Shown here one piece after another: positions 1 through 32,000 of a stretch of DNA of 32,000 bases. The translations under genes were made by a program, and so were the position numbers. Source of the stretch: Moraxella nasovis (lineage in GTDB: Bacteria; Pseudomonadota; Gammaproteobacteria; Pseudomonadales; Moraxellaceae); NCBI RefSeq assembly GCF_022701215.1, contig NZ_CP089976.1, positions 1 through 32,000 on the forward strand, given 5' to 3'. The notes below the pieces were generated by a model. It saw only the letters and a program-made list of their open reading frames with translations. It was not told the origin of the DNA and ran no database searches. The number at the start of each line of letters is the position of its first letter. The first letter of the stretch is position 1.

Positions 1-903
1 TTGGTATGCTGTTTTGCAATAACAAACACCACCCACGCTGACCTACCCCTAACTGTTGATGATATTTTGGCGGATAAAAATCGTTTTAAATTAGATACCG
101 ACATCAGCTATTATAATCATCATAAGACTTTTGCCAGTACGCAAGGCTTTGAGACGGTAGATTTGGGCAATGGTCGCTCTATCGTTATGCCAGTTTTGGG
201 CGATAGCCACACCAACACAGACAGTCTGATAGCAGGAGTGGGTTTGCGTTATGGGGTGGGTGATAAATTTGAGATGGGTGTCAAAGGCACAGGGCTATAT
301 CGCAATCAACGCTTTCAAAATGGTAGTACGCTTGCCGACACACATAACTCTGATTTGCAAGACATCAGCCTAAGCACGCAGTATCAATTAACAAATAATC
401 ACAAATCTTTGCCAAACAGTCTGTTATTTGGCGAATTGTCGGTGTATGACAAGACAGCAGGCTTTAAGCCCAAACATGGAGCGTCTGCTTTGATTGGTGG
501 TACAGTCTATACCATCAATGACCCCATTGTGCTAAGTTTGACTGGTACTTATCAATATCAAGGTGGGCGTGAATTGACAGGTGGCGGACGTGTGGCGTTG
601 GGTGATACCGCTATGCTAAACGGTTCGGTAGGCTTTGCGGTCAATCCTGATATCACGCTAACTGGGGGCGTGGGTGTACGACACAAATGGGCGGATAAAA
701 CTGATAATAAACTTGAAAACAATAGCACTCAAACCACGCTCAATCTAGGGCTTGCCTATGCCCTAAGTGCCAGAAGCAATCTGACTGCCAACGTTCGCAC
801 ACCCATTTCAGGCAGTGGTGGCAGTACGCTGTCGGTTGGTTTGTCCACCAAATTGGGTCAATTGCCACCACCTTTATCACAAAAATACCGACAAACACAA
901 TGA
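1..903 (+). CDS. outer-membrane beta-barrel-like protein, C-terminal part (5' end outside window); family not identified
   Basis: The ORF is open from the window edge. It has alternating Gly/Thr/Tyr-rich strand-like segments (GVGLRYGVGDKFEMGVKGTGLY, LNLGLAYALSARSNLTANV). Its stop overlaps the next start (ATGA at 900-903). Confidence 0.45.
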   Translation: MVCCFAITNTTHADLPLTVDDILADKNRFKLDTDISYYNHHKTFASTQGFETVDLGNGRSIVMPVLGDSHTNTDSLIAGVGLRYGVGDKFEMGVKGTGLYRNQRFQNGSTLADTHNSDLQDISLSTQYQLTNNHKSLPNSLLFGELSVYDKTAGFKPKHGASALIGGTVYTINDPIVLSLTGTYQYQGGRELTGGGRVALGDTAMLNGSVGFAVNPDITLTGGVGVRHKWADKTDNKLENNSTQTTLNLGLAYALSARSNLTANVRTPISGSGGSTLSVGLSTKLGQLPPPLSQKYRQTQ

Positions 904-1532
904 AAACTACCTTAACACTTGGCTTGTTTTTATTGATGATGTCTGCCAATGCAGATTGGTATTATCCCACCCAAACTCTCGGCACTAAATCTACCTTTAA
1001 ACATCAAAGAGACCATAAAATCACCAAGCAAGACGTGGATTATTCTTGCGGAGCATCATCTTTATCAACCATTTTGACTTACTTTTATCAAACGCCCAAA
1101 ACAGAACGGCAGATTTTGGACGATATGGCATTGGACAATGTGATGGCTTCATTTTTGGATTTGGCAAAGGTTAGTCAAAAGTATGGTTTTGCTACTCGTG
1201 GGGTGATGATGGATTATGACACACTGACTAAGCTTAAAATCCCTGCTGTGGTGTATGTTAATCATAAGCGTAGCGATCATTTTAGTGTGGTGCGAGCCAT
1301 TGATAAAAATAACGTGTATTTGGCAGATTCTAGTTGGGGCAATCGCACCTTGACAAGAAGGCAATTTGAAAAAATATGGCTCACTGCCCAAGACCACACA
1401 AAAGGTAAGGTATTGCTGATTTTGCCCAATCATGACACGCAAAGGCGATTAAGTGATCACACATTCACTGCCATTACTGACACCCAAACGCTACTTAGAA
1501 CAAGCCCCTCGTTATTTCGCACGTTTTTGTGA
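900..1532 (+). CDS. secreted stand-alone C39-like cysteine peptidase
   Basis: Signal-like N-terminus MKTTLTLGLFLLMMSANA. C39-type Cys context DYSCGASSLSTIL, with a later His context RSDHFSVVRAID and YLADSS. No fused ABC-transporter domains. Translationally coupled to the upstream barrel ORF. Confidence 0.65.
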   Translation: MKTTLTLGLFLLMMSANADWYYPTQTLGTKSTFKHQRDHKITKQDVDYSCGASSLSTILTYFYQTPKTERQILDDMALDNVMASFLDLAKVSQKYGFATRGVMMDYDTLTKLKIPAVVYVNHKRSDHFSVVRAIDKNNVYLADSSWGNRTLTRRQFEKIWLTAQDHTKGKVLLILPNHDTQRRLSDHTFTAITDTQTLLRTSPSLFRTFL

Positions 1533-1707
1533 TGAGTGTAAGTTGGAACTTATGGCAGATGATGCACTGTAATATGTTACAAAATTAATCTAACTTATTA
1601 TAAAATAAGCAAAAAATTCATTTAAAACTAATTGAATTTTCATTGCTTAACAGTGGGGGATAAGGCACTTTATCTGCATGCTTAATTGGTTATTTAATTT
1701 GTTATTT

Positions 1708-1765
1708 ATAAAAGGGGTTAAACTTAAGCTGGCTTGATAAAAGGGGTTAAACTTAAGCTGGCTTG
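1708..1765. repeat. 29-bp perfect tandem duplication
   Basis: ataaaaggggttaaacttaagctggcttg occurs back-to-back at 1708-1736 and 1737-1765. The second copy plus the following cccctt forms an aagggg...cccctt hairpin. Confidence 0.9.
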
Positions 1766-1911
1766 CCCCTTATAAAATCATAACTAATAGTGATTTATTA
1801 ACAACTTCTTTGTTGAGAGTTTGAACTAAAGCAGAAAGTAACAGGTGCTTTTGTCACCAAGATCATCAAATGGTTTGGGGCGTAGAGACAAATTTTCAAT
1901 GTGCATTTTGC

Positions 1912-1950
1912 AAAAAAGTTGGGATTTGAACTAGATTAAGTTCAAATCCC
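1912..1950 (-). terminator. rho-independent-terminator-like hairpin (read on - strand)
   Basis: Perfect 11-bp stem gggatttgaac / gttcaaatccc (1921-1931 / 1940-1950) with an 8-nt loop. On the - strand it is followed by aac plus T6 (plus-strand A6 at 1912-1917). Confidence 0.4.
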
Positions 1951-2018
1951 ACACCATTCCCTAAGCACTTTAAGCTGATGAGAGGCGGTCCATAGTTAAA
2001 TCTAAACTTCCGTCTTTT
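1933..2018. repeat. copy 1 of a ~85-bp dispersed intergenic module
   Basis: Aligns by eye at roughly two-thirds identity with 3776-3860 (shared strings aaatcc..accatt..c...gctttaagc...aaactt.cgtcttt). Confidence 0.6.
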
Positions 2019-2501
2019 CCTAGGAATTTTGAAAGAAATATAAATGCCATTGAGAGAATGAAAGAATATTTTTTTGGATTTTTCAGGAATTGAAAACGCT
2101 AATAATAAAATACATATTGATGATTATGTAGATAAAAATATATTTGAACAATCCTTTTTATTCTTATATTTTTCAAAATATATTGGATAAATGAATTTCC
2201 TAGCACTCCTTGTGTTATTTGTATGAGCTTTCAAGAAGATGAAGTGGGTGCTTTTTCAACATTTTCCTTTCATAAATGTAGAGATAATGAGTATGTTGAT
2301 GACATAGATAACTTAGAAGATTATTCTCAGCCGATTTATTTAGAAATGATTAAGCCCAATTCAAGCAAAAGCAATCAAAAGCTTTTTAAGTAGAGCTAAA
2401 AAAAAATTGTTTGGCAAATAACATAAAAATACTGCACAAAGATGCAACAGAGAGGTATTAATCTTAAATTCCTAAATCAAAGAAAATTACCATAGGAGTC
2501 A

Positions 2502-2961
2502 TTGATGGAAAAATTATCAAAATTGAAAATAAATAAATCTTTAAATTTAAGTGCGATTAACTTTAATAGATTTAGTAGTAGCAAAGGTTGGATTGGCTAT
2601 TTTAAAGTCACTGACTTATCGGATGAAAATGCTATAAAAAATTCATCTAAAATAATGAGAGAATATTTTAATATTGATGATTTTTTTTATGATAAGTGCT
2701 TTATCTTATGAAAATTCTGCCGATATTTTGGAATTTGATAATTTTGAAATGTATGGAGATGTGTACAAAAAAGCAATTGAATACAGCTTTTTACAAAAAT
2801 ATGATGGGCTATTTATTGATTGCATAGAAAAGGAAATACCACTTCCATTAGAATTATTAAGACTTGATTTTGATAGCGATGTAATTTTGGATTTTTGTGA
2901 AGTTTTGATGAATTATTATTTTACCCCCTGTTATTGGTCAAGTGTGTTTTTTAATCAATAA
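2502..2961 (+). pseudogene. very AT-rich immunity-like ORF, frame broken at a T8 run
   Basis: ORFs 2502-2711 (frame 3) and 2674-2961 (frame 1) overlap at T8 (2681-2688). Removing one T joins ...NIDDFF to ISALSYENSADILEF. More frame-broken coding-like sequence follows to about 3110 (..LNIALYPHDDIGYGCISLDN). Confidence 0.3.
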
Positions 2962-3211
2962 AAAACTTAACATTGCTTTATATCCACATGATGATATTGG
3001 CTATGGCTGTATTTCATTGGATAATTAAACTCATAGCAAAGAAGTTTTATATGATTTTTTAAAATTTTGTGATAATAATGCGAATTTTAGATCTGTTTTT
3101 TGATGGGTGTAACATGGAGTAATGACATAGTCTAAATAAGCAAGCTACCTTAAAATACCCAAATAGCAATTTTGGTAAAATGTGGATGGCGCAAATTAAG
3201 GAATGTAACAA

Positions 3212-3406
3212 ATGTCATCTGTTATCATTAGTATATTGAAGCAAAATAGAATGATTGGATATCAAAAGGATAGACCAATATATCAAGCTATTGATAGTCA
3301 AGTTGGTTCAAAAACTGGGGCTGTCTTAGATGTTTTTGGTGCAAAAGAAGCTATAGACAATCAGATTTTAGACCAAATTAACAATGGTGCGCAAGTGATA
3401 GCATGA
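3212..3406 (+). CDS. small hypothetical ORF (possible remnant of a toxin tip)
   Basis: 64-aa ORF whose stop overlaps the next start (ATGA). No recognisable motif. Confidence 0.2.
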   Translation: MSSVIISILKQNRMIGYQKDRPIYQAIDSQVGSKTGAVLDVFGAKEAIDNQILDQINNGAQVIA

Positions 3407-3585
3407 ATAATTTAAAAAATGAAAAAATATTGACGCTGTCGATGATTGTTATTAATTTTATTTTATCAATAACCGCATCTATTGATATGAAAGAACCATA
3501 CTTTTTTAATTTCAAAAAAAATAATTATTTGTTTTATTGGTTTGGTTGTATTTTCATATCCTATAAAAGATTTTATTTTTGGTAA
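3403..3585 (+). CDS. small hydrophobic protein (immunity-like)
   Basis: Hydrophobic stretches ILTLSMIVINFILSITASI and YLFYWFGCIFISY. Further hydrophobic coding-like sequence lies out of frame up to about 3700. Confidence 0.25.
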   Translation: MNNLKNEKILTLSMIVINFILSITASIDMKEPYFFNFKKNNYLFYWFGCIFISYKRFYFW

Positions 3586-3775
3586 ACAATTTTTATCATA
3601 TACAACCATTAAAAAGAATGATTCTAAGTTCACTAGGACTTCTGGGTTGGTGTGGTGTTGTATTATGTATATATCTATTTTATATGCATGTTTTAAAATT
3701 GTAATTTATTAGGCTATAGACTAGCAAAAAACTGATGGGTCAGAAACAAGATATAAAAGCAAAAGGGGCTGTATT

Positions 3776-3860
3776 AGATTAGCCTTAAATCCTGTACCAT
3801 TTTCCAGGTGCTTTAAGCCAATTACAGCTAAGCCTAGTCAAAACGAAACTTTCGTCTTTA
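3776..3860. repeat. copy 2 of the ~85-bp dispersed intergenic module
   Basis: Homologous to 1933-2018. An imperfect hairpin aaggggct..agcctt (about 3764-3786) spans its left end, with a T-rich tract after it on the - strand. Confidence 0.6.
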
Positions 3861-4050
3861 AAATGTTATAGTCATTGACAAACATTCTAACATCATATTT
3901 CTTATCAAAAAAGGAAAATAGCTATGGCAATTAATTTAAGCTGTTACACCACAAGAGATATTAATGAAGTTTTGGAAATTAATAAAAAAATCTCTAAAAT
4001 GGTAAAGCAACAAAATCATTAGAACATTTGATAAAAATGGTGAATAAGAA

Positions 4051-4407
4051 ATGAATATACTGACATTATATATCTCAAAAAATAATCAAGATTGCTTTGA
4101 GGAATTTTTAATGATTTTTTGTGAGAAAATAAATAATATTTTTTATTACAATGATTTTTATATCGATGTTAATGAATACATCTTGAATGAATTGGATTAT
4201 GATGAAATTATAAATATTAAAAACCATATTAATGATTTTATCGCTTATTCAATTGTTTGGAATAATCTACATTCACTATATGATTTATTAAAAAAAATAA
4301 ACTTAGATATAAGTTTTTTGATTGATAATGATAACGAAGGAGTCATTAAAAATGATGATTTTATTTCAATGAGTCTTGATGATTTTGCCAAATGGGTTAG
4401 ATTTTAG
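4051..4407 (+). CDS. orphan immunity-like protein (acidic, very AT-rich)
   Basis: 118-aa ORF rich in Asn/Ile/Asp that ends 20 bp before the start of a cdiA-CT fragment. Position and composition are typical of cdiI-type genes. No family motif recognised. Confidence 0.35.
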   Translation: MNILTLYISKNNQDCFEEFLMIFCEKINNIFYYNDFYIDVNEYILNELDYDEIINIKNHINDFIAYSIVWNNLHSLYDLLKKINLDISFLIDNDNEGVIKNDDFISMSLDDFAKWVRF

Positions 4408-4429
4408 AGATGATTTAGACGGCACTTGA

Positions 4430-5859
4430 ACAAAGAAAAGCCAAAAAATAGAAAACAACCTACGCCTATTTGATGGTATCACATCTGCCCTATATGCACC
4501 GAACGGCAATGGCATCACAGGCGACATCACAAGAGCATTAAACCCAGAACTTTCCTATCAAATCGGACAACACTTTAAACAAAATAACACCGAAGGTACT
4601 GCCCCACACATTTTATCCCATGCCCTACTAGGAGCTACCACAAGCTATGCGACAGGTAATAATGTAGCACTAGGAGCATTCAATGGAGCAACCAGTGAAA
4701 AAGTCGCCCCTGCCTTATCCAAAATCTTATATGACAAAAACCAACCTAGTAAGCTCACCCAAGAACAAAAAGACACCATCACAAGCATCATAAGACTAGG
4801 TACAGTTGCTACTGCTTACACCACCACAGGCGATGTGGCAGAAGCAGTAAATGCAAGTGAAGTGGGGAAAGTGAGATTGGGAAAGTGAGATTGGGAAAGT
4901 GAGATTGGGAAAGTGAGATTGGGAAAGTGAGATTGGGAAAGTGAGATTGGGAAAGTGGGGGTGGAGAATAATGGGGGTGCAAACCCTGTGCAAAAAGGTA
5001 GAGCCTTAAATGCTCGTGCGTGCAGGAATGGGGATGTTAATGCTTGCAAAGTAAGAACCCTTGGTGACATCATTAAGGAAAATAAAAAAATATATACTGA
5101 TTGGTACAAGCTTATTGCCAGTTATAGGAGACATACAGGGATTTGCCGAAGCTGAGACGGCTAGGGATTATATTTTTGCGACCATTGGAGTTATACCTGG
5201 GGCAGGAGATGTTGTACAAAAAGGTAGAGCTGCCAAGATAGCATACGATACAGCCAAAACTAGAAATGACGTAAATGGCATGAAAAAAGCCATGCAAGAG
5301 GGCGTTGATGCTTTACGAGAAGCTGATGCTCAAAAACTACCCAACACACCCACTGTTAGCCAGCCTATGACTGGTGGGCAAGCTCAAAGACAAGTGCAAA
5401 ATGGACAAGCAGTGCCTATTGGATATACTAGAGATAGACAAGGAAGACTACGTGATGGTCGAGGAAGATATGTTAGTGATATTAATAATCCAAGAGTAGG
5501 TACAAATCTTTCTCGTCCTGACTTAAGGGTTGGTTTAAAAAGTCAAGTGATGGCAAATTACGAAATACTGCCAAATGGGGCTTATCGTCATAGAGTCACT
5601 CGACAAATAGTTCAACCCCCCCCCCATTGATTACGGTCATGCCTATGGTCGTGAACATAGGCGTTTGGTTTTAGCAGCACAACAAACCAATCTAACTCAA
5701 GCCCAATTTAATGATTTTGTTAATTCTCGTCCTGATTATTTTAGGCTTGAGAACAGAGCAGACAATCAAAGTCATCGCTATGAAAAACCTGGGAATGGTG
5801 AGTTAGAAGAAATAATTAAACACATTAATGAATTTAAGCAACAAAGAGGTATTAAATAA
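4430..5859 (+). pseudogene. cdiA: orphan cdiA-CT fragment: pre-toxin region, VENN, PT-TG-like segment, GH-E family HNH/EndoVII nuclease tip; interrupted
   Basis: Frame 2 is open from 4430 with no start codon and reads ..NNLRLFDGITSALYAPNGNGITGD..HILSHALLGATTSYATGNN..TQEQKDTITSIIRLGTVATAYTTTGDVAEAVNASEVGK. VGVENN follows in the same frame (VENN 4961-4972). Next come LLPVIGDIQGF..GVIPGAGD (frame 3) and IDYGHAYGREH..NSRPDYFRLENRADNQSH (frame 1, GH-E signature). Breaks are a TGA at 4886-4888 inside the tandem repeat and +1 shifts at A7 (5084-5090) and C10 (5616-5625). Confidence 0.8.
4865..4957. repeat. 14-bp tandem repeat, 6 full units plus a 9-bp partial
   Basis: The unit gggaaagtgagatt repeats at 4865, 4879, 4893, 4907, 4921 and 4935. 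A partial gggaaagtg lies at 4949-4957, 3 bp upstream of the VENN codons. Confidence 0.95.
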
Positions 5860-6386
5860 TGGCTTATGATATGAGTGGTGTAGAGATTTTAGAGGCTTTA
5901 CATGAAGGTGATTTTAAAAAATTAGAGTATCTTTTAAAAAAATACCCCCATAGAACTTTATTAGACATATCTAAAGAAATGAAAAGGAATTGGCTCCACA
6001 AAGTCGCCGATTCAATGAATGCCAATGAACCACCACTTATTACAATTAATTATCTCATTGATTTAGGTATCGACATCAACGCCCAAGACATCTACGGTAT
6101 GACCCCCTTGCACTACGCCATGCGTAGTCGTAATGCCGAAGTTGCTATTACTCTACTTGAAGCAGGAGCAGACCCAAATATTCCTAATATTAACGATTTA
6201 AGACCTTTATCAATGGTTGGTTACACCAAGGATAGATTGGATGTTTTAGAGCTGATGTTAAAAAAGGGTGGTAATGTTTTTAATATCATAAATGGTAATG
6301 AAACAATTTTGGAGAGTTGGTTGCCCAGTGATTACGCCGAACAATGGGAAAAAGATATTTATGAAATAATGAAACAATACTCTTGA
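5859..6386 (+). CDS. ankyrin-repeat protein, likely immunity partner of the GH-E nuclease tip
   Basis: Ankyrin consensus DINAQDIYGMTPLHYAMRSRNAEVAITLLEAGADPNIPN plus a second repeat. Its start overlaps the toxin stop (TAATG). Confidence 0.7.
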   Translation: MAYDMSGVEILEALHEGDFKKLEYLLKKYPHRTLLDISKEMKRNWLHKVADSMNANEPPLITINYLIDLGIDINAQDIYGMTPLHYAMRSRNAEVAITLLEAGADPNIPNINDLRPLSMVGYTKDRLDVLELMLKKGGNVFNIINGNETILESWLPSDYAEQWEKDIYEIMKQYS

Positions 6387-6862
6387 TAAATAGTTCTGGA
6401 TATGGAGCGATTAAAACCATTGACGATAGAGCGAATTACTTTGGGGCGATGTACGGATATACAGGACAACCTTGGTTTAGAGAGGCTGAAAAAGTTTCAA
6501 GGAATGGTTTAAGTGGGTATAAGTATTCCTTTGGGAATGGGATATCAGATGCAGTGGGTCCACCATTAAATAAATGGAGAGATGAGGCAGGTGCGGTAAT
6601 TATGAAAAATGCAAAATCAGAGTTTCAATATATTTATCAAAATTACCGCAATGAAACCAATAGTTGGAGTTACAGAAGATTGGTTAAGGAGCAAAAAGAC
6701 CCGAAATTGCAGGCAGTGCATGAGAAATGGTATAAGCAATGGAATATAGTCGTTCAAAAAATTGCTGACAAAGAGGCAGGTGGAAAACTATTAAACCCCT
6801 ACCATAGAATTGATAAGGGGTGCAAAGGTATGCCTGAAGTGGCGGAGTGTAAAATAAAATGA
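6383..6862 (+). CDS. unassigned 159-aa protein, candidate orphan toxin tip
   Basis: The frame opens only at 6365, so there is no delivery domain or signal peptide. Trp/Tyr/Lys-rich. The stop overlaps the start of a membrane protein (ATGA at 6859). Confidence 0.35.
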   Translation: MINSSGYGAIKTIDDRANYFGAMYGYTGQPWFREAEKVSRNGLSGYKYSFGNGISDAVGPPLNKWRDEAGAVIMKNAKSEFQYIYQNYRNETNSWSYRRLVKEQKDPKLQAVHEKWYKQWNIVVQKIADKEAGGKLLNPYHRIDKGCKGMPEVAECKIK

Positions 6863-7272
6863 TTCCTTTTGGTTTTACTTGGACTTACATTATTTGGATG
6901 CTATGGATTTTTTTCGGACAAATTATTGTTTGTATTATTTATTTTATATTGTCTTTATATTTGATTTTTAGTAAAAAATTATTTTTAGTAAAAAACTTTA
7001 ATAAAATTATCTATTTTACTGGTCCTTGTTGTTTATTAATCCTAAGCTTACTGTGTATTAATCATTCTGACCTATTAATCTCAATCAGCAATACAGATCT
7101 AAAAGAGATATTATTTCAATTGGGAGTCTGGGGTTCAACTCTACCATTTGTTATTATTTGGATGTGCTACCAATATTATGGGAAAAAATCTCATAAACTT
7201 GAAATGTTTTTTTACATTATTAGCTGTATTTTTATTTTGTTGTCCAGCATTATATTTGTATCTTTGATCTGA
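6859..7272 (+). CDS. multi-pass membrane protein, candidate immunity protein
   Basis: Four hydrophobic segments (WTYIIWMLWIFFGQIIVCIIYFILSLYLIF, IIYFTGPCCLLILSLLCI, GVWGSTLPFVIIWMCY, FFYIISCIFILLSSIIFVSLI). Translationally coupled to 6383-6862. Confidence 0.5.
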   Translation: MIPFGFTWTYIIWMLWIFFGQIIVCIIYFILSLYLIFSKKLFLVKNFNKIIYFTGPCCLLILSLLCINHSDLLISISNTDLKEILFQLGVWGSTLPFVIIWMCYQYYGKKSHKLEMFFYIISCIFILLSSIIFVSLI

Positions 7273-7281
7273 TAAGGTCAA

Positions 7282-7620
7282 TTGTCCATCCAAACAATGC
7301 CTAGAAATACAGGTCAACAAAGCAGTGTTGGAAAGTCTGTTAATGCCGCAGGTGATGAGGGTGGGCATCTAATTGCTAGCGCACTCGGCGGTTCAGGTGA
7401 TAGAATCAACCTAGTACCCCAAGCACAAACACTTAATAGAAGCGACTGGAAGAAGATGGAAAATGAACTCGTAAGAGAGCTAAAAGCAGGTAAAAAAGTG
7501 ACTATCAAGATAGATGTGAGCTATCCAGCGACATCTACAAGACCAAATAGGTTTTACGTTACCGCAACCATCAGTCATAATGGAGAAACAGAAGTGAGAA
7601 GATTCCCTTTTTCACAATAA
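7282..7620 (+). CDS. orphan nuclease toxin tip, Endonuclease_NS_2 (YeeF/EssD-like) type
   Basis: DEGGHLIASALGGSGDRINLVPQAQTLNRSDWKKMENEL matches the GHLIA..GG...NLVPQ...N...W..ME signature as recalled. There is no ATG (TTG only) and no upstream delivery region. Confidence 0.6.
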   Translation: MSIQTMPRNTGQQSSVGKSVNAAGDEGGHLIASALGGSGDRINLVPQAQTLNRSDWKKMENELVRELKAGKKVTIKIDVSYPATSTRPNRFYVTATISHNGETEVRRFPFSQ

Positions 7621-7639
7621 ACTTTTGGAGGAGTTATCT

Positions 7640-8032
7640 ATGGAAAGTACACTAGGTGCAATTTATCAAAAAATAGCTAGTGATTTATTGAATTGCAATG
7701 TTAATCAAAAGTGGGACAAGTTGGTTTTAACATCAGATATTTTAAAACATAATGCCAGCTCTATCACATTTTGCGAATACCACAAAAATATAGCAAGCGA
7801 TGTGGATATTGAATTTGATACAATTTTTTCTATTAATGATTCGCTTGTTGAGTTAAGAGATGTTTTGCTAGATGGACTCGGTCATCGCATATGGGGGCTT
7901 GTTTTTACTCTATATCCCGATGGAAAATTTGAAATAGAATACGATTACAATAAGCCTGAAGATTATGAAGAAACAGATGGCATTATCACGGCTGAAGAAA
8001 TAAGTGACAGTCTGCAAAATCTATTTAAATAG
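7640..8032 (+). CDS. YezG/EssI-like (DUF600-type) immunity protein
   Basis: RBS ggaggag at 7627-7633 and ATG at 7640. Pattern AIYQKIASDL..KWDKLVL..(acidic)..IWGLVFTLYPDGKFEIEYDY resembles DUF600 immunity proteins. It lies directly after the nuclease tip. Confidence 0.55.
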   Translation: MESTLGAIYQKIASDLLNCNVNQKWDKLVLTSDILKHNASSITFCEYHKNIASDVDIEFDTIFSINDSLVELRDVLLDGLGHRIWGLVFTLYPDGKFEIEYDYNKPEDYEETDGIITAEEISDSLQNLFK

Positions 8033-8109
8033 CTATAAAATCAACCAAGTCTAAAGGTAAAATTTATTTTTAAAATACAATTGTATGGGCTTGGTTAACG
8101 ATAGGATAA

Positions 8110-10503
8110 CCACCATGCCCCACCCAAACCCCCCTTACCACAGCACTCACTACAGCTTTACTGTTAAGCTGCGGTGCTGCATGGGCGAATGGGTCTTTGA
8201 TTGTTGGTGGCACCACTCCAAACGCCAACCACCTGCAAGTCACCCATCAATCAGGCATCCAAGCCAATACATCAACACTCACCGTAGACGGCAAAGGTAT
8301 CTTTACAGGTGGTTATCTGCTTACCACAGATGAACAAGGCAACCAAACTAACTTTAAAGGTGGCATTATCACCCAAGATATGCAAAACCACCTTACCTAT
8401 GACGGCAGTGCAAATAGCATCGGCATCGCAGTCAGTGGCAAAGGCATCTCACCAACAAGCCTAGGCTATGGTATAATAGACCCCACTCATCAAACCAGCA
8501 CTACCTACTCTGCTGTAACAGGACAAGCAGGGCAGGCTCATGCCACCATCAAAGACAAAGACAGTCTTAATCAAACGCTACAAAACAGCTTTGATGAACA
8601 AGCATTTAATAGGGAGCTTGGGCTACAAACTCAAATCAGTACAGAGTTTGGTAGGCAAGCTCCGAGGGTGGTGGCACAGTTTAGTCAAAACCAAATCAAT
8701 AATATCCTAGAGCAACTTAATGACCCTAATTTAAGTCAAGATCAAGCAGAACAAATTCTTGATGAAGCCAAAAAATGGGATGAGGGTGGGATTTATAGTG
8801 TGGCACTGCATACTGCTATGGGTGCATTGGGTACAGGCTCTACTGAGGGAGCATTAGCAACAGGAACTGTAGCAACAATCGCTCCTAACATCCAAAAATT
8901 AGAAGATTATTTAACAAAACAACTGACCAAAGACAGCTCAAAAGAACAAGCAGACAAAGCCAGACAAACCGCCAAAGGCTTAATTTCTTTTGTCATGCTT
9001 GCCACAGGTCAAACAGCAGGACTTGACCCATCTAGTACCATGATGGCAACGAATGTGGAGATGAATAATCGGCAGTTGCATGGGCAAGAAAAGCAACTCG
9101 CCAGAGTTTTAGTTCAAAAAGCCAAACAAAAAGGGTTAAAAAGATCTGATGGTCAGTCTTATACACTTCAAGACATTGAAGATGCCTTACGCTGGGCAAA
9201 TAGCGGTAAGTATAAAGAGCGTTATGACAGTAATTCAAATGTAGCTATAAACAAATACAATGTGGCAAATGCCAACAAATTACTTTATGACAATGCCATA
9301 GGTGATGATTATAAAAAAGATGGGAAAAGATTGTGGAAAAGTTACTCTCAAGATGGTGTAACTGTCATGCGTCAGAACTTTAATAATATTAAAAAACCTG
9401 ACACAGAACTTATCAACCTTATCCAAAAACAAACCCCAAGTTATCAGTACACTTGGAACAAAGAACACATCAAAGGTTATCAAGCACCACCGAAAATCAC
9501 AACGCCCAGAAAAGTAGTTAAGGCACCAATTTATCCGCAGAGTGCTATGGATAGAAAAAATGCGACTATTAAGAGAAGTGGGGTTGATTTAAGTAGTTCT
9601 GCTAACATACAGGCAAAGTCTGATAAGATAATGAATGAAAAAGTCATGCCTGTTGTGCAAGTTGGAATTGGTGCTACCGAAGTGGTTGCAGGTAGTGCAA
9701 TGTGTACTACTGCATTAGGCTGTACAGCTGGCGTTGCCTTAATTACTAATGGTGTAGACAACGTAGCAACAGGTGGTTATAATTATGGCAAATCATTTAG
9801 CCAACAAACAAACTCAGTAGCACTTACCAAAGGGGTAGGGCTGTCTGAAAATACTGCTGCTAATGTTAAATTAGGGGTGGATTTGGCTTCGGGAGTTGGA
9901 GCGGGTAAAGCTGTTACTAAGACAGTTGGCAAAAGTACAGTAAGCAAAGTAGATGTTTCTAATAACCAAAGATTGCCTGATGTGTATGGTGATGGGGATT
10001 TGGGTAGTGTATTGGATGTGCCACCATATACTATAAGACAAGATAATAATTTTTATTCTGAAATTAATGAAAGAGGAAATCCTAAAGCTTATCTTGACAA
10101 AAATGGAAATCTCGTTCCAGCAAATGTAAATGGTAGGGGAACTATACAAACACATATTAGAGGTAGTAACCCTAGTGAAACACCTTATATATCTACAATT
10201 GATCCAAGCATTGTAGTTTCACCTAAAAAATATGCTAAACAACAAATTATAATTGATACTCAAAATTTACAAAAGGATATAGATAATGGTGTTGTTAAAG
10301 ATATTGAAATTGTTACCCCAAAGCAAATTATTTCTGAGTTGCAAGATAAAATAAATAAGGCACAAAATAGATATGATAAGAACCCATCTAATAAGAATCG
10401 CAATAGCCTAGATAGGGCAAAATCTGATTTAAAAAATGCGATGAGAGATGGAGAGTGTCTAATTAAAGGTATCGTCCCTTGTAATTATATTAAAAAAAAG
10501 TAA
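8110..10503 (+). CDS. cdiA: orphan CdiA C-terminal fragment (FHA-repeat end, pre-toxin region, VEMNN, about 477-aa C-terminal region with unassigned toxin domain)
   Basis: Frame 1 is open from 8110, with the first start-like codon a TTG at 8197. Reads FGRQAPRVVAQF and GIYSVALHTAMGALGTGSTEGALATG. The VENN variant NVEMNN is at 9052-9069. A Gly/Ala-rich hydrophobic segment follows (VVQVGIGATEVVAGSAMCTTALGCTAGVALITNG). The terminal domain reads ..GTIQTHIRGSNPSETPYISTIDPS..ECLIKGIVP. Confidence 0.75.
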   Translation, partial: PPCPTQTPLTTALTTALLLSCGAAWANGSLIVGGTTPNANHLQVTHQSGIQANTSTLTVDGKGIFTGGYLLTTDEQGNQTNFKGGIITQDMQNHLTYDGSANSIGIAVSGKGISPTSLGYGIIDPTHQTSTTYSAVTGQAGQAHATIKDKDSLNQTLQNSFDEQAFNRELGLQTQISTEFGRQAPRVVAQFSQNQINNILEQLNDPNLSQDQAEQILDEAKKWDEGGIYSVALHTAMGALGTGSTEGALATGTVATIAPNIQKLEDYLTKQLTKDSSKEQADKARQTAKGLISFVMLATGQTAGLDPSSTMMATNVEMNNRQLHGQEKQLARVLVQKAKQKGLKRSDGQSYTLQDIEDALRWANSGKYKERYDSNSNVAINKYNVANANKLLYDNAIGDDYKKDGKRLWKSYSQDGVTVMRQNFNNIKKPDTELINLIQKQTPSYQYTWNKEHIKGYQAPPKITTPRKVVKAPIYPQSAMDRKNATIKRSGVDLSSSANIQAKSDKIMNEKVMPVVQVGIGATEVVAGSAMCTTALGCTAGVALITNGVDNVATGGYNYGKSFSQQTNSVALTKGVGLSENTAANVKLGVDLASGVGAGKAVTKTVGKSTVSKVDVSNNQRLPDVYGDGDLGSVLDVPPYTIRQDNNFYSEINERGNPKAYLDKNGNLVPANVNGRGTIQTHIRGSNPSETPYISTIDPSIVVSPKKYAKQQIIIDTQNLQKDIDNGVVKDIEIVTPKQIISELQDKINKAQNRYDKNPSNKNRNSLDRAKSDLKNAMRDGECLIKGIVPCNYIKKK

Positions 10504-10513
10504 GGTTTTTTTT

Positions 10514-11143
10514 ATGAGCTCAAAAGAAATTGATGATTTATTATATGGCATACCAACCACAGTGGACTACACTGATCTGCCAGAGGAGTTAGATGAAGAG
10601 GACATTCCATCAGAAAGAATCGATGGTTTATTAAATATAATAAATAAAGAGATGGATATTTATTTATTATTCAGAGCATCTTTCCTTTTAAACTCTTGGG
10701 GTATTGATGAGGGTTTTAATAAAATGACGGAGCTTTTATTTAGTGATAAAATTTCTTATTTGATAATAAATAATTTAAAATCATTAGATGATACATATAA
10801 GCATGCTTTATCGTCTTATATTAGTTATTGGGCAGTAAATTCCGATCATGGAAATGGTGAAAAAGCGAGAAAAAAAATATATCAACCAATAAAGATTATT
10901 ATTGACAAGGCTAACATTCAGCCATTTCAAATAAATTCTTTATTTTGGGTGATTAAGAAAGAAGGATTTTATGAATATATTCCTTTATTAAAGCAACATT
11001 TAACAAAATTGTTAAGATACCACATGAATATGTATTGGGAAATACATGACTTATCAAAATTTTTATTGGATTTAGGATTTTCTGAATTTATTAATAAAAT
11101 TTTTTACCAAAATAATAAGGGGCTATCTGATTATGGTTTATAA
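10514..11143 (+). CDS. immunity-like protein for the preceding CdiA-CT (unassigned family)
   Basis: 209-aa very AT-rich ORF that starts 10 bp after the toxin stop. Acidic N-terminus. No recognised motif. Confidence 0.45.
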   Translation: MSSKEIDDLLYGIPTTVDYTDLPEELDEEDIPSERIDGLLNIINKEMDIYLLFRASFLLNSWGIDEGFNKMTELLFSDKISYLIINNLKSLDDTYKHALSSYISYWAVNSDHGNGEKARKKIYQPIKIIIDKANIQPFQINSLFWVIKKEGFYEYIPLLKQHLTKLLRYHMNMYWEIHDLSKFLLDLGFSEFINKIFYQNNKGLSDYGL

Positions 11144-11497
11144 GTATATTTAAAACAAGGCAAAGTAAATAAATATGGTGGCACTAGTAGTTATTCATTT
11201 TTTAGAACTCTTTGATGTATCCACAGATAGTAGGGCTTTATCTCCATAAACCAGTTTGAGTATCAAAGATAAATATACTTTACATTATTAATATCCTACA
11301 CCGCCTTTTCCAACATAAATCAAGGCAAAAAAAACAAGACGGTAATTTATTAAAATGTATCAAAAAAAAAAATTGGAGATAGTAATGACCAAATATGTAC
11401 ACATTAAGAGATTTTCTTCCTGATTTGGTACAGTGCAAGAAGATGATTTACTCTACTTCTTATCAGAAGAAGATTATGACACCTATTATAATTGTGA

Positions 11498-11962
11498 TTT
11501 AAAAACCACCACCAAACAAAATCAGGCTTCATCAAAGGCAGTGGGGTAAGTATTACCATCGGTTCTCAAACAACCGACAACCAAAACAGCACCATTGGCA
11601 CCAATGATGGCAATGTGGTTTTGAGTGCAGGGGGTGATTATCGGCAAATAGGCAGTCATGTCAGTGCTTATATGGGGTCTGATACAGGCAAAGGGATAAA
11701 AGATAAAAAGCGTGGCAATGTCATCATTGATGCCAAAAATATTGATGTCATCAACAATATAACGACAAAAGACACCACCGAAAGCACTTACTTTAAACAA
11801 AAAGGGCTTACTGTCAGTGCTTCTAATAGCTTGGTAGATGGTGCCAAAGGCGTACAAAACATGGTAGAAGCTGGCAAGGAGGTGCAATCAGACAGGGCTC
11901 GTGCCATGGCCGCTCTAAGTGCTGTCAGCAAAGTCCTTTGCTTTTTTAAATTGTTTGCGTGA
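11498..11962 (+). pseudogene. cdiA: internal cdiA/fhaB-type fragment, truncated at both ends
   Basis: GFIKGSGVSITIGSQTTDNQNSTIGTNDGNVVLSAGGDYRQIGSHVSAY..GNVIIDAKNIDVINN..KQKGLTVSASNSLVDGAKG is typical FHA-2 repeat sequence. No start codon. Similarity is lost near 11935-11945, where - strand island sequence begins. Confidence 0.7.
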
Positions 11963-12121
11963 TTTAGCATGAGTTTTATTGATGGCTTGAATGGTTTGAG
12001 AATGTAAACCAAGTAATTCACCACTGCCTTTGGTGTAAATAGCTACTAACATCAACTAAGCTTACAGGCAGTAAACTGAAGCTCTCTGTGATGCTGGGTG
12101 GTGTGTTAGGCTTACACATTG

Positions 12122-12166
12122 CACTAAAAATTAAGAACCGCTAAATTTTTGATAATTTAGTGGCTC
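12122..12166 (-). terminator. terminator-like hairpin downstream of the GNAT pseudogene
   Basis: Stem gaaccgctaaat / atttagtggctc (9 of 11 paired) with an 8-nt loop. A T-rich tract follows on the - strand. Confidence 0.4.
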
Positions 12167-12194
12167 TTTGGGATTTGATAACAGGTTTATTAAA

Positions 12195-12711
12195 TCAAGT
12201 GCTTGGGATGTCTTTAATGGCGTAACACAAGCGCTTGGGGTAGTTTGATAGCTCTGTGAAGCCGTATTTTTCATAAAAGCGTTGAGCGTTTTCATCTTTT
12301 GCGCCTCATCATTTCTGATAGTCGTTTGGCGGTTTGCATAGCATGTAAAAGTAAATCAGCACCCAATCCTTGCCCTTTGCATGCTTTATCAACTGCAAGC
12401 CTTCCAAGTAGTACGCACAGAATAGGGCTGTGGGGGCTTTGACGTTTCAATCTCTCACTATCATCGCGTTGTATGATATGGCACGCTGATAAGGTGTAAA
12501 AACCTGTCAGGCGGTTATTGTCTATTGCGCCATAAATAACCGTTTCATGACGTTTTAAAAGTTGGCTCGCCTGCTGTTTGATAAAACGATTTAATGGTAG
12601 GACACCGCAATCAAAAGTTGTCTTATCGTGGTTTCGGGTGAGCTTAGTTATCAACACGCACAAAACCCCTAATTGTGTACAATTATAAGAAATACGACAA
12701 ACAAAGTCCAA
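12195..12711 (-). pseudogene. TacT-like GNAT acetyltransferase toxin, degraded
   Basis: HDKTTFDCGVLPLNRFIKQQASQ..GFYTLSACHI..LGRLAVDKACKGQGLGADLL, then the frame is lost. The expected C-terminus GAKDENAQRFYEKYGFTELSNY lies in another frame and several residues appear deleted. Only a garbled DUF1778-like remnant is visible upstream (12720-12880). Confidence 0.6.
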
Positions 12712-12886
12712 TGATTGTTTAAAAGTAAAACTGCTTGTAATAGTAAATTGACGAAGGATTCAACAAAAAAAATCTAGCATAAGAAAGTGTCGTTGGACTA
12801 ATCGGTTTGATGTTTTTTGTCTTGCGCCTTCTTGGCGAACTATTCGGAAATTCCGAGTAGTTAAGCTCATTTATTATCAACAATTT

Positions 12887-13255
12887 TCAACATACCATTG
12901 CTCGCATAGCTCTTCGGCTTGATCCACCAACTCCTGTAGAATGCCATTAGCATCGAGTCCCGCTTCATCCAAAAACCCCCAGGCTTTACCACTTTGTTCT
13001 TCTGCACCAAAGCGACTGGCAAAAGTCATATCAAAACCATTGTATGCTTATGTTATTTTCGCGGTCATCATTTTGCAGTTCAATATAGAATTGCTTGGTT
13101 TTGCTACCATCATTGATTGCGACATCAAAATAGACACAAAAGCCGTCCACTCCTATCTTTGTGGGATAGTTACAGCCTTGGCCATAGATTTCTACGACTT
13201 CTGCTAAGGTGTCTACGATATTGGTAGAAAGTATTTTAAGGGGTTTGTGTGCCAT
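12887..13255 (-). pseudogene. small acidic hypothetical protein, frame broken near 13030-13045
   Basis: MAHKPLKILSTNIVDTLAEVVEIYGQG.. continues in another frame as AYNGFDMTFASRFGAEEQSGKAWGFLDEAGLDANGILQELVDQAEELCEQWY. No family recognised. Confidence 0.35.
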
Positions 13256-13311
13256 TCTTGGTCTCTGATGTTTTTACATGCTATTAAGTATAGGGGTTGT
13301 TGTTTGAGTCT

Positions 13312-14266
13312 TTAAATCTCAAAACATTCGCTAATTTGCGATAGTTTTGAGACAAAAAGGTCATCTAGATGGTCAGATAATGCTTGATGGAATTCATCTA
13401 AATTAAACCAATCTTCAAGTTTTGATATATTGGGCAATACGTCCCAATTAGGGCGGTATTCTGCTATTATGTGTGAGCGATGTTCATCTAATAGCTCTCT
13501 GACATTATCGCCTGGTTTTAAATCATTGACAAACTGCACCGCTGCTATGGCAATCAAGTCATAAATTTGCTGGGAATTATCAAGTACATATTTTGCAACA
13601 CGTTGCTTGGTGTTGAGCTCATATGTATCAACAAAATGCTTGATTTTTTTCAGCATTGTCATGAACAATATTGCAAAAATCATCATCAAGCCATACGCAG
13701 TTCTGCCAATTTAGGTCTTTAATAAGAACTGCAATGTCAAAATCATCACTTTGTAATTCCAAAGTATCCACAATCAACTGTTTTAGTAGGGGGTGTGACT
13801 CTTTTGCCGCATCTACTGCCATTTCAACAAAACCCAATTCATTTAAATTTTTGGCGGTGTAAGGTAATTCTGCATTTATGTATAGTTCAAAGAAAGGCTC
13901 TTGTTTTTTGTAACCAAGTTTAACCGTCTGTCTAACAAGAAATTGCAAGCCTGGCTCATAGTCATGATAAGCAAGTTCCATGTCCCAATCATATTTTTTA
14001 AGCTCATCGGTAAACTCATCATCAAGACCACCAGTAAGAAAGTCTCGTAATGTGGCACTCATACACCACCGACCAAAGCCGACAAAAGGATAGCTTATTC
14101 CGTCTTGGAGACCGTCTTTGAACTGTGATTTTTCAACCCAAAAACCATAAATGAAAGAATGTTGGTTTTCATCTAACCAAGTAAAAACTTTGGTTAGAGT
14201 TTCAAGAATTTGGGGGTTTTGTGTGGTTATGATTAAAGAACCATAAGCGTCGCTGATATTAGCCAT
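13312..14266 (-). CDS. acidic hypothetical protein (about 318 aa if the T7-run frameshift at 13644-13650 is corrected)
   Basis: ORFs 13628-14266 and 13312-13689 overlap at a homopolymer. One base change joins ..NIVHDNAEK to IKHFVDTYELN. RBS aggag precedes the ATG at 14266. The conserved leader lies upstream. Confidence 0.5.
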
Positions 14267-14370
14267 TTGTTATCTCCTGTTTAACGTTGATTAGATATAT
14301 ATAGAATAAAACAAGAGAAGAATAAACAAAAAGCAATAATATCTAACATAACCTAACAGCCGTTAGGCTA
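14267..14370 (-). promoter_or_regulatory. conserved leader, copy 1 (GCCTAACGG, pyrimidine-rich tract, TATATATCTAAT, RBS)
   Basis: The - strand reads TTAGCCTAACGGCTG..TTGCTTTTTGTTTATTCTTCTCTTGTTTTATTCTATATATATCTAATCAACG..AGGAG..ATG. The same architecture occurs at 19146-19251 and 20706-20838. Confidence 0.55.
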
Positions 14371-14406
14371 AGTAAATTATCATTCACGCCCGCATTCAGC
14401 TTTGTT

Positions 14407-14434
14407 AAAATCATCGTTACTTAGTAACGATTTT
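14407..14434 (-). terminator. hairpin with flanking A/T runs (bidirectional terminator-like)
   Basis: atcgttac tta gtaacgat (8-bp stem) flanked by aaaa and tttt, downstream of vapC. Confidence 0.4.
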
Positions 14435-14469
14435 AATATCTGTGCTGCCAAGCCTTCGCTGACAGTCTA

Positions 14470-14526
14470 GGCGGTGGGTGTGGCTTGCTTCTTATCTAAT
14501 CAACCGCCCAAGCCACAAGGAGTAAT
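14470..14526. repeat. 55-60-bp hairpin element, copy 1
   Basis: ggcggtgggtgtggcttgcttcTTATCTAATCAACCGCCCAAGCCACAAGGagtaatc, with stem gtggcttg/caagccac. It abuts the vapC stop. Confidence 0.8.
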
Positions 14527-14930
14527 CAGTTTTCTGTTCCAGATACCCAGTTCTCCACAGCCAAATCAAAACCTTCAAAATCTCGTTCGTTATTAGTAAC
14601 CAGCGTAAGATTTTGGCTGATAGCATGGCTGGCAATGAGCGTATCAAAACTAGCCTTGTGTTTTTTGCTTTGCATTATTTTACCAAAAATAACCGCCGCC
14701 TTGTCATCAAAGGGCAAAATAGTTATCATGCTTTGTAAGCGGTCAAAGATGGATTGTGATTGATGGATATTTAGTCCACGTTGCAACTCTGCCCATGTGA
14801 TTGCACTTATGGCGACTTCACCAACAAAACAACGGCTAAAATGCTCAACCACTGATGGCGGGGTATGTTTCATTAAATAAATGCATATGTTGGTGTCAAG
14901 CAAATACTTAGGTTGTATTACCATTGGCAC
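14526..14930 (-). CDS. vapC: PIN-domain toxin VapC
   Basis: KYLLDTNICIYLMK.. N-terminal PIN motif, later ..TLVTNNERDF. Overlaps the vapB stop. Confidence 0.85.
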   Translation of the reverse strand: MPMVIQPKYLLDTNICIYLMKHTPPSVVEHFSRCFVGEVAISAITWAELQRGLNIHQSQSIFDRLQSMITILPFDDKAAVIFGKIMQSKKHKASFDTLIASHAISQNLTLVTNNERDFEGFDLAVENWVSGTEN

Positions 14931-15136
14931 TCATTCTCCACAAGTTCGGCACGCTCAATATCTGCACCGATTTGACGGAGTAAGTGGGGCACTTCGCCCA
15001 AAGTTTTAACCGGTTCAATGATGACACAGCCATTCTCTTTGCGTAGAGAGACAGGGGTGTTTGCTCCAAAAGCCAGTGCTTTTGGTAAACGTACCGCTTG
15101 GCTGTTGCCAGAGACAAAAGGGATGGTAACAATCAT
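14918..15136 (-). CDS. vapB: AbrB/SpoVT-type antitoxin VapB
   Basis: FVSGNSQAVRLPKALAF is a typical SpoVT-AbrB antitoxin N-terminus. 72 aa, directly upstream of vapC. Confidence 0.8.
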   Translation of the reverse strand: MIVTIPFVSGNSQAVRLPKALAFGANTPVSLRKENGCVIIEPVKTLGEVPHLLRQIGADIERAELVENECQW

Positions 15137-15164
15137 TGTTAAGCTCCAAACTATGTATATCTTT

Positions 15165-15193
15165 AAGTATATACATAAAGATATACAAAGTCA
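15165..15193 (-). promoter_or_regulatory. vapBC-1 sigma70-like promoter overlapping a palindromic operator
   Basis: The - strand reads TTGACT-N17-TATACT. The inverted repeat gtatatcttta..taaagatatac spans the spacer and the -10 element, about 25 nt upstream of the vapB ATG. Confidence 0.6.
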
Positions 15194-15497
15194 ATGATTT
15201 TGCAATTTCACCACAAAAACCAGACTAGCTTTGTGAAGAACGGTAATTATTCATGGCGGAGGTAAATGCACTCTCAATCTCAGAAAAAAGCCATGTAGTC
15301 AAATGCACAACCGCAGATGGCTTCAATTGCAATGACCGTTAGGCTTACCACTATACAAATAATCAGCTTGCATTTCTAATCTATGTTATATTTTTTAATA
15401 ACTTTTGATTATTGTTTTTCGTTGTTTACTAATAGTTGAGTTATCAAACTTTTACTTGATAACTCAAAAAACCACTACATAAGCCATTAAAACTTAT

Positions 15498-15552
15498 GTG
15501 GTGGGGTGTGGCTTGGGTTTTTTATCTAATCAACCACCCAAGCCACGAGGGG
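15498..15552. repeat. 55-60-bp hairpin element, copy 2
   Basis: gtggtggggtgtggcttgggtttTTTATCTAATCAACCACCCAAGCCACGAGGgg, near-identical in core to copies 1 and 3. Confidence 0.8.
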
Positions 15553-15691
15553 TAGGCGTTTTGGTTTTAGGGTCTGTTGGAGTTTGTGTGCCATTGCCGA
15601 CACCATAATCATTAACCAATTCCGCAAAAATAGCAAAAGCAACATCGCTCATCATACGTTGTTCATAATCAAAACCATTTGGCACAGTGTT

Positions 15692-16153
15692 TCATGAAAT
15701 GGATTTATTGATGCCTATTACGAGACGATAAGGTTCATCGGTTGGCACAAAACCAAAGGTTTGATAATATTTCCAGGCTTTCATTTTTCGCATCGATTAC
15801 TACAAATGCCATACCGCTAAACAGAGAAAATTTTTTGATGCCTTTTAGGGCATCTGACAAGGCTTGTTTACTTAATCCTTTACCTTGATGATGAATATCT
15901 ACGCCAATACGACCAATTAAGATTGCTGGAATTTGCTTGGGATAGCCTTTAACTTTTCCAAATTCATTAAAAATGGTTATATTTGATAAAGTATAAAAGG
16001 CCAAATTTTATGATTGTCATCGACTAAAACATGAGTTCTAGCAATGCCTTTTTTGGCGTGTTGGCTTGCCATTGTGTGCAAATAGCGGTTAATGACTTCA
16101 TTGCCACAATCAAAATCCGCCTTGTCATGGTGCTTGCCCAATAGCTCAAACAT
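15692..16153 (-). pseudogene. TacT-like GNAT acetyltransferase toxin with two frame breaks
   Basis: MFELLGKHHDKADFDCGNEVINRYLHTMASQHAKKGIARTHVLVDD.. / ..AFYTLSNITI..IGRIGVDIHHQGKGLSKQAL.. / ..KAWKYYQTFGFVPTDEPYRL. The breaks lie near 16003-16009 and 15776-15790, both at short A/T runs. Confidence 0.7.
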
Positions 16154-16434
16154 TGATTTTCTCCCCTTTCATCATGCGTTCGCCTAATTCCAATAACTCA
16201 CGCATAAGGGGGGGTTGGAGATGGTGGGTTTTCTAGTAGCTCAATGATTTGTAAGGCTTGTTTTTCGGTCAATACTAAATTTGCACCGTCTGAATTTAAA
16301 CCGTGCTTATCCAGTTCTAGCCAAATATCATCGCTATTGGCCACACTTTGCAACAATTCATCGGTGGTAATGCCTTGTGCTTTGGCGGTCTCAATAATCG
16401 CTATGGCGGTTGCAGGTGGTAAATCTAAAATCAT
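16146..16434 (-). CDS. DUF1778 (TacA)-like antitoxin, frame broken at G7 run 16208-16214
   Basis: ILDLPPATAIAIIETAKAQGITTDELLQSV...LVLTEKQALQIIELLENPPSPTP. With one base change at the run the frame continues ..LMRELLELGERMMKGEKINV and ends in an ATGTTTGA overlap with the GNAT start. Confidence 0.6.
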
Positions 16435-16675
16435 CTATTTAATCTCCATTAATAATCAATCTTTAAAAGTTGTCATATTTTAAATGTTTGTTTTTCGCTA
16501 TAAGCCTTGCCATGTCTAGGGTGTGTCGGTTTTTTGTGATTTTGGTTTTGGGTTGGTTCTGTAAAGTTTTTTGGGTGTCGGATTTTTAAATCTTAGGGTA
16601 ATACCAGGGTGTTTACGCCTATGAAACAGACACATAAAAGCACCACAAGGGGGAATAACGGGCGTAAATGGGCAT

Positions 16676-16972
16676 TTATGCAATCAAAATTTGCTTATCA
16701 TTGATGGTAGAGGTAACGGTCAATTTACCGCCTAACGCTTCAACGTATTTGGCAAGCGTGGATAAATGCACATCAACACCATTTTCAATTTTGCTGATAT
16801 TAGCTTGTGATACGCCCATTTTGTCCGCCAGCTCCTTTTGTGATAAATGGGCGGTTTGTCTAAGCTGTGATAATTCATAGCTTTGTTTTAGGGTGCGGGC
16901 TTTGGTGTGTATTTTGGCTTGCTCATCTTTGGGTAGGCTTGCCAAAAAGGTTTGATGATTGGTAAAGCTCAT
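16676..16972 (-). CDS. XRE-family helix-turn-helix protein (antitoxin-like)
   Basis: LRQTAHLSQKELADKMGVSQANISKIENG is a canonical XRE HTH. Confidence 0.75.
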   Translation of the reverse strand: MSFTNHQTFLASLPKDEQAKIHTKARTLKQSYELSQLRQTAHLSQKELADKMGVSQANISKIENGVDVHLSTLAKYVEALGGKLTVTSTINDKQILIA

Positions 16973-17019
16973 TTTGTCAGCCCTTATTATCTTATGCCAT
17001 GACTTAACGCTCTGCGATT

Positions 17020-17283
17020 TTAGGCAAACGCCAAGCCCACTTCTTCCCCTAAATTAGCGTTAATATTTACTAATGCGTCAAGGCTAAATTTGCTAATCTT
17101 GCCCTGTAATAGGTCATTTAGGCGTGGTTGTGTGATACCGCATTCTTTTGCGATTTGGGCTTGTGTGCCGTCCATTTCGCTAATTAGCTTTTGAATATGG
17201 CTCATCAGCTGGGCCCTTAACTTTAAATTTGCACTTTGGCCGGGTGTGTCGCTTAGTGCGTCAAATACGCTGTTAAATTTCAT
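17020..17283 (-). CDS. XRE-family HTH antitoxin (HigA-like partner of the upstream Gp49-type toxin)
   Basis: GTQAQIAKECGITQPRLNDLLQGKISKFSLDALV. It starts 6 bp after the toxin stop. Confidence 0.7.
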   Translation of the reverse strand: MKFNSVFDALSDTPGQSANLKLRAQLMSHIQKLISEMDGTQAQIAKECGITQPRLNDLLQGKISKFSLDALVNINANLGEEVGLAFA

Positions 17284-17288
17284 CTTGA

Positions 17289-17606
17289 TTATCCTTGTAT
17301 TAGTTTTAGGCGGTCTTTGGCAAGCTCTATATCAGCTTTTGGGGTCTTTTGGGTTTTCTTGGTAAAGGCGTGTAATACATACACAGTATCAGCAAATTTG
17401 GCGGTATAAATTACCCTATAAATGCCTTATGCGTCTTTTAATCGTATTTCTACCACGCCAACACCAATACTAGGCATATATTTAAAATCACTTGGCATTT
17501 CGCCATTTTGCACCAAATGCAATTGATAGCCCGTATCTTGCTTTATGTCATTTGGAAAAGCTCTAATATCATCTAAGGACGTTCCCAAAAATTCAATATC
17601 TTTCAT
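17289..17606 (-). pseudogene. Gp49/HigB-like RelE-superfamily toxin with in-frame TAA
   Basis: MKDIEFLGTSLDDIRAFPNDIKQDTGYQLHLVQNGEMPSDFKYMPSIGVGVVEIRLKDA*GIYRVIYTAKFADTVYVLHAFTKKTQKTPKADIELAKDRL. The stop is at 17427-17429 and is not at a homopolymer. Confidence 0.7.
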
Positions 17607-17795
17607 TGTTATTTTAATTTGCCTTGTTTTCTTAAATTATATCAGTTTTAATATAATAACACAAGGGTTTTTCTTATGTCGCAATTTATAAACATGATAA
17701 CTGCCTTATGCTCAAACAACCTTAAATCTTAATTCCGCATTTGAAATGTAAAAATAGCAGGTGTGAACGCCAAAACACCGCTTTTTTATCATCTT

Positions 17796-17830
17796 AAAAA
17801 GCCTTTACCCCCTATAAATAAAGGCTTTTA
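17796..17830 (-). terminator. rho-independent terminator after vapBC-2
   Basis: Perfect 10-bp stem aaagccttta / taaaggcttt with an 11-nt loop. On the - strand the stem runs into a T tract. Confidence 0.5.
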
Positions 17831-17852
17831 CTACTTTATTTGTGCAAGATTT

Positions 17853-17910
17853 GGTGGTGTGGGCGGCTTAGGTTTTATCTAATCAACCGCCCAAGCCACA
17901 AGGAGTAATC
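17853..17910. repeat. 55-60-bp hairpin element, copy 3
   Basis: ggtggtgtgggcggcttaggtTTTATCTAATCAACCGCCCAAGCCACAAGGagtaatc. The 3' 38 bp are identical to copy 1. It lies 28 bp beyond the vapC-2 stop. Confidence 0.8.
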
Positions 17911-17938
17911 GCTTGCCATTATTAGTAGTGATTGTTAA

Positions 17939-18331
17939 TTATTCTAACCAGTTTTGCCATTTTAAGCCGTCAACTCGGCTAAACTCTTTGACATTATGCG
18001 TAATCAAGGTTAGATTTTTAGATAACGCTTGTCCTGCTATTAGCATGTCATACGCCCCGATCACTTGCCCCTGTCTTTGTAGGTCTGCTCGCACCTTGCC
18101 AGCACATAGAGCATCTTTATCATCAAAAGGCAATCTTACAAAGGGTAATTTGTCAATTTTTGCCAAATTTTCACGCTGTTTTTGACTATGATATGCCCCA
18201 TAATACAGCTCGAACAGCACAATATCCGACAACGCAAAATCGCTCACTTTACGTTGTTTTAGTCGTGCGATAAGCACAGGATTTTGCTTTTGTAGGGCAA
18301 TGATGATGTTGGTGTCAAGCAGGTATTTCAT
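17939..18331 (-). CDS. vapC: PIN-domain toxin VapC (second copy)
   Basis: MKYLLDTNIIIALQK.., ..LTLITHNVKEFSRV. 4-bp overlap with vapB. Confidence 0.85.
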   Translation of the reverse strand: MKYLLDTNIIIALQKQNPVLIARLKQRKVSDFALSDIVLFELYYGAYHSQKQRENLAKIDKLPFVRLPFDDKDALCAGKVRADLQRQGQVIGAYDMLIAGQALSKNLTLITHNVKEFSRVDGLKWQNWLE

Positions 18332-18573
18332 GCAAAATCTCGCTTGCTGATGGGGTCGTCTTTTAGCATTGCGACTGCTTGCTCCATGTCATCATCAAAG
18401 GACGAAACATCATCCAGCCAGCCCCAATCATCTATGATGGGCGTGATGATGAGTTGGTTGCCGTGTTTTTTTAACTGTACTTTATCGCCATCAAAGCGAA
18501 ATTCTTTGGGTAAGCGAATGGCTTGTGAATTGCCACTATAAAAAAGGCGTGCGGTAATCATATTTTTTCTCAT
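18328..18573 (-). CDS. vapB: AbrB/SpoVT-type antitoxin VapB (second copy)
   Basis: ARLFYSGNSQAIRLPKEFRF. The start may be the internal ATG at 18561. Confidence 0.8.
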   Translation of the reverse strand: MRKNMITARLFYSGNSQAIRLPKEFRFDGDKVQLKKHGNQLIITPIIDDWGWLDDVSSFDDDMEQAVAMLKDDPISKRDFA

Positions 18574-18594
18574 TGATGTATATATGATTGGTAT

Positions 18595-18623
18595 ATATTA
18601 TTAAACTTTATGTCATTTGTCAA
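18595..18623 (-). promoter_or_regulatory. vapBC-2 sigma70-like promoter
   Basis: The - strand reads TTGACA-N17-TAATAT. AT-rich inverted repeats lie between the -10 element and the start codon. Confidence 0.55.
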
Positions 18624-18749
18624 TTTTTACACTCAAATGCAGGAGCAAAACCGTAAGGAGAAATAGACAGGTTAACTGCTTGGTATATGGTGACGCGTTT
18701 AGCCAGCTCAGAACCACTTTTATCTGTTTTTTACCACAACGCTTAAATT

Positions 18750-19145
18750 TTAAAAACCCAGCTTAAAATCAGCATATTTGTTGTTTTGGATTTTAACCAA
18801 CAACTTTTTGATTACCATGTGGTTTGCCATATCAAAAACACCCCAAAATACATCGTCAATCAAATCATAATTAGGGTCGTTTTTTTGTATTTCTTGCAAA
18901 AATCCGATACGGTTTGATAAGGCTAAAAAGGTTTGGTGGTAAGCATGTTGCCAATTGTGAGTGCATAAGATATTACTTAAGACTTCTGAATTATCCATAA
19001 AAGCGTCTAATGCTTCTTTTGGGTCATTGTGGGTGTCTAATAATGATATAATACATTCGTCAGATACTTCATCAAGAAGTAGCATCAAGTTACTTTCTTG
19101 TTTGGATATATATTCACTTGTATTAGTGTTTAGTTCTAAAGCCAT
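18750..19145 (-). CDS. small acidic hypothetical protein
   Basis: 131 aa, Asp/Glu-rich, with no signal peptide. Preceded by conserved leader copy 2. Confidence 0.5.
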   Translation of the reverse strand: MALELNTNTSEYISKQESNLMLLLDEVSDECIISLLDTHNDPKEALDAFMDNSEVLSNILCTHNWQHAYHQTFLALSNRIGFLQEIQKNDPNYDLIDDVFWGVFDMANHMVIKKLLVKIQNNKYADFKLGF

Positions 19146-19251
19146 GGCGGCACTCCTTATGATTTGGGTTAATTAGATATATAATAAAGGAGGCAGGAAA
19201 GGGAAGGAAGCAAACAACACCTACGAAGCGCACAACAGCCGTTAGGCTAAT
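19146..19251 (-). promoter_or_regulatory. conserved leader, copy 2
   Basis: The - strand reads TTAGCCTAACGGCTG..TTGTTTGCTTCCTTCCCTTTCCTGCCTCCTTTATTATATATCTAATTAACC..AGGAG..ATG. Confidence 0.55.
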
Positions 19252-19448
19252 TCAATTTGCATCACGCCTGCAAACCAAACAACCAACGAAAAACACCGCC
19301 AAGCCCATCAAAGATTTGGCGGGGTGTGGCTATTGTCGTGAGGGTGATGCACTTCGTTCCAAAAAAAATAATGAAACTTGGCGCAAAATGCCATAATTAA
19401 GATATACAACGCCTATGGAATTGCTAAATTTGTCTTTGGGTAGGTATT

Positions 19449-19911
19449 CTACTTGATAAATCCTAGATTGCTCAACCGCAACAGAATACTAGGAGTAGAT
19501 ACCCAAAAAAGCGTTTGCAAGCACTGAGACATCTGTCATATCTTTTTCAAAAATTAGATGCCTAAGAATTGCTTTTGGCATCAAAAGTTCGGCAGCAAAA
19601 GCACTGGCTTCTTTAGAAGCTTCTAATTCATTAAAATTAGATAAAACATACCGCCCTAGCTCGTGAGCAAGCATAAAACGCTGACGATGAGGGTGCTGAT
19701 TACTGTTGATTGTAATCACATAAGTGCTATTTTTACGATCGTACTCAATTTTTCCAGAACTATCGCTGGGCATTGGTTCAATTTTAACCAATAAATCAGG
19801 ATTATCCATTTTTGCACGCATTTTATCGATAATTTGCTCAGGTATGACCGGAAGTTTCCTATCCCAGTAACTATCTAAAATACTTTGGGCATAATTTACG
19901 GCTCTTGTCAT
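19449..19911 (-). CDS. ImmA/IrrE-like zinc metallopeptidase, frame broken at A6 run 19505-19510
   Basis: HEXXH motif in FMLAHELGRYVL, then ..AFAAELLMPK. One base change restores the typical C-terminus ..AFWVSTPSILLRLSNLGFIK. Confidence 0.65.
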
Positions 19912-20041
19912 TTGTTTCTCCTTTTAACTAAGATGATACCGCCATGATTTACAAAACCCCACCACAAGTTGATTGATAGTGGGGGTGGTTGTTTACTTAA
20001 ATTTACTTAAGTAGGGTGATGATTTTATCAGCAAAATTATC

Positions 20042-20296
20042 TTAATCTGCCCATCTAGCACAACCTTGGTAATCTTGCAGCCACCTGGCACACTTGTAAA
20101 GCACTTTGTTGGTAAAGGTTGTGCTGATAAAAACTGTTTTATTGTTCTTACGATTTTTTATAAAGCCTAGGCAACCTAGTTTTTTGCCATTTGCAGTTTT
20201 TTGATTGATATGAAATTCCAAATCCATTGAAGGCTGTGCTTTTTTTGTTGCTTTTTTAATGGTATTTTTGGTTTTAGTGGTTAACAATACAGTCAT
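20042..20296 (-). CDS. small basic hypothetical protein
   Basis: 84 aa, Lys-rich N-terminus (TKTKNTIKKATKKAQ). No motif recognised. Confidence 0.4.
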   Translation of the reverse strand: MTVLLTTKTKNTIKKATKKAQPSMDLEFHINQKTANGKKLGCLGFIKNRKNNKTVFISTTFTNKVLYKCARWLQDYQGCARWAD

Positions 20297-20333
20297 AACA
20301 TACTCCTATCGAAGACAAAAGTTAGAATAAAAA

Positions 20334-20705
20334 CTAAAAAGGACAGCAAAAGATATAGCTGGATTCTGGGTCTTTTGATAAAGAGTGAATAAACTTATCC
20401 AAAGCTTTGTCAAAATCATCAAACCATTGCCCCTCTTCACAACCAACGCCACGAAAATAGGCAGATTGACACAATGTAGGGTTGTAGAGGTGTTGTAGCC
20501 CTGCCAGTAAATCCTCTTTTAATGAGGGAAAGGTGTCACGGCTAAAGCTTTCTAATATCATGTCTGAACTAACATCTGTAATATTGGCTGAGTAACCGCC
20601 ATCTTCCTCATAGATGGCTATACGCAAGCCCATATCCTTGGCAAGTTCAAATATTTTTTGATTAATTAAATCTTGTTGATTATAAGTAGATGTATTTGTT
20701 GTCAT
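20334..20705 (-). CDS. small acidic hypothetical protein
   Basis: 123 aa, acidic. RBS aggag. Preceded by conserved leader copy 3. Confidence 0.5.
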   Translation of the reverse strand: MTTNTSTYNQQDLINQKIFELAKDMGLRIAIYEEDGGYSANITDVSSDMILESFSRDTFPSLKEDLLAGLQHLYNPTLCQSAYFRGVGCEEGQWFDDFDKALDKFIHSLSKDPESSYIFCCPF

Positions 20706-20838
20706 GGATATACTCCTGATTCATAAGATGAATTAAAAATAATTTGATAATTTGTTTAGGGATGTATATAGATTAAAAGAAAAAAGGCAGAGAAGGATAC
20801 GCAACCATCCTAAAAGACCCAAGTCGCCGTTAGGCTAA
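20706..20838 (-). promoter_or_regulatory. conserved leader, copy 3
   Basis: The - strand reads TTAGCCTAACGGCGA..TATCCTTCTCTGCCTTTTTTCTTTTAATCTATATACATCCCTAAAC..AGGAG..ATG. Confidence 0.5.
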
Positions 20839-21246
20839 TGAGTGTTTTTTATGTATTTCTTTTTTTTTAATTTTATTTATTAATATTATTGAATTATTTA
20901 TTTAGTTTTTATATAATAGTCATGTCATCAATAAAAATAAAGAAGTTTTTTATTTTTATTAATGATTAGCCCACACCGCCGTAAAACCACCCTATTCATG
21001 GGGTGGATATAAGGCAATGGGTGTGCTATAATCATCTTAACTTCACCCAAAGTACAAGAATGAGCGGATAATTTTGCAAGTATGCAACTTGTTCTTTTAA
21101 GTTAAGTGAAATGAGTTTGTAATTTAACACCAGCCCTAATAAGTTCGTGCTAATTTTTTTAGCAATCATTAACAAGTAGGACGACTTACTAGGAATAAGA
21201 AAGATGTCTTGTATCTTGGTGTCATACAACAAAAAAACATTTTTTT

Positions 21247-21300
21247 CGTCTGGGACGTCAGACGCTTATAGAAGGAAGCTCCTGCTTTTAGGCAGGGGAG
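21247..21300. other. isolated GC-rich double hairpin in an AT-rich gene-poor stretch
   Basis: cgtctg-ggacgt-cagacg (21247-21264) and gctcctgc-ttttag-gcaggggag (21278-21300). ACGTCA is repeated at 21256 and 21302. Confidence 0.3.
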
Positions 21301-21838
21301 TACGTCATTGGATTTTTAATGAATTGTATGGATAATAATTCAAATAATAAAAAAACGTTGAGCATTAGCCATAATAATGATTACTTTGGTTGCTTTATTT
21401 CTAATTATTAAAAATATCAATACTTGCTATTTCTGTCTTGTTAATTTTACCTTTTCTTTGCTTCTTCAACAATAATTTCTGTCAGTCTTTTTCTTTCTTT
21501 AATCAAGTAAGAAATTTCTGACATTGGATTTTTAGCCATAAATATGACAATAATTATTATTGTTGAATAAAGAAGTATCATATTTGTTTTTTAACATATC
21601 TTATATTTCCTTAAAATTTAAACAAGTAAACTATCTAACTTCTTAATAGAAATATCCAAATCGCTTATTTTACGCTTATATTTTATTTTTAGCTTTTTTA
21701 AATGTTTTTCTTTAATGAAGTAATGCAATTTATTTTCAATTTTAATAATTTTACATTTATTTTTTGTATTTAGTAAGGAATATATAATTGGAGCAAAACA
21801 TAAAATTAAACTTGAAATAGCTAAAAATGCAGAAATAA

Positions 21839-22210
21839 TTACGATTTTATTTTTTTTTCTAAATTTAAAATAGAACCAACTATTATATTTATAAAACTAT
21901 AACCTGCAAATATAAGACTAATAAACATGCTGTTCGTTTTAAAATCATCAGATATACTACAATTATGAATAAATTTTCTGTAATCACTGTGAGAGACCGC
22001 CACAAAACCTTGCTCAATCTTAGTAGATAACAGATAGTTCAATCTTTCTAGGTCTGCTTGATAATCTTGCAATTCTGAAAGCAATTTCTTGTGTTGAAGC
22101 TGATTGTTAATGCGAGTGCGTTCATCAGCAAGTCTTTTTCTTTCTGCTACGGCTTCATTATAGCTGGGTAATTGGTTCATTTTTAATAATTCCTTGTTGT
22201 TAGATGGCAA
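21839..22210 (-). CDS. coiled-coil protein, probably continuing into a membrane segment if the T9-run frameshift (21850-21858) is corrected (then about 21618-22210)
   Basis: ERKRLADERTRINNQLQHKKLLSELQDYQADLERLNYLL. After the run another frame reads IVIISAFLAISSLILCFAPIIY... Confidence 0.45.
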   Translation of the reverse strand: MPSNNKELLKMNQLPSYNEAVAERKRLADERTRINNQLQHKKLLSELQDYQADLERLNYLLSTKIEQGFVAVSHSDYRKFIHNCSISDDFKTNSMFISLIFAGYSFINIIVGSILNLEKKIKS

Positions 22211-22292
22211 ATGTCGCCATCATAAATCACGGTTTGTCGTCTAAGCGAACTTCATACTCGCCACCGCCTAATAAAGCTCCCAGTTATTTATA

Positions 22293-22318
22293 TATCAATA
22301 GGGTACACCCTAATAATA
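22293..22318. promoter_or_regulatory. candidate serine-recombinase crossover site
   Basis: TATCAATAGGGT-AC-ACCCTAATAATA has 12-bp half-sites matching 10 of 12 as an inverted repeat around a central dinucleotide. It lies about 100 bp upstream of the recombinase ATG. Confidence 0.35.
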
Positions 22319-22416
22319 GTATTATAACACCCACAAAAAACAATATCAATAGATTTTATTTAATAATTTTGATATGATAGTATTAAAAATATTATTAGGT
22401 GATATTGTATTATTGT

Positions 22417-23064
22417 ATGGCTGATAAAAACAATATAAATAAAATAGATAAACTGGGTAAACATCAAATTGTTGGATATATCAGAGTATCAAGCTTAGAT
22501 CAAAATACAGAGCGTCAGCTAGATGGTGTTACCCTTGATAGAGTATTTATTGACAAGATAACAGGATCAACTAAAAACCGTCCACAGCTAAATGCGATGC
22601 TTGATTATGTGCGATTTGGTGATACCGTTATTGTGCATAGTCTTGATAGATTAGCACGCAATCTTGAAGATTTGTTAGACATCATCAAACAGCTCAATGA
22701 TAAGGGTGTGATTTTTCAGTCCTTAAAAGAGAATGTAAAATTTGATGGTTCAAGCCCTAGTGCTATGGATAAACTAATATTGCATATTTTTGGAGCCATT
22801 GCTGAGTTTAATCGATCACTCATACGAGAAGCTCAAAAAGAGGGAATAGCCAAAGCCAAGCAGCGTGGTGCGTACAAAGGAAGAAAACCTGCTTTAAACA
22901 AAACGCAGGTAAAAGAGCTTAAAGACATCATTGAATCTAAAAACAACTCTATTGAAAACTACAAAGAACTCACTTTACCAAAAATTGCTGATCAATTTGG
23001 TGTTTCACTACCGACTATCAATCGCTACATCAAAAAGATTAAAGAAAAAAAAACGAAGGGATAA
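22417..23064 (+). CDS. serine recombinase (resolvase/invertase family)
   Basis: VGYIRVSSLDQNTERQLDG catalytic-Ser motif, ..DRLARN.., and a C-terminal HTH IADQFGVSLPTINRYIKK. Confidence 0.9.
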   Translation: MADKNNINKIDKLGKHQIVGYIRVSSLDQNTERQLDGVTLDRVFIDKITGSTKNRPQLNAMLDYVRFGDTVIVHSLDRLARNLEDLLDIIKQLNDKGVIFQSLKENVKFDGSSPSAMDKLILHIFGAIAEFNRSLIREAQKEGIAKAKQRGAYKGRKPALNKTQVKELKDIIESKNNSIENYKELTLPKIADQFGVSLPTINRYIKKIKEKKTKG

Positions 23065-23066
23065 AA

Positions 23067-23912
23067 ATGAAAAAACCCATTGCTTACAACCCAGAGAAAT
23101 TGTTATACAAGCCCATTTTCACCAAAGATGAGTTGGCATATTTAGAGGCTTTAAACAGCGTATCAAAAAGTGAATATTTGCTATCACCTAGAAATATTCA
23201 ATCCTTTTCTATCAGCTTTGCACATACCTCAGCTGTGCTAGAAGGTAACACCTATAGTGCTGTTGAAGCTGAGCTGCTTTTAACATTAGGTCAAACAGGC
23301 GCACATAGACAGCTAAGTGAAGCACTCATGCTAAAAACAATGCAAAGCTCTTTTAACTATATTGTAGAAGAATCTCAACATAGTAAAACAGATGCACGTC
23401 GCCCACTATCATATATAGTTAAAAATGCACATGCAATGGTGTCTGAAGGTATACTAAATCAACAATATTGCGGTACAGCACGCAATGAGCCAGTGCTTAT
23501 CACAGCAACAGATTATATCCCCTCTGACATTCCTCAGCAGCTTGAAGATGGTTTACAAATAATTGAAACAGAATATGATAGTATTAAAAATACCTTTGAA
23601 AAAGCAGTTTATATTCATCAAAACCTATCATATTTGCAATATTTCTATGATCATAACAAACGCACAGCACGCAATATGTGTGCATACACACTACTAGCTG
23701 ACAACAAGATGCCGGTTATGTTTACTGAACGCAGCACTGAAGAATACGCACGCGCTGTCATATCTTATTATGAAAGTGAACCAGCAGATTATAGTGCGTT
23801 CAAAGACTATTTTATTGCATCTTATGAGCGTGTTTGTTCACGAATGAATGCCTTTGCTGTTGAGCAGGCTCATGCACTAGTATTTTCCACCAATCAAGAC
23901 ATCAATCTCTAG
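23067..23912 (+). CDS. Fic-fold protein with degenerate active-site motif
   Basis: Fic_N-like HTSAVLEGNTYSAVEAELLL. In place of HPFxDGNGRxxR it reads QYFYDHNKRTAR, so the catalytic His position is Gln and both Gly are replaced. Confidence 0.65.
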   Translation: MKKPIAYNPEKLLYKPIFTKDELAYLEALNSVSKSEYLLSPRNIQSFSISFAHTSAVLEGNTYSAVEAELLLTLGQTGAHRQLSEALMLKTMQSSFNYIVEESQHSKTDARRPLSYIVKNAHAMVSEGILNQQYCGTARNEPVLITATDYIPSDIPQQLEDGLQIIETEYDSIKNTFEKAVYIHQNLSYLQYFYDHNKRTARNMCAYTLLADNKMPVMFTERSTEEYARAVISYYESEPADYSAFKDYFIASYERVCSRMNAFAVEQAHALVFSTNQDINL

Positions 23913-23930
23913 TGTCCGAATTCGGACACT
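23911..23930. promoter_or_regulatory. 20-bp perfect palindrome (candidate oriT inverted repeat or operator)
   Basis: agtgtccgaattcggacact is its own reverse complement. It overlaps the fic stop and lies 14 bp upstream of the relaxase ORF. No T-run follows on either strand. Confidence 0.45.
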
Positions 23931-23943
23931 CTACAAGGATAAA

Positions 23944-24625
23944 GTGTTTATGGGTAAAAAGTTATTTGATGATATTGATGAGTGGTTCAACGGCAACCGT
24001 AAAACTACATCAAAGTCAGCTGGTAGTGGTGGCAGTGTTACGTTACCAAAAATTAGAAAGCCCACACCAAAACCACAAGCTATCAAAAACATCATTAACG
24101 GTGCCAAGTCTGCCAAGAAAGGTGTAGCCAATAAGGGTGGCAAGAAATTGCCACAGGTGGTTGTTAAAATTAGTGGTAGCAGCAAGGGTGCTGAATAAGG
24201 CACAAAGTCACCTTAATTATACGGGACGCAAAGGCAAAGTTGAGCTAGAAGATGAGCAGGGAAATAAATATTTAGGTGATGAGCAAAAAGAGTTAATGAA
24301 AAGCTGGGAAGCGGCAGGATTTCATGATAAGCATGATACTGGCAACAAGAGAGAGGCCTTTCATTTTGTATTTTCAATGCCCGAAGGCACTGACCCAAAG
24401 GGATTAAAAGATGCTGTACGCAATCTAGTGCAAGAAGAATTCACAGGACATAAATATTTTATGGCGCAGCACCTAGACACAGATAAACCACACTGCCACG
24501 TGTTGATCTGTGCCACAGATGATCGTGGTGCACGTCTAAATCCACGAAAGCAAGATTTACACAATTACCGTGTAGCATTTGTCAACAAGCTAGCTGAGCA
24601 AGGTATTTCAGCCTTTGATACTTGA
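23944..24625 (+). pseudogene. relaxase (MobA/VirD2-type) N-terminal fragment, frameshifted and 3'-truncated
   Basis: VVVKISGSSKGA.. then a frame shift to KAQSHLNYTGRKGKVELEDEQG.., EAFHFVFSMPEG, and the His triad HLDTDKPHCHVLI. It ends after ..NKLAEQGISA, only about 225 aa. Confidence 0.7.
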
Positions 24626-24876
24626 GCTGCTGCCGCTGCTTCTTGTTTAATATTTAAGGCGATACCTTCTTGGATTAAAGCAGTATTATCTCTGATTGCT
24701 GTTGTCAAGGCATTTTGTGACTTAGCGACTCTTTGCCCAATCGTGGAAGATAGTTTTGTACCTTCTTGTATTGAAGCTGTAGCAACAGCATGTGGCGATA
24801 AGCCGTAAGCGGCATGACCCTGCTGTACGAAAGACAACGCGATTGTCACCGCTAAGAGTTTAAAAGACTTGTTCAT
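24565..24876 (-). CDS. signal-peptide protein, apparently 3'-truncated at the relaxase junction
   Basis: MNKSFKLLAVTIALSFVQQGHA signal. ..ALIQEGIALNIKQEAAAAAQVSKA resembles residues about 50-77 of the 25607-26980 product. The last about 15 codons are antisense to the relaxase. Confidence 0.45.
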   Translation of the reverse strand: MNKSFKLLAVTIALSFVQQGHAAYGLSPHAVATASIQEGTKLSSTIGQRVAKSQNALTTAIRDNTALIQEGIALNIKQEAAAAAQVSKAEIPCSASLLTNATR

Positions 24877-24963
24877 GATACCATCTATTAAGTTTGTCTT
24901 AATTATTAATTTAGTATATCATAAAAAGCACAGTAGTGAATATCTTGTCGAAAAACAAGGGTT

Positions 24964-24997
24964 AAAAAAAACTGTCCACGCATGGACAGTTTTTTGT
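24964..24997 (-). terminator. bidirectional rho-independent terminator
   Basis: A7-actgtcca-cgca-tggacagt-T5, with a perfect 8-bp stem at 24971-24990. Confidence 0.7.
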
Positions 24998-25015
24998 TTT
25001 TAGGAGGGGAGTGCG

Positions 25016-25570
25016 TCACCTTAACTCATCTGAATCAGCGTCCAATTCTAATACTACCGGGTCTTGCTCATCACCCCAATCACCAACACCTACCAAATTT
25101 TCAATATCGCCACCAACTGTTATATATTTTGGCGTGTAAGTGACTGTGGTACCTTTCTTAACTTGTATACTTGTGGTTTTAATTTCTTTGTTTTTGTTAT
25201 CAACAAGGACAATGCCTGTCACCTCACTTTCTTCATCACTAACAGATACATTACTACCTGCAGTGACAACGACATATTTACCCATAAACCTAACATCATG
25301 CTTGGTTTTGGCAGCACTTGCTAAAATAGTGTCTGCAACATTTTTCTTGCAGTAGTTGATACCCAGTGGGTATTGGCAAGTTGTTATATGGTAACCTTTA
25401 TGTTTGCCAGATTTATAATCAAAGCTGTCAATAAGCATGATTCTATTGGTTACACTGGCAAGAGTCTTGGCTCTGTCTGCCATAATCTTGTTTTTTTCTG
25501 CTACAGACAAATTGGCGAATGTGGCAGTTGAAATCATCATTGAAATTGCAAAAGCGATAATTTTTTGCAT
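25016..25570 (-). CDS. secreted 184-aa protein (unassigned; possible periplasmic partner of the upstream lysozyme-like protein)
   Basis: Signal MQKIIAFAISMMISTATFA. Followed by a terminator. Confidence 0.5.
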   Translation of the reverse strand: MQKIIAFAISMMISTATFANLSVAEKNKIMADRAKTLASVTNRIMLIDSFDYKSGKHKGYHITTCQYPLGINYCKKNVADTILASAAKTKHDVRFMGKYVVVTAGSNVSVSDEESEVTGIVLVDNKNKEIKTTSIQVKKGTTVTYTPKYITVGGDIENLVGVGDWGDEQDPVVLELDADSDELR

Positions 25571-25606
25571 AATTAAATCCTTGATTAAAAAAATGACAAA
25601 GTGGTT

Positions 25607-26980
25607 TTATTTTCCGCTTTGTTGTTTGTTGACTTGATCTATTTTATCGACAATAGCCCAAACTTTCATGGTTACATCGCATGCAGCACTGTTAGCACCA
25701 CCATCATAAAATCCACGAATGGTTTTTCCATTACAAGTAGCACCTGGAACACCAAGCGGTGCCCACTCTTTAGCCAATTTTAATTTAGCTGCCTTTTTAG
25801 ATAAACCCCGGTTCTTTAATAACCCGCCAATGCGATAGTCAACCAAATAACCTGCCATCTGCTTTTGTACTTCAGGGGTGAATTTAACACTATTAGAAAG
25901 ACCTAAACTTGTTTGAGCGTTTTTAAATGTGCTTGCTATTATTTGGTATTTACCTGCCGCAAAAAGACGGCTACAATCGTTCACGCTTTTAGGAGAATAC
26001 TGACCTATTTCTCGATAAATCTGTCTCATTTGACCAAGTGTCATATTGGTCAAATTAAAAACGCCACCGCTAGGTCGACTACAAGCTATTCTCTTACCTA
26101 TTGTACCATTGTTACTGGCATTCCAACCTGCTGCGCCACCAGAACTTTCTCCTTCTGCCACCACCGATATCAGTTGTTCCCTTAAAGCCTTAATATCATT
26201 TGGCAAATTAGAAAGATCCGCATGACCACTAGAACCACCTACCGCTGTCACACCACTGTCAGGGTGTGCAATCCTACCGTCCCAAGCTTCGGATAATGCC
26301 CCTAACTGCTCAACCTTGATGGGTTCGATGCCAGTAGGGGGTGCATCCCAGGGTGTGCCTGACTCTATTTGCTCATAAAAAGAGTTTTGAATCATCGAAC
26401 CTAATGCATGATATTGACCTTGGCTATTAGCAAGTTCTTTACAAGTCACATTAGTACAAAATGAATCATCGGATTTAGCAGGATCAATGATATTTCTTAC
26501 ATAACTATAGCCTGCATTAATCTGCTCTTCATTTAGCGTAAGATTGTTAGCGATGTTTCCGTAATCAGTGTTTATGCCACTTTTTGTGCCAGGTTTTTGC
26601 AAGCAAACACCTGCTGCCACCTCACTAATGTCACAATAATTGGTATAATGGTCTTTCGCTCGTAAAGCACGCTTTACACCATCCATTTTATAATATGCTC
26701 TTTTTATGCCGCTTTCAACTGCTGATTGTAAGGTCATATTATGCAAACTACGCTTACTAATTTCTTGTGCAGCTAATGCGGTTTGTTTGACGTTAATATC
26801 TAAAGCAGCACCTACCTGATCTGCCTGTTGTATTGCTGCAATAGCTGCTGGATTTTTTTTAAATTCAGCAATAGAAGCTGCATTCGTCACTAACTCAGCA
26901 TAGGACGAGAAGGGGAGGGCAAGCCCACCCCCACCAATGATGACAGACAATATCAACGGAAGCTTCTTTACACTAAACAT
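25607..26980 (-). CDS. secreted Cys-rich protein with C-terminal lambda-lysozyme-like (lytic transglycosylase type) domain
   Basis: Signal-like N-terminus MFSVKKLPLILSVIIGGGGLALPFSSYA. The C-terminal VAEGESSGG ... RLFAAGKYQIIASTFKNAQTSLGLSNSVKFTPEVQKQMAGYL parallels phage lambda R (..SEGT.. / GAGRYQLL..LGL..FSP..QD) as recalled. Confidence 0.6.
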   Translation of the reverse strand: MFSVKKLPLILSVIIGGGGLALPFSSYAELVTNAASIAEFKKNPAAIAAIQQADQVGAALDINVKQTALAAQEISKRSLHNMTLQSAVESGIKRAYYKMDGVKRALRAKDHYTNYCDISEVAAGVCLQKPGTKSGINTDYGNIANNLTLNEEQINAGYSYVRNIIDPAKSDDSFCTNVTCKELANSQGQYHALGSMIQNSFYEQIESGTPWDAPPTGIEPIKVEQLGALSEAWDGRIAHPDSGVTAVGGSSGHADLSNLPNDIKALREQLISVVAEGESSGGAAGWNASNNGTIGKRIACSRPSGGVFNLTNMTLGQMRQIYREIGQYSPKSVNDCSRLFAAGKYQIIASTFKNAQTSLGLSNSVKFTPEVQKQMAGYLVDYRIGGLLKNRGLSKKAAKLKLAKEWAPLGVPGATCNGKTIRGFYDGGANSAACDVTMKVWAIVDKIDQVNKQQSGK

Positions 26981-26992
26981 GATTACCTCAGC

Positions 26993-28462
26993 TTATTGAT
27001 TGCCAACATAATTGGTCTGACCAGAAAATCTGTTGTAATAAGAAGTGCTGCCATTAGAAGTGCTGCCATTAGATTGGTTGGTTGATGGTGTCGGCTTAAC
27101 CTCTATCTTTGTATTGTTGTTTACCACGTTACTGTTAACTGCAGTTTTAGCTTCATTATTTTGACTTTGAGCTGTTGTACCACTTACGATAGGCGTGGTT
27201 TTTCTATCCATATCTGTTGTCGTCGTATTTGGCTGTGGTATGTTCTTGGCTATGTTGCCAACTGTTGTATGAGGGGTAATATTACTTATTTCACTACCGC
27301 CCTTAGACAACAAGTCTGCACGTCTAAGCTGTTCTTCATACGTTTTTTTAGCTGCGTTATGTTGTCTCCAAGCTTCATTAATGGCGTTGTATTGACCCTG
27401 GCTGATTGCCGTACATTGCTTGTAATCTAGCGTACATTGCTGATACTGAACTCCTTGATTAGAGTTTGTACCTACCACCCTAGCAACCGAGGTAGGAGCA
27501 GCTGGAATTTTAGCCCTTATCTCATCCGCCATCTGTTTTGTTACTTGTGATTGTAGTTGTTGGTTGGTAGTCGAACCATCTTCAAGAACAAAATCAACAA
27601 TAGGGATGTCACCGACAGCTTCTTCTGCACTATCTAATAATTGTCTTGCTTTTTCATTAGCTCGACTATTAGCTTCATGTAGTTTATTTTCAGCATTAGA
27701 TAACTGTTTTTCCAAACGACCTTGCAAAGATTCAGAATATATATTAATTTGATTATGTATACTAGCGCCCACAAGAGAGTCTAAGTTATTAATCTTGTTA
27801 GCACCTTCATTCCAACGTCTGCTTAATTCAACCACAGGTAAAAGAGCGTCTCTTGTTGCTTGGTTGGCAATATCACAAACCCTATCTTTTAGATGTTTTT
27901 TCATATTCTGCAAGGCTTTGTTAGCAGCTTTTCTTGTGATACTTGCCACATCACCCCATGATGTTGGGATTCTAGGCAGGGCAATGGTTAGATCCATAAT
28001 CTCTTGGGCGGCAGTAAAGCACCCTTTTGTTGATTCATTCTTGCCAATATTATCAAAAATAGTGGCGGCGACACCACTGGTAGCATCGACCATCTCTATT
28101 CTTCTTTCAATCACAGATGCCTGTTCTTTATCCAATTCAGCAGCACACCCTTTGGAGCCTTCTACCACGTCATGTATTTCATCACCTTTTGCAGGTGTGG
28201 AGGTGTGGTTATGCCCACTGGTAACCGTGGTTGCTGGTTTAGAGGTTACAGAAATACCTGTGCCTCCCGCTACCTTGGCAATGGAATTATTTTTGGCTTG
28301 CTCAGCTGTCGCATTAGAAACATGATTGTGCCCATTATCCGCCATCGAAACAGTGGATAGGATGGAAAGTGCTGCCACAGAGAGTGCAAGTTTGGTCTGT
28401 TTAAATTTACGTATAAAAGATAAACCTAAGTTGATGTTGATGGCGTTTTGTTCAACCTGCAT
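26993..28462 (-). CDS. secreted coiled-coil protein with Asn/Ser/Thr-rich C-terminus (unassigned)
   Basis: ATG at 28462. Signal KQTKLALSVAALSILSTVSMA. In-frame 15-bp tandem duplication at 27041-27070 (NGSTS twice). Confidence 0.55.
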   Translation of the reverse strand: MQVEQNAININLGLSFIRKFKQTKLALSVAALSILSTVSMADNGHNHVSNATAEQAKNNSIAKVAGGTGISVTSKPATTVTSGHNHTSTPAKGDEIHDVVEGSKGCAAELDKEQASVIERRIEMVDATSGVAATIFDNIGKNESTKGCFTAAQEIMDLTIALPRIPTSWGDVASITRKAANKALQNMKKHLKDRVCDIANQATRDALLPVVELSRRWNEGANKINNLDSLVGASIHNQINIYSESLQGRLEKQLSNAENKLHEANSRANEKARQLLDSAEEAVGDIPIVDFVLEDGSTTNQQLQSQVTKQMADEIRAKIPAAPTSVARVVGTNSNQGVQYQQCTLDYKQCTAISQGQYNAINEAWRQHNAAKKTYEEQLRRADLLSKGGSEISNITPHTTVGNIAKNIPQPNTTTTDMDRKTTPIVSGTTAQSQNNEAKTAVNSNVVNNNTKIEVKPTPSTNQSNGSTSNGSTSYYNRFSGQTNYVGNQ

Positions 28463-28604
28463 CGCAAGTACTAAATAAGGGTAGGGGTTTGGTCTCAAAG
28501 GTAAGTTTTCACCCGCACTACCAATTTTTACCCGCTATTGATTTATTTTTGCATTCGGCATCTGAAACGGACAAGTACCAAATATGAAAAACTTAAAATA
28601 TTAT

Positions 28605-28622
28605 TAAGTTAAATTTAACTTA
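28605..28622. promoter_or_regulatory. 18-bp perfect palindrome in an intergenic region
   Basis: taagttaaatttaactta, about 140 bp upstream of the 28462 start. Confidence 0.35.
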
Positions 28623-28672
28623 TTATAACCCAATTCAATCAAATGGCAAGCCACAACGCCAAACAGTTGCGT

Positions 28673-29218
28673 CTAGAATTCTTGGATCAGTCTAATTGGA
28701 ATGATATCCACTTGACTTTGTAGATTTGGATTTGGAGATGCCATCAAAACAGACATAAGATGCACAAAAAATCCCCTTAAGAATAAGTGATCTTGAAAAG
28801 TTTGAGCCCTTTGACAAAAATCACAAAATACCCAAAGTTGATAAACAGGATCTAATGAAGACATCAACATAATAAATTCTTCATACCACTGGCTTGAATT
28901 TTTATCGCCAATATTTTTAACCTGTTCTAACCGCAAAGTTAGTGAAACCTTTTCTGCACACGCCTGCTGTTCTTCAGCACAAGCATTAAATCGCTCTATA
29001 TCCATATATTCAGATAATCTTATGTGTATATTTTTAGATTTTAGAGCCCAGCTTTTAACAGCATCAATATCTATCTGACCGTTATACTTAACCCTAGTCA
29101 TTGGATAAGACTGTAATTGTGTCACAATCAAATCAGCAAAGTGTAAAAGGGTGGAGTTAAACACTTTTTCAATTTTCTTACCTTGATTTTGATAACTTTC
29201 GTTTTTTTTCAAATTCAT
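28673..29218 (-). CDS. hypothetical cytoplasmic protein
   Basis: 181-aa ORF. Its start overlaps the upstream stop by 4 bp. Confidence 0.45.
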   Translation of the reverse strand: MNLKKNESYQNQGKKIEKVFNSTLLHFADLIVTQLQSYPMTRVKYNGQIDIDAVKSWALKSKNIHIRLSEYMDIERFNACAEEQQACAEKVSLTLRLEQVKNIGDKNSSQWYEEFIMLMSSLDPVYQLWVFCDFCQRAQTFQDHLFLRGFFVHLMSVLMASPNPNLQSQVDIIPIRLIQEF

Positions 29219-29901
29219 CTTTCATGGCTTAGCTTGTTATTCACGGTAGGGGTGTGCGTAAGGGAGTTTTTCTCTTTTTGTACTTCACTATTGGTAAAAC
29301 CATATTCACTTAAAGAAGTTGGGATATCTTCTTTTTCCATTTCTTGTTGTTGTGCTTTTAATTGTCTTTGCTGTTCTTGTATAACATAAGACAAGGGGCT
29401 TTTAGATAAACTCTCCATTCTTCCTACTCTTTTTAACGCATCTAATGTACAAACAGGGTTTGGCGAGCCACTTTTATTTAAATTTTCTAAAGCTTCTTTT
29501 ATATATGTGGTATCAGTAATTTGAGTCAAAGGGAATAACTGCAATACAGTAGTAGGATTTTCTCTTGCCATGTCCAACATAACAACGTCATCAACAGCCA
29601 AGCCTAACATTTTAGCTTGACCCGAAGCAGAGCCCACCACGCCTGCAAAACCAAATTTATTACTCAACTTATTCTTGCGTTCTATATCAATAGCCAGTGA
29701 TCTATCAAGACGACTTTGTGGATCCAAAAACAATGCATCATCATAATTAGATAACTGACCAATACCTTTTTCATAAACCATGTAGCTATTTATAAATCTT
29801 GCAGTCATAGAGCTGGCATAAGGGGGTAGTATACCTACATCCTTTACATCATTAGTATCATCTGCTATTTTATTTTTTTTAAAAAACTGATCAACATTCA
29901 T
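29215..29901 (-). CDS. hypothetical protein
   Basis: 228-aa ORF, coupled to the downstream gene. No motif recognised. Confidence 0.45.
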   Translation of the reverse strand: MNVDQFFKKNKIADDTNDVKDVGILPPYASSMTARFINSYMVYEKGIGQLSNYDDALFLDPQSRLDRSLAIDIERKNKLSNKFGFAGVVGSASGQAKMLGLAVDDVVMLDMARENPTTVLQLFPLTQITDTTYIKEALENLNKSGSPNPVCTLDALKRVGRMESLSKSPLSYVIQEQQRQLKAQQQEMEKEDIPTSLSEYGFTNSEVQKEKNSLTHTPTVNNKLSHER

Positions 29902-29933
29902 TTATTTTCACCCAAAACCAAACATTCAAGCCA

Positions 29934-31619
29934 TCACATATCCATGCTAGGACCATCATCATTTTTCCGACCTGTGACTTTTGCCAATATTTTTGATAAG
30001 AAACTAGCAAGAGAGGAGCCACCTATCTTATCAAGCAAAGACGATTTTTCTTCAGATTTCACCTTAAGATCGTTTATACCATCCTCTAAGGACCCTTTTC
30101 TTTTGTTTAATTTATCAAGTTCATCTTGAGTGACAAGCTCATTAGCTGACCCCTCCAACACGTTTTCAGCGATGTTTGATCTCTCATCAATTTCAGCAGC
30201 AACAGCATTGATCATACCGTTTTCATTAACACTATCTACCTCCACTGCATGTTTTGGCTTATATGAAAATTGGTATAAAGCATCTACATCTTCAATATTA
30301 CAATTATGGACAGTAACTCTATTGACTCTTGAATGCTCGCCAATATCTGCACCAAACAATTTGTGAGTTACCTCATCTTTAACCATATCTTGGCTTTGCG
30401 ATACATCGACAGACTCCCTAATATTAGCCAGACCCTCAACATCTTGATTTTTACTGATATCTTGGTAGGCTTTGGTGCTAAGTTTTGCACTCAAATTCTC
30501 TTTTTTAGATGATTTTTGACCTAACTTTGAGGCAGCTTTTTTTACCAAATGCCCTACACCATAAAGCAAATAAACACCGAGTGGGAGCACTTCTTTTTTC
30601 TCTTTATGCTCACCTTGCATGATGGGTCTTGTTTTGGGGGCAGGGGACATTAAATACACAGAACCTTCACCCTGCCTCTTATTATTCAACTTCTCATACA
30701 ATTCATTTTTTCGCTCAGATATATGGTCAGTAAGAGGATTGTTTGCAACACCCAAATCTTTATCAGCAATAGCATCTCTTTCATCTCCCTGTAAGGACTG
30801 CTCTGCCTTATTGTCATATTCCCTCATATTGGCTTGTTGCTCAATATTTTTTTCTTTATTAAAGGTCTTGCTAAAGGACATGGGGACCTCAAGCATATTG
30901 CGTCCTTCCCCCTGTCTGATTGCCTCCTCCATCACGCCTGCAAGAGAATCATCTTCAAACCCATATCCGTAATCTTCCATGAAATGAGCTAGCCGAATCC
31001 CACTCTCTTGATTATCCCTTATATACACTTCAAGATTTTTATAAAACTTATCCGCTTCTTGTTTATCTTCATTTTGATCAGCAAAACCAAACCCTCGAAA
31101 ATGATTAAAGTCTTCCCATTTAATCCCTTTTTCACTAATGTGTAATTTACCATTTGAATCACATATGATAAAAGAGTTGATATGGTTTGTGTGTGAAGCC
31201 TCAAGCCAATGCTTGCCATGCTGTTTAAAATCATTTATCAAAGGATTCTTTGCCACTTCTCTTTTAAACTCATCGCGCAAATCATCTAAAAACGTTAACT
31301 TTTGTTCAGGATCCTCTATACTCCTATTAGATTCATACAGATTATGCTTTAAGATTGTATTTGTGATTTTTTTGACATCTTCATGCTTTACATAACCATT
31401 ATCTTGAACGTATTGATAATCAATACCCTGAATACCTTCGCCTTTTTTGCCTAAGGCAATCCAATTAGCAAATTCTATATTTTTTTGAATAAGGTCATAC
31501 TTATCTTGATATTTATCAAGATACTCTTGCTTTTTCCTATCTTTTATATCAAATAACAAATCACCAAAAATATCGGCACGCTCATCACCGTTTTTAAACT
31601 CATTTAAACTGTCTACCAT
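29934..31619 (-). CDS. large acidic hypothetical protein with one central hydrophobic segment
   Basis: ATG at 31619 preceded by gggggg. VLPLGVYLLYGVGHLV is the only hydrophobic stretch. No motif recognised. Confidence 0.5.
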   Translation of the reverse strand: MVDSLNEFKNGDERADIFGDLLFDIKDRKKQEYLDKYQDKYDLIQKNIEFANWIALGKKGEGIQGIDYQYVQDNGYVKHEDVKKITNTILKHNLYESNRSIEDPEQKLTFLDDLRDEFKREVAKNPLINDFKQHGKHWLEASHTNHINSFIICDSNGKLHISEKGIKWEDFNHFRGFGFADQNEDKQEADKFYKNLEVYIRDNQESGIRLAHFMEDYGYGFEDDSLAGVMEEAIRQGEGRNMLEVPMSFSKTFNKEKNIEQQANMREYDNKAEQSLQGDERDAIADKDLGVANNPLTDHISERKNELYEKLNNKRQGEGSVYLMSPAPKTRPIMQGEHKEKKEVLPLGVYLLYGVGHLVKKAASKLGQKSSKKENLSAKLSTKAYQDISKNQDVEGLANIRESVDVSQSQDMVKDEVTHKLFGADIGEHSRVNRVTVHNCNIEDVDALYQFSYKPKHAVEVDSVNENGMINAVAAEIDERSNIAENVLEGSANELVTQDELDKLNKRKGSLEDGINDLKVKSEEKSSLLDKIGGSSLASFLSKILAKVTGRKNDDGPSMDM

Positions 31620-31651
31620 ATACCCCCCAATCAATCAATTTTTCAAAAAGA

Positions 31652-32000
31652 CTAAAAACCCACACCCATATCCAAACTTGTCTCATGATGGGGCTTTTTT
31701 GAGATGGCTAAGTCCTCCCCCAACTTCATACCCAAATCTACATTGTCTACAGTTAAATCACCAAAAGACATACCAGACAAGTCTTCTGTACCTATATAAA
31801 AAAGGGATAAATCTTGCTCTTTATAAGAAAGGGCTAAATCTTGCTCTTTTTTTCTTTCGTACTCAATAATTTCAATATCAAAGCTCAAAAATGGCTTTGT
31901 ACCCAGTGATTCTTGAGGATTTTTAACAAATTGCTCAAATTGTTCAAAATTATTAGCATTTTGTTTATCACTCTTAGGGTCTGGTAGTACCGCTCTTAAA
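31652..32000 (-). CDS. hypothetical protein, frame open to the window edge (5' end may lie outside)
   Basis: There is no stop between 31888 and 32000 in this frame. It contains an in-frame near-duplicate of about 26 bp (KEQDLALSY / KEQDLSLFY, about 31802-31853). Confidence 0.4.
   Translation of the reverse strand, partial: LRAVLPDPKSDKQNANNFEQFEQFVKNPQESLGTKPFLSFDIEIIEYERKKEQDLALSYKEQDLSLFYIGTEDLSGMSFGDLTVDNVDLGMKLGEDLAISKKPHHETSLDMGVGF

Follow-up and report, generated by a model that had tools for sequence, protein, structure and literature searches.

[quoted passage not shown]

CDI orphan arrays are a well-known type of locus. In E. coli EC93 and EC869, Yersinia and Dickeya they lie downstream of cdiBAI as start-less cdiA fragments, in tandem and on one strand, which keep a VENN motif with some upstream homology, end in tips common to other toxin systems and each precede a small, expressible immunity gene (Poole et al. 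2011, PMC3150448). The orphan regions of Acinetobacter type-II cdi loci, described 3′ of intact cdi operons, show stepwise 5′–3′ accumulation of remnants, immunity genes that outnumber the toxin pieces and multi-domain mosaic CTs (De Gregorio et al. 2019, PMC6336857). Both papers propose that displaced remnants are kept mainly for their immunity genes. Orphan immunity arrays of other contact-dependent systems (V. cholerae T6SS, cited in PMC6336857) show a similar pattern, in which displaced effectors decay and immunity is kept against the old toxin, albeit with another secretion system and another cassette boundary.

Nearer relatives are found in Moraxella and Psychrobacter. In the chromosomal array of M. 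cuniculi (LR134343.1, locus L023), a 2572-aa CdiA with its TPS domain is kept directly upstream of at least six orphans, among them an Endonuclea_NS_2/YezG-like module. The M. bovis plasmid pMBO-1 and related 30–46 kb CDI plasmids carry FhaB/CdiA genes together with an orphan array in which PT-VENN orphans and a GH-E/ankyrin pair occur, and are complete (cdiB and two full cdiA genes). A shorter array in Psychrobacter celer (loci L019–L021), in another genomic context, holds a bare tip and immunity gene of the type described below for module M4, further small ORFs and a stub of CdiA stalk truncated by a transposase; its neighbours include an integrase and a transposase of the IS256 family, and cdiA and cdiB are absent within 10 kb upstream.

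Here we describe an orphan toxin/immunity array of about 10 kb on the M. nasovis chromosome, with no secretion genes adjoining, in a window of 32,000 nucleotides (the whole stretch of DNA that was analysed). The locus probably consists of displaced (orphan) cdiA-CT/cdiI modules belonging to the CdiA family of Moraxellaceae, in an array that is detached and decaying, and represents its locus type in advanced decay. All five modules named in a preliminary description were recovered in place, with small shifts of boundary (M1 to 4433, M4 to 8173 and the stub to 11507):

4433–6386, + strand: M1, PT-VENN pre-toxin, GH-E nuclease tip and ankyrin immunity gene
6383–7272, + strand: M2, un-named tip known from CdiA C-termini and membrane immunity protein
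7282–8032, + strand: M3, Endonuclea_NS_2 tip and YezG-like immunity gene
8173–11143, + strand: M4, CdiA stalk, VEMNN, mosaic CT with un-named tip and co-conserved immunity gene
11507–11950, + strand: stub, CdiA fragment terminating at an IS200/IS605 tnpB fragment

The array shares with the orphans of PMC3150448 its start-less fragments, tandem one-strand order, expressible immunity genes and tips common to other toxin systems, and with the Acinetobacter regions its bacterial family, stepwise remnants, excess of immunity genes and mosaic CT (M4). It differs from the former in having no upstream cdiBAI, in the loss of VENN from two modules, in a VENN-proximal tandem repeat in another and in the M4 boundary motif, NVEMNNRQLH. 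Amino acid identity between the window and the pMBO-1 group is 32–64%. The expected alternation of toxin-type sequence with more AT-rich short ORFs was borne out (GC 0.38–0.45 in toxin parts and 0.31 in the M4 tip, against 0.21–0.35 in immunity genes). By the mechanism we envisage, a new toxin/immunity cassette would replace the 3′ end of cdiA and shove the older cassette downstream, each module being the remainder, and the cdiBA that built the array would no longer adjoin it.

M1 shows the most damage:

4433–4864, + strand: M1 pre-toxin, a PT-VENN-type CdiA fragment without a start codon
4865–4957, + strand: perfect 14-bp tandem repeat of GGGAAAGTGAGATT, 6.6 copies (TRF score 186, 100% matches)
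4958–5859, + strand: M1 CdiA-CT, with VENN at 4961–4972, a linker and a GH-E HNH nuclease tip
5859–6386, + strand: intact M1 immunity gene with ankyrin repeats (Ank_2, 2.3e-19; SD AGAGG and ATG)

CdiA homology begins at 4433, and PT-VENN (PF04829) exceeds its curated Pfam cut-off (E = 1.7e-4). The pre-VENN region is 51–61% identical in amino acids to the main CdiA and four orphans of M. cuniculi, whose array holds the closest sequence relatives, and 64% identical to one pMBO-1 orphan; the ankyrin gene is 39% identical to the one 3′ of the GH-E nuclease on pMBO-1. The repeat amounts to an 84-bp insertion two codons 5′ of VENN, appears as a 28-codon gap in alignment with an M. cuniculi orphan and brings TGA into every frame. 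The repeated unit is GAGATTGGGAAAGT, the native E-I-G-K-V block; in M. cuniculi this block, with VENN, is single-copy. Nor is the rest of M1 a single ORF, as +1 frame changes occur at or near A7 (5083–5089) and at C10 (5616–5625); GH-E (PF14410, 3.2e-13) was detected by Pfam on the frame-repaired reading.

M2 and M3 are bare tips, as had been proposed, with no CdiA homology 5′ of either:

6383–6862, + strand: M2 bare toxin tip, 159 aa, all-alpha, TTG start without SD
6859–7272, + strand: M2 immunity gene, a 137-aa polytopic membrane protein (4–5 hydrophobic segments, GGAG and ATG, 25% GC)
7282–7620, + strand: M3 bare tip, an Endonuclea_NS_2 nuclease (PF13930, 1.5e-24, profile positions 32–130 of 132)
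7625–8032, + strand: M3 immunity gene, YezG-like (PF04634, 1.4e-5)

The M2 tip begins on the stop codon that ends the M1 immunity gene. The 43 homologues of this tip are found at the very C-terminal end of TPS, Fil_haemagg_2, PT-VENN and DUF637 proteins (e.g. residues 2468–2627 of 2632), and its AF2 model (pLDDT 88) found no fold match in the PDB. The M3 tip matches an M. cuniculi orphan tip and, in an Acinetobacter MAG, the last ~115 residues of a CdiA ORF 1443 aa long; the M3 immunity gene probably starts at ATG 7640, 3′ of GGAGGAG. Pfam searches of the tips assigned those of M1 (GH-E) and M3 (Endonuclea_NS_2).

M4 and the stub preserve the most 5′ CdiA sequence:

8173–10503, + strand: M4 CdiA fragment (LU293_00075), with stalk 8173–9054, VEMNN 9055–9069, conserved N-terminal CT domain to ~10010 and tip ~10012–10503
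10514–11143, + strand: intact M4 immunity gene, co-conserved with the tip
11507–11950, + strand: stub (LU293_00085), another orphan reduced to its 5′ part (CdiA FHA-2 region), 3′ end cut
11936–12037, − strand: IS200/IS605-family tnpB fragment, where the stub breaks off

Homology in M4 starts at 8173, 5′ of the annotated TTG start at 8197. M4 is an uninterrupted ORF of 768 codons with ~880 bp of stalk homology. The fragment is 36–50% identical to hemagglutinin-repeat proteins of Psychrobacter and Moraxella, and the corresponding M. cuniculi module is 44–47% identical. Mosaic breakpoints fall at residues ~295–314, ~375, ~460–497 and ~566–584, with the tip from ~606. For this tip, identity is 52.5% with the tips of plasmid-borne Acinetobacter hemagglutinin-repeat proteins and 32–52% with LXG toxins. 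Psychrobacter celer and Streptococcus suis each have, next to a homologue of the tip, a homologue of its immunity gene (47% and 34% identical, respectively). The stub is 37–43% identical to Psychrobacter/Faucicola CdiA (residues 2086–2256 of a 3185-aa ORF); in full-length relatives, the region it matches is ~380 residues N-terminal of the M4-type start. The tnpB fragment resembles a transposase of M. bovis plasmid NZ_CP087786.1 (94% over 34 aa; 87.5% over 96 bp). A VENN or VEMNN boundary is kept in two modules (M1 and M4), and CdiA homology in all three retained fragments (M1 pre-toxin, M4 stalk and stub), both as first described.

The array had been delimited at 4051–11962, and the modules stand within those limits. 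The left limit does not, with degraded immunity genes lying further 5′:

2053–2393, + strand: degraded immunity-type gene in two frames, only the C-terminal ~100 residues left
2502–3091, + strand: immunity-type pseudogene, full length, broken over three frames
3212–3585, + strand: candidate toxin tail (3212–3406) overlapping a small one-TM ORF (3403–3585)
4051–4407, + strand: putative orphan immunity gene, an intact 118-aa ORF (20.7% GC)

The first is 44–56% identical to residues 70–169 of a Psychrobacter sp. T6-5 ORF (L009 11560–12045) that sits directly after a CdiA-CT, and the second has an intact homologue in the M. cuniculi array (L023 15501–16130; 43–67% amino acid identity over residues 1–205 of 210, 67.7% nucleotide identity across 573 bp). 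The pair at 3212–3585 is module-like in its ATGA overlap and AT-richness, and Pfam and homologue searches with it returned nothing. The ORF at 4051–4407 is a candidate by its position immediately 5′ of M1, its composition and its SD-like GGTGA with ATG; Pfam and homology searches yielded no homologue for it. On its left side the array abuts an operon unrelated to it (C39 FapD/FilB-like). At the right, the array is cut by IS debris, and beyond lie a toxin-antitoxin island and then an integrated plasmid remnant.

No cdiB, TPS-domain or FHA-1 remnants were detected when all ORFs of at least 150 aa from 18 related cdiA loci were compared with the 32-kb window (tblastn), nor did its six-frame ORFs reveal a cdiB/TPS remnant against pMBO-1 (cdiB and two cdiA), confirming that neither cdiB nor an intact cdiA is in view. 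A plasmid or another part of the genome may carry an intact cdiBA, and the array may still be in use. The preliminary description saw a reservoir of toxins for swapping into an expressed cdiA. That reading draws only partial support: M4 alone could plausibly recombine, and a reservoir role is unlikely for most modules. M1 as donor would bring in TGA stops together with two frameshifts, M2 and M3 offer no arm on their 5′ side and the stub is cut by IS debris. Toxin reuse would be realistic only for M4, and only with a genomic cdiA of matching stalk. A live reservoir, in which pre-VENN or stalk recombination loads M4, and also M1 should its repeat contract and its homopolymers slip back, nevertheless has a precedent in Y. 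pestis Microtus, where a deletion fused an orphan with cdiA (Poole et al. 2011, PMC3150448). The unbroken M4 ORF with its long stalk homology speaks for it, as do the 14-bp unit, which coincides exactly with the conserved block near VENN at which exchanges of this kind take place, and the reversible, slippage-type nature of every M1 defect. We consider it rather unlikely, as cdiBA does not adjoin, M2 and M3 lack arms and M1 bears three independent lesions. Among 5.8 billion sequences the stub query recovered no protein but itself, weak evidence against a resident cdiA that matches closely, and the M4 query recovered no further M. nasovis protein. Both results weigh little, since the word filter misses relatives at 35–40% identity and pseudogenes are absent from the protein set. 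The M1 frameshifts, in or near homopolymers, could be assembly errors, and M1 might then be an intact orphan with miscalled homopolymers and a collapsed or expanded repeat. Both changes are +1, that at C10 exactly in a homopolymer and that at A7 by inference, but a perfect 84-bp repeat is improbable as a sequencing artefact and brings stops by itself, and genuine decay occurs in the same region (pseudogenes at 2053–3091), leaving this explanation improbable.

As to origin, the array may have arrived on a Moraxella CDI plasmid or other mobile element, integrated and then lost cdiBA and the backbone, a tentative scenario compatible with the decaying-array reading. M4-like hemagglutinin-repeat genes occur on 25 M. 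bovis plasmids of 30–46 kb, most of them typed as mobilizable; pMBO-1 combines cdiB and two cdiA with orphans related to M1; IS fragments lie at 11936–12037 and 20978–21017; and a recombinase–Fic–truncated relaxase block (22399–24625) is 57–67% identical to Moraxella plasmid backbones. That block, however, resembles a VirB-type conjugative plasmid without CDI genes rather than pMBO-1, its sole match there being the recombinase (37%), and ~10 kb of toxin-antitoxin genes separate it from the array. Neither att sites nor flanking repeats were found, no convincing relationship links the two tandem duplications at 1705 and 31795, and the equivalent array in M. cuniculi is chromosomal. Descent from another polymorphic-toxin system (T7SS LXG, Rhs/T6SS or MafB) is scarcely credible: Gram-positive LXG toxin loci also contain the M3 pair and the tip/immunity pair of M4, but the N-terminal fragments that survive (M1, M4, stub) all consist of CdiA/FhaB sequence and have VENN-type boundaries, Pfam detected no LXG, RHS or MafB domain, and the M2, M3 and M4 tips are found on full-length TPS/hemagglutinin-repeat proteins. 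The stalk homologies effectively refute a non-CDI identity.

On sequence evidence the toxin pieces cannot be delivered, because they have no TPS secretion domain, no native start and at most a weak ribosome-binding site (TTG starts, with SD absent or merely weak). The immunity genes of M1–M4 (n = 4) are all intact, each with SD and ATG, as in Poole et al. 2011 (PMC3150448), and protection is therefore the likeliest present function: judged from sequence, the array would now be mainly an immunity repertoire against matching toxins from other strains. Selection for immunity would not have been uniform, given that the two left-end immunity genes are pseudogenes. Decay extends from these two genes through the 84-bp repeat and two frameshifts of M1 to the stub ending at the tnpB fragment, and this pattern, with toxin parts truncated, broken and start-less beside intact immunity genes, fits the retention-for-immunity alternative of PMC3150448 and PMC6336857.

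The plus strand of the window carries an orphan array of toxin and immunity modules, as the preliminary description had proposed, with toxin-type segments alternating with short, AT-rich ORFs. GC content is 0.38-0.45 in most toxin-type segments and 0.31 in the M4 tip (the toxin domain), and the short ORFs behind these segments are at 0.21-0.35. The CdiA homology claimed for the toxin fragments is present in M1 (from 4433), M4 (from 8173) and a terminal stub (11507-11950). The VENN-type boundary is likewise retained in the two modules expected to have it, M1 (PF04829 and VENN) and M4 (VEMNN), and has been lost from M2 and M3. The array also reaches further left, in the form of two degraded immunity-type genes.

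Components of the array
2053-2393: frameshifted, shortened copy of the ORF following a CdiA C-terminal region (CT) in Psychrobacter sp. T6-5
2502-3091: full-length copy, spread over three frames, of a gene from the M. cuniculi orphan array
4433-6386, plus strand: M1, CdiA fragment with GH-E HNH nuclease tip, followed at 5859-6386 by an ankyrin-repeat protein gene
6383-7272, plus strand: M2, bare tip (ORF 6383-6862) and the gene of a polytopic membrane protein (6859-7272)
7282-8032, plus strand: M3, Endonuclea_NS_2 nuclease tip and a YezG-like immunity protein
8173-11143, plus strand: M4, CdiA fragment with tip, followed by a 209-aa gene
11507-11950, plus strand: stub from the FHA-2 region of CdiA (ORF LU293_00085)

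Within this layout, start-less toxin fragments stand against initiation-competent immunity genes: toxin ORFs begin at TTG with a Shine-Dalgarno sequence (SD) absent or only weak, and the immunity genes of M1-M4 all have an SD and ATG. For M3 this is so if the immunity gene begins at ATG 7640 and not at TTG 7625; ATG 7640, which follows GGAGGAG, is probably its true start. The domains assigned to the M1 and M3 pairs come from Pfam, and both pairings (GH-E with ankyrin, Endonuclea_NS_2 with YezG-like) recur in related arrays. No Pfam or NCBIfam match was found, even at relaxed thresholds, for the ORF at 4051-4407 or the small ORFs at 2223-3585; a promoter and terminator scan gave no enrichment over shuffled sequence, and neither tRNA nor any Rfam family was found.

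Polymorphic-toxin tips of the kinds found here occur at the C-termini of full-length CdiA proteins, directly so for M2, M3 and M4. When 1.84 billion representatives were scanned in full with HMMER, the M2 ORF had 43 relatives. The long ones are TPS / Fil_haemagg_2 / PT-VENN / DUF637 proteins that have the M2 domain at their very C-terminal end (e.g. residues 2468-2627 of 2632), and M2 is therefore a genuine CdiA-CT toxin domain. The M3-type tip also terminates a 1443-aa CdiA ORF of an Acinetobacter MAG. The M2 and M4 tips belong to no Pfam or NCBIfam family, relaxed thresholds included; searches of their AF2 models with Foldseek returned no significant PDB match (best E = 1.3 for M2 and 0.18 for M4), nor did a profile search of PDB sequences.

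The 768-aa ORF of M4 (8197-10503) is identical to LU293_00075 of Moraxella nasovis, on a contig of 2,028,236 bp, and CdiA homology in this module begins upstream of the annotated TTG start, at 8173. The locus-tag numbers suggest that the window lies close to the start of the chromosome record. In alignments, the VEMNN at 9055-9069 falls on the NVDANNRQLH motif of hemagglutinin-repeat proteins from Psychrobacter and Moraxella. Similarity to relatives breaks off at several points (residues ~295-314, ~375, ~460-497 and ~566-584), from which we read the M4 CT as a mosaic, its N-terminal domain conserved and its tip, from about residue 606 on, variable. Hemagglutinin-repeat proteins encoded on Acinetobacter towneri plasmids have tips 52.5% identical to that of M4, and the identity of the M4 tip to LXG/T7SS toxins from Bacillus and Streptococcus suis is 32-52%. 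Psychrobacter celer and S. suis each have an M4-type tip directly beside the gene that follows it; the identities of tip and gene are 55% and 47% in P. celer, and 52% and 34% in S. suis. Because this adjacency is kept across three genera, there is good indirect evidence that the M4 tip and its 209-aa neighbour form a cognate toxin-immunity pair. From conserved H-x-R-G, Y-I-S-T-T-D and R-D-G-E motifs we suspect, speculatively, that the tip may be an ADP-ribosyltransferase. In S. suis the pair lies in an LXG/T7SS toxin array (JBSBAA010000003.1, 4255-7080) and adjoins an NADAR-domain gene and ADP-ribosyl-toxin genes, neighbours that might point to a chemistry of M4-type tips involving NAD or ADP-ribose.

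The presence of related tips in LXG proteins raised the possibility that the array itself consists of T7SS LXG or Rhs toxins. This was rejected, as no LXG or YD/RHS Pfam match was found and the tips alone are common to LXG proteins. An orphan CdiA array was also said to lack cdiB and an intact cdiA, and within the 32 kb this holds: tblastn of all ORFs of at least 150 aa from 18 related cdiA loci against the window, together with six-frame comparison, found no cdiB, TPS or FHA-1 sequence. The tblastn matches were confined to the array modules, the stub and the degraded genes at the left end. The M. bovis CDI plasmid pMBO-1 has cdiB and two cdiA genes; of the window's six-frame ORFs, those of M1, M4 and a recombinase alone matched it. 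Every fragment, and the window as a whole, lacks the make-up of a functional CdiA/TpsA (TPS domain, FHA-1 repeats and partner CdiB), and nowhere within the window does the array lie downstream of a cdiBAI locus. Queries with M4 and the stub matched no other M. nasovis protein. Megablast gave no match among plasmids, and a scan of genome contigs gave relatives at no more than 49% identity. Directly upstream of the array, and co-oriented with it, is the end of an operon of fimbrial or amyloid type (1-1532): an OMP beta-barrel gene, whose 5' end apparently falls outside the window, and a C39 FapD/FilB-like peptidase gene. Given these genes and the lack of any secretion-gene match, cdiBA is not adjacent to the array.

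The toxin reading frame of M1 is broken three times, by one repeat insertion and two +1 frame changes. PT-VENN (PF04829) scores over the Pfam cut-off in this module, VENN lies at 4961-4972, and the GH-E domain is also present in the pMBO-1 array. Two codons ahead of VENN, a perfect 14-bp tandem repeat (GGGAAAGTGAGATT x 6.6, at 4865-4957) forms an 84-bp insertion that places TGA in all frames and appears as a clean 28-codon gap against an M. cuniculi orphan. Its unit is the native, conserved pre-VENN block GAGATTGGGAAAGT, which codes for E-I-G-K-V and is single-copy in all M. cuniculi copies; a dimer of the unit was found neither in metagenome contigs nor in the loci of relatives. We read the repeat as a scar of slippage or recombination within the very sequence where CT exchange happens. 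Both frame changes lie downstream of it: one falls at C10 (5616-5625), the sole run of C or G of eight or more in the whole 32 kb, and the other, the first along the sequence, is inferred at A7 (5083-5089), a tract lying in its overlap window. These could be contingency-type slippage or assembly errors. The change at A7 could instead be a recombination junction, since 4972-5004 and 5198-5230 are 76% alike.

In sum, a small gene follows each toxin piece, whether a start-less 3' fragment of CdiA or a bare tip, and the sequence shows that these pieces are not secretable in their present form. Following the established model, from which this step is taken (PMC3150448, PMC6336857), the array would record how CT/immunity cassettes were displaced one after another from a cdiA since lost at the site, and those immunity genes that are intact probably continue to give protection against matching toxins. 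The interpretation of the locus as a silent reservoir to be swapped into an expressed cdiA was only partly upheld: the orphan CdiA-CT/immunity architecture stands, but recombination into cdiA is conceivable for M4 alone, and the reservoir reading is unlikely for M1 with its three breaks.

Related bacteria hold comparable arrangements. M. cuniculi has the canonical layout, in which a 2572-aa CdiA with a TPS domain is followed by at least six orphan modules, several of their types common with the window. In M. bovis, complete CDI loci and orphan arrays are found on plasmids of 30-46 kb, mostly typed as mobilizable, and these arrays include the GH-E/ankyrin pair, as in M1. Another orphan array, in P. 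celer, has no cdiBA in the 10 kb upstream of it. It comprises a bare tip with its immunity gene, together with a stub of CdiA stalk cut off by a transposase of the IS256 family, and it adjoins a phage-type integrase. It is very improbable, in our estimation, that such cdiBA-less arrays beside mobile-element genes, in the window and in P. celer, represent a recurrent, selected state in Moraxellaceae, serving as a transferable library of immunity genes and toxin tips in which the M1 lesions are reversible contingency locks and not decay. If true, the library would work without a secretion system of its own, and the locks would be the expansion of the 14-bp block together with the C10 and A7 tracts.

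A literature search on M. nasovis yielded taxonomy papers alone, none with CDI content; the present locus puts toxin/immunity cassettes derived from CDI on record for this recently described species of the sheep respiratory tract. The curiosities of the locus are its VENN-proximal repeat, two un-named tip families and detachment from cdiBA. It adds two CdiA-CT tip families that have no Pfam model and whose confident structure models match no PDB fold, one of which travels with its immunity gene between Gram-negative CdiA and Gram-positive LXG/T7SS toxins. Poole 2011 (PMC3150448) left open whether orphans are kept as reserve weapons or as shields; an orphan array in an end-state where secretion genes are gone, toxins are decaying and immunity genes are kept bears on that question, and leaves the current picture of CDI evolution unchanged.

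The stub that closes the array is 37-43% identical to full-length relatives, in a region ~380 residues N-terminal of the M4-type start. Exactly at its break lies a 34-aa tnpB fragment of the IS200/IS605 family (11936-12037, minus strand), 94% identical at the amino acid level to tnpB of M. bovis plasmid NZ_CP087786.1. Some 9 kb further on, 40 nt at 20978-21017 match sequence just downstream of tnpA on the same plasmid and are possibly an IS end.

Downstream of the array, at 12.1-18.6 kb, is a minus-strand toxin-antitoxin island.

Genes of the toxin-antitoxin island
12292-12711, minus strand: GNAT toxin, truncated
14526-15136 and 17939-18573, minus strand: two PIN-domain (VapC-like) genes, with a small ORF before each
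15735-16153, minus strand: GNAT toxin, frameshifted
16198-16434, minus strand: small ORF upstream of a GNAT toxin, putative antitoxin by position
16676-17283, minus strand: two small ORFs, the first a Pfam HTH_3 protein

Copies of a 58-nt repeat able to form a hairpin lie at 14470, 15500 and 17853, in each case immediately 3' of a gene. Tandem duplications were also observed just after the C39 gene (29 bp x 2, 1705-1765) and near the window end (27 bp x 2, 31795-31849); as direct repeats bounding an island they were rejected for their unconvincing alignment, and the two are probably unrelated. The block at 22399-24625 (serine recombinase, Fic protein and a truncated relaxase of 162 aa) is 57-67% identical in amino acid sequence to its equivalent on plasmids of M. 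bovis, M. lincolnii and M. nonliquefaciens, and looks like an integrated plasmid remnant. Beyond it, 25000-31650 is occupied by a series of large ORFs on the minus strand (184, 457, 501, 181, 228 and 566 aa). Pfam gave no match for the 184-, 457-, 501- and 228-aa ORFs and only a sub-threshold match for the 566-aa ORF; in the 457-aa ORF, the C-terminal half has 38% identity with a gene of M. osloensis plasmids annotated as a peptidoglycan DD-metalloendopeptidase.

What the first reader, a model, noticed from the sequence alone, without database searches (positions are those of the whole stretch)
4865..4957. 14-bp tandem repeat expanded exactly at a VENN junction, silencing the downstream toxin in every frame
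The unit gggaaagtgagatt occurs six times plus a 9-bp partial copy. Its first 9 bp equal the native flank. Deleting the six full units (84 bp) restores an uninterrupted ..NASEVGKVGVENN.. frame. Each unit contains TGA, and because 14 is not a multiple of 3 every frame meets a stop within three units (the first at 4886-4888). The expansion sits at the one position where conserved stalk meets variable toxin. It could therefore be a copy-number-dependent off switch, a recombination scar or a hotspot.
Basis: seen in the sequence. Interest (0 to 1): 0.75.

Follow-up and report, generated by a model that had tools for sequence, protein, structure and literature searches.

The report
Slippage repeat in dead orphan toxin
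A perfect 14-base tandem repeat really does interrupt a bacterial contact-dependent toxin cassette just before its VENN motif, but the cassette (Moraxella nasovis) was already silent and broken in other places. The repeat is therefore best read as a mutational scar made from the motif's own codons, not as a switch.

Summary
Positions 4865-4957 hold 6.6 perfect copies of GGGAAAGTGAGATT. Removing 84 bp restores ..NASEVGKVGVENN.., which then matches Pfam PT-VENN.

The off-switch reading fails on three counts.
- The module is an orphan cdiA-CT fragment. Its frame opens at 4430 after a stop, with no start codon before 4835.
- Only zero copies reads through, so unit changes cannot toggle expression reversibly.
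- The GH-E nuclease toxin downstream carries two further +1 homopolymer frameshifts (A7 at 5084-5090, C10 at 5616-5625).
Only the ankyrin immunity gene (5859-6386) is intact.

New finding: the unit is not foreign. Rotated, it reads TGAGATTGGGAAAG, the native codons of the "EIGKV" variant of the pre-VENN motif. The last unit plus GVENN (31 nt) is 100% identical to a native Moraxella oculi junction. The left flank (4858-4871) is a diverged "EVGK" copy.

The likeliest origin is a misaligned exchange between two junction variants, followed by slippage.

The window is Moraxella nasovis. The deposit annotates the array only as a spurious antisense ORF. The unit was found in no other sequence searched, and copy-number variation could not be tested.

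Verdict: an ordinary lesion with a modestly informative recombination footprint.

The parts
4430..4864 (+). 5' part of an orphan cdiA-CT fragment: the pre-toxin region homologous to the 3' part of Moraxella CdiA and to other orphan modules. The frame opens directly after the stop at 4427-4429, and no ATG/GTG/TTG occurs before 4835.
   Evidence: frame, start-codon scan. (no ORF of 50 aa or more listed here). (homology starts at ..QKIENNLRLFDGITSALY.., as in orphan modules of M. oculi, M. bovoculi and metagenome Moraxella). (mosaic 73% identity to the same-genome paralogue P0007).
4858..4871 (+). Diverged 'copy 0' of the repeat in the native register: TGAAGTGGGGAAAG, the codons ..(S)E V G K.. 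of the EV-type motif. It is 11/14 identical to the unit.
4865..4957 (+). Perfect tandem array: six units GGGAAAGTGAGATT plus a 9-nt partial copy. In the native register this is six units TGAGATTGGGAAAG at 4872-4955 followed by TG. Each unit is the codon string (G)AG ATT GGG AAA G(TG) of the EIGKV-type pre-VENN motif. The array places TGA in all three forward frames.
   Evidence: (GAGATTGGGAAAGTG is the native junction sequence in M. oculi L002/L003 and M. bovoculi L009).
4958..4972 (+). GGG GTG GAG AAT AAT = G-V-E-N-N, the VENN motif. Together with the last unit (4942-4972, 31 nt) it is 100% identical to the M. oculi native junction L002:1043-1073.
4973..5859 (+). Degenerate toxin region. It comprises a post-VENN segment shared with the P0007-type toxin (..QKGRALNARACRNGDVNACKVRTLGDI..), then a segment homologous to M. 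catarrhalis GH-E toxins (..KKYILIGTSLLPVIGDIQGF..), then a GH-E HNH/EndoVII nuclease domain. It is broken by +1 frameshifts at A7 (5084-5090) and C10 (5616-5625). The stop TAA at 5857-5859 overlaps the immunity ATG (TAATG).
   Evidence: PF14410, E 4.7e-13, on the corrected translation; alignment A1 with intact homologues P0001-P0006.
5859..6386 (+). Intact ankyrin-repeat immunity gene (175 aa), cognate to the GH-E toxin.
   Evidence: Ank_2, E 2.3e-19. (the same toxin-then-Ank gene order in L006). (57% identity end to end with the L006 173-aa protein).
4816..5049 (-). Antisense ORF that runs through the array; the reverse complement of the unit has no stop in any frame. The public record annotates it as 'hypothetical protein LU293_00040' of Moraxella nasovis (77 aa). 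It is most likely an annotation artefact of the repeat.

Best explanation
The array is a private, non-functional slippage expansion inside a decaying orphan cdiA-CT/cdiI module of Moraxella nasovis.

**Shown.**
- The module is a promoter-less, start-less 3' fragment of a CdiA gene, kept next to an intact immunity gene.
- The repeated 14-mer is the codon string of the conserved pre-VENN motif in its 'E-I-G-K' variant (TGAGATTGGGAAAG).
- The array is preceded by one 'E-V-G-K' variant copy.
- It is followed by a junction that is base-for-base identical to native junctions of other Moraxella.
- The toxin carries two more slippage-type lesions (+1 in A7, +1 in C10).

**Inferred.** The conserved, G-rich VENN-encoding DNA is where CDI modules exchange. 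A 14-nt out-of-register exchange or template switch between an EV-type and an EI-type junction used the short repeats AGTG / GGGAAAGTG. This produced GGGAAAGTG-AGATT-GGGAAAGTG, a 9-nt direct repeat with its two copies 14 nt apart (5 nt between them). Replication slippage between these repeats then amplified the intervening unit to six identical copies. The alternative order gives the same structure: an EI-type ancestor expands first, and its upstream flank is later converted by an EV-type paralogue.

Because the toxin fragment is not expressed, nothing selected against the lesion. Only the immunity gene remains under selection.
For: **Array.** It is real and perfect.

**Orphan status.** The frame opens at 4430 after a stop, with no start codon before 4835. 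No promoter-like site lies in or just before the array, and the regional count equals that of shuffles. Homology to Moraxella CdiA and orphan modules begins at the same ..NLRLFDGITSALY.. point as in orphans L002 and L004.

**Unit is native codons.** GAGATTGGGAAAGTG is the junction sequence in M. oculi (two loci) and M. bovoculi. Window 4942-4972 equals L002 1043-1073, 31/31. Copy 0 is EV-type at 11/14. The chance that five arbitrary bases reproduce one of about five observed native variants is roughly 0.5% (own arithmetic).

**Both variants occur together.** EV and EI variants are found within single CDI loci (L009: 889 EV, 10661 EI; L007/L008).

**Same-genome paralogue.** P0007 carries an uninterrupted NASEVGKVAVENN. 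It is about 90% identical on both sides of the array but only about 35-40% identical in the middle of the pre-toxin region, a gene-conversion-like mosaic.

**Only n=0 reads through**.

**Two more frameshifts.** They were verified against intact homologues and recover a GH-E domain.

**Immunity gene intact and syntenic**.

**General slippage background.** Other recent perfect tandem duplications occur in the same window, at 1708-1765, 27041-27073 and 31795-31849.

Against: - No EI-type donor junction was found in the window. The rest of the M. nasovis chromosome could not be read, so the proposed exchange partner is hypothetical.
- The order of events cannot be resolved.
- Only one assembly of this locus exists in the searched collections. 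Neither the copy number nor the homopolymer frameshifts are independently confirmed. If the two homopolymer frameshifts were sequencing errors, the array would be the only lesion inside the toxin frame, although the missing start would remain.
- None of the other 13 Moraxella VENN-type junctions examined carries any tandem array. The 'hotspot' idea therefore rests on a single case.
Confidence: 0.72

Rival explanations
1. Reversible phase-variation (contingency) switch. Gain and loss of 14-nt units by slipped-strand mispairing turns the downstream toxin on and off.
For: A perfect multi-copy array whose unit length is not a multiple of three is the classical substrate for slippage. A C10 tract, the only G/C homopolymer of 8 or more in the 32 kb, lies in the same gene.
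Against: Only n=0 gives read-through. n=1 frameshifts, and all n>=2 stop at the same TGA. An allele that had lost every inserted unit would keep only the 14-nt segment bounded by a 4-nt AGTG repeat, a much poorer substrate for re-expansion than the array. The fragment has no start codon, promoter-like site or signal sequence. Two additional frameshifts lie downstream.
Confidence: 0.03
2. Assembly or sequencing artefact. The array, or its copy number, and the homopolymer frameshifts do not exist in the organism.
For: Only one assembly carries the locus, and the public record is the same sequence as the window. Both frameshifts sit in homopolymers, which are error-prone on several sequencing platforms.
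Against: The array is 93 bp, shorter than ordinary read lengths, and perfectly periodic with clean unique flanks. Its hybrid EV/EI structure and the 31-nt identity to a native junction are not what assembler errors produce. Other genes in the window that contain A8-A11 or T8-T9 runs are not obviously broken.
Confidence: 0.08
3. Selected 'lock' or recombination modulator. The array is maintained because it prevents a hazardous toxin from being reloaded onto a full-length cdiA, or because it stimulates or blocks recombination at the VENN joint, for example through unusual DNA structure.
For: The array sits in the conserved DNA island (24 nt identical between species that are about 52% identical in protein) where exchange is thought to occur (PMC3150448). 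It adds seven G3 tracts.
Against: No stable hairpin or G-quadruplex is predicted: MFE is 0 kcal/mol as DNA, z-score 0.49, no G4 over the array, and the energy model gives +2.6 to +5.2 kcal/mol for 11-nt loops. The feature is not conserved: 0 of 13 other junctions carry an array, and the unit is absent from the metagenome and viral collections. The toxin is independently inactivated, so a lock is not needed.
Confidence: 0.05

Closest known systems
Orphan cdiA-CT/cdiI modules downstream of cdiBAI (E. coli EC93/EC869, Dickeya, Yersinia; Poole et al. 2011, PMC3150448)
   Same: It is a 3' fragment of cdiA that keeps pre-toxin homology and the VENN motif. It lacks translation initiation signals. A cognate immunity gene follows directly (TAATG overlap). 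It lies in an array with other toxin/immunity remnants.
   Different: The toxin part here is a pseudogene with three slippage lesions. No cdiB or full-length cdiA lies next to the array in the window; an OMP gene and a C39 peptidase gene lie upstream instead. I found no report of a tandem-repeat insertion at the VENN codons.
Neisseria meningitidis tpsC cassettes recombining with tpsA (Arenas et al. 2013, PMC3848433)
   Same: These are silent 5'-truncated cassettes that share sequence upstream of VENN with the expressed gene. Exchange uses short shared stretches of 5-23 bp. This matches the 4-9 nt repeats (AGTG, GGGAAAGTG) that flank the unit here.
   Different: Those exchanges are in register and yield functional chimeras. 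Here the inferred exchange was 14 nt out of register and yielded a dead allele, which then expanded.
Simple-sequence contingency loci of mucosal bacteria (Haemophilus, Neisseria, Moraxella phase-variable genes; own knowledge)
   Same: A perfect short tandem array within coding sequence, with a unit length that is not a multiple of three. Slipped-strand mispairing is the likely way copy number changes.
   Different: There is no expressible gene, no ON state other than complete loss of the array, and stop codons inside the unit. It works like a slippage-prone tract but fails the tests that define a switch.

Membership tests
Orphan cdiA-CT/cdiI module | Fragment homologous to the 3' (pre-toxin) part of CdiA, including the VENN motif | tested here: met
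   PT-VENN PF04829 at 21.9 bits (cut-off 20.3) on the array-deleted translation. All 60 named homologues are Moraxella, many annotated as VENN pre-toxin proteins. Full-length CdiA genes with the same region occur in L007-L009.
Orphan cdiA-CT/cdiI module | Lacks translation initiation signals and a secretion signal | tested here: met
   The frame opens at 4430 right after a stop. The first ATG/GTG/TTG is at 4835, 10 codons before the array. No ORF of 50 aa or more is listed there.
Orphan cdiA-CT/cdiI module | Immediately followed by a cognate immunity gene | tested here: met
   An ankyrin gene at 5859-6386 overlaps the toxin stop (TAATG). The same GH-E toxin plus Ank pair occurs in L006, with 57% identity end to end.
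Orphan cdiA-CT/cdiI module | Located downstream of a cdiBAI cluster | tested here: inconclusive
   No cdiB or full-length cdiA lies in the 32-kb window. An OMP beta-barrel gene and a C39 peptidase gene lie upstream. Remnants of other modules occupy 2062-4004 and 6383-11962. The rest of the chromosome could not be read.
Orphan cdiA-CT/cdiI module | Toxin-coding part intact (the orphans tested by Poole et al. were functional) | tested here: not met
   There are three lesions: the 84-bp array with stops, a +1 in A7 at 5084-5090, and a +1 in C10 at 5616-5625.
Phase-variable contingency locus (slipped-strand switch) | Repeat tract lies within the ORF or promoter of an expressible gene | tested here: not met
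   There is no start codon, and no promoter-like site in or just upstream of the array.
Phase-variable contingency locus (slipped-strand switch) | Gain or loss of units reversibly toggles the reading frame between ON and OFF | tested here: not met
   A simulation of n=0..12 shows that only n=0 reads into VENN. All n>=2 stop at the same TGA.
Phase-variable contingency locus (slipped-strand switch) | Copy-number polymorphism among reads or isolates | not testable with these tools
   Only one assembly carries the locus. There were no matches in the metagenome or viral collections, and no reads were available.
GH-E HNH/EndoVII nuclease toxin (PF14410) | Profile match above the curated cut-off, on an intact ORF | tested here: inconclusive
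   The match (50 bits vs cut-off 25, E 4.7e-13) is obtained only on a conceptual translation with both frameshifts corrected. The ORF itself is broken.
G-quadruplex recombination initiator (pilE-G4-like) | Four or more G3 tracts with loops short enough to form a stable quadruplex | tested here: not met
   The loops are 11 nt. ViennaRNA with G4 enabled places no quadruplex over the array. The energy model gives +2.6 to +5.2 kcal/mol.

The most novel reading that the evidence does not exclude
The hybrid array (one EVGK copy, then six EIGK copies, then a junction identical to another species' native junction) is a preserved intermediate of cassette exchange. It would be direct physical evidence that the VENN-encoding DNA of CDI modules is a site of template switching or illegitimate recombination between modules, possibly with DNA taken up from other Moraxella. 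Such junction arrays might also vary in length among isolates and influence which cassettes can be reloaded onto cdiA.
Probability: 0.08. Interest if true: 0.55.

Novelty: new member of a known kind. Interest (0 to 1): 0.25.

Why it matters
As a switch it would have been a new way of regulating a contact-dependent toxin, but the evidence does not support that reading.

What remains is smaller. It is a clear example of how orphan CDI cassettes decay while their immunity genes persist. It is also a sequence footprint suggesting that the conserved VENN-encoding DNA exchanges between modules through very short repeats. That bears on the unsettled question of where cdiA and orphan cassettes recombine.

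There is a practical point as well. The array creates a stop-free antisense frame, which the public annotation calls a hypothetical protein (LU293_00040). The true feature, an orphan toxin pseudogene, has no protein entry in the collections searched.

Tried and rejected
**Finding the locus elsewhere.**
- Exact look-ups of five window proteins and of P0007 and P0061 in the contig index all failed.
- The single genome-contig scan returned only relatives of 40-60% identity and not the source genome.
- Two metagenome scans found nothing: 1.64 units, and a back-translated DVAEAVNASEVGKV junction. A viral scan also found nothing.
- Copy-number polymorphism and a genome-wide search for the unit were therefore not possible.

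**Plasmid collection.** Megablast of both halves of the window gave no match.

**Functional readings of the array.**
- Promoter created by the repeat: no site in the array, and the regional count equals that of shuffles.
- Structured RNA: no Rfam match.
- Hairpin or G-quadruplex: none predicted.

**Foreign or dispersed element.** Rejected, because the unit is the native EIGKV codon string and occurs nowhere else in the window, in nine Moraxella loci, or in the collections searched.

**De novo origin of AGATT by point mutation.** Rejected as improbable (about 0.5%), given the exact match to an existing allele type.

**Literature.** Searches for tandem repeats or slippage at VENN junctions found nothing relevant. 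The species description of M. nasovis is not held, so the sequencing platform is unknown.

Full report
**1. Observation.**
- Tandem Repeats Finder reports one outstanding array in the window: 4865-4957, period 14, 6.6 copies, 100% identity, score 186, unit GGGAAAGTGAGATT. I also read it directly.
- The unit occurs six times and nowhere else in the 32 kb, even with two mismatches. The expected count is 0.23, and no shuffle reaches six.
- It is by far the longest perfect tandem in the window.
- All three forward frames hit TGA inside the array. In the upstream frame the first stop is 4886-4888.
- Removing the six full units gives ..GDVAEAVNASEVGKVGVENNGGAN.. This restored peptide passes the Pfam PT-VENN cut-off (21.9 vs 20.3 bits).

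**2. Source and context.**
- Four window proteins are exact members of Moraxella nasovis entries: the C39 peptidase UNU73337.1, LU293_00035, LU293_00080 and the Fic protein UNU73374.1. The chromosome is 2,028,236 bp, taxid 2904121.
- Window 1533-12000 is a degenerate array of CDI toxin/immunity cassettes:
  - remnants at 2062-4004, matching immunity and toxin genes of M. bovoculi and metagenome Moraxella loci;
  - the module studied here (4430-6386);
  - a toxin fragment and a membrane protein (6383-7272);
  - an Endonuclease_NS_2 toxin stub with a YezG-like immunity gene (7282-8032);
  - a 768-aa CdiA C-terminal fragment with a 'NVEMNN' motif plus a 209-aa partner (8197-11143);
  - a further CdiA fragment (11615-11962).
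- No cdiB or full-length cdiA lies in the window. An outer-membrane beta-barrel gene and a C39 peptidase gene lie upstream.
- Related Moraxella loci show the canonical layout of cdiB, a 2,500-aa cdiA, cdiI and orphans.

**3. The module is an orphan and is otherwise dead.**
- The frame carrying the pre-toxin region opens at 4430, immediately after a stop. It has no ATG/GTG/TTG before 4835, and no ORF of 50 aa or more is listed there.
- Homology to other Moraxella modules starts at ..NLRLFDGITSALY.., the same point at which orphans in M. oculi and a Moraxella MAG begin after non-coding sequence.
- Downstream of VENN, alignment with intact homologues (P0001-P0006, M. catarrhalis and relatives) shows two +1 frameshifts:
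  - A7 at 5084-5090: A6 would give ..ENKKYILIGTS.., compare ..SRNKQYILIGTS..
  - C10 at 5616-5625: C9 would give ..QPPPIDYGHAYGREHRRL..
  -.
- With both corrected, the C-terminus matches the GH-E HNH/EndoVII nuclease family (PF14410, E 4.7e-13).
- The toxin stop overlaps the start of an intact ankyrin-repeat gene (TAATG at 5857-5861). The same GH-E-toxin/ankyrin pair occurs in L006, and the two ankyrin proteins align end to end at 57% identity.
- Hence the immunity gene is preserved while the toxin fragment has decayed.

**4. Why it is not a switch.**
- A simulation of 0-12 units shows that only n=0 reads into VENN. n=1 shifts the frame, and every n>=2 ends at the same TGA.
- Even n=0 terminates at 5153-5155 because of the A7 frameshift.
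- There is no promoter-like site in or before the array, no Rfam match, and no predicted hairpin or G-quadruplex.

**5. What the unit is.**
- This is the main new result. In the related loci the DNA at the junction reads GCT GAG ATT GGG AAA GTG GGG GTG GAG AAT AAT (A-E-I-G-K-V-G-V-E-N-N) in M. oculi (two loci). M. bovoculi has the same core.
- Rotated by seven bases, the window's unit is TGAGATTGGGAAAG, exactly that native codon string.
- The last unit plus GVENN (4942-4972, 31 nt) is 100% identical to M. oculi L002:1043-1073.
- The flank 4858-4871 (TGAAGTGGGGAAAG..S-E-V-G-K..) is a diverged copy in the same register (11/14).
- The structure is therefore [EVGK copy][EIGK copy]x6-TG-GGGGTGGAGAATAAT.
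- Both motif variants are common among Moraxella CdiA and orphan proteins and occur together within single loci.
A chance match is about 0.5% (my arithmetic).

**6. Evidence of exchange at this joint in this genome.**
- P0007 (UNU73955.1) is another orphan in the same chromosome and has an uninterrupted ..NASEVGKVAVENNGGANYMQKGRALNARACRNGDVNACEVRTLGDI...
- Against the window's module it is about 93% identical over the first 70 residues, about 35-40% identical in the middle, and about 91% identical again from 15 residues before to 35 residues after VENN. This is a gene-conversion-like mosaic.
- The window's toxin is itself a hybrid. The 35 residues after VENN belong to the P0007-type toxin family, and the rest belongs to the GH-E family.
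- The 24-nt string GGGAAAGTGGGGGTGGAGAATAAT is identical between species whose pre-toxin proteins are only about 52% identical.
- The literature proposes recombination at VENN-encoding sequences (PMC3150448). It also documents tpsA/tpsC exchange through shared stretches of 5-23 bp (PMC3848433).

**7. Mechanism (inferred).**
- The native sequence carries short direct repeats 14 nt apart (AGTG...AGTG) and overlapping G-rich motifs.
- A 14-nt out-of-register exchange or template switch between an EV-type and an EI-type junction would give GGGAAAGTG-AGATT-GGGAAAGTG.
- Slippage between the two 9-nt repeats duplicates exactly AGATTGGGAAAGTG. Further slippage among identical units then yields six copies.
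- The reverse order is equally compatible: expansion in an EI-type ancestor, then conversion of the upstream flank by an EV-type paralogue.
- All three lesions in the toxin are slippage-type. Three other perfect tandem duplications lie in the same 32 kb, at 1708-1765, 27041-27073 and 31795-31849. A general slippage background acting on an unselected fragment is therefore sufficient.

**8. Limits.**
- The unit was absent from nine Moraxella loci, from none of whose 13 VENN-type junctions any tandem array was found, and from the metagenome and viral collections.
- The only other occurrence is the public M. nasovis record itself. There the array is annotated only as an antisense 77-aa hypothetical protein identical to the window's antisense ORF, so it is the same assembly.
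- Copy-number heterogeneity, the reality of the homopolymer frameshifts, and the presence of an EI-type donor elsewhere in the chromosome could not be tested.

**9. Verdict.**
- The 'off switch' interpretation is not supported. The 'recombination scar' interpretation is supported in a refined form.
- It is an ordinary pseudogenising lesion in a known kind of element (an orphan CDI cassette), with a modestly informative footprint of misaligned exchange at the VENN joint.
- Interest 0.25.

Noticed in passing
window 5084-5090 and 5616-5625: Two +1 homopolymer frameshifts (A7 and C10) break the GH-E toxin downstream of VENN. C10 is the only G/C homopolymer of 8 or more in the 32 kb. They could be real slippage or sequencing errors.
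   Followed up: partly
window 4816-5049 (- strand): The reverse complement of the repeat unit has no stop in any frame. The public M. nasovis record therefore annotates a 77-aa antisense 'hypothetical protein' (LU293_00040, UNU73343.1) across the array. The orphan toxin fragment itself has no protein entry in the collections searched.
   Followed up: yes
window 4430-5090 vs P0007 (UNU73955.1, same chromosome): Identity to a paralogous orphan in the same genome is mosaic: about 93%, then about 35-40%, then about 91%, ending at ..TLGDI. The toxin is a hybrid of a P0007-type post-VENN segment and a GH-E toxin of the M. catarrhalis type.
   Followed up: partly
window 5402-5429: This is the best sigma-70-like site of the region (TGGACA-16-TATACT, 10/12). 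It lies inside the dead toxin, about 430 bp upstream of the intact ankyrin immunity gene, and might drive immunity expression. The overall count of such sites equals that of shuffles.
   Followed up: no
window 8197-11143: A 768-aa CdiA C-terminal fragment has 'NVEMNN' in place of VENN and a C-terminal region with no Pfam or NCBIfam match. A 209-aa protein, also unassigned, follows it. This may be an uncharacterised toxin/immunity pair.
   Followed up: no
window 2062-4004 and 11615-11962: These are short remnants homologous to immunity genes, toxin ends and the CdiA shaft of other Moraxella CDI loci. The cassette array is heavily eroded and has no adjacent cdiB or cdiA. An OMP beta-barrel gene and a C39 peptidase gene (1-1532) lie upstream.
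   Followed up: partly
window 1708-1765, 27041-27073, 31795-31849: Three other perfect or near-perfect two-copy tandem duplications (periods 29, 15 and 27). The 15-nt one is in frame (..SNGSTSNGSTS..) within the 501-aa ORF on the minus strand.
   Followed up: no
window 12292-25000: A cluster of mobile-element and addiction genes: a GNAT acetyltransferase, two PIN (VapC-like) toxins of which one has a MazE-type antitoxin, an IrrE/M78 peptidase, a serine resolvase, a Fic protein and a truncated MobA/VirD2 relaxase. There is no megablast match in the plasmid collection.
   Followed up: partly

Follow-up and report, generated by a model that had tools for sequence, protein, structure and literature searches.

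A short sequence, GTTAGGCT[AT]A, forms the invariant centre of a composite repeat that lies at the junctions between unrelated gene modules in Moraxella nasovis. Within the window (the whole 32-kb stretch of DNA that was analysed) these junction repeats are confined to 12-21 kb, 9 of the 32 kb, and judging by the sequence collections scanned the composite repeat appears to be private to this accessory island of ~9 kb. We suggest, with a probability of roughly one in three, that the junctions may be relic att-like joints left by the serial accretion of non-autonomous modules.

Five copies of the core were found in the window, all on the + strand and all intergenic, where a first-order Markov model predicts 0.15 (P~6e-7). 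The longer form CCGTTAGGCT[AT]A is present at 4/5 of these (0.0036 expected under the same type of model, P~7e-12). Searching for CGTTAGGCTWA with one mismatch gave five matches, a number reached in none of 100 shuffles. The extended motif is therefore non-chance. The first-pass annotation had reported the shorter GTTAGGC at five intergenic positions, and all five coordinates proved exact (12105, 14362, 15338, 19241 and 20829, + strand). GTTAGGC also occurs on the - strand at 16730-16736, within the HTH_3 gene, and at 29602-29608; seven occurrences against 2.8 expected were reached in 5/100 shuffles. Set against the background of the window, the 7-mer by itself is little evidence, and it is the extended motif that stands well above expectation. 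The five cores are as follows.

20827 to 20838, - strand: core J6, at the rightmost junction, CCGTTAGGCTAA on the + strand and TTAGCCTAACGG in gene direction; the ATG at 20705 is 124 nt downstream
19239 to 19250, - strand: core J5; the ATG at 19145 is 96 nt downstream
15336 to 15347, - strand: core J3, CCGTTAGGCTTA; the vapB-1 start is 202 nt downstream
14360 to 14371, - strand: core J2; the ATG at 14266 is 96 nt downstream
12104 to 12114, - strand: core J1, tGTTAGGCTTA, with a divergent flank; the stop codon of a 54-aa ORF is 20 nt before it

Read in the direction of the genes (- strand), the copies lie 3′ of a hairpin or stop codon and 5′ of the next - strand start, with 81 to 202 nt between core and ATG. 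This agrees with the earlier placement of the motif between a hairpin or terminator and the following start. The accompanying idea that the motif partitions the island holds for five module boundaries, but three unit boundaries (17607-17938, 18574-18749 and 19912-20041) are without a copy. The invariant block measures 12-13 bp (TTAGCCTAACGGC in gene direction), and these 13 nt are embedded in flanks that are only ~65-70% identical. The core has no consistent pair of inverted binding half-sites and is palindromic at J2 only, where it forms one half of an imperfect local palindrome of 12 bp, ACATAACCTAAC AGCC GTTAGGCTAAGT.

The core is one part of a larger arrangement. In gene direction a D1-type hairpin follows the stop codon, succeeded after 0-160 nt by the core and then by a pyrimidine-rich leader, which runs for ~80-100 nt up to the ribosome-binding site (RBS) of an unrelated first gene, making a composite of 110-250 nt. 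Junctions J2, J5 and J6 have 110-140 nt around the core in common (nhmmer E 1e-32 to 6e-24, and alignment), whereas J1 and J3 show no leader similarity to the other junctions and share the core alone. The long elements and the D1 copies are listed here.

14270 to 14410, - strand: long junction element J2 (nhmmer E 1.3e-32), in which a 35-nt upstream arm precedes the core, and a pyrimidine-rich tract and TATATATCTAATCAAC lead to the RBS of a 212-aa ORF
19152 to 19292, - strand: long junction element J5 (nhmmer E 1.1e-32), laid out as J2 and leading into a 131-aa ORF unrelated to the 212-aa ORF behind J2
20739 to 20855, - strand: long junction element J6 (nhmmer E 6e-24), core and downstream leader arm only; its upstream side is unrelated AT-rich DNA
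14470 to 14527, - strand: D1-1 hairpin repeat, with a 9-bp stem and GTTGATTAGATA within its conserved loop; the vapC-1 stop codon is directly adjacent
15500 to 15557, - strand: D1-2 hairpin repeat, with an 11-bp stem
17853 to 17910, - strand: D1-3 hairpin repeat, the vapC-2 stop 29 nt before it; the sole D1 copy with no core downstream
19293 to 19336, - strand: degenerate D1-like hairpin/terminator on the upstream side of J5, CACCGCCAAGCC..TTGGCGGGGTGTGGCT

Both arms are present at J2 and J5. Their upstream arms are 85% identical over 40 nt, the similarity beyond the core is matched by 2/300 shuffles, and the spacing from core to ATG is identical at 96 nt. J6 is 70% identical to J2 over 79 nt. 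Homology among the leaders extends as far as the RBS, and the genes behind J2, J5 and J6 (212, 131 and 123 aa) show no detectable kinship to each other. The inner junction J3 is without the downstream arm. J1, outermost on the left, has a D1-like upstream arm only (3/300 shuffles as good), its core sitting within the D1-like hairpin arm (12097-12114, GGTGGTGTGTTAGGCTTA, compared with GGTGGTGTGGGCGGCTTA in D1-3). Moreover, a perfect 12-bp inverted repeat, GTTGATTAGATA...TATCTAATCAAC, 196 nt apart, brackets J2. The D1 copies are stem-loops whose stem length differs from copy to copy; they are 81-86% identical as DNA, whereas VapC-1 and VapC-2 are 37% identical as proteins. The junction repeats are far better conserved than the neighbouring genes.

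Between the motifs lie modules of 2257, 976, 3903 and 1588 bp, each with 2 to about 9 genes and with internal operators (15150-15191) and hairpin terminators among them.

19489 to 20705, - strand: module J6-J5, with 123-aa and 84-aa ORFs of no assigned function, a hairpin and an M78/IrrE-like peptidase
15530 to 19145, - strand: module J5-J3, with a 131-aa orphan ORF, vapBC-2, a truncated Gp49/HigB-like gene, an HTH_37 gene, the HTH_3 gene, a 78-aa ORF and a split GNAT pseudogene
14526 to 15136, - strand: module J3-J2, with vapBC-1 and an operator palindrome at 15150-15191
12131 to 14266, - strand: module J2-J1, with 212-aa, 125-aa and 74-aa ORFs, a GNAT acetyltransferase and the 54-aa ORF

Two of the three junction-led ORFs (212, 131 and 123 aa) returned no relatives in an indexed search of 5.8 billion proteins; a full HMMER scan gave 20 remote homologues for the 212-aa ORF (best 33%, E 2e-18). 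What the vapBC-1 unit has in common with its relatives runs from the operator to the D1-like 3′ flank only, inside the core-bounded module, and no core was found in 161 kb of these relatives. D1-like sequence was also seen behind a vapC homologue in an unrelated MAG. Searches with the D1 and core patterns gave no matches, or chance matches only, in genome, metagenome, viral and plasmid collections, nor did the collections scanned yield a second genome, an empty site or another order of the modules.

Our preferred inference is that recombination at the core, by a recombinase acting in trans and encoded outside the window, may have given rise to this pattern. Small non-autonomous modules, each with both arms of the site, would have been added one by one; an inner junction would then resemble attP, with both arms kept, and the junctions at the two ends would resemble attL and attR, with a single arm each. 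An array built in this way would behave as an integron or as tandem cis-mobilisable elements do, yet would not be an integron. The non-random core and its uniform orientation support such a history, as do the long homology that J2, J5 and J6 share ahead of unrelated genes, the strong conservation of the repeats beside less conserved genes, the confinement of the vapBC-1 unit common to relatives within its core-bounded module, and the surrounding mosaic of mobile-element remnants. Because J1 and J3 have only the core in common, similarity breaks at the core, as is expected of a crossover point. The outer J6 retains a downstream arm only, the outer J1 an upstream arm only, and J2 and J5 both; the arm pattern fits 4/5 junctions, since J3 is an inner junction without the downstream arm. 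Against accretion, boundaries such as 17607-17938 contain D1 but no core, three of the copies could simply be diverged duplicates, consistent inverted half-sites are missing from the core, and the window holds no recombinase candidate, the adjacent resolvase being of plasmid type.

22290 to 23064, + strand: small serine recombinase of plasmid type (gene 22399-23064) with an AT-rich res-like palindrome upstream

This recombinase, 72% identical to a plasmid resolvase that Moraxella bovoculi carries in a backbone context, is encoded at one end of the array and divergently from it, and is probably unrelated to the junctions. The tandem accretion of CIMEs and integrative elements at one att site likewise produces direct short-core repeats at every joint; the island modules also have no recombinase of their own, and one conserved arm is kept at the outer joints and both at 2/3 inner joints. 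However, described CIMEs are far larger than these modules, neither a tRNA nor a gene-3′ end can be recognised as attB, and there is no cognate integrase or ICE in the window. If the core is a recombination joint, it would represent a cassette-accretion system invisible to integron-finding tools, and a concrete, testable site in a family that has its toxin-antitoxin (TA) and defence genes clustered on mobile DNA. It is distinctly unlikely that the island is a gene-capture array of a new kind, working or recently so, in which multi-gene, self-expressed modules would be serially inserted at the core TTAGCCTAACGGC, with a hairpin arm on one side and a leader arm on the other, by a non-integron recombinase of the host or encoded outside the window. 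Were that true, integron-like logic with a non-attC site would operate in Moraxellaceae.

Local duplication of a terminator/leader element is almost as likely as att-like accretion. In this reading the repeats would be a locally spread cis-regulatory boundary element made of the D1 terminator/insulator hairpin, a short site and the leader. The short site might be a 9-bp palindrome, TTAGSCTAA, or an AGCC-TAAC-GGCT stem-loop, serving as the binding site of a regulator or as a site of RNA processing, and the pyrimidine-rich leader could be rut-like or S1-binding. Duplication, gene conversion or MITE-like insertion may have multiplied such an element within the island, with its core perhaps conserved as a binding or processing site and not as a crossover point. 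Mosaic repeats of intergenic DNA, such as BOX, NIME and Correia elements, are common, and the order and orientation of the parts, fixed relative to the genes, the shared 96-nt spacing at J2 and J5, the homology continuing to the RBS, the genuine D1 stem-loops of variable stem length and the D1-like sequence in the MAG all favour regulation, as do the 12-bp inverted repeats of J2, which resemble MITE ends. However, the conserved part showed no canonical sigma-70 promoter, also on manual inspection, the stem of 3-4 bp is too weak alone and absent at J1, J1 and J3 hold the core without any leader, the copies are limited to 9 of the 32 kb, and Rfam gave no match. Repeats of the BOX/NIME/Correia/ERIC type share the modular intergenic sub-elements (here D1, core and leader) and the hairpins with conserved sequence, and one copy here is bounded by 12-bp inverted repeats; those of the island differ in lying in one 9-kb stretch of the window instead of being dispersed and in all having the same orientation relative to genes. 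Dispersed repeats of the REP/MITE/BOX kind occur in numerous copies across a genome, and hairpins or inverted repeats at their ends are frequent. Less probable still is that the repeats are functionless, being what decay has left of one or two segmental duplications, together with two chance or coincidental short matches (J1 and J3). The island does show decay (the split GNAT, the truncated HigB-like gene and a lone operator fragment of repeat family D14), and the extended homology is found in three copies only. Yet two extra intergenic 10-mers on the same strand are unlikely when 0.15 are expected, the 13-nt block is invariant between flanks of ~65-70% identity, and the duplicated leaders precede unrelated genes. 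If this is only a local terminator/leader repeat, it is an ordinary, species-private intergenic repeat, and its main value lies in showing that a GTTRRRY match and a TA-rich, co-oriented array do not suffice for an integron call.

The first-pass annotation had noted that GTTAGGC equals the attC core consensus GTTRRRY, but the window contains 71 GTTRRRY strings, which makes this match uninformative. We scanned 11900-21100 on both strands for RYYYAAC and GTTRRRY 57-141 nt apart, which gave one motif site (J2, 14279-14368, 90 nt) and one unrelated site (12758-12866); the paired R/L boxes that the annotation had failed to find are indeed lacking, a RYYYAAC partner existing at 1/5 sites. The J2 candidate folds at -5.5 kcal/mol with 3-5/25 terminal bases paired, compared with -15 to -20 kcal/mol and 11-20/25 for six attCs of a class 1 integron (L126) used as positive control, and fold z-scores at the remaining junctions range from -1.5 to +0.5. 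The annotation was right that the window has no tyrosine integrase: none, nor any other Phage_integrase-type recombinase, was found in the 32 kb when 64 ORFs (among them every ORF of at least 110 aa except 30619-30972, + strand, antisense within a scanned gene) were compared with Pfam. Integron cassettes are mostly single promoterless ORFs, each then followed by its own attC. An integron cassette array is not supported, there being no attC hairpins, no IntI in the window and multi-gene modules with their own operators and terminators. There is very little chance that this is a canonical array that has lost its integrase (CALIN), GCCTAAC being the R'' box of degenerate attC sites. The co-oriented small genes with TA pairs and orphan ORFs would suit it, GCCTAAC fits RYYYAAC, and GTTAAAC at J2 lies 7 nt before the RBS, the expected place of an R' box; however, J5 and J6 have CCAAATC and CCTAAAC at the homologous positions, neither of which is a GTTRRRY string. 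A short conserved junction core between unrelated genes, formally RYYYAAC/GTTRRRY, and a recombinase gene divergent from the array at one end are further likenesses to integron arrays. The differences are the missing hairpin with paired R''/R' and L''/L' boxes, a core of 12-13 bp where that of the integron has 7, a repeat of 110-250 nt that takes in the leader and RBS of the next gene, modules of 1-3.9 kb, and a neighbouring recombinase that is a serine resolvase. The fallback offered in the annotation, some other modular recombination or regulatory architecture, is compatible with the composite repeat.

Xer-type (dif-like) sites, with modules inserted by the host XerCD at the terminus as in IMEX, or as a Moraxella analogue of the Acinetobacter pdif modules, are quite improbable. 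In the 11-6-11 register of a 28-bp dif site (XerC arm, spacer, XerD arm) J5 reads GAAGCGCACAA CAGCCG TTAGGCTAATT and matches Escherichia coli dif at 16/22, the joint best in the window, but an unrelated site scores the same. The right arm TTAGGCTAAnT is conserved and the left arms are variable, as at IMEX junctions; however, the other four left arms are poor matches to dif, and the right arm has 2-5/11 differences from TTATGTTAAAT across the five sites (3 at J5), at XerD-arm positions that are normally invariant. The absence of recombinases from the modules and a terminus-like switch of GC skew and gene orientation across the island would accord with Xer sites. The 17-mer of right arm and spacer is in no Moraxella species representative and is therefore not the dif of the genus, which an IMEX array would include. 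Acinetobacter dif1 fits the proteobacterial consensus, and pdif modules, whose flanking sites are inversely oriented, are reported to be lacking in Moraxella plasmids (PMC6449649). The two genera belong to the same bacterial family, and the island shares with pdif and IMEX modules their small size, TA pairs, short bounding sites and lack of a recombinase, as well as a weakly dif-like J5. The five sites are nevertheless direct repeats where pdif sites alternate, their arms depart from the XerC/XerD consensus, and the motif is absent from other Moraxella genomes.

Lastly, the rAID arrays of Bacteroidales (recombinase-associated acquired interbacterial defence) combine a tyrosine recombinase with short orphan immunity genes that share one orientation and with motifs conserved between the genes (PMC12247911). 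The island likewise has co-oriented short genes and a conserved intergenic motif, and adjoins polymorphic-toxin/immunity genes. It differs in belonging to another phylum, in its unrelated motif, in the lack of a tyrosine recombinase in the window and in its gene content of TA pairs and orphan ORFs, those of no assigned function having no immunity-family match. The surroundings of the array are a mosaic of mobile-element remnants, and the left flank of the window is an orphan toxin/immunity array.

The string GTTAGGC was found on the + strand at all five positions at which the first-pass annotation had placed it, namely 12105, 14362, 15338, 19241 and 20829 (junctions J1, J2, J3, J5 and J6, from left to right). 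Two further copies absent from that annotation lie on the - strand, one within a gene at 16730 and the other at 29602, and the 7-mer itself is scarcely enriched (7 copies against 2.8 expected, a count equalled in 5 of 100 shuffles). The extended string GTTAGGCT[AT]A occurs 5 times where 0.15 copies are expected (P~6e-7), and the longer string CCGTTAGGCT[AT]A 4 times against an expectation of 0.0036. Because these extended strings are rare by expectation and the five extended copies are all intergenic and confined to a single strand, the motif observation is real and stronger than first stated. We refer to the recurring 12-13 bp string containing GTTAGGC as the core; it can be written CCGTTAGGCTWA and reads TTAGCCTAACGGC in the direction of the genes (- strand). 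The proposal that the motif partitions the island into modules holds for five boundaries but not for those at 17607-17938, 18574-18749 and 19912-20041, which carry no copy.

The features of the island and its flanks are as follows.

5665-11962 (+): orphan polymorphic-toxin/immunity array, left of the island
5665-5859 (+): GH-E nuclease fragment, in this array
5859-6386 (+): ankyrin protein, in this array
7282-7620 (+): Endonuclea_NS_2 toxin domain
7625-8032 (+): YezG-like immunity gene
12.0-21.0 kb (-): the island, a run of small genes
22290-22418: res-like AT-rich palindrome upstream of a serine recombinase

The island contains two vapBC pairs (vapBC-1 between J3 and J2, vapBC-2 between J5 and J3), a Gp49/HigB-like gene that is truncated and paired with an HTH_37 gene, an HTH_3 gene, two GNAT genes (one intact, one split), an M78 peptidase and several ORFs without family assignment. 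Its HTH proteins are encoded at 16676-16972 and 17020-17283. Two ORFs have identical counterparts on the Moraxella nasovis chromosome, from which the window comes: LU293_00110 for 13628-14266 and LU293_00170 for 18750-19145. Decay is visible in the second GNAT (15735-16153), which is split by a frameshift and of which both pieces match the intact copy at 12292-12711, and in the Gp49/HigB-like toxin (17427-17606), which is cut to 59 aa and adjoins its intact HTH_37 partner. A 42-nt palindrome upstream of vapB-1 (15150-15191), an operator of the GTATATACTnnnnnGATATAC type, is kept upstream of vapB homologues in two unrelated contigs (L127 and L001). A lone operator-like fragment at 19396-19424, downstream of the M78 gene and with no adjoining vapBC, suggests the trace of a deleted toxin-antitoxin module.

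Alignment revealed that J2, J5 and J6 have in common an element of 110-140 nt around the core, in which the core is followed, after about 25 nt, by a tract rich in pyrimidines, then by TTTATTnTATATA and TCTAAT, and finally by the next gene's ribosome-binding site. In self-BLAST, J2 matched J6 at 70% over 79 nt and J5 at 85% over 40 nt, and an nhmmer profile of the junctions recovered exactly these three (E 1e-32 to 6e-24) and nothing more within the window. J2 and J5 also match over about 35 nt on the upstream side of the core and, further out, in a GC-rich hairpin region resembling D1, a separate hairpin repeat; this similarity was reached by 2 of 300 shuffles. The core-to-ATG spacing is equal at J2 and J5, and J2 is flanked by a perfect 12-bp inverted repeat with arms 196 nt apart. 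J1 and J3 have the core alone in common with the other junctions. The core is invariant, and the flanks around it have drifted to approximately 65-70% identity.

D1 itself is present in three copies, 81-86% identical across 58 nt, each with a stem of 9-11 bp and a conserved loop, positioned at or just past a stop codon. The J1 core sits within an arm that resembles D1 (a similarity reached by 3 of 300 shuffles). The core had been described as always lying between a hairpin or terminator and the next unit, and the order of stop codon, D1-type hairpin, core and next unit is indeed kept at J1, J2, J3 and J5; the exception is J6, whose upstream side is unrelated AT-rich DNA. A putative vapC remnant beside the copy D1-2 had no tblastn support, the similarity of the hairpin at 19953-19990 to D1 was at chance level, and no convincing sigma-70 promoter was seen within the conserved leader. 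Rfam searches at gathering and permissive thresholds, and a tRNA scan, gave no match.

The first genes after J2, J5 and J6 are mutually unrelated save for a short N-terminal resemblance, and two of the three had no relatives in an indexed search of 5.8 billion proteins. Moreover, VapC-1 and VapC-2 are 37% identical, against 86% for the D1 copies behind them. These comparisons show that the repeats are not simply diverging in step with their neighbouring genes. The 212-aa ORF at 13628-14266, one of those two genes, is no true orphan, a full HMMER scan having returned 20 remote homologues (best 33% identity) with a common N-terminus, MANISxAxG. Its AlphaFold model (pLDDT 78, pTM 0.70) has an alpha/beta fold, and no match was found in Pfam, PDB sequences or PDB folds.

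The GTTAGGC sites had been likened to integron attC sites. The fit to GTTRRRY carries no weight, since the window contains 71 such strings. In a scan of both strands for RYYYAAC...GTTRRRY pairs 50-160 nt apart, under strict and relaxed settings and with folding, a partner box was found for only one of the five copies, that of J2 (14279-14368). This 90-nt candidate folds at -5.5 kcal/mol (DNA parameters) with 3-5 of its 25 terminal bases paired with the opposite end, and the positions homologous to its putative R' box read CCAAATC at J5 and CCTAAAC at J6. The folds of the remaining junctions were no better than those of shuffled sequence. As a positive control, the identical script was run on a class 1 integron (L126, dfrA12-orfF-aadA2-cmlA1-aadA1-qacL), where the strict scan found 3 of 6 attC sites and relaxed ends (NNNNAAC..GTTNNNN) all six, with folds of -15 to -20 kcal/mol and 11-20 of 25 terminal bases paired. 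A further candidate at 12758-12866 (109 nt, -17 kcal/mol, DNA parameters) was rejected; its ends fit RYYYAAC/GTTRRRY but do not pair with each other, and its fold consists of internal terminator-like hairpins in an intergenic region. The 32 kb encode no tyrosine recombinase, in line with the first-pass annotation, which had noted no tyrosine integrase. The modules between motif copies measure 976-3903 bp, contain from 2 to about 9 genes, and carry operator palindromes and hairpin terminators of their own. With one partner box in five, a weak fold, no IntI and multi-gene modules, the attC reading falls, and the island is neither an integron nor a CALIN by any defining feature that could be tested.

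Relatives of the repeats were sought more widely. Island DNA had no match among PLSDB plasmids in near or distant modes, and a 21-mer D1 pattern had none in 185,579 species genomes and JGI metagenomes. Core 17/18-mers gave no Moraxella match in viral, genome and metagenome collections; the hits were scattered singles in unrelated taxa and unrelated tiny AGCC-TAAC-GGCT hairpins. The 17-mer scan also hit tandem short hairpin repeats such as TTAGCCTAACGGCTGTTATTAAGCTTCGCTGTTGATAAC in Bacteroidales MAGs (L090, L095, L023, L068, L122 and L125), which are unrelated to the Moraxella element and a conspicuous repeat family there. Eight vapC homologues at 18 loci each belong to a lone vapBC in unrelated surroundings, most amid core genes and one amid phage-like genes, and the core motif was absent from these loci (161 kb). 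Homologues of VapC-1 (58-79% identity) occur in MAGs, Wielerella bovis and another Moraxella, with an operator identical in type and, at one locus, a D1-like 3' flank.

To the right of the island, past an AT-rich stretch, a plasmid-like remnant (22290-24625) encodes a small serine recombinase of 221 aa, a Fic protein that matches PADLOC candidate PDC-S04, and a truncated relaxase (a 162-aa fragment). Small serine recombinases have been statistically linked to toxin-antitoxin and defence genes in a 2026 study, which speculated on a mobilising role (PMC13552941). The enzyme here shares 72% identity with a resolvase encoded among backbone genes on a Moraxella bovoculi plasmid, and that plasmid also carries the AT-rich palindrome found upstream of the recombinase gene; the recombinase is best read as a plasmid resolvase. 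We rejected it as a cassette enzyme, since the proteins closest to it are resolvases of Moraxella plasmids, set in a backbone context and sharing its res-like upstream region, and the core has no flanking inverted half-sites.

The junction repeat is real, structured and private; any mobility or function of it is putative. The core is invariant within drifted flanks and occurs twice without flanking similarity; it is either under constraint of its own or regenerated by the process that forms the joints. Read in gene direction, the downstream leader arm alone is present at J6 and the D1-like upstream arm alone at J1, and J2 and J5 have both, a distribution suggestive of an attL/attP-like/attR pattern. 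Small non-autonomous modules, each with a two-armed site, may have been added serially at one core, which would leave the outer junctions one-armed (attL/attR) and the inner ones two-armed (attP-like). Such serial accretion is the best single explanation, at a probability of only about 0.35; against it, J3 breaks the arm pattern, the core lacks consistent inverted half-sites, and neither a recombinase candidate nor a second allele was seen. A second explanation has almost the same probability: a boundary element made up of terminator and leader, with a short site for protein binding or RNA processing, would have spread by local duplication or MITE-like insertion. The inverted repeat bracketing J2 and the matched spacing at J2 and J5 speak for it.

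Xer/dif sites are very unlikely, despite a skew and gene polarity switch of the kind expected at a replication terminus: GC skew is positive over 1-12 kb, near zero over 12-25 kb and negative over 25-32 kb, and the genes converge. J5 ties for the best dif-like site in the window, but the arms are poor, all sites are direct, and no Moraxella representative has this sequence as its dif. The window holds no canonical dif site (best 16/22 to E. coli dif). The island works most like the cassette or accretion arrays represented by integrons, CIME arrays and Bacteroidales rAID arrays, the last of which by definition combine a tyrosine recombinase with short co-oriented genes and conserved motifs between genes (PMC12247911). 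On the tests run it falls outside the integrons. Set against rAID arrays, it has short co-oriented genes and a conserved motif between them but no tyrosine recombinase in the window; set against CIME arrays, it has the core at five joints, of which the inner joint J3 lacks the downstream arm. A gene-capture array of a non-attC type is likewise improbable.

The left toxin/immunity array also holds a 768-aa ORF without a family hit. The array ends in what looks like a repeat fragment of filamentous-haemagglutinin/CdiA type, cut off at about 11930 at the start of the island, which was called by eye from the translation and had no hit in a single Pfam scan. At 4865-4960, within a low-GC part of the left flank, lie about seven perfect tandem copies of a 14-bp repeat, GGGAAAGTGAGATT. 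Lastly, a possible small RNA gene lies at 21004-21330 (+). Its sigma-70-like promoter is a good one of the extended -10 type (TGGATA-17-TATAAT, preceded by TG), and about 290 nt of non-coding DNA rich in hairpins come after it (fold z-score -1.9, no Rfam match).

Follow-up and report, generated by a model that had tools for sequence, protein, structure and literature searches.

The control elements known from other systems (Frpo/ssi, CUP/ArdK and Reg576) come from a few model plasmids, and the Frpo/ssi single-strand promoters were reportedly described by Masai and Arai in 1997. JUMPStart/ops, which is short and conserved, occurs in leaders of operons that are otherwise unrelated, F tra among them, and is recognised by RfaH-type NusG paralogues; attC is a 57-141-nt imperfect palindrome bounded by complementary R'' (RYYYAAC) and R' (GTTRRRY) sequences. 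Leading-region genes of IncN pKM101/R46 are preceded by the conserved 13-nt sites of the CUP/ArdK system (Delver & Belogurov 1997, cited in PMC6289460). Four establishment promoters of Bacillus pumilus p576 are repressed by Reg576 (PMC6294495), and the leading region of IncI1 pESBL holds six early operons (PMC12672017). A gene set of the umuC/ssb/DUF4942 type is the composition of a leading or establishment region (Samuel et al. 2024, PMC11541004). Those leading-region genes that are expressed from the incoming strand have the T-strand as template (PMC9849209) and therefore point toward oriT; an F plasmid control agreed with this rule.

Leaders and genes in the Moraxella nasovis window

We analyzed a window of 32,000 nucleotides from the Moraxella nasovis chromosome (NZ_CP089976.1:1-32000). 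The whole window contains three exact copies of TTAGCCTAACGGC, all on the - strand (14371-14359, 19250-19238 and 20838-20826), and one copy with two mismatches, TAAGCCTAACGGT, on the same strand (15347-15335). At ≤2 mismatches this gives four copies compared with 0.54 expected, a number reached in 1 of 100 shuffles. The preliminary description had reported the same ordered elements before three genes, and this was borne out: leaders A, B and C share the order TTAGCCTAACGGC, TAG(G/A) box, pyrimidine tract, TAtTAT-type box, GGAG and ATG. With the first T of TTAGCC as reference, every one of the three leaders has its TAG(G/A) box at +26/27 and its TATAT at +67/68. GGAG is at +94 and ATG at +105 in leaders A and B, and ~28 additional nt separate the TATAT box from the SD in leader C. 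The features are as follows, all on the - strand unless stated otherwise.

20706..20838, - strand: leader C, the 105-nt module plus an insert of ~28 nt (M. caviae-only model, E=1.3e-3)
20835-20826, - strand: leader C, mini hairpin GCC-TAAC-GGC
~20812, - strand: leader C, TAGG box, then the pyrimidine tract
20775-20764, - strand: leader C, -10-like TAATCT/ATATAC
20716-20713 and 20705, - strand: leader C, GGAG and ATG
20334..20705, - strand: gene C, 123 aa, pI 4.31, orphan
19289..19328, - strand: terminator-like hairpin and T run, ~40 nt upstream of leader B (from sequence)
19146..19250, - strand: leader B (M. caviae-only model, E=1.5e-5)
19247-19238, - strand: leader B, hairpin GCC-TAAC-GGC
~19223, - strand: leader B, TAGG box
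19186-19181, - strand: leader B, -10-like TATTAT, then an A/C-rich stretch
19156-19153 and 19145, - strand: leader B, GGAG and ATG
18750..19145, - strand: gene B, 131 aa, pI 4.58, orphan
15335..15347, - strand: copy D, a truncated fourth copy (TAAGCCTAACGGT), remainder of the leader missing
14413..14431, unstranded: palindromic hairpin ATCGTTAC-TAA-GTAACGAT, 42 nt upstream of leader A
14267..14371, - strand: leader A (M. caviae-only model, E=1.1e-3)
14368-14359, - strand: leader A, hairpin
~14345, - strand: leader A, TAGA box, then the pyrimidine tract
14308-14297, - strand: leader A, -10-like TATTCT/ATATAT
14277-14274 and 14266, - strand: leader A, GGAG and ATG
13628..14266, - strand: gene A, 212 aa, pI 4.32

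The copies differ in detail. The hairpin of leader A alone can be extended to a 9-bp stem, the tract of leader B is 90% pyrimidine with no A, the insert of leader C contains a local hairpin (ATTCAT-CTT-ATGAAT), and the stem of copy D is closed by a G-T pair. The palindromic hairpin upstream of leader A is terminator-like in either direction, and the terminator-like hairpin upstream of leader B means that unit B needs its own promoter.

Proteins A, B and C are all acidic (pI 4.3-4.6), have no match in Pfam, PHROG, NCBIfam or PDB sequences, and show no detectable similarity to each other. They had been described as acidic and without a family; this stands for their acidity and for the orphans B and C, but not for protein A, which has 21 remote relatives (HMMER, 1.84 billion representatives). 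Protein A belongs to a family that is so far uncharacterised and is marked by N-terminal MANISxAxG, GxGRW and DYEPG motifs; members occur in phage-like contigs as well as in a conjugative element of M. caviae. The model of protein A (pLDDT 78) had no PDB match with E < 1e-3 and none that was ArdA/Ocr-like, its sole structural matches being two unnamed phage proteins; the model of protein C had a pLDDT of 55. With B and C being orphans, the suggested anti-defence or DNA-mimic role found no support. Two small acidic ORFs lie downstream of gene A (13689-13312 and 13255-13031), and an 84-aa basic ORF (20296-20042) follows gene C within its unit.

Conservation and anatomy of the leader

The conjugative-element array of M. 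caviae L019 comprises six transcription units in a row, each consisting of a terminator, a leader and genes, which is the arrangement also seen at leader B. The genes of these units are the protein A homologue, ssb with an exonuclease, DUF4942 and three sets of small ORFs, and the array is positioned between umuC and DotD/TraI/DotB-like T4SS genes. When an HMM was built from nothing but the six M. caviae leaders, its top matches were precisely the three leaders of the window (E 1.5e-5 to 1.3e-3), and the reverse test also succeeded. The leader before the M. caviae A-homologue retains the core and the 105-nt distance to ATG while the proteins themselves share 33% identity, which argues for purifying selection on the leader. 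These comparisons support the view that a single cis element, present in homologous copies, heads unrelated genes. Because the module heads six consecutive operons in M. caviae, it is a real shared control element, and one that is previously undescribed.

A scarcely credible alternative, already disfavoured, is that the leaders are non-functional relics of an ancient duplication of one upstream region. This genome has three copies only, in a decayed island with pseudogenes, as such relics might; however, core, order and length were kept across species as the downstream protein diverged, and conservation is not uniform but follows a pattern, with an invariant core, a compensatory stem and the box.

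Anatomy was compared across nine leaders from two species (three M. nasovis and six M. caviae). The part of the module that never varies, SSC-TAAC-GSS, is 10 nt long and forms a mini hairpin or inverted repeat. In it 30/30 cells are paired and compensatory changes occur at two of the three hairpin pairs (GCC/GGC, CGC/GCG, GGC/GCC), a result equalled in none of 500 shuffles. This covariation rests on three stem variants since the element is carried by two genomes only. Such changes in the arms are odd for a duplex operator and better fit a single-stranded hairpin. Over the nine leaders, pyrimidines make up 78% and A 4% of the ~30-nt tract that precedes the box, and the TAtTAT-type box is in register in 9/9, 54-61 nt after CTAAC. 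The insertions in MnC and Mc2 are located after this box, as expected for a UTR. Upstream of the hairpin, semi-conserved motifs (TGCnG…GTGAT and ATAG) extend to ~35 nt, and AGACA-N8-CTAAC is present in four M. caviae leader copies.

The match of GCCTAAC to the attC inverse-core consensus RYYYAAC raised the question of a cassette recombination site, either integron attC-like or acted on by the serine recombinase encoded next to the array. Such a site would account for unrelated orphan genes behind one repeat, all in one orientation and mixed with toxin-antitoxin modules, next to a recombinase gene (22399-23064) divergent from the array. We consider it highly improbable. A complementary GTTRRRY at 50-130 nt is absent from all but leader A, where it occurs by chance, there is no attC-like fold, the Mc4-6 cores GCGCTAAC and AGGCTAAC do not keep the R'' consensus, and the element is fixed in its distance from gene starts, together with a -10 box and SD. 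Taken individually, an attC site was rejected because R' is missing at the far end in B and C and the fold is absent, and an integron IntI because the only recombinase is a serine resolvase (PF00239) of pMBO-2 type and a tyrosine integrase is absent.

The hairpin might also act after transcription has begun, from a promoter between the terminator and the hairpin: in nascent RNA or on the non-template strand it would recruit an antiterminator or stabilising factor, in the manner of ops/JUMPStart, or it would serve as a 5'-terminal stabiliser. Consistent with this, the hairpin covaries and tolerates a G-T (G-U) pair in copy D, its 10 nt fit a transcription bubble, and the semi-conserved motifs reach upstream of it; JUMPStart/ops, a tiny non-template-strand hairpin in leaders of unrelated operons including conjugation operons, is a precedent. 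However, we identified no consistent -35/-10 pair upstream of the hairpin, and the gap from terminator to leader B is only ~40 nt. RNAalifold retained only the mini hairpin stem (SCI 0.21), with no conserved RNA structure beyond it; pairing of the pyrimidine tract with the SD was no better than in shuffles, and Rfam covariance models gave no match at E <= 1 in the whole window. The ops core GGCGGTAG is absent from the nine leaders, and no NusG/KOW gene was found in the window or the L019 stretch. We regard this explanation as quite doubtful.

Promoter assignment and single-strand properties

Our preferred reading, held with moderate confidence, is that the leaders are a ~105-nt cis-regulatory (promoter/operator/5'UTR) module heading each establishment-region unit of Moraxella conjugative elements. 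An intrinsic terminator insulates each unit from the previous one, so the module must supply a promoter, and the element most likely to do so would be the TAtTAT box. Downstream of the box would come a 5'UTR of ~25 nt, A/C-rich and unstructured, then GGAG and ATG. The parts in fixed register upstream of the box (the A-depleted pyrimidine tract, the GG box and the SSC-TAAC-GSS mini hairpin) may form a docking site for a dedicated factor, element-encoded or from the host. Such a putative factor would switch the units in concert, so that they are expressed in a burst when the element enters a new cell, as in the IncN CUP/ArdK and p576 Reg576 regulons.

Counting against this reading, the box lacks a -35 or TGn, no candidate regulator was found, and the compensatory changes in the repeat arms suit a single-stranded hairpin more than a duplex operator. 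Specifically, the leaders have no -35 at 15-19 bp from the box and no TGn extension, and a consensus promoter scan made no call in any of them. The small ORFs have no Pfam or NCBIfam matches, and no recognisable DNA-binding domain is present beyond those of the toxin-antitoxin antitoxins.

The arrangement resembles CUP/ArdK in several respects. Conserved sequences are dispersed upstream of unrelated leading-region genes, three (plus one truncated) in the window and six in M. caviae L019, where they precede ssb, DUF4942 and four other units; in both cases a short, strongly conserved core of ~13 nt would act as the regulator site of a co-regulated establishment regulon. As for a promoter within the repeat, the terminators need one and the TAtTAT box is present, but a -35 and a promoter call are absent. 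The systems differ in that the operator overlaps a strong promoter in IncN, whereas the Moraxella core is a mini hairpin with a 3-bp stem ~60 nt upstream of a -35-less box; no recognised ArdK-like gene is present in Moraxella, the hosts are Moraxellaceae, and the M. caviae T4SS is of Dot/IncI type. With Reg576 the leaders would share a short repeated operator at several establishment promoters and a proposed transient firing after transfer, by de-repression and not by ssDNA structure. In p576, however, the promoters are canonical sigmaA ones, their operator consists of a dual TTATCCC motif, and an RHH protein has been identified as the repressor, while the putative Moraxella promoter lacks a -35 and its site lies far upstream and has no candidate regulator.

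The preliminary description had also raised the idea of ssDNA-active promoters, but folding of the leaders gave nothing comparable to Frpo. Predicted ssDNA folding of the leaders on both strands ranged from -11 to -17 kcal/mol per 162-196 nt (z -2.4 to +2.1), and whole intergenic segments from -15 to -41 kcal/mol, except for the 663-nt segment before ssb; the published mining threshold for Frpo-type elements is < -75 kcal/mol (PMC12672017). Per nucleotide, folding was ~-0.07 to -0.14 kcal/mol, compared with -0.24 to -0.25 for F Frpo regions by the identical method. The -10 box has no complementary partner, so a duplex promoter cannot be rebuilt. Comparison of the nine leaders with F 52-68 kb by blastn-short gave only scattered chance matches of 11-12 nt. 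Thus, the large stem-loop that rebuilds -35/-10 in Frpo/ssi is absent and there is no sequence similarity, although both are repeated non-coding elements before ssb and other early genes, one per operon, with six operons in pESBL and six in M. caviae.

These data bear on a further explanation, in which the leader belongs to a compact new class of early promoters or priming signals that work on single-stranded DNA. On the T-strand as it arrives, the 10-nt hairpin together with a T-less purine template tract (poor SSB binding) would allow RNA polymerase or a primase to begin at the TAtTAT box while the second strand has yet to be made, doing the Frpo/ssi job without the large stem-loop. In its favour are the position of the leader, which in six successive units precedes leading-region genes, ssb among them, where ssDNA promoters are found in IncI1 pESBL (PMC12672017), the hairpin covariation, the lack of a -35, which makes the leader look weak as a duplex promoter, and the extreme strand asymmetry, with A at 4% over the 30 nt that lead up to the box. 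The L019 genes also run from umuC toward the T4SS, the orientation expected for a T-strand template (PMC11541004). Given the weak folding, the unpartnered -10 box, the lack of similarity to Frpo and the direction of the window genes, away from the sole relaxase remnant, we view it as unlikely. We put forward, tentatively and with low confidence, that the leader is a new compact early-expression signal composed of the 10-nt loop-specific hairpin SSC-TAAC-GSS, the A-less tract and the -35-less TAtTAT box; that it might be read from the single strand as this enters, or by way of a factor that binds the hairpin, replacing the large Frpo-type stem-loops of enterobacterial plasmids, is an equally tentative suggestion.

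The surrounding island

All convincing ORFs from 12.1-22.2 kb are on the - strand, in agreement with the single direction noted earlier for 12.2 to 22.2 kb. Toxin-antitoxin modules of the vapBC, higBA and GNAT kinds break up the array, and the island contains pseudogenes. It is flanked by a plasmid-derived segment, and the features here are listed below.

15194-15166: sigma70-like promoter of the vapBC module that follows copy D
22399-23064: serine resolvase (PF00239), pMBO-2-type, divergent from the array
23067-23912: Fic
23944..24625, + strand: MOBP-type relaxase remnant, frameshifted and truncated, related to M. bovis pMBO-2

The relaxase remnant suspected at about 23.9 kb is real: it has a PF03432 match at 24137-24625 and, across 23959-24622, 72% aa identity to the M. 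bovis pMBO-2 relaxase in the best 115-aa segment. Homology to pMBO-2 begins only at the relaxase start codon, which leaves the 23.9-kb palindrome unsupported as an oriT. No oriT or ssb gene was identified in the window, and the DNA of the region had no match among PLSDB plasmids. A functional tie between the remnant and the leaders is at most a candidate. The argument that genes pointing away fit a leading region turned out to be reversed, as the F rule is toward oriT and the window genes point away from the remnant. The leading-region reading itself is upheld by gene composition (the L019 array with ssb and DUF4942). In L019, gene direction, from the boundary at umuC to the side of the T4SS genes, agrees with the umuC-boundary rule, in a stretch that does not extend to oriT or relaxase.

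Under the preferred reading of a cis-regulatory module, the M. nasovis array would be a decayed chromosomal remnant, invaded by toxin-antitoxin modules and adjoining pMBO-2-like plasmid debris. The best reading is that the leader module of a leading-region regulon survives in this decayed island, and by analogy it would correspond to the CUP/ArdK, Reg576 and Frpo repeats. The leader would then add a Moraxellaceae solution with a different anatomy. Its sequence tag, a CTAAC mini hairpin followed by a TAtTAT box at ~58 nt, may help to find establishment genes among the orphan ORFs of Moraxella elements, including candidates for new anti-defence functions, and the M. nasovis chromosomal patch, in which acidic orphan genes stand among toxin-antitoxin modules, would be the wreck of an establishment region.

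A repeated leader shared by two Moraxella species

Sequence matching located a leader core, TTAGCCTAACGGC, ahead of genes A (13628..14266), B (18750..19145) and C (20334..20705), all on the - strand, together with a truncated fourth copy (copy D):

14371-14359, - strand: leader A core, exact
19250-19238, - strand: leader B core, exact
20838-20826, - strand: leader C core, exact
15347-15335, - strand: copy D core, 2 mismatches

Four matches at ≤2 mismatches compare with 0.54 expected in the window, a number reached in 1 of 100 shuffles. The three full leaders share one order of elements at fixed spacing: measured from the initial T of the core, TAG(G/A) lies at +26/27 and TATAT at +67/68 in all three, and GGAG at +94 and ATG at +105 in leaders A and B; leader C has about 28 nt more, all 3' of the TATAT box. 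With three exact cores at this fixed spacing, the repeated leader that the preliminary description had placed before three unrelated genes was confirmed. An Rfam scan of the whole window gave no match at E ≤ 1, and searches of PLSDB plasmids with the 12-25 kb and 14.2-21.1 kb DNA (near and distant modes) revealed no similarity. Scans of viral contigs, GTDB species genomes and JGI metagenomes for the 13-mer or core plus spacing pattern yielded chance matches only, the M. nasovis genome being absent or masked there.

A second array was analyzed in a conjugative-element locus of Moraxella caviae (L019; contig MUXU01000048.1, 7600-28259). Its genes follow on a single strand in the order umuC, a HinfI-type R-M system with DUF4062, two small ORFs, a homologue of gene A, ssb with an Rv2179c-like exonuclease, DUF4942, several small ORFs, DotD, T4SS_TraI and a DotB-type ATPase. 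DUF4942, a term absent from the leading-region paper cited here, may be an orphan methyltransferase. This composition is that described for plasmid leading-region islands, which hold SSB and toxin-antitoxin (TA) genes with a umuCD boundary on the side away from oriT, and among whose genes orphan methyltransferases are also named (PMC11541004). Ahead of the A-homologue come, in order, TAAGCCTAACGGC, a pyrimidine tract, TATTAT, DNA rich in A and C, GGAG and the start codon ATG, and here too the first T lies 105 nt from the ATG. An nhmmer search with a leader profile identified six copies in L019, each directly 5' of a gene or operon, and five of the six have a strong intrinsic terminator 50-100 nt upstream. 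When the model was built from the M. caviae copies alone, its top matches were exactly the three window leaders (E = 1.5e-5, 1.1e-3 and 1.3e-3); the reciprocal model test also recovered the leaders. Thus, the leaders are a genuine cross-species element. Selection has maintained them, whereas the proteins encoded 3' of them have drifted apart to 33% identity. A tblastn search of plasmids with the M. caviae A-homologue gave no match.

Alignment of the nine leaders (three from the window, six from L019) revealed an invariant centre, CTAACG, flanked by complementary G/C pairs. The stem reads GCC-TAAC-GGC in six copies, CGC-TAAC-GCG in two and GGC-TAAC-GCC in one; that of copy D, of the GCC-TAAC form, ends in GGT. 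Pairing was present in 30/30 cells of the gap-free alignment, with compensatory changes at two of the three pairs, a result equalled by 0/500 shuffles. About 20 nt beyond the hairpin lies a GG box (GGGGYTTGGAT in M. caviae, TAGG or TAGA in M. nasovis), followed by a GGTTTT(G)C / TTGC motif and a tract of ~30 nt in which pyrimidines make up 78% and A just 4%. All nine copies have a TAtTAT-type box 54-61 nt 3' of CTAAC; some 20 nt rich in A and C (71% A+C), in which CAACCAA is frequent, come next, and the module ends with GGAG and then ATG. The two long copies, leader C and the ssb leader, carry their surplus sequence 3' of the box, where it forms a local hairpin in each, as expected for UTR insertions. 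Taken together, the leader is a real, previously undescribed cis element.

The pattern scans also brought up a separate conserved element, TTAGCCTAACGGCTAGGAAGGG / TTAGCCTAACGGCTAGGAAGGGnnTAGGGTnGCAACCTGnnCCCGACC, immediately 3' of the stop codon of a small membrane-protein gene; the TTAGCCTAACGGCTAGGAAGGGnnTAGGGTnGCAACCTGnnCCCGACC element was found in Pasteurellaceae loci L012, L014, L017 and L018 and in IMG/VR contigs L004 and L009. It has a 14-mer and a CCTA/TAGG mini stem in common with the Moraxella leader and nothing else, and is unrelated. Two further features were observed in L019. At 17910-18455, between the leader array and DotD, the first T4SS gene, a 21-nt unit (consensus CATAAAACAAGCATACTGCGT) recurs about 26 times in succession; this is a candidate site for protein coating, for instance an iteron array, a centromere or an accessory of oriT. 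The long spacer that precedes the ssb leader contains 72 nt (10752-10823) with 82% identity to 12044-12116 of the M. bovis plasmid pMBO-2; this is probably an IS200/IS605-type end relic, its pMBO-2 counterpart directly following a TnpB gene.

Proteins A, B and C in a decayed array

The description of the three products as acidic (pI 4.3-4.6) and without a named family held, with no match in Pfam, PHROG, NCBIfam or PDB sequences; protein A, however, has 21 remote relatives by an exhaustive HMMER run against 1.84 billion representatives. The closest, from M. caviae, shares 33% identity. This family has an invariant N-terminus (MANISxAxG), GxGRW and DYEPG motifs and no Pfam or PDB relatives, and its members in phage-like contigs adjoin RNR, CHAP, dUTPase and pol III beta genes. 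A word-indexed search of 5.8 billion proteins matched A, B and C to M. nasovis hypothetical proteins alone (100% identity), and exact-protein look-ups for A, B, C, the HigA-like protein and VapC returned no record. Pairwise comparison of A, B and C revealed no relationship, the common N-terminal N-T/I-S-x-Y being too short to count. The model of A (18-sequence alignment, pLDDT 78) is an alpha/beta fold that matched two unnamed phage proteins (E about 1e-7) and no PDB entry at E < 1e-3; protein C modelled alone was unreliable (pLDDT 55). The models of A and C lent no support to the proposed DNA-mimic or anti-defence function. These proteins could plausibly play an accessory part in mobile elements.

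Every credible gene from 22.2 to 12.1 kb lies on the - strand, in agreement with the same-strand array first described. The array also holds two vapBC modules, a broken higB with higA, an XRE-type gene, a truncated ImmA/IrrE peptidase and two GNAT toxins, one broken and one intact. The decayed genes are as follows:

17606-17300: higB/relE-like toxin, stop-interrupted
16153-15735: GNAT toxin, split into two ORFs
19911-19489: ImmA/IrrE M78 peptidase, truncated, its HExxH reading HELGR

A 58-nt repeat (14470-14527, 15500-15557 and 17853-17910; 72-86% identity) was identified directly 3' of TA modules, namely at two vapC stop codons and the broken GNAT unit. Its left arm and TTGATTAGATAA are conserved, and its right arm is variable, yet complementary in shifting registers; possibly the repeat marks where a mobile TA module ends, or acts as its terminator. 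The DNA at 21300-21850, which separates leader C from the first array gene (22180-21839), is extremely AT-rich with tiny ORFs only, and 21240-21300 holds two adjoining hairpins with flanking A and T runs, a bidirectional terminator-like site.

On the + strand, 1-11200 encodes a C39 peptidase, an ankyrin-repeat protein, a YezG-like immunity protein and a 768-aa orphan, and CdiA-like pre-toxin fragments lie near 11.6-12.0 kb. The segment, which converges on the array, has the look of a bacteriocin or polymorphic toxin/immunity island. Tandem repeats were seen at 4827-4978 (eight copies of the 14-nt unit GGGAAAGTGAGATT) and as pairs at 1705-1762 (29 nt) and 31792-31845 (27 nt). At 25607-31634 (-), five large ORFs in succession (457, 501, 181, 228 and 566 aa) went unmatched in Pfam; signal-peptide-like N-termini and low-complexity Ser/Asn/Thr-rich tails occur in some of them.

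Orientation and the relaxase remnant

The DNA upstream of the array encodes a serine resolvase, a Fic protein and a relaxase with a frameshift and truncation. The resolvase is 60% identical to that of pMBO-2 (L041) and the relaxase 72% over the best segment, and pMBO-2 homology starts no earlier than the relaxase start codon. One feature lies at this boundary:

23911-23930: perfect 20-bp palindrome AGTGTCCGAATTCGGACACT, flanked by the Fic stop codon and the relaxase remnant

Since pMBO-2 homology starts at the relaxase start codon, the palindrome falls outside it and is a junction feature rather than a demonstrated oriT; it may be a terminator, an operator or an oriT relic.

In the F plasmid, leading genes lie on the traM/traJ strand and point to oriT, and an oppositely oriented gene is not expressed from the incoming strand (PMC9849209). 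The M. caviae array runs from the umuC boundary to the T4SS genes (oriT and relaxase lie outside L019), which fits the toward-oriT rule. In contrast, the window array is directed away from the relaxase remnant, which derives from another plasmid lineage (MPF_T/MOBP pMBO-2, whereas the M. caviae element is Dot-type). The geometric argument for a leading region therefore fails; support for a leading-region origin comes from the homology of the leader and protein A.

Positions 6998-7007 of pMBO-2 hold one GGCTAACGCC mini hairpin, of the variant seen in M. caviae copy 6; it lies ahead of the relaxase operon, within the intergenic oriT/promoter DNA, and 13 nt 5' of a TGGTACAAT extended -10. With about 0.2 such sites expected by chance, it could be a relative of the leader or a coincidence.

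Mode of action of the leader

Because the units follow terminators and the distance from leader to start codon is fixed, the leader is expected to supply transcription initiation. The best candidate for the core promoter is the TAtTAT box with its short A/C-rich UTR. No -35 hexamer was present 15-19 bp from the box and no TGn (extended -10) was found, and a consensus promoter scan called no promoter in any leader. The missing -35, together with three upstream motifs in fixed register, points to dependence on a motif-recognising factor. This putative factor would read the hairpin, GG box and other upstream motifs. By alignment by eye, sigma54 (GG-N10-GC), sigma70 -35, extended -10, IHF, dif/Xer and invertase sites were rejected for wrong spacing or no consensus; an integron reading was dismissed, there being neither attC architecture nor an integron integrase.

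Compensatory change in the stem of the mini hairpin is better suited to single-stranded reading, either as a compact ssDNA-active signal or as a transcribed, ops-like or RNA hairpin. Predicted ssDNA folding was weak on both strands (-11 to -17 kcal/mol per 162-196 nt, z -2.4 to +2.1), whereas published mining for ssDNA promoters required < -75 kcal/mol (PMC12672017). Whole intergenic segments gave -0.07 to -0.14 kcal/mol per nt compared with -0.24 to -0.25 for the more strongly folding F-plasmid Frpo1/2 regions (same script), to which the leaders have no sequence similarity. The ssDNA promoters envisaged in the preliminary description are thus poorly matched, and we consider an ssDNA-active signal unlikely. 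At the RNA level, RNAalifold retained the mini hairpin alone across the nine leaders (SCI 0.21), and pairing of the pyrimidine tract with the SD (anti-SD) was equalled overall by shuffles, with leader A alone appearing significant and folding well; a transcribed hairpin seems improbable.

We favour over these readings, at roughly even odds, a shared promoter/operator module that would unite the units as one regulon, burst-expressed on entering a new host. CUP/ArdK (PMC6289460) and Reg576 (PMC6294495) are working examples of such shared-module regulons. In M. nasovis the leader survives within a decayed chromosomal remnant, and it adds a new form to a known theme, that of repeated control elements heading leading-region operons.

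Follow-up and report, generated by a model that had tools for sequence, protein, structure and literature searches.

Eight consecutive minus-strand ORFs lie at one end of the 32,000-nucleotide stretch of Moraxella nasovis DNA analyzed here (the window), and the question they raise is whether they encode a new envelope-associated system or belong to a known one. The initial annotation took the first view, describing a coherent, envelope-directed gene set on a mobile background that bore no type IV secretion system (T4SS) hallmark and was a candidate for an undescribed module. The envelope direction and the mobile background stand, and the gene set does appear to be concerned with transfer. The novelty does not: by homology and synteny, four of the eight (p103, p457, p501, and p184) belong to what is probably the well-characterized MPF_I / type IVB class (IncI R64, Dot/Icm, pAB3), and the locus is best described as a decayed, divergent fragment of this known T4SS class, not as a new system.

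All eight ORFs are present as annotated (Table 1). Five of their junctions are tight, with one 4-bp overlap and gaps of 12, 17–32, 32, and 36 bp, but the short spacing that had suggested a single operon does not hold throughout. The gap between p181 and p501 measures 174–210 bp and contains the best promoter-like site of the region, which should be read as a consensus match only, as promoter-like sites are in total no more frequent here than in shuffled sequence. The gap between p184 and p103 measures 139 bp and contains a bidirectional terminator-like hairpin, in which an A run and a T run flank the stem. Given these two wide gaps and the elements within them, the eight ORFs probably form more than one transcription unit.

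Table 1. Features of the locus, in window coordinates
Feature	Position	Strand	Length, basis, or remarks
Partial upstream ORF	31652 to beyond 32000	-	>115 aa, pI 4.5; 3' end only, leaves window
p566	29934-31619/31634	-	ORF, 561/566 aa (561 aa from ATG at 31619)
p228	29215-29901	-	ORF, 228 aa
p181	28673-29218	-	ORF, 181 aa; 4-bp overlap with p228
Promoter-like site TTGCCA-16-TATAAT	28622..28649	-	Consensus match, 11/12 matches; upstream of p501
p501	26993-28462/28498	-	ORF, 489/501 aa (489 aa from ATG at 28462)
p457	25607-26980	-	ORF, 457 aa
p457 N-terminal part, ~aa 1-210	26351..26980	-	Signal peptide and putative helical TraW-like domain; sequence matches, model
p457 C-terminal domain, ~aa 250-457	25607..26233	-	Model, Foldseek, conserved Glu
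p184	25016-25570	-	ORF, 184 aa
Palindromic terminator-like hairpin	24966..24995	.	13-bp stem; between p184 and p103
p103	24565-24876	-	ORF, 103 aa
MobA/VirD2-type relaxase gene, 3'-truncated	24137..24625	+	162-aa ORF; Pfam PF03432 Relaxase, E 2e-15

None of the eight products matches a family in Pfam or NCBIfam scans. As annotated, four of them (p103, p184, p457, and p501) start with a hydrophobic stretch (12-residue Kyte-Doolittle mean of 2.1–2.2) followed by an A-x-A-type site, and the remaining four (p181, p228, p566, and the partial upstream ORF) lack such a stretch and have pI values of 4.5–6.4.

The ORF of p103 had been counted as a secreted protein, and its signal peptide is real, but it is a gene fragment rather than a gene for a small secreted protein: from the sequence comparison, it encodes the signal peptide and first ~100 residues of a TraW-like protein, normally 375–441 aa long. 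It aligns with residues 17–102 of the 389-aa TraW-like protein of Moraxella sp. ZJ142 (L003; phmmer E 1.5e-22) and also matches the N termini of both tandem TraW-like paralogues in L001, L003, L008, and L009. The connection of this family to a characterized transfer protein was made through profiles. The TraW-like family profile (A5), which includes p103, aligns with TraW of R64 with 93.9% hhalign probability (E 1.6e-7), and 29 other R64 transfer proteins gave no match to the same profile (E >= 0.077). The C-terminal part of R64 TraW matches the relatives P0008 and P0037 (phmmer E 4e-7), and precomputed PF28212 "TraW-like" labels are attached to P0008 and to the L003 protein. In a published tabulation, R64 TraW shares a row with VirB5 and IcmX (PMC12624023). 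Of the 192 plasmids on which the TraW-like gene was found, 157 come from Acinetobacter; pAB3 (CP012005) and pD4 (KT779035) are included.

The N-terminal domain of p457 appears to be a shorter paralogue of the same TraW/IcmX (VirB5-equivalent) family. It matches the L003 TraW-like protein directly (phmmer E 1.6e-5) and all TraW-like paralogues in an iterated search (E 1e-14 to 1e-58), and it has in common with them the motif H-x2-YCD-x-SE-x3-G-x-C ... NTDY. p457 keeps only the N-terminal and middle parts of a TraW-like protein, minus 52 residues. When the p457 family is compared directly with R64 TraW, the same region is aligned, but weakly (E 0.06); the link between the two is therefore transitive, passing through the TraW-like family that p457 matches. 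The AlphaFold model of the domain is all-helical (pLDDT 56–87). Foldseek searches of the PDB with the models of p457 and P0023, a relative with a p457-type N-domain, returned no IcmX (PDB 9NGY) or VirB5 chain; confidence in the N-domain part of these models is only moderate, and Foldseek copes poorly with helical bundles.

The neighboring p501 has a linker rich in Ser and Thr, a conserved Cys-containing helical core, and a tail of low complexity. In L003 (E 4e-59), L004, and M. osloensis pNP7-1 (L009 17294-18724), homologues are found at the corresponding position, as is a weaker one in A. baumannii pR32_1 (L008 18170-19216). On an M. bovis plasmid, a member of the p501 family lies directly upstream of DotA/TraY. 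Comparison with the R64 Tra proteins and the TraW-like family revealed no similarity, and from its distribution p501 is likely to have an accessory role in the type IVB transfer regions of Moraxellaceae.

The non-secreted proteins upstream are best regarded as lineage-specific orphans at syntenic positions. The acidic p566 (pI 5.3, no hydrophobic N terminus) shows weak, collinear similarity to a 628-aa protein in the same position of Moraxella sp. ZJ142 (23% over 212 aa, pairwise E 0.001), and an iterated search gave no further relative. The sole match of p228, also acidic, is marginal and collinear, to a 250-aa L003 protein in the same position (pairwise E 0.006), and p181 has no homologue in any related locus compared. 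The C terminus of the partial upstream ORF (...TSLDMGVGF) recalls those of DNA_pol_A-like proteins of 903 and 913 aa in the same position of L003 and L004 (...TSLDYG, ...TSMSFG), a hint only, as the likeness is not statistically significant. Pfam and NCBIfam scans and comparison with R64 proteins gave no link between p501, p184, or the four cytoplasmic proteins and any characterized T4SS component.

Gene order carries the assignment further, and the block recurs in transfer regions of both Moraxella and Acinetobacter. The succession of p501, p457 N-domain, and TraW-like gene is that of pR32_1 (MPF_I according to MOB-suite), pNP7-1, and Moraxella sp. ZJ142, and synteny of p501, p457, p103, and partly p184 extends to P. 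syringae pSP13-1 and M. bovis among the loci compared. On pR32_1 (L008), typed MPF_I, DotA/TraY is present; on pNP7-1, DotA/TraY is encoded 8 kb downstream (L009), and DotI/H/G and a coupling protein are encoded elsewhere on the plasmid (L007). DotA/TraY and core-complex genes occur near the homologous block in L008, L009, L011, and L007, and in Moraxella transfer regions with genes for DotA/TraY, DotI, DotH, and DotG, homologues of p501 and p184 take up the corresponding positions. The plasmid pAB3 conjugates by means of a Dot/Icm-like type IVB system (PMC10746170), and the pD4/pAB3 plasmid family has been described as MPF_I, with traW among the annotated genes (PMC10117892). In the metagenomic loci L004–L006, the p501-p457-p184 unit is followed by methyltransferase genes and not by traW-like genes, so this unit may work on its own. 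When the 32-kb window itself was searched by tblastn with every ORF of the related loci, those of the R64 tra region and of the pNP7-1 dot region among them, and by Pfam/NCBIfam scans, it showed no ATPase (VirB4-like TraU/DotO, DotB/TraJ) and no coupling protein; DotA/TraY and the core-complex genes (DotC/D/H/G = TraI/H/N/O) are likewise absent from it. Membership in MPF_I therefore rests on accessory genes and synteny.

Taken together, we consider it probable that the cluster is the promoter-proximal part of the transfer block of an MPF_I (IncI/Dot-Icm-like) conjugative element, cut by rearrangement. The element would be of the type found as large plasmids in Moraxella and Acinetobacter, here apparently integrated or left in a 2-Mb replicon. 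In intact relatives, the block opens with the gene for a large DNA-processing protein, followed by those for between one and three cytoplasmic proteins that evolve fast and for a secreted protein like p501; next come a short TraW-like paralogue, which may or may not carry a cell-wall enzyme domain, and two full-length TraW-like paralogues, and after several more genes the block ends with DotA/TraY. The window preserves this order as far as codon ~100 of the first full-length traW-like gene. DotA-IcmX forms a central pentameric channel (PMC12501162, PMC12857230). By family relations, TraW-family proteins would be the VirB5/IcmX equivalents, placed in the machine's central channel together with DotA/TraY, and p457, a TraW-like helical module joined to a lysozyme-like domain, would provide the machine with a peptidoglycan-cutting enzyme of its own. 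p184 enters the same compartment and might bind p457 there as inhibitor or chaperone, and p501 could be another accessory, periplasmic or at the surface. With the downstream half of the block absent here, no secretion channel can be built from the visible part of the locus. The genes that are intact either would not yet have decayed or would act for a T4SS whose genes lie elsewhere in the genome.

How far decay has gone bears on the strongest alternative, that the eight ORFs are functionless remnants of a dead integrated plasmid or ICE, unexpressed and unselected. The module is incomplete: p103, its last gene, retains only ~100 residues, far short of a full TraW-like protein (375–440 aa including the C-terminal domain), and the genes that come after it in intact relatives, two TraW-like paralogues and then DotA/TraY, are absent from the window. 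The homology of p103 ends at window position 24604 (tblastn), its last 13 codons are the antisense of the relaxase gene, and in that gene the PF03432 match spans the nuclease domain only, so that two truncated genes are joined tail-to-tail at about 24604-24625. Such a junction speaks for debris, as do the loss of 52 conserved residues from p457, the absence of any core T4SS gene from the window, and surroundings rich in toxin-antitoxin pairs and orphan toxin cassettes, with a resolvase gene and a fragment of TnpB. Three window proteins were also looked up (p561, p457, and p228), and none is on record elsewhere. However, seven long ORFs, ~7 kb in total, have been maintained without a frameshift or stop codon; the p457 deletion, which follows residue 95 relative to the five closest homologues, is exactly in frame; and the p501-to-p184 block keeps a strong promoter-like site and a terminator-like hairpin. 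We regard wholesale loss of function as possible but on balance unlikely.

A second alternative turns on the C-terminal half of p457, for which structure prediction, in addition to the helical N-domain, gives a well-defined domain (pLDDT mostly above 90). According to the model, this domain folds like lysozyme, with phage tail lysins and lytic transglycosylases as its relatives, and it probably cleaves peptidoglycan. Foldseek against BFVD gave 24 matches at E<=1e-3 (best E 2.3e-10), among them a phage lysin domain, gp5 baseplate-hub proteins, and a SAR endolysin transglycosylase (E 2e-10 to 1e-5); PDB matches were weak (E >= 0.04) and mostly to lytic transglycosylases, the best being a cyanophage baseplate protein. 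Glu278, in a G-E-S motif, is invariant across six full-length homologues and is likely to be catalytic. The domain has no Pfam match even at E <= 10, and its homologue P0007 reaches Pfam SLT (PF01464) at E 0.001, below threshold (19.1 bits vs a cut-off of 21.3). It is widespread, with 4576 library matches, and occurs fused to M23 and M15 peptidases.

The gene after p457 encodes p184, a small signal-peptide protein with two invariant cysteines. Its L004 homologue (E 6e-10) directly follows a gene with the lysozyme-like domain, two p184-type copies follow an M23-lysozyme-like fusion on pNP7-1 (L002 15744-16277, 16291-16857), and a 202-aa L003 protein in the p184 position has a motif in common with it. 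The short TraW-like genes of L001, L008, and L009, which lack the lysozyme-like domain, are not followed by a p184-type gene. In this small sample, a p184-type neighbor thus accompanies the domain in four of four loci and is absent from all three loci without it. We propose that p184 is a partner of the lysozyme-like domain, as inhibitor or chaperone.

This pairing is also what an antagonism module would look like, with p457 as a polymorphic exported cell-wall toxin, perhaps delivered to neighbors by the type IVB system, and p184 as its periplasmic immunity protein. One N-domain is combined with three kinds of C-terminal region: the lysozyme-like domain in p457, a region with only sub-threshold SLT matches in P0009 and P0010, and an SGNH/GDSL hydrolase fold in P0023. 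The window moreover contains orphan polymorphic-toxin/immunity cassettes at 5-11 kb. The conserved targeting module, swappable cell-wall enzymes, and adjacent gene for a small exported protein recall Xanthomonas X-Tfe/X-Tfi. Unlike in X-Tfe, however, the targeting module of p457 is N-terminal, comes after a Sec signal, and is a member of a structural T4SS family, and p457 has no XVIPCD-type C-terminal signal. The Sec signal peptide sends p457 to the producer's periplasm, which suits a machine-associated hydrolase equally well, peptidoglycan hydrolases of the VirB1 lytic transglycosylase type are standard T4SS parts, and the N-domain family always sits amid conjugation genes, beside full-length TraW-like paralogues and DotA/TraY. 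Antagonism is therefore an improbable explanation. A prophage lysis or tail-lysin cassette, which the phage lysins, baseplate-hub lysozymes, SAR endolysin, and cyanophage baseplate protein among the best structural matches might suggest, is scarcely credible, since the phage likeness is confined to the ~200-aa C-domain, no capsid, tail, terminase, or holin gene was recognized in the window or the related loci examined, and the gene context is all conjugative.

Read as a cut MPF_I transfer block, the locus can be compared with several known systems. R64 TraW (IncI1) and the TraW-like family have in common a Cys-containing core (H-x2-[FY]C ... E ... G-x-C ... G-x-D-S/T; R64 residues 162-274) and a C-terminal region; both have a signal peptide, and both are encoded near traY/dotA. 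R64 has a single traW, whereas these systems have three tandem paralogues. For IcmX, the Legionella counterpart of R64 TraW, no sequence or fold match to the available structures was obtained. The large Acinetobacter MPF_I plasmids of the pAB3, pD4/pD46-4, and pA297-3 family carry the same block and reportedly conjugate by way of a Dot/Icm-like system (PMC10746170, PMC10117892). The block order of a p501-like gene, a short TraW-like gene, and two full-length TraW-like genes is that of A. baumannii pR32_1, but the sequences have very little identity, at most about 30% and over parts only. The short TraW-like protein of Acinetobacter has neither the lysozyme-like domain nor a p184-like partner, the lytic domain being on a separate M23 protein, and the window copy differs in being truncated and without any core gene. 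VirB1-type lytic transglycosylases, T4 gp5-type tail lysins, and the p457 C-domain all fold like lysozyme and have a catalytic-type Glu within an E-S motif, and all are attached to an envelope-spanning machine for which they would open the cell wall locally. The p457 domain differs in falling below the Pfam SLT threshold, in being fused to a TraW-like module rather than free-standing, and in being paired with a dedicated small periplasmic protein. The novelty of the locus is modest and lies in TraW-like carrier domains fused to interchangeable cell-wall enzymes, with a small periplasmic partner after each.

The cluster of eight minus-strand ORFs in the initial annotation is present at the positions described, encoding p103, p184, p457, p501, p181, p228, p566 and a partial protein at the end of the window. 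The tight spacing claimed for it holds at five junctions (one 4-bp overlap, gaps of 12 to 36 bp) but not at two others. The gap ahead of p501 measures 174-210 bp and includes the region's best match to a promoter, at 11 of 12 consensus positions. The 139-bp gap between p184 and p103 holds a palindromic hairpin that resembles a terminator and has a stem of 13 bp. Signal peptides are present in four products, as had been noted: each begins with a hydrophobic stretch that is followed by a cleavage site of the A-x-A type. The remaining four have neither feature and are neutral to acidic (pI 4.5-6.4). No Pfam or NCBIfam family passed the threshold for any of the eight proteins, and a LAMB1 match of p566, at 23.3 bits below the cut-off of 26, was taken as a coiled-coil artefact. 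No DNA-level match to the cluster region or the rest of the window was found by megablast against the plasmid collection, and exact-protein look-ups of three window proteins found none on record.

Features of the window and of related loci
Locus	Feature	Coordinates	Strand	Remark
Window	outer-membrane beta-barrel-like ORF	1-903	+	weak Pfam matches
Window	C39 peptidase-domain protein	900-1532	+	signal peptide; PF03412, E 8e-24
Window	orphan toxin/immunity array	5061-11143	+	
Window	ankyrin-repeat protein	5859-6386	+	
Window	Endonuclea_NS_2 toxin tip	7282-7620	+	
Window	YezG-like immunity gene	7625-8032	+	
Window	768-aa ORF	8197-10503	+	VENN-like VEMNN motif; followed by a 209-aa ORF
Window	TnpB gene fragment	11936-12037	-	34 codons
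Window	GNAT acetyltransferase gene	12292-12711		
Window	two PIN-domain (VapC-type) toxin genes	14526-14930, 17939-18573	-	
Window	HTH-type small ORF pair	16676-17283	-	
Window	serine resolvase gene, then Fic-domain gene	22399-23912	+	PF00239, E 2e-37; PF02661, 3 bp on
Window	p103	24565-24876	-	
Window	terminator-like hairpin	24966-24995		
Window	p184	25016-25570	-	
Window	p457	25607-26980	-	
Window	p501	26993-28498	-	
Window	promoter-like site	28649-28622		
Window	partial ORF	31652-32000	-	
L003 (Moraxella sp. ZJ142)	DNA_pol_A-like protein	2888-5599		903 aa
L004 (metagenomic)	DNA_pol_A-like protein	3342-6083		913 aa
L008 (A. baumannii pR32_1)	M23 protein with TraW-like segment	34653-36488		
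L001	M23 protein with TraW-like segment	14818-15945		
L002 (M. osloensis pNP7-1)	M23 protein with TraW-like segment	13663-15699		

The identity of the cluster emerges from distant relatives. On plasmids, tblastn with p457 gave only distant, partial matches (Moraxella osloensis, Pseudomonas syringae, and others), and a search of a large protein collection yielded nine relatives (36-51% identical), two of which gave gene context. The same search placed the window's own copy on a contig of 2.03 Mb. A contig scan with the p457 alignment recovered the Moraxella sp. ZJ142 locus only, and one with p566 gave no match. In the ZJ142 locus, the gene for a DNA_pol_A-like protein of 903 aa is followed by genes for proteins of 628, 250, 538, 500, 202, 389, and 440 aa and then by more genes, the 389-aa protein being labelled TraW-like (PF28212). 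The 538-aa protein matches p501 (E 4e-59), the 500-aa protein matches p457 (E 6e-95), and residues 17-102 of the TraW-like protein match p103 (E 1.5e-22); p566 and p228 are collinear with the 628- and 250-aa proteins, to which their similarity is marginal only. The gene order of the window is thus that of ZJ142, and it breaks off roughly 100 codons after the start of the traW-like gene.

DNA_pol_A-like proteins head the homologous blocks of both ZJ142 and the metagenomic locus L004, and the same position is taken in Acinetobacter, Pseudomonas, and the IncI1 plasmid R64 by Strawberry-notch, LPD1, or LPD7 "polyvalent" proteins. The large proteins of ZJ142 and L004 share a C-terminal TS[LM][DS]xG tail with the partial ORF of the window, a resemblance below statistical significance; the motif might serve in export through a type IVB system.

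On several plasmids, the block accompanies genes of the MPF_I, or type IVB (Dot/Icm-like), conjugation class. A tblastn search of PLSDB with the ZJ142 TraW-like protein gave matches on 192 plasmids, 157 of them from Acinetobacter, including pAB3 (CP012005) and pD4 (KT779035). The block of pR32_1 encodes, in order, a 348-aa protein weakly similar to p501, a 253-aa protein similar to the p457 N-domain, and two TraW-like proteins of 375 and 377 aa; the plasmid is typed MPF_I by MOB-suite, and DotA/TraY lies 10 kb downstream. On pNP7-1, DotA/TraY follows the same block after 8 kb, with DotI/IcmL, DotH/IcmK, DotG/IcmE, and a coupling protein encoded elsewhere, and an M. bovis plasmid carries a clear p501-family member directly upstream of DotA/TraY. 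The pD4/pAB3 plasmid family has been described as MPF_I, and its annotated genes include traW (PMC10117892); conjugation of pAB3 runs via a Dot/Icm-like type IVB system (PMC10746170). The cluster is best explained as a divergent, degraded MPF_I/type IVB conjugation locus of the type found on large plasmids of Moraxellaceae. It is therefore not the undescribed transfer, adhesion, or antagonism module first proposed, given its homology to a known class of type IV secretion system. Prophage origin was also rejected, as no phage structural gene was found in the window or in the related loci examined.

The relation of the TraW-like family to R64 TraW is specific among 30 R64 proteins. A profile of 16 TraW-like proteins matched residues 162-274 of R64 TraW (93.9% probability, E 1.6e-7), and 29 further Tra, Trb, Nik, Sog, or Exc proteins of R64 gave no match (E >= 0.077 throughout). 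The C-terminal part of R64 TraW directly matches the library relatives P0008 and P0037 (E 4e-7). Iterated searches identified the N-domain of p457 (about residues 15-210) as a third, shorter paralogue of this family; the p457-family profile aligns the same motif with R64 TraW, weakly (E 0.06). A recent review sets R64 TraW in one table row with VirB5 and IcmX (PMC12624023), and DotA and IcmX form a central pentameric channel (PMC12501162, PMC12857230). IcmX was recovered by neither sequence nor fold searches, so the step from TraW to IcmX rests on the literature. Neither R64 TraW, a single TraW-like protein, nor the profiles of p457 and of the TraW-like family gave anything meaningful when searched against PDB sequences.

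The window copy is cut short. TraW-like homology (tblastn) ends at position 24604, and on the opposite strand a 162-aa ORF ending at 24625 encodes the nuclease domain only of a MobA/VirD2-type relaxase (PF03432, E 2e-15); the final 13 codons of p103 are antisense to this gene. Two cut genes therefore abut tail-to-tail at about 24604-24625. The p457 gene has lost exactly 52 codons in frame, and with them a conserved G-x-G...C segment found in all five closest homologues. A search with the ORFs of all related loci, including the R64 tra region and the pNP7-1 dot regions, found no further transfer genes in the window. The cut traW-like gene, the p457 deletion, and the absence of a core gene within the window point to decay. 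Against decay, intact ORFs still span about 7 kb, and the p501-p184 block retains plausible transcription start and stop signals, as judged from sequence. In the metagenomic loci L004-L006, counterparts of p501, p457, and p184 are followed by methyltransferase genes and not by traW-like genes, which suggests that these three genes may be self-sufficient.

The resolvase and Fic-domain genes lie just upstream of the relaxase fragment. The TnpB fragment, with 91% protein identity to the TnpB gene of pNP7-1, is the closest match of the window to any named organism, a hint that the host is Moraxella-like. The orphan polymorphic-toxin/immunity cassettes form an array reminiscent of the last part of a CdiA or Rhs-type locus. 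One PIN-domain toxin gene has a small antitoxin-like ORF upstream, and such dense toxin-antitoxin-like pairs are typical of a mobile-element graveyard. The C39 peptidase-domain protein gene overlaps that of the beta-barrel-like ORF by 4 bp and has no attached ABC transporter. Neither tRNA genes nor Rfam families were found in the window, and thus no integration site was identified.

In the AlphaFold model of p457, a disordered linker separates a helical N-domain (pLDDT 56-87) from a C-domain with pLDDT mostly >90. No Pfam model covers the C-domain, a common type (4576 library hits) that is fused to M23 and M15 peptidases elsewhere. Among predicted viral structures it has 24 matches at E <= 1e-3, including a phage lysin domain, gp5 baseplate-hub proteins, and a SAR endolysin transglycosylase; matches in the PDB are weak and mostly to lytic transglycosylases. 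Glu278 in its G-E-S motif is invariant. One homologue falls just under the Pfam SLT cut-off, and in two others the C-domain is swapped for a region with sub-threshold SLT matches only. Several lines, drawn from the model and from sequence, point to peptidoglycan cutting as the likely role of the C-domain. The library relative P0023 (440 aa) joins a p457-type N-domain to a C-terminal SGNH/GDSL-hydrolase fold, with Foldseek matches to TesA-type esterases and the catalytic domain of S. aureus OatA, a peptidoglycan O-acetyltransferase (E 4e-3 to 2e-2, probability 1.0). With this fold in place of the lysozyme-like domain, the N-domain appears to be a carrier for different cell-wall-active enzymes.

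A stretch of 70-100 aa in the M23 peptidase proteins of related plasmids shows homology to the C-terminal region of TraW-like proteins, and the M23 proteins of pNP7-1 and pR32_1 have an additional domain that is lysozyme-like or SLT-like. Wall-degrading enzymes in these systems are thus assembled from shuffled TraW-like and enzyme modules.

Members of the p184 family are small signal-peptide proteins with two invariant cysteines. One follows every gene with a lysozyme-like domain (in the window, ZJ142, L004, and, twice, pNP7-1) and none follows the short versions lacking that domain. From this co-occurrence we infer a physical partner, an inhibitor or a chaperone. The p501 protein has a conserved Cys-containing helical core between low-complexity stretches, and no relation of its family to any R64 transfer protein or to the TraW-like family was detected. 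Single-sequence and profile searches of large databases with p501 returned the query itself and one partial match only, probably because low-complexity words swamped the candidate list.

It is possible, if on balance unlikely, that a triplicated TraW-like module, with one copy carrying a wall enzyme alongside a periplasmic partner, represents a tip-lysin or an effector-immunity pair. On the first reading, the VirB5/IcmX-equivalent module would have been triplicated in this type IVB branch, and one copy would now carry interchangeable cell-wall enzymes, of which a phage-tail-lysin-like muramidase, an SLT-like region, and an SGNH esterase are the examples; a dedicated periplasmic Cys-loop partner would accompany each of the lysozyme-like ones. 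A head that cuts peptidoglycan might then be placed at the machine's tip or central channel and attack the wall of the donor or the recipient much as a phage tail tip does. Alternatively, the p457-type and p184-type pair could be a bacteriolytic effector linked to the type IV secretion system and its immunity protein.

The conjugation locus in the window is of little importance, being a broken piece of a known class and a marker of the past entry of an MPF_I element. The wider block is of some importance, as it is conserved on at least 192 PLSDB plasmids, including the pAB3/pD4 family of Acinetobacter with its antibiotic-resistance genes. Three TraW/IcmX-like paralogues, a lytic enzyme, and its partner are targets for the study of channel building and wall crossing. 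Nearly all genes of the block are annotated as hypothetical, and the 11-12 Dot/Icm-like genes that have been tested to date do not include this block.
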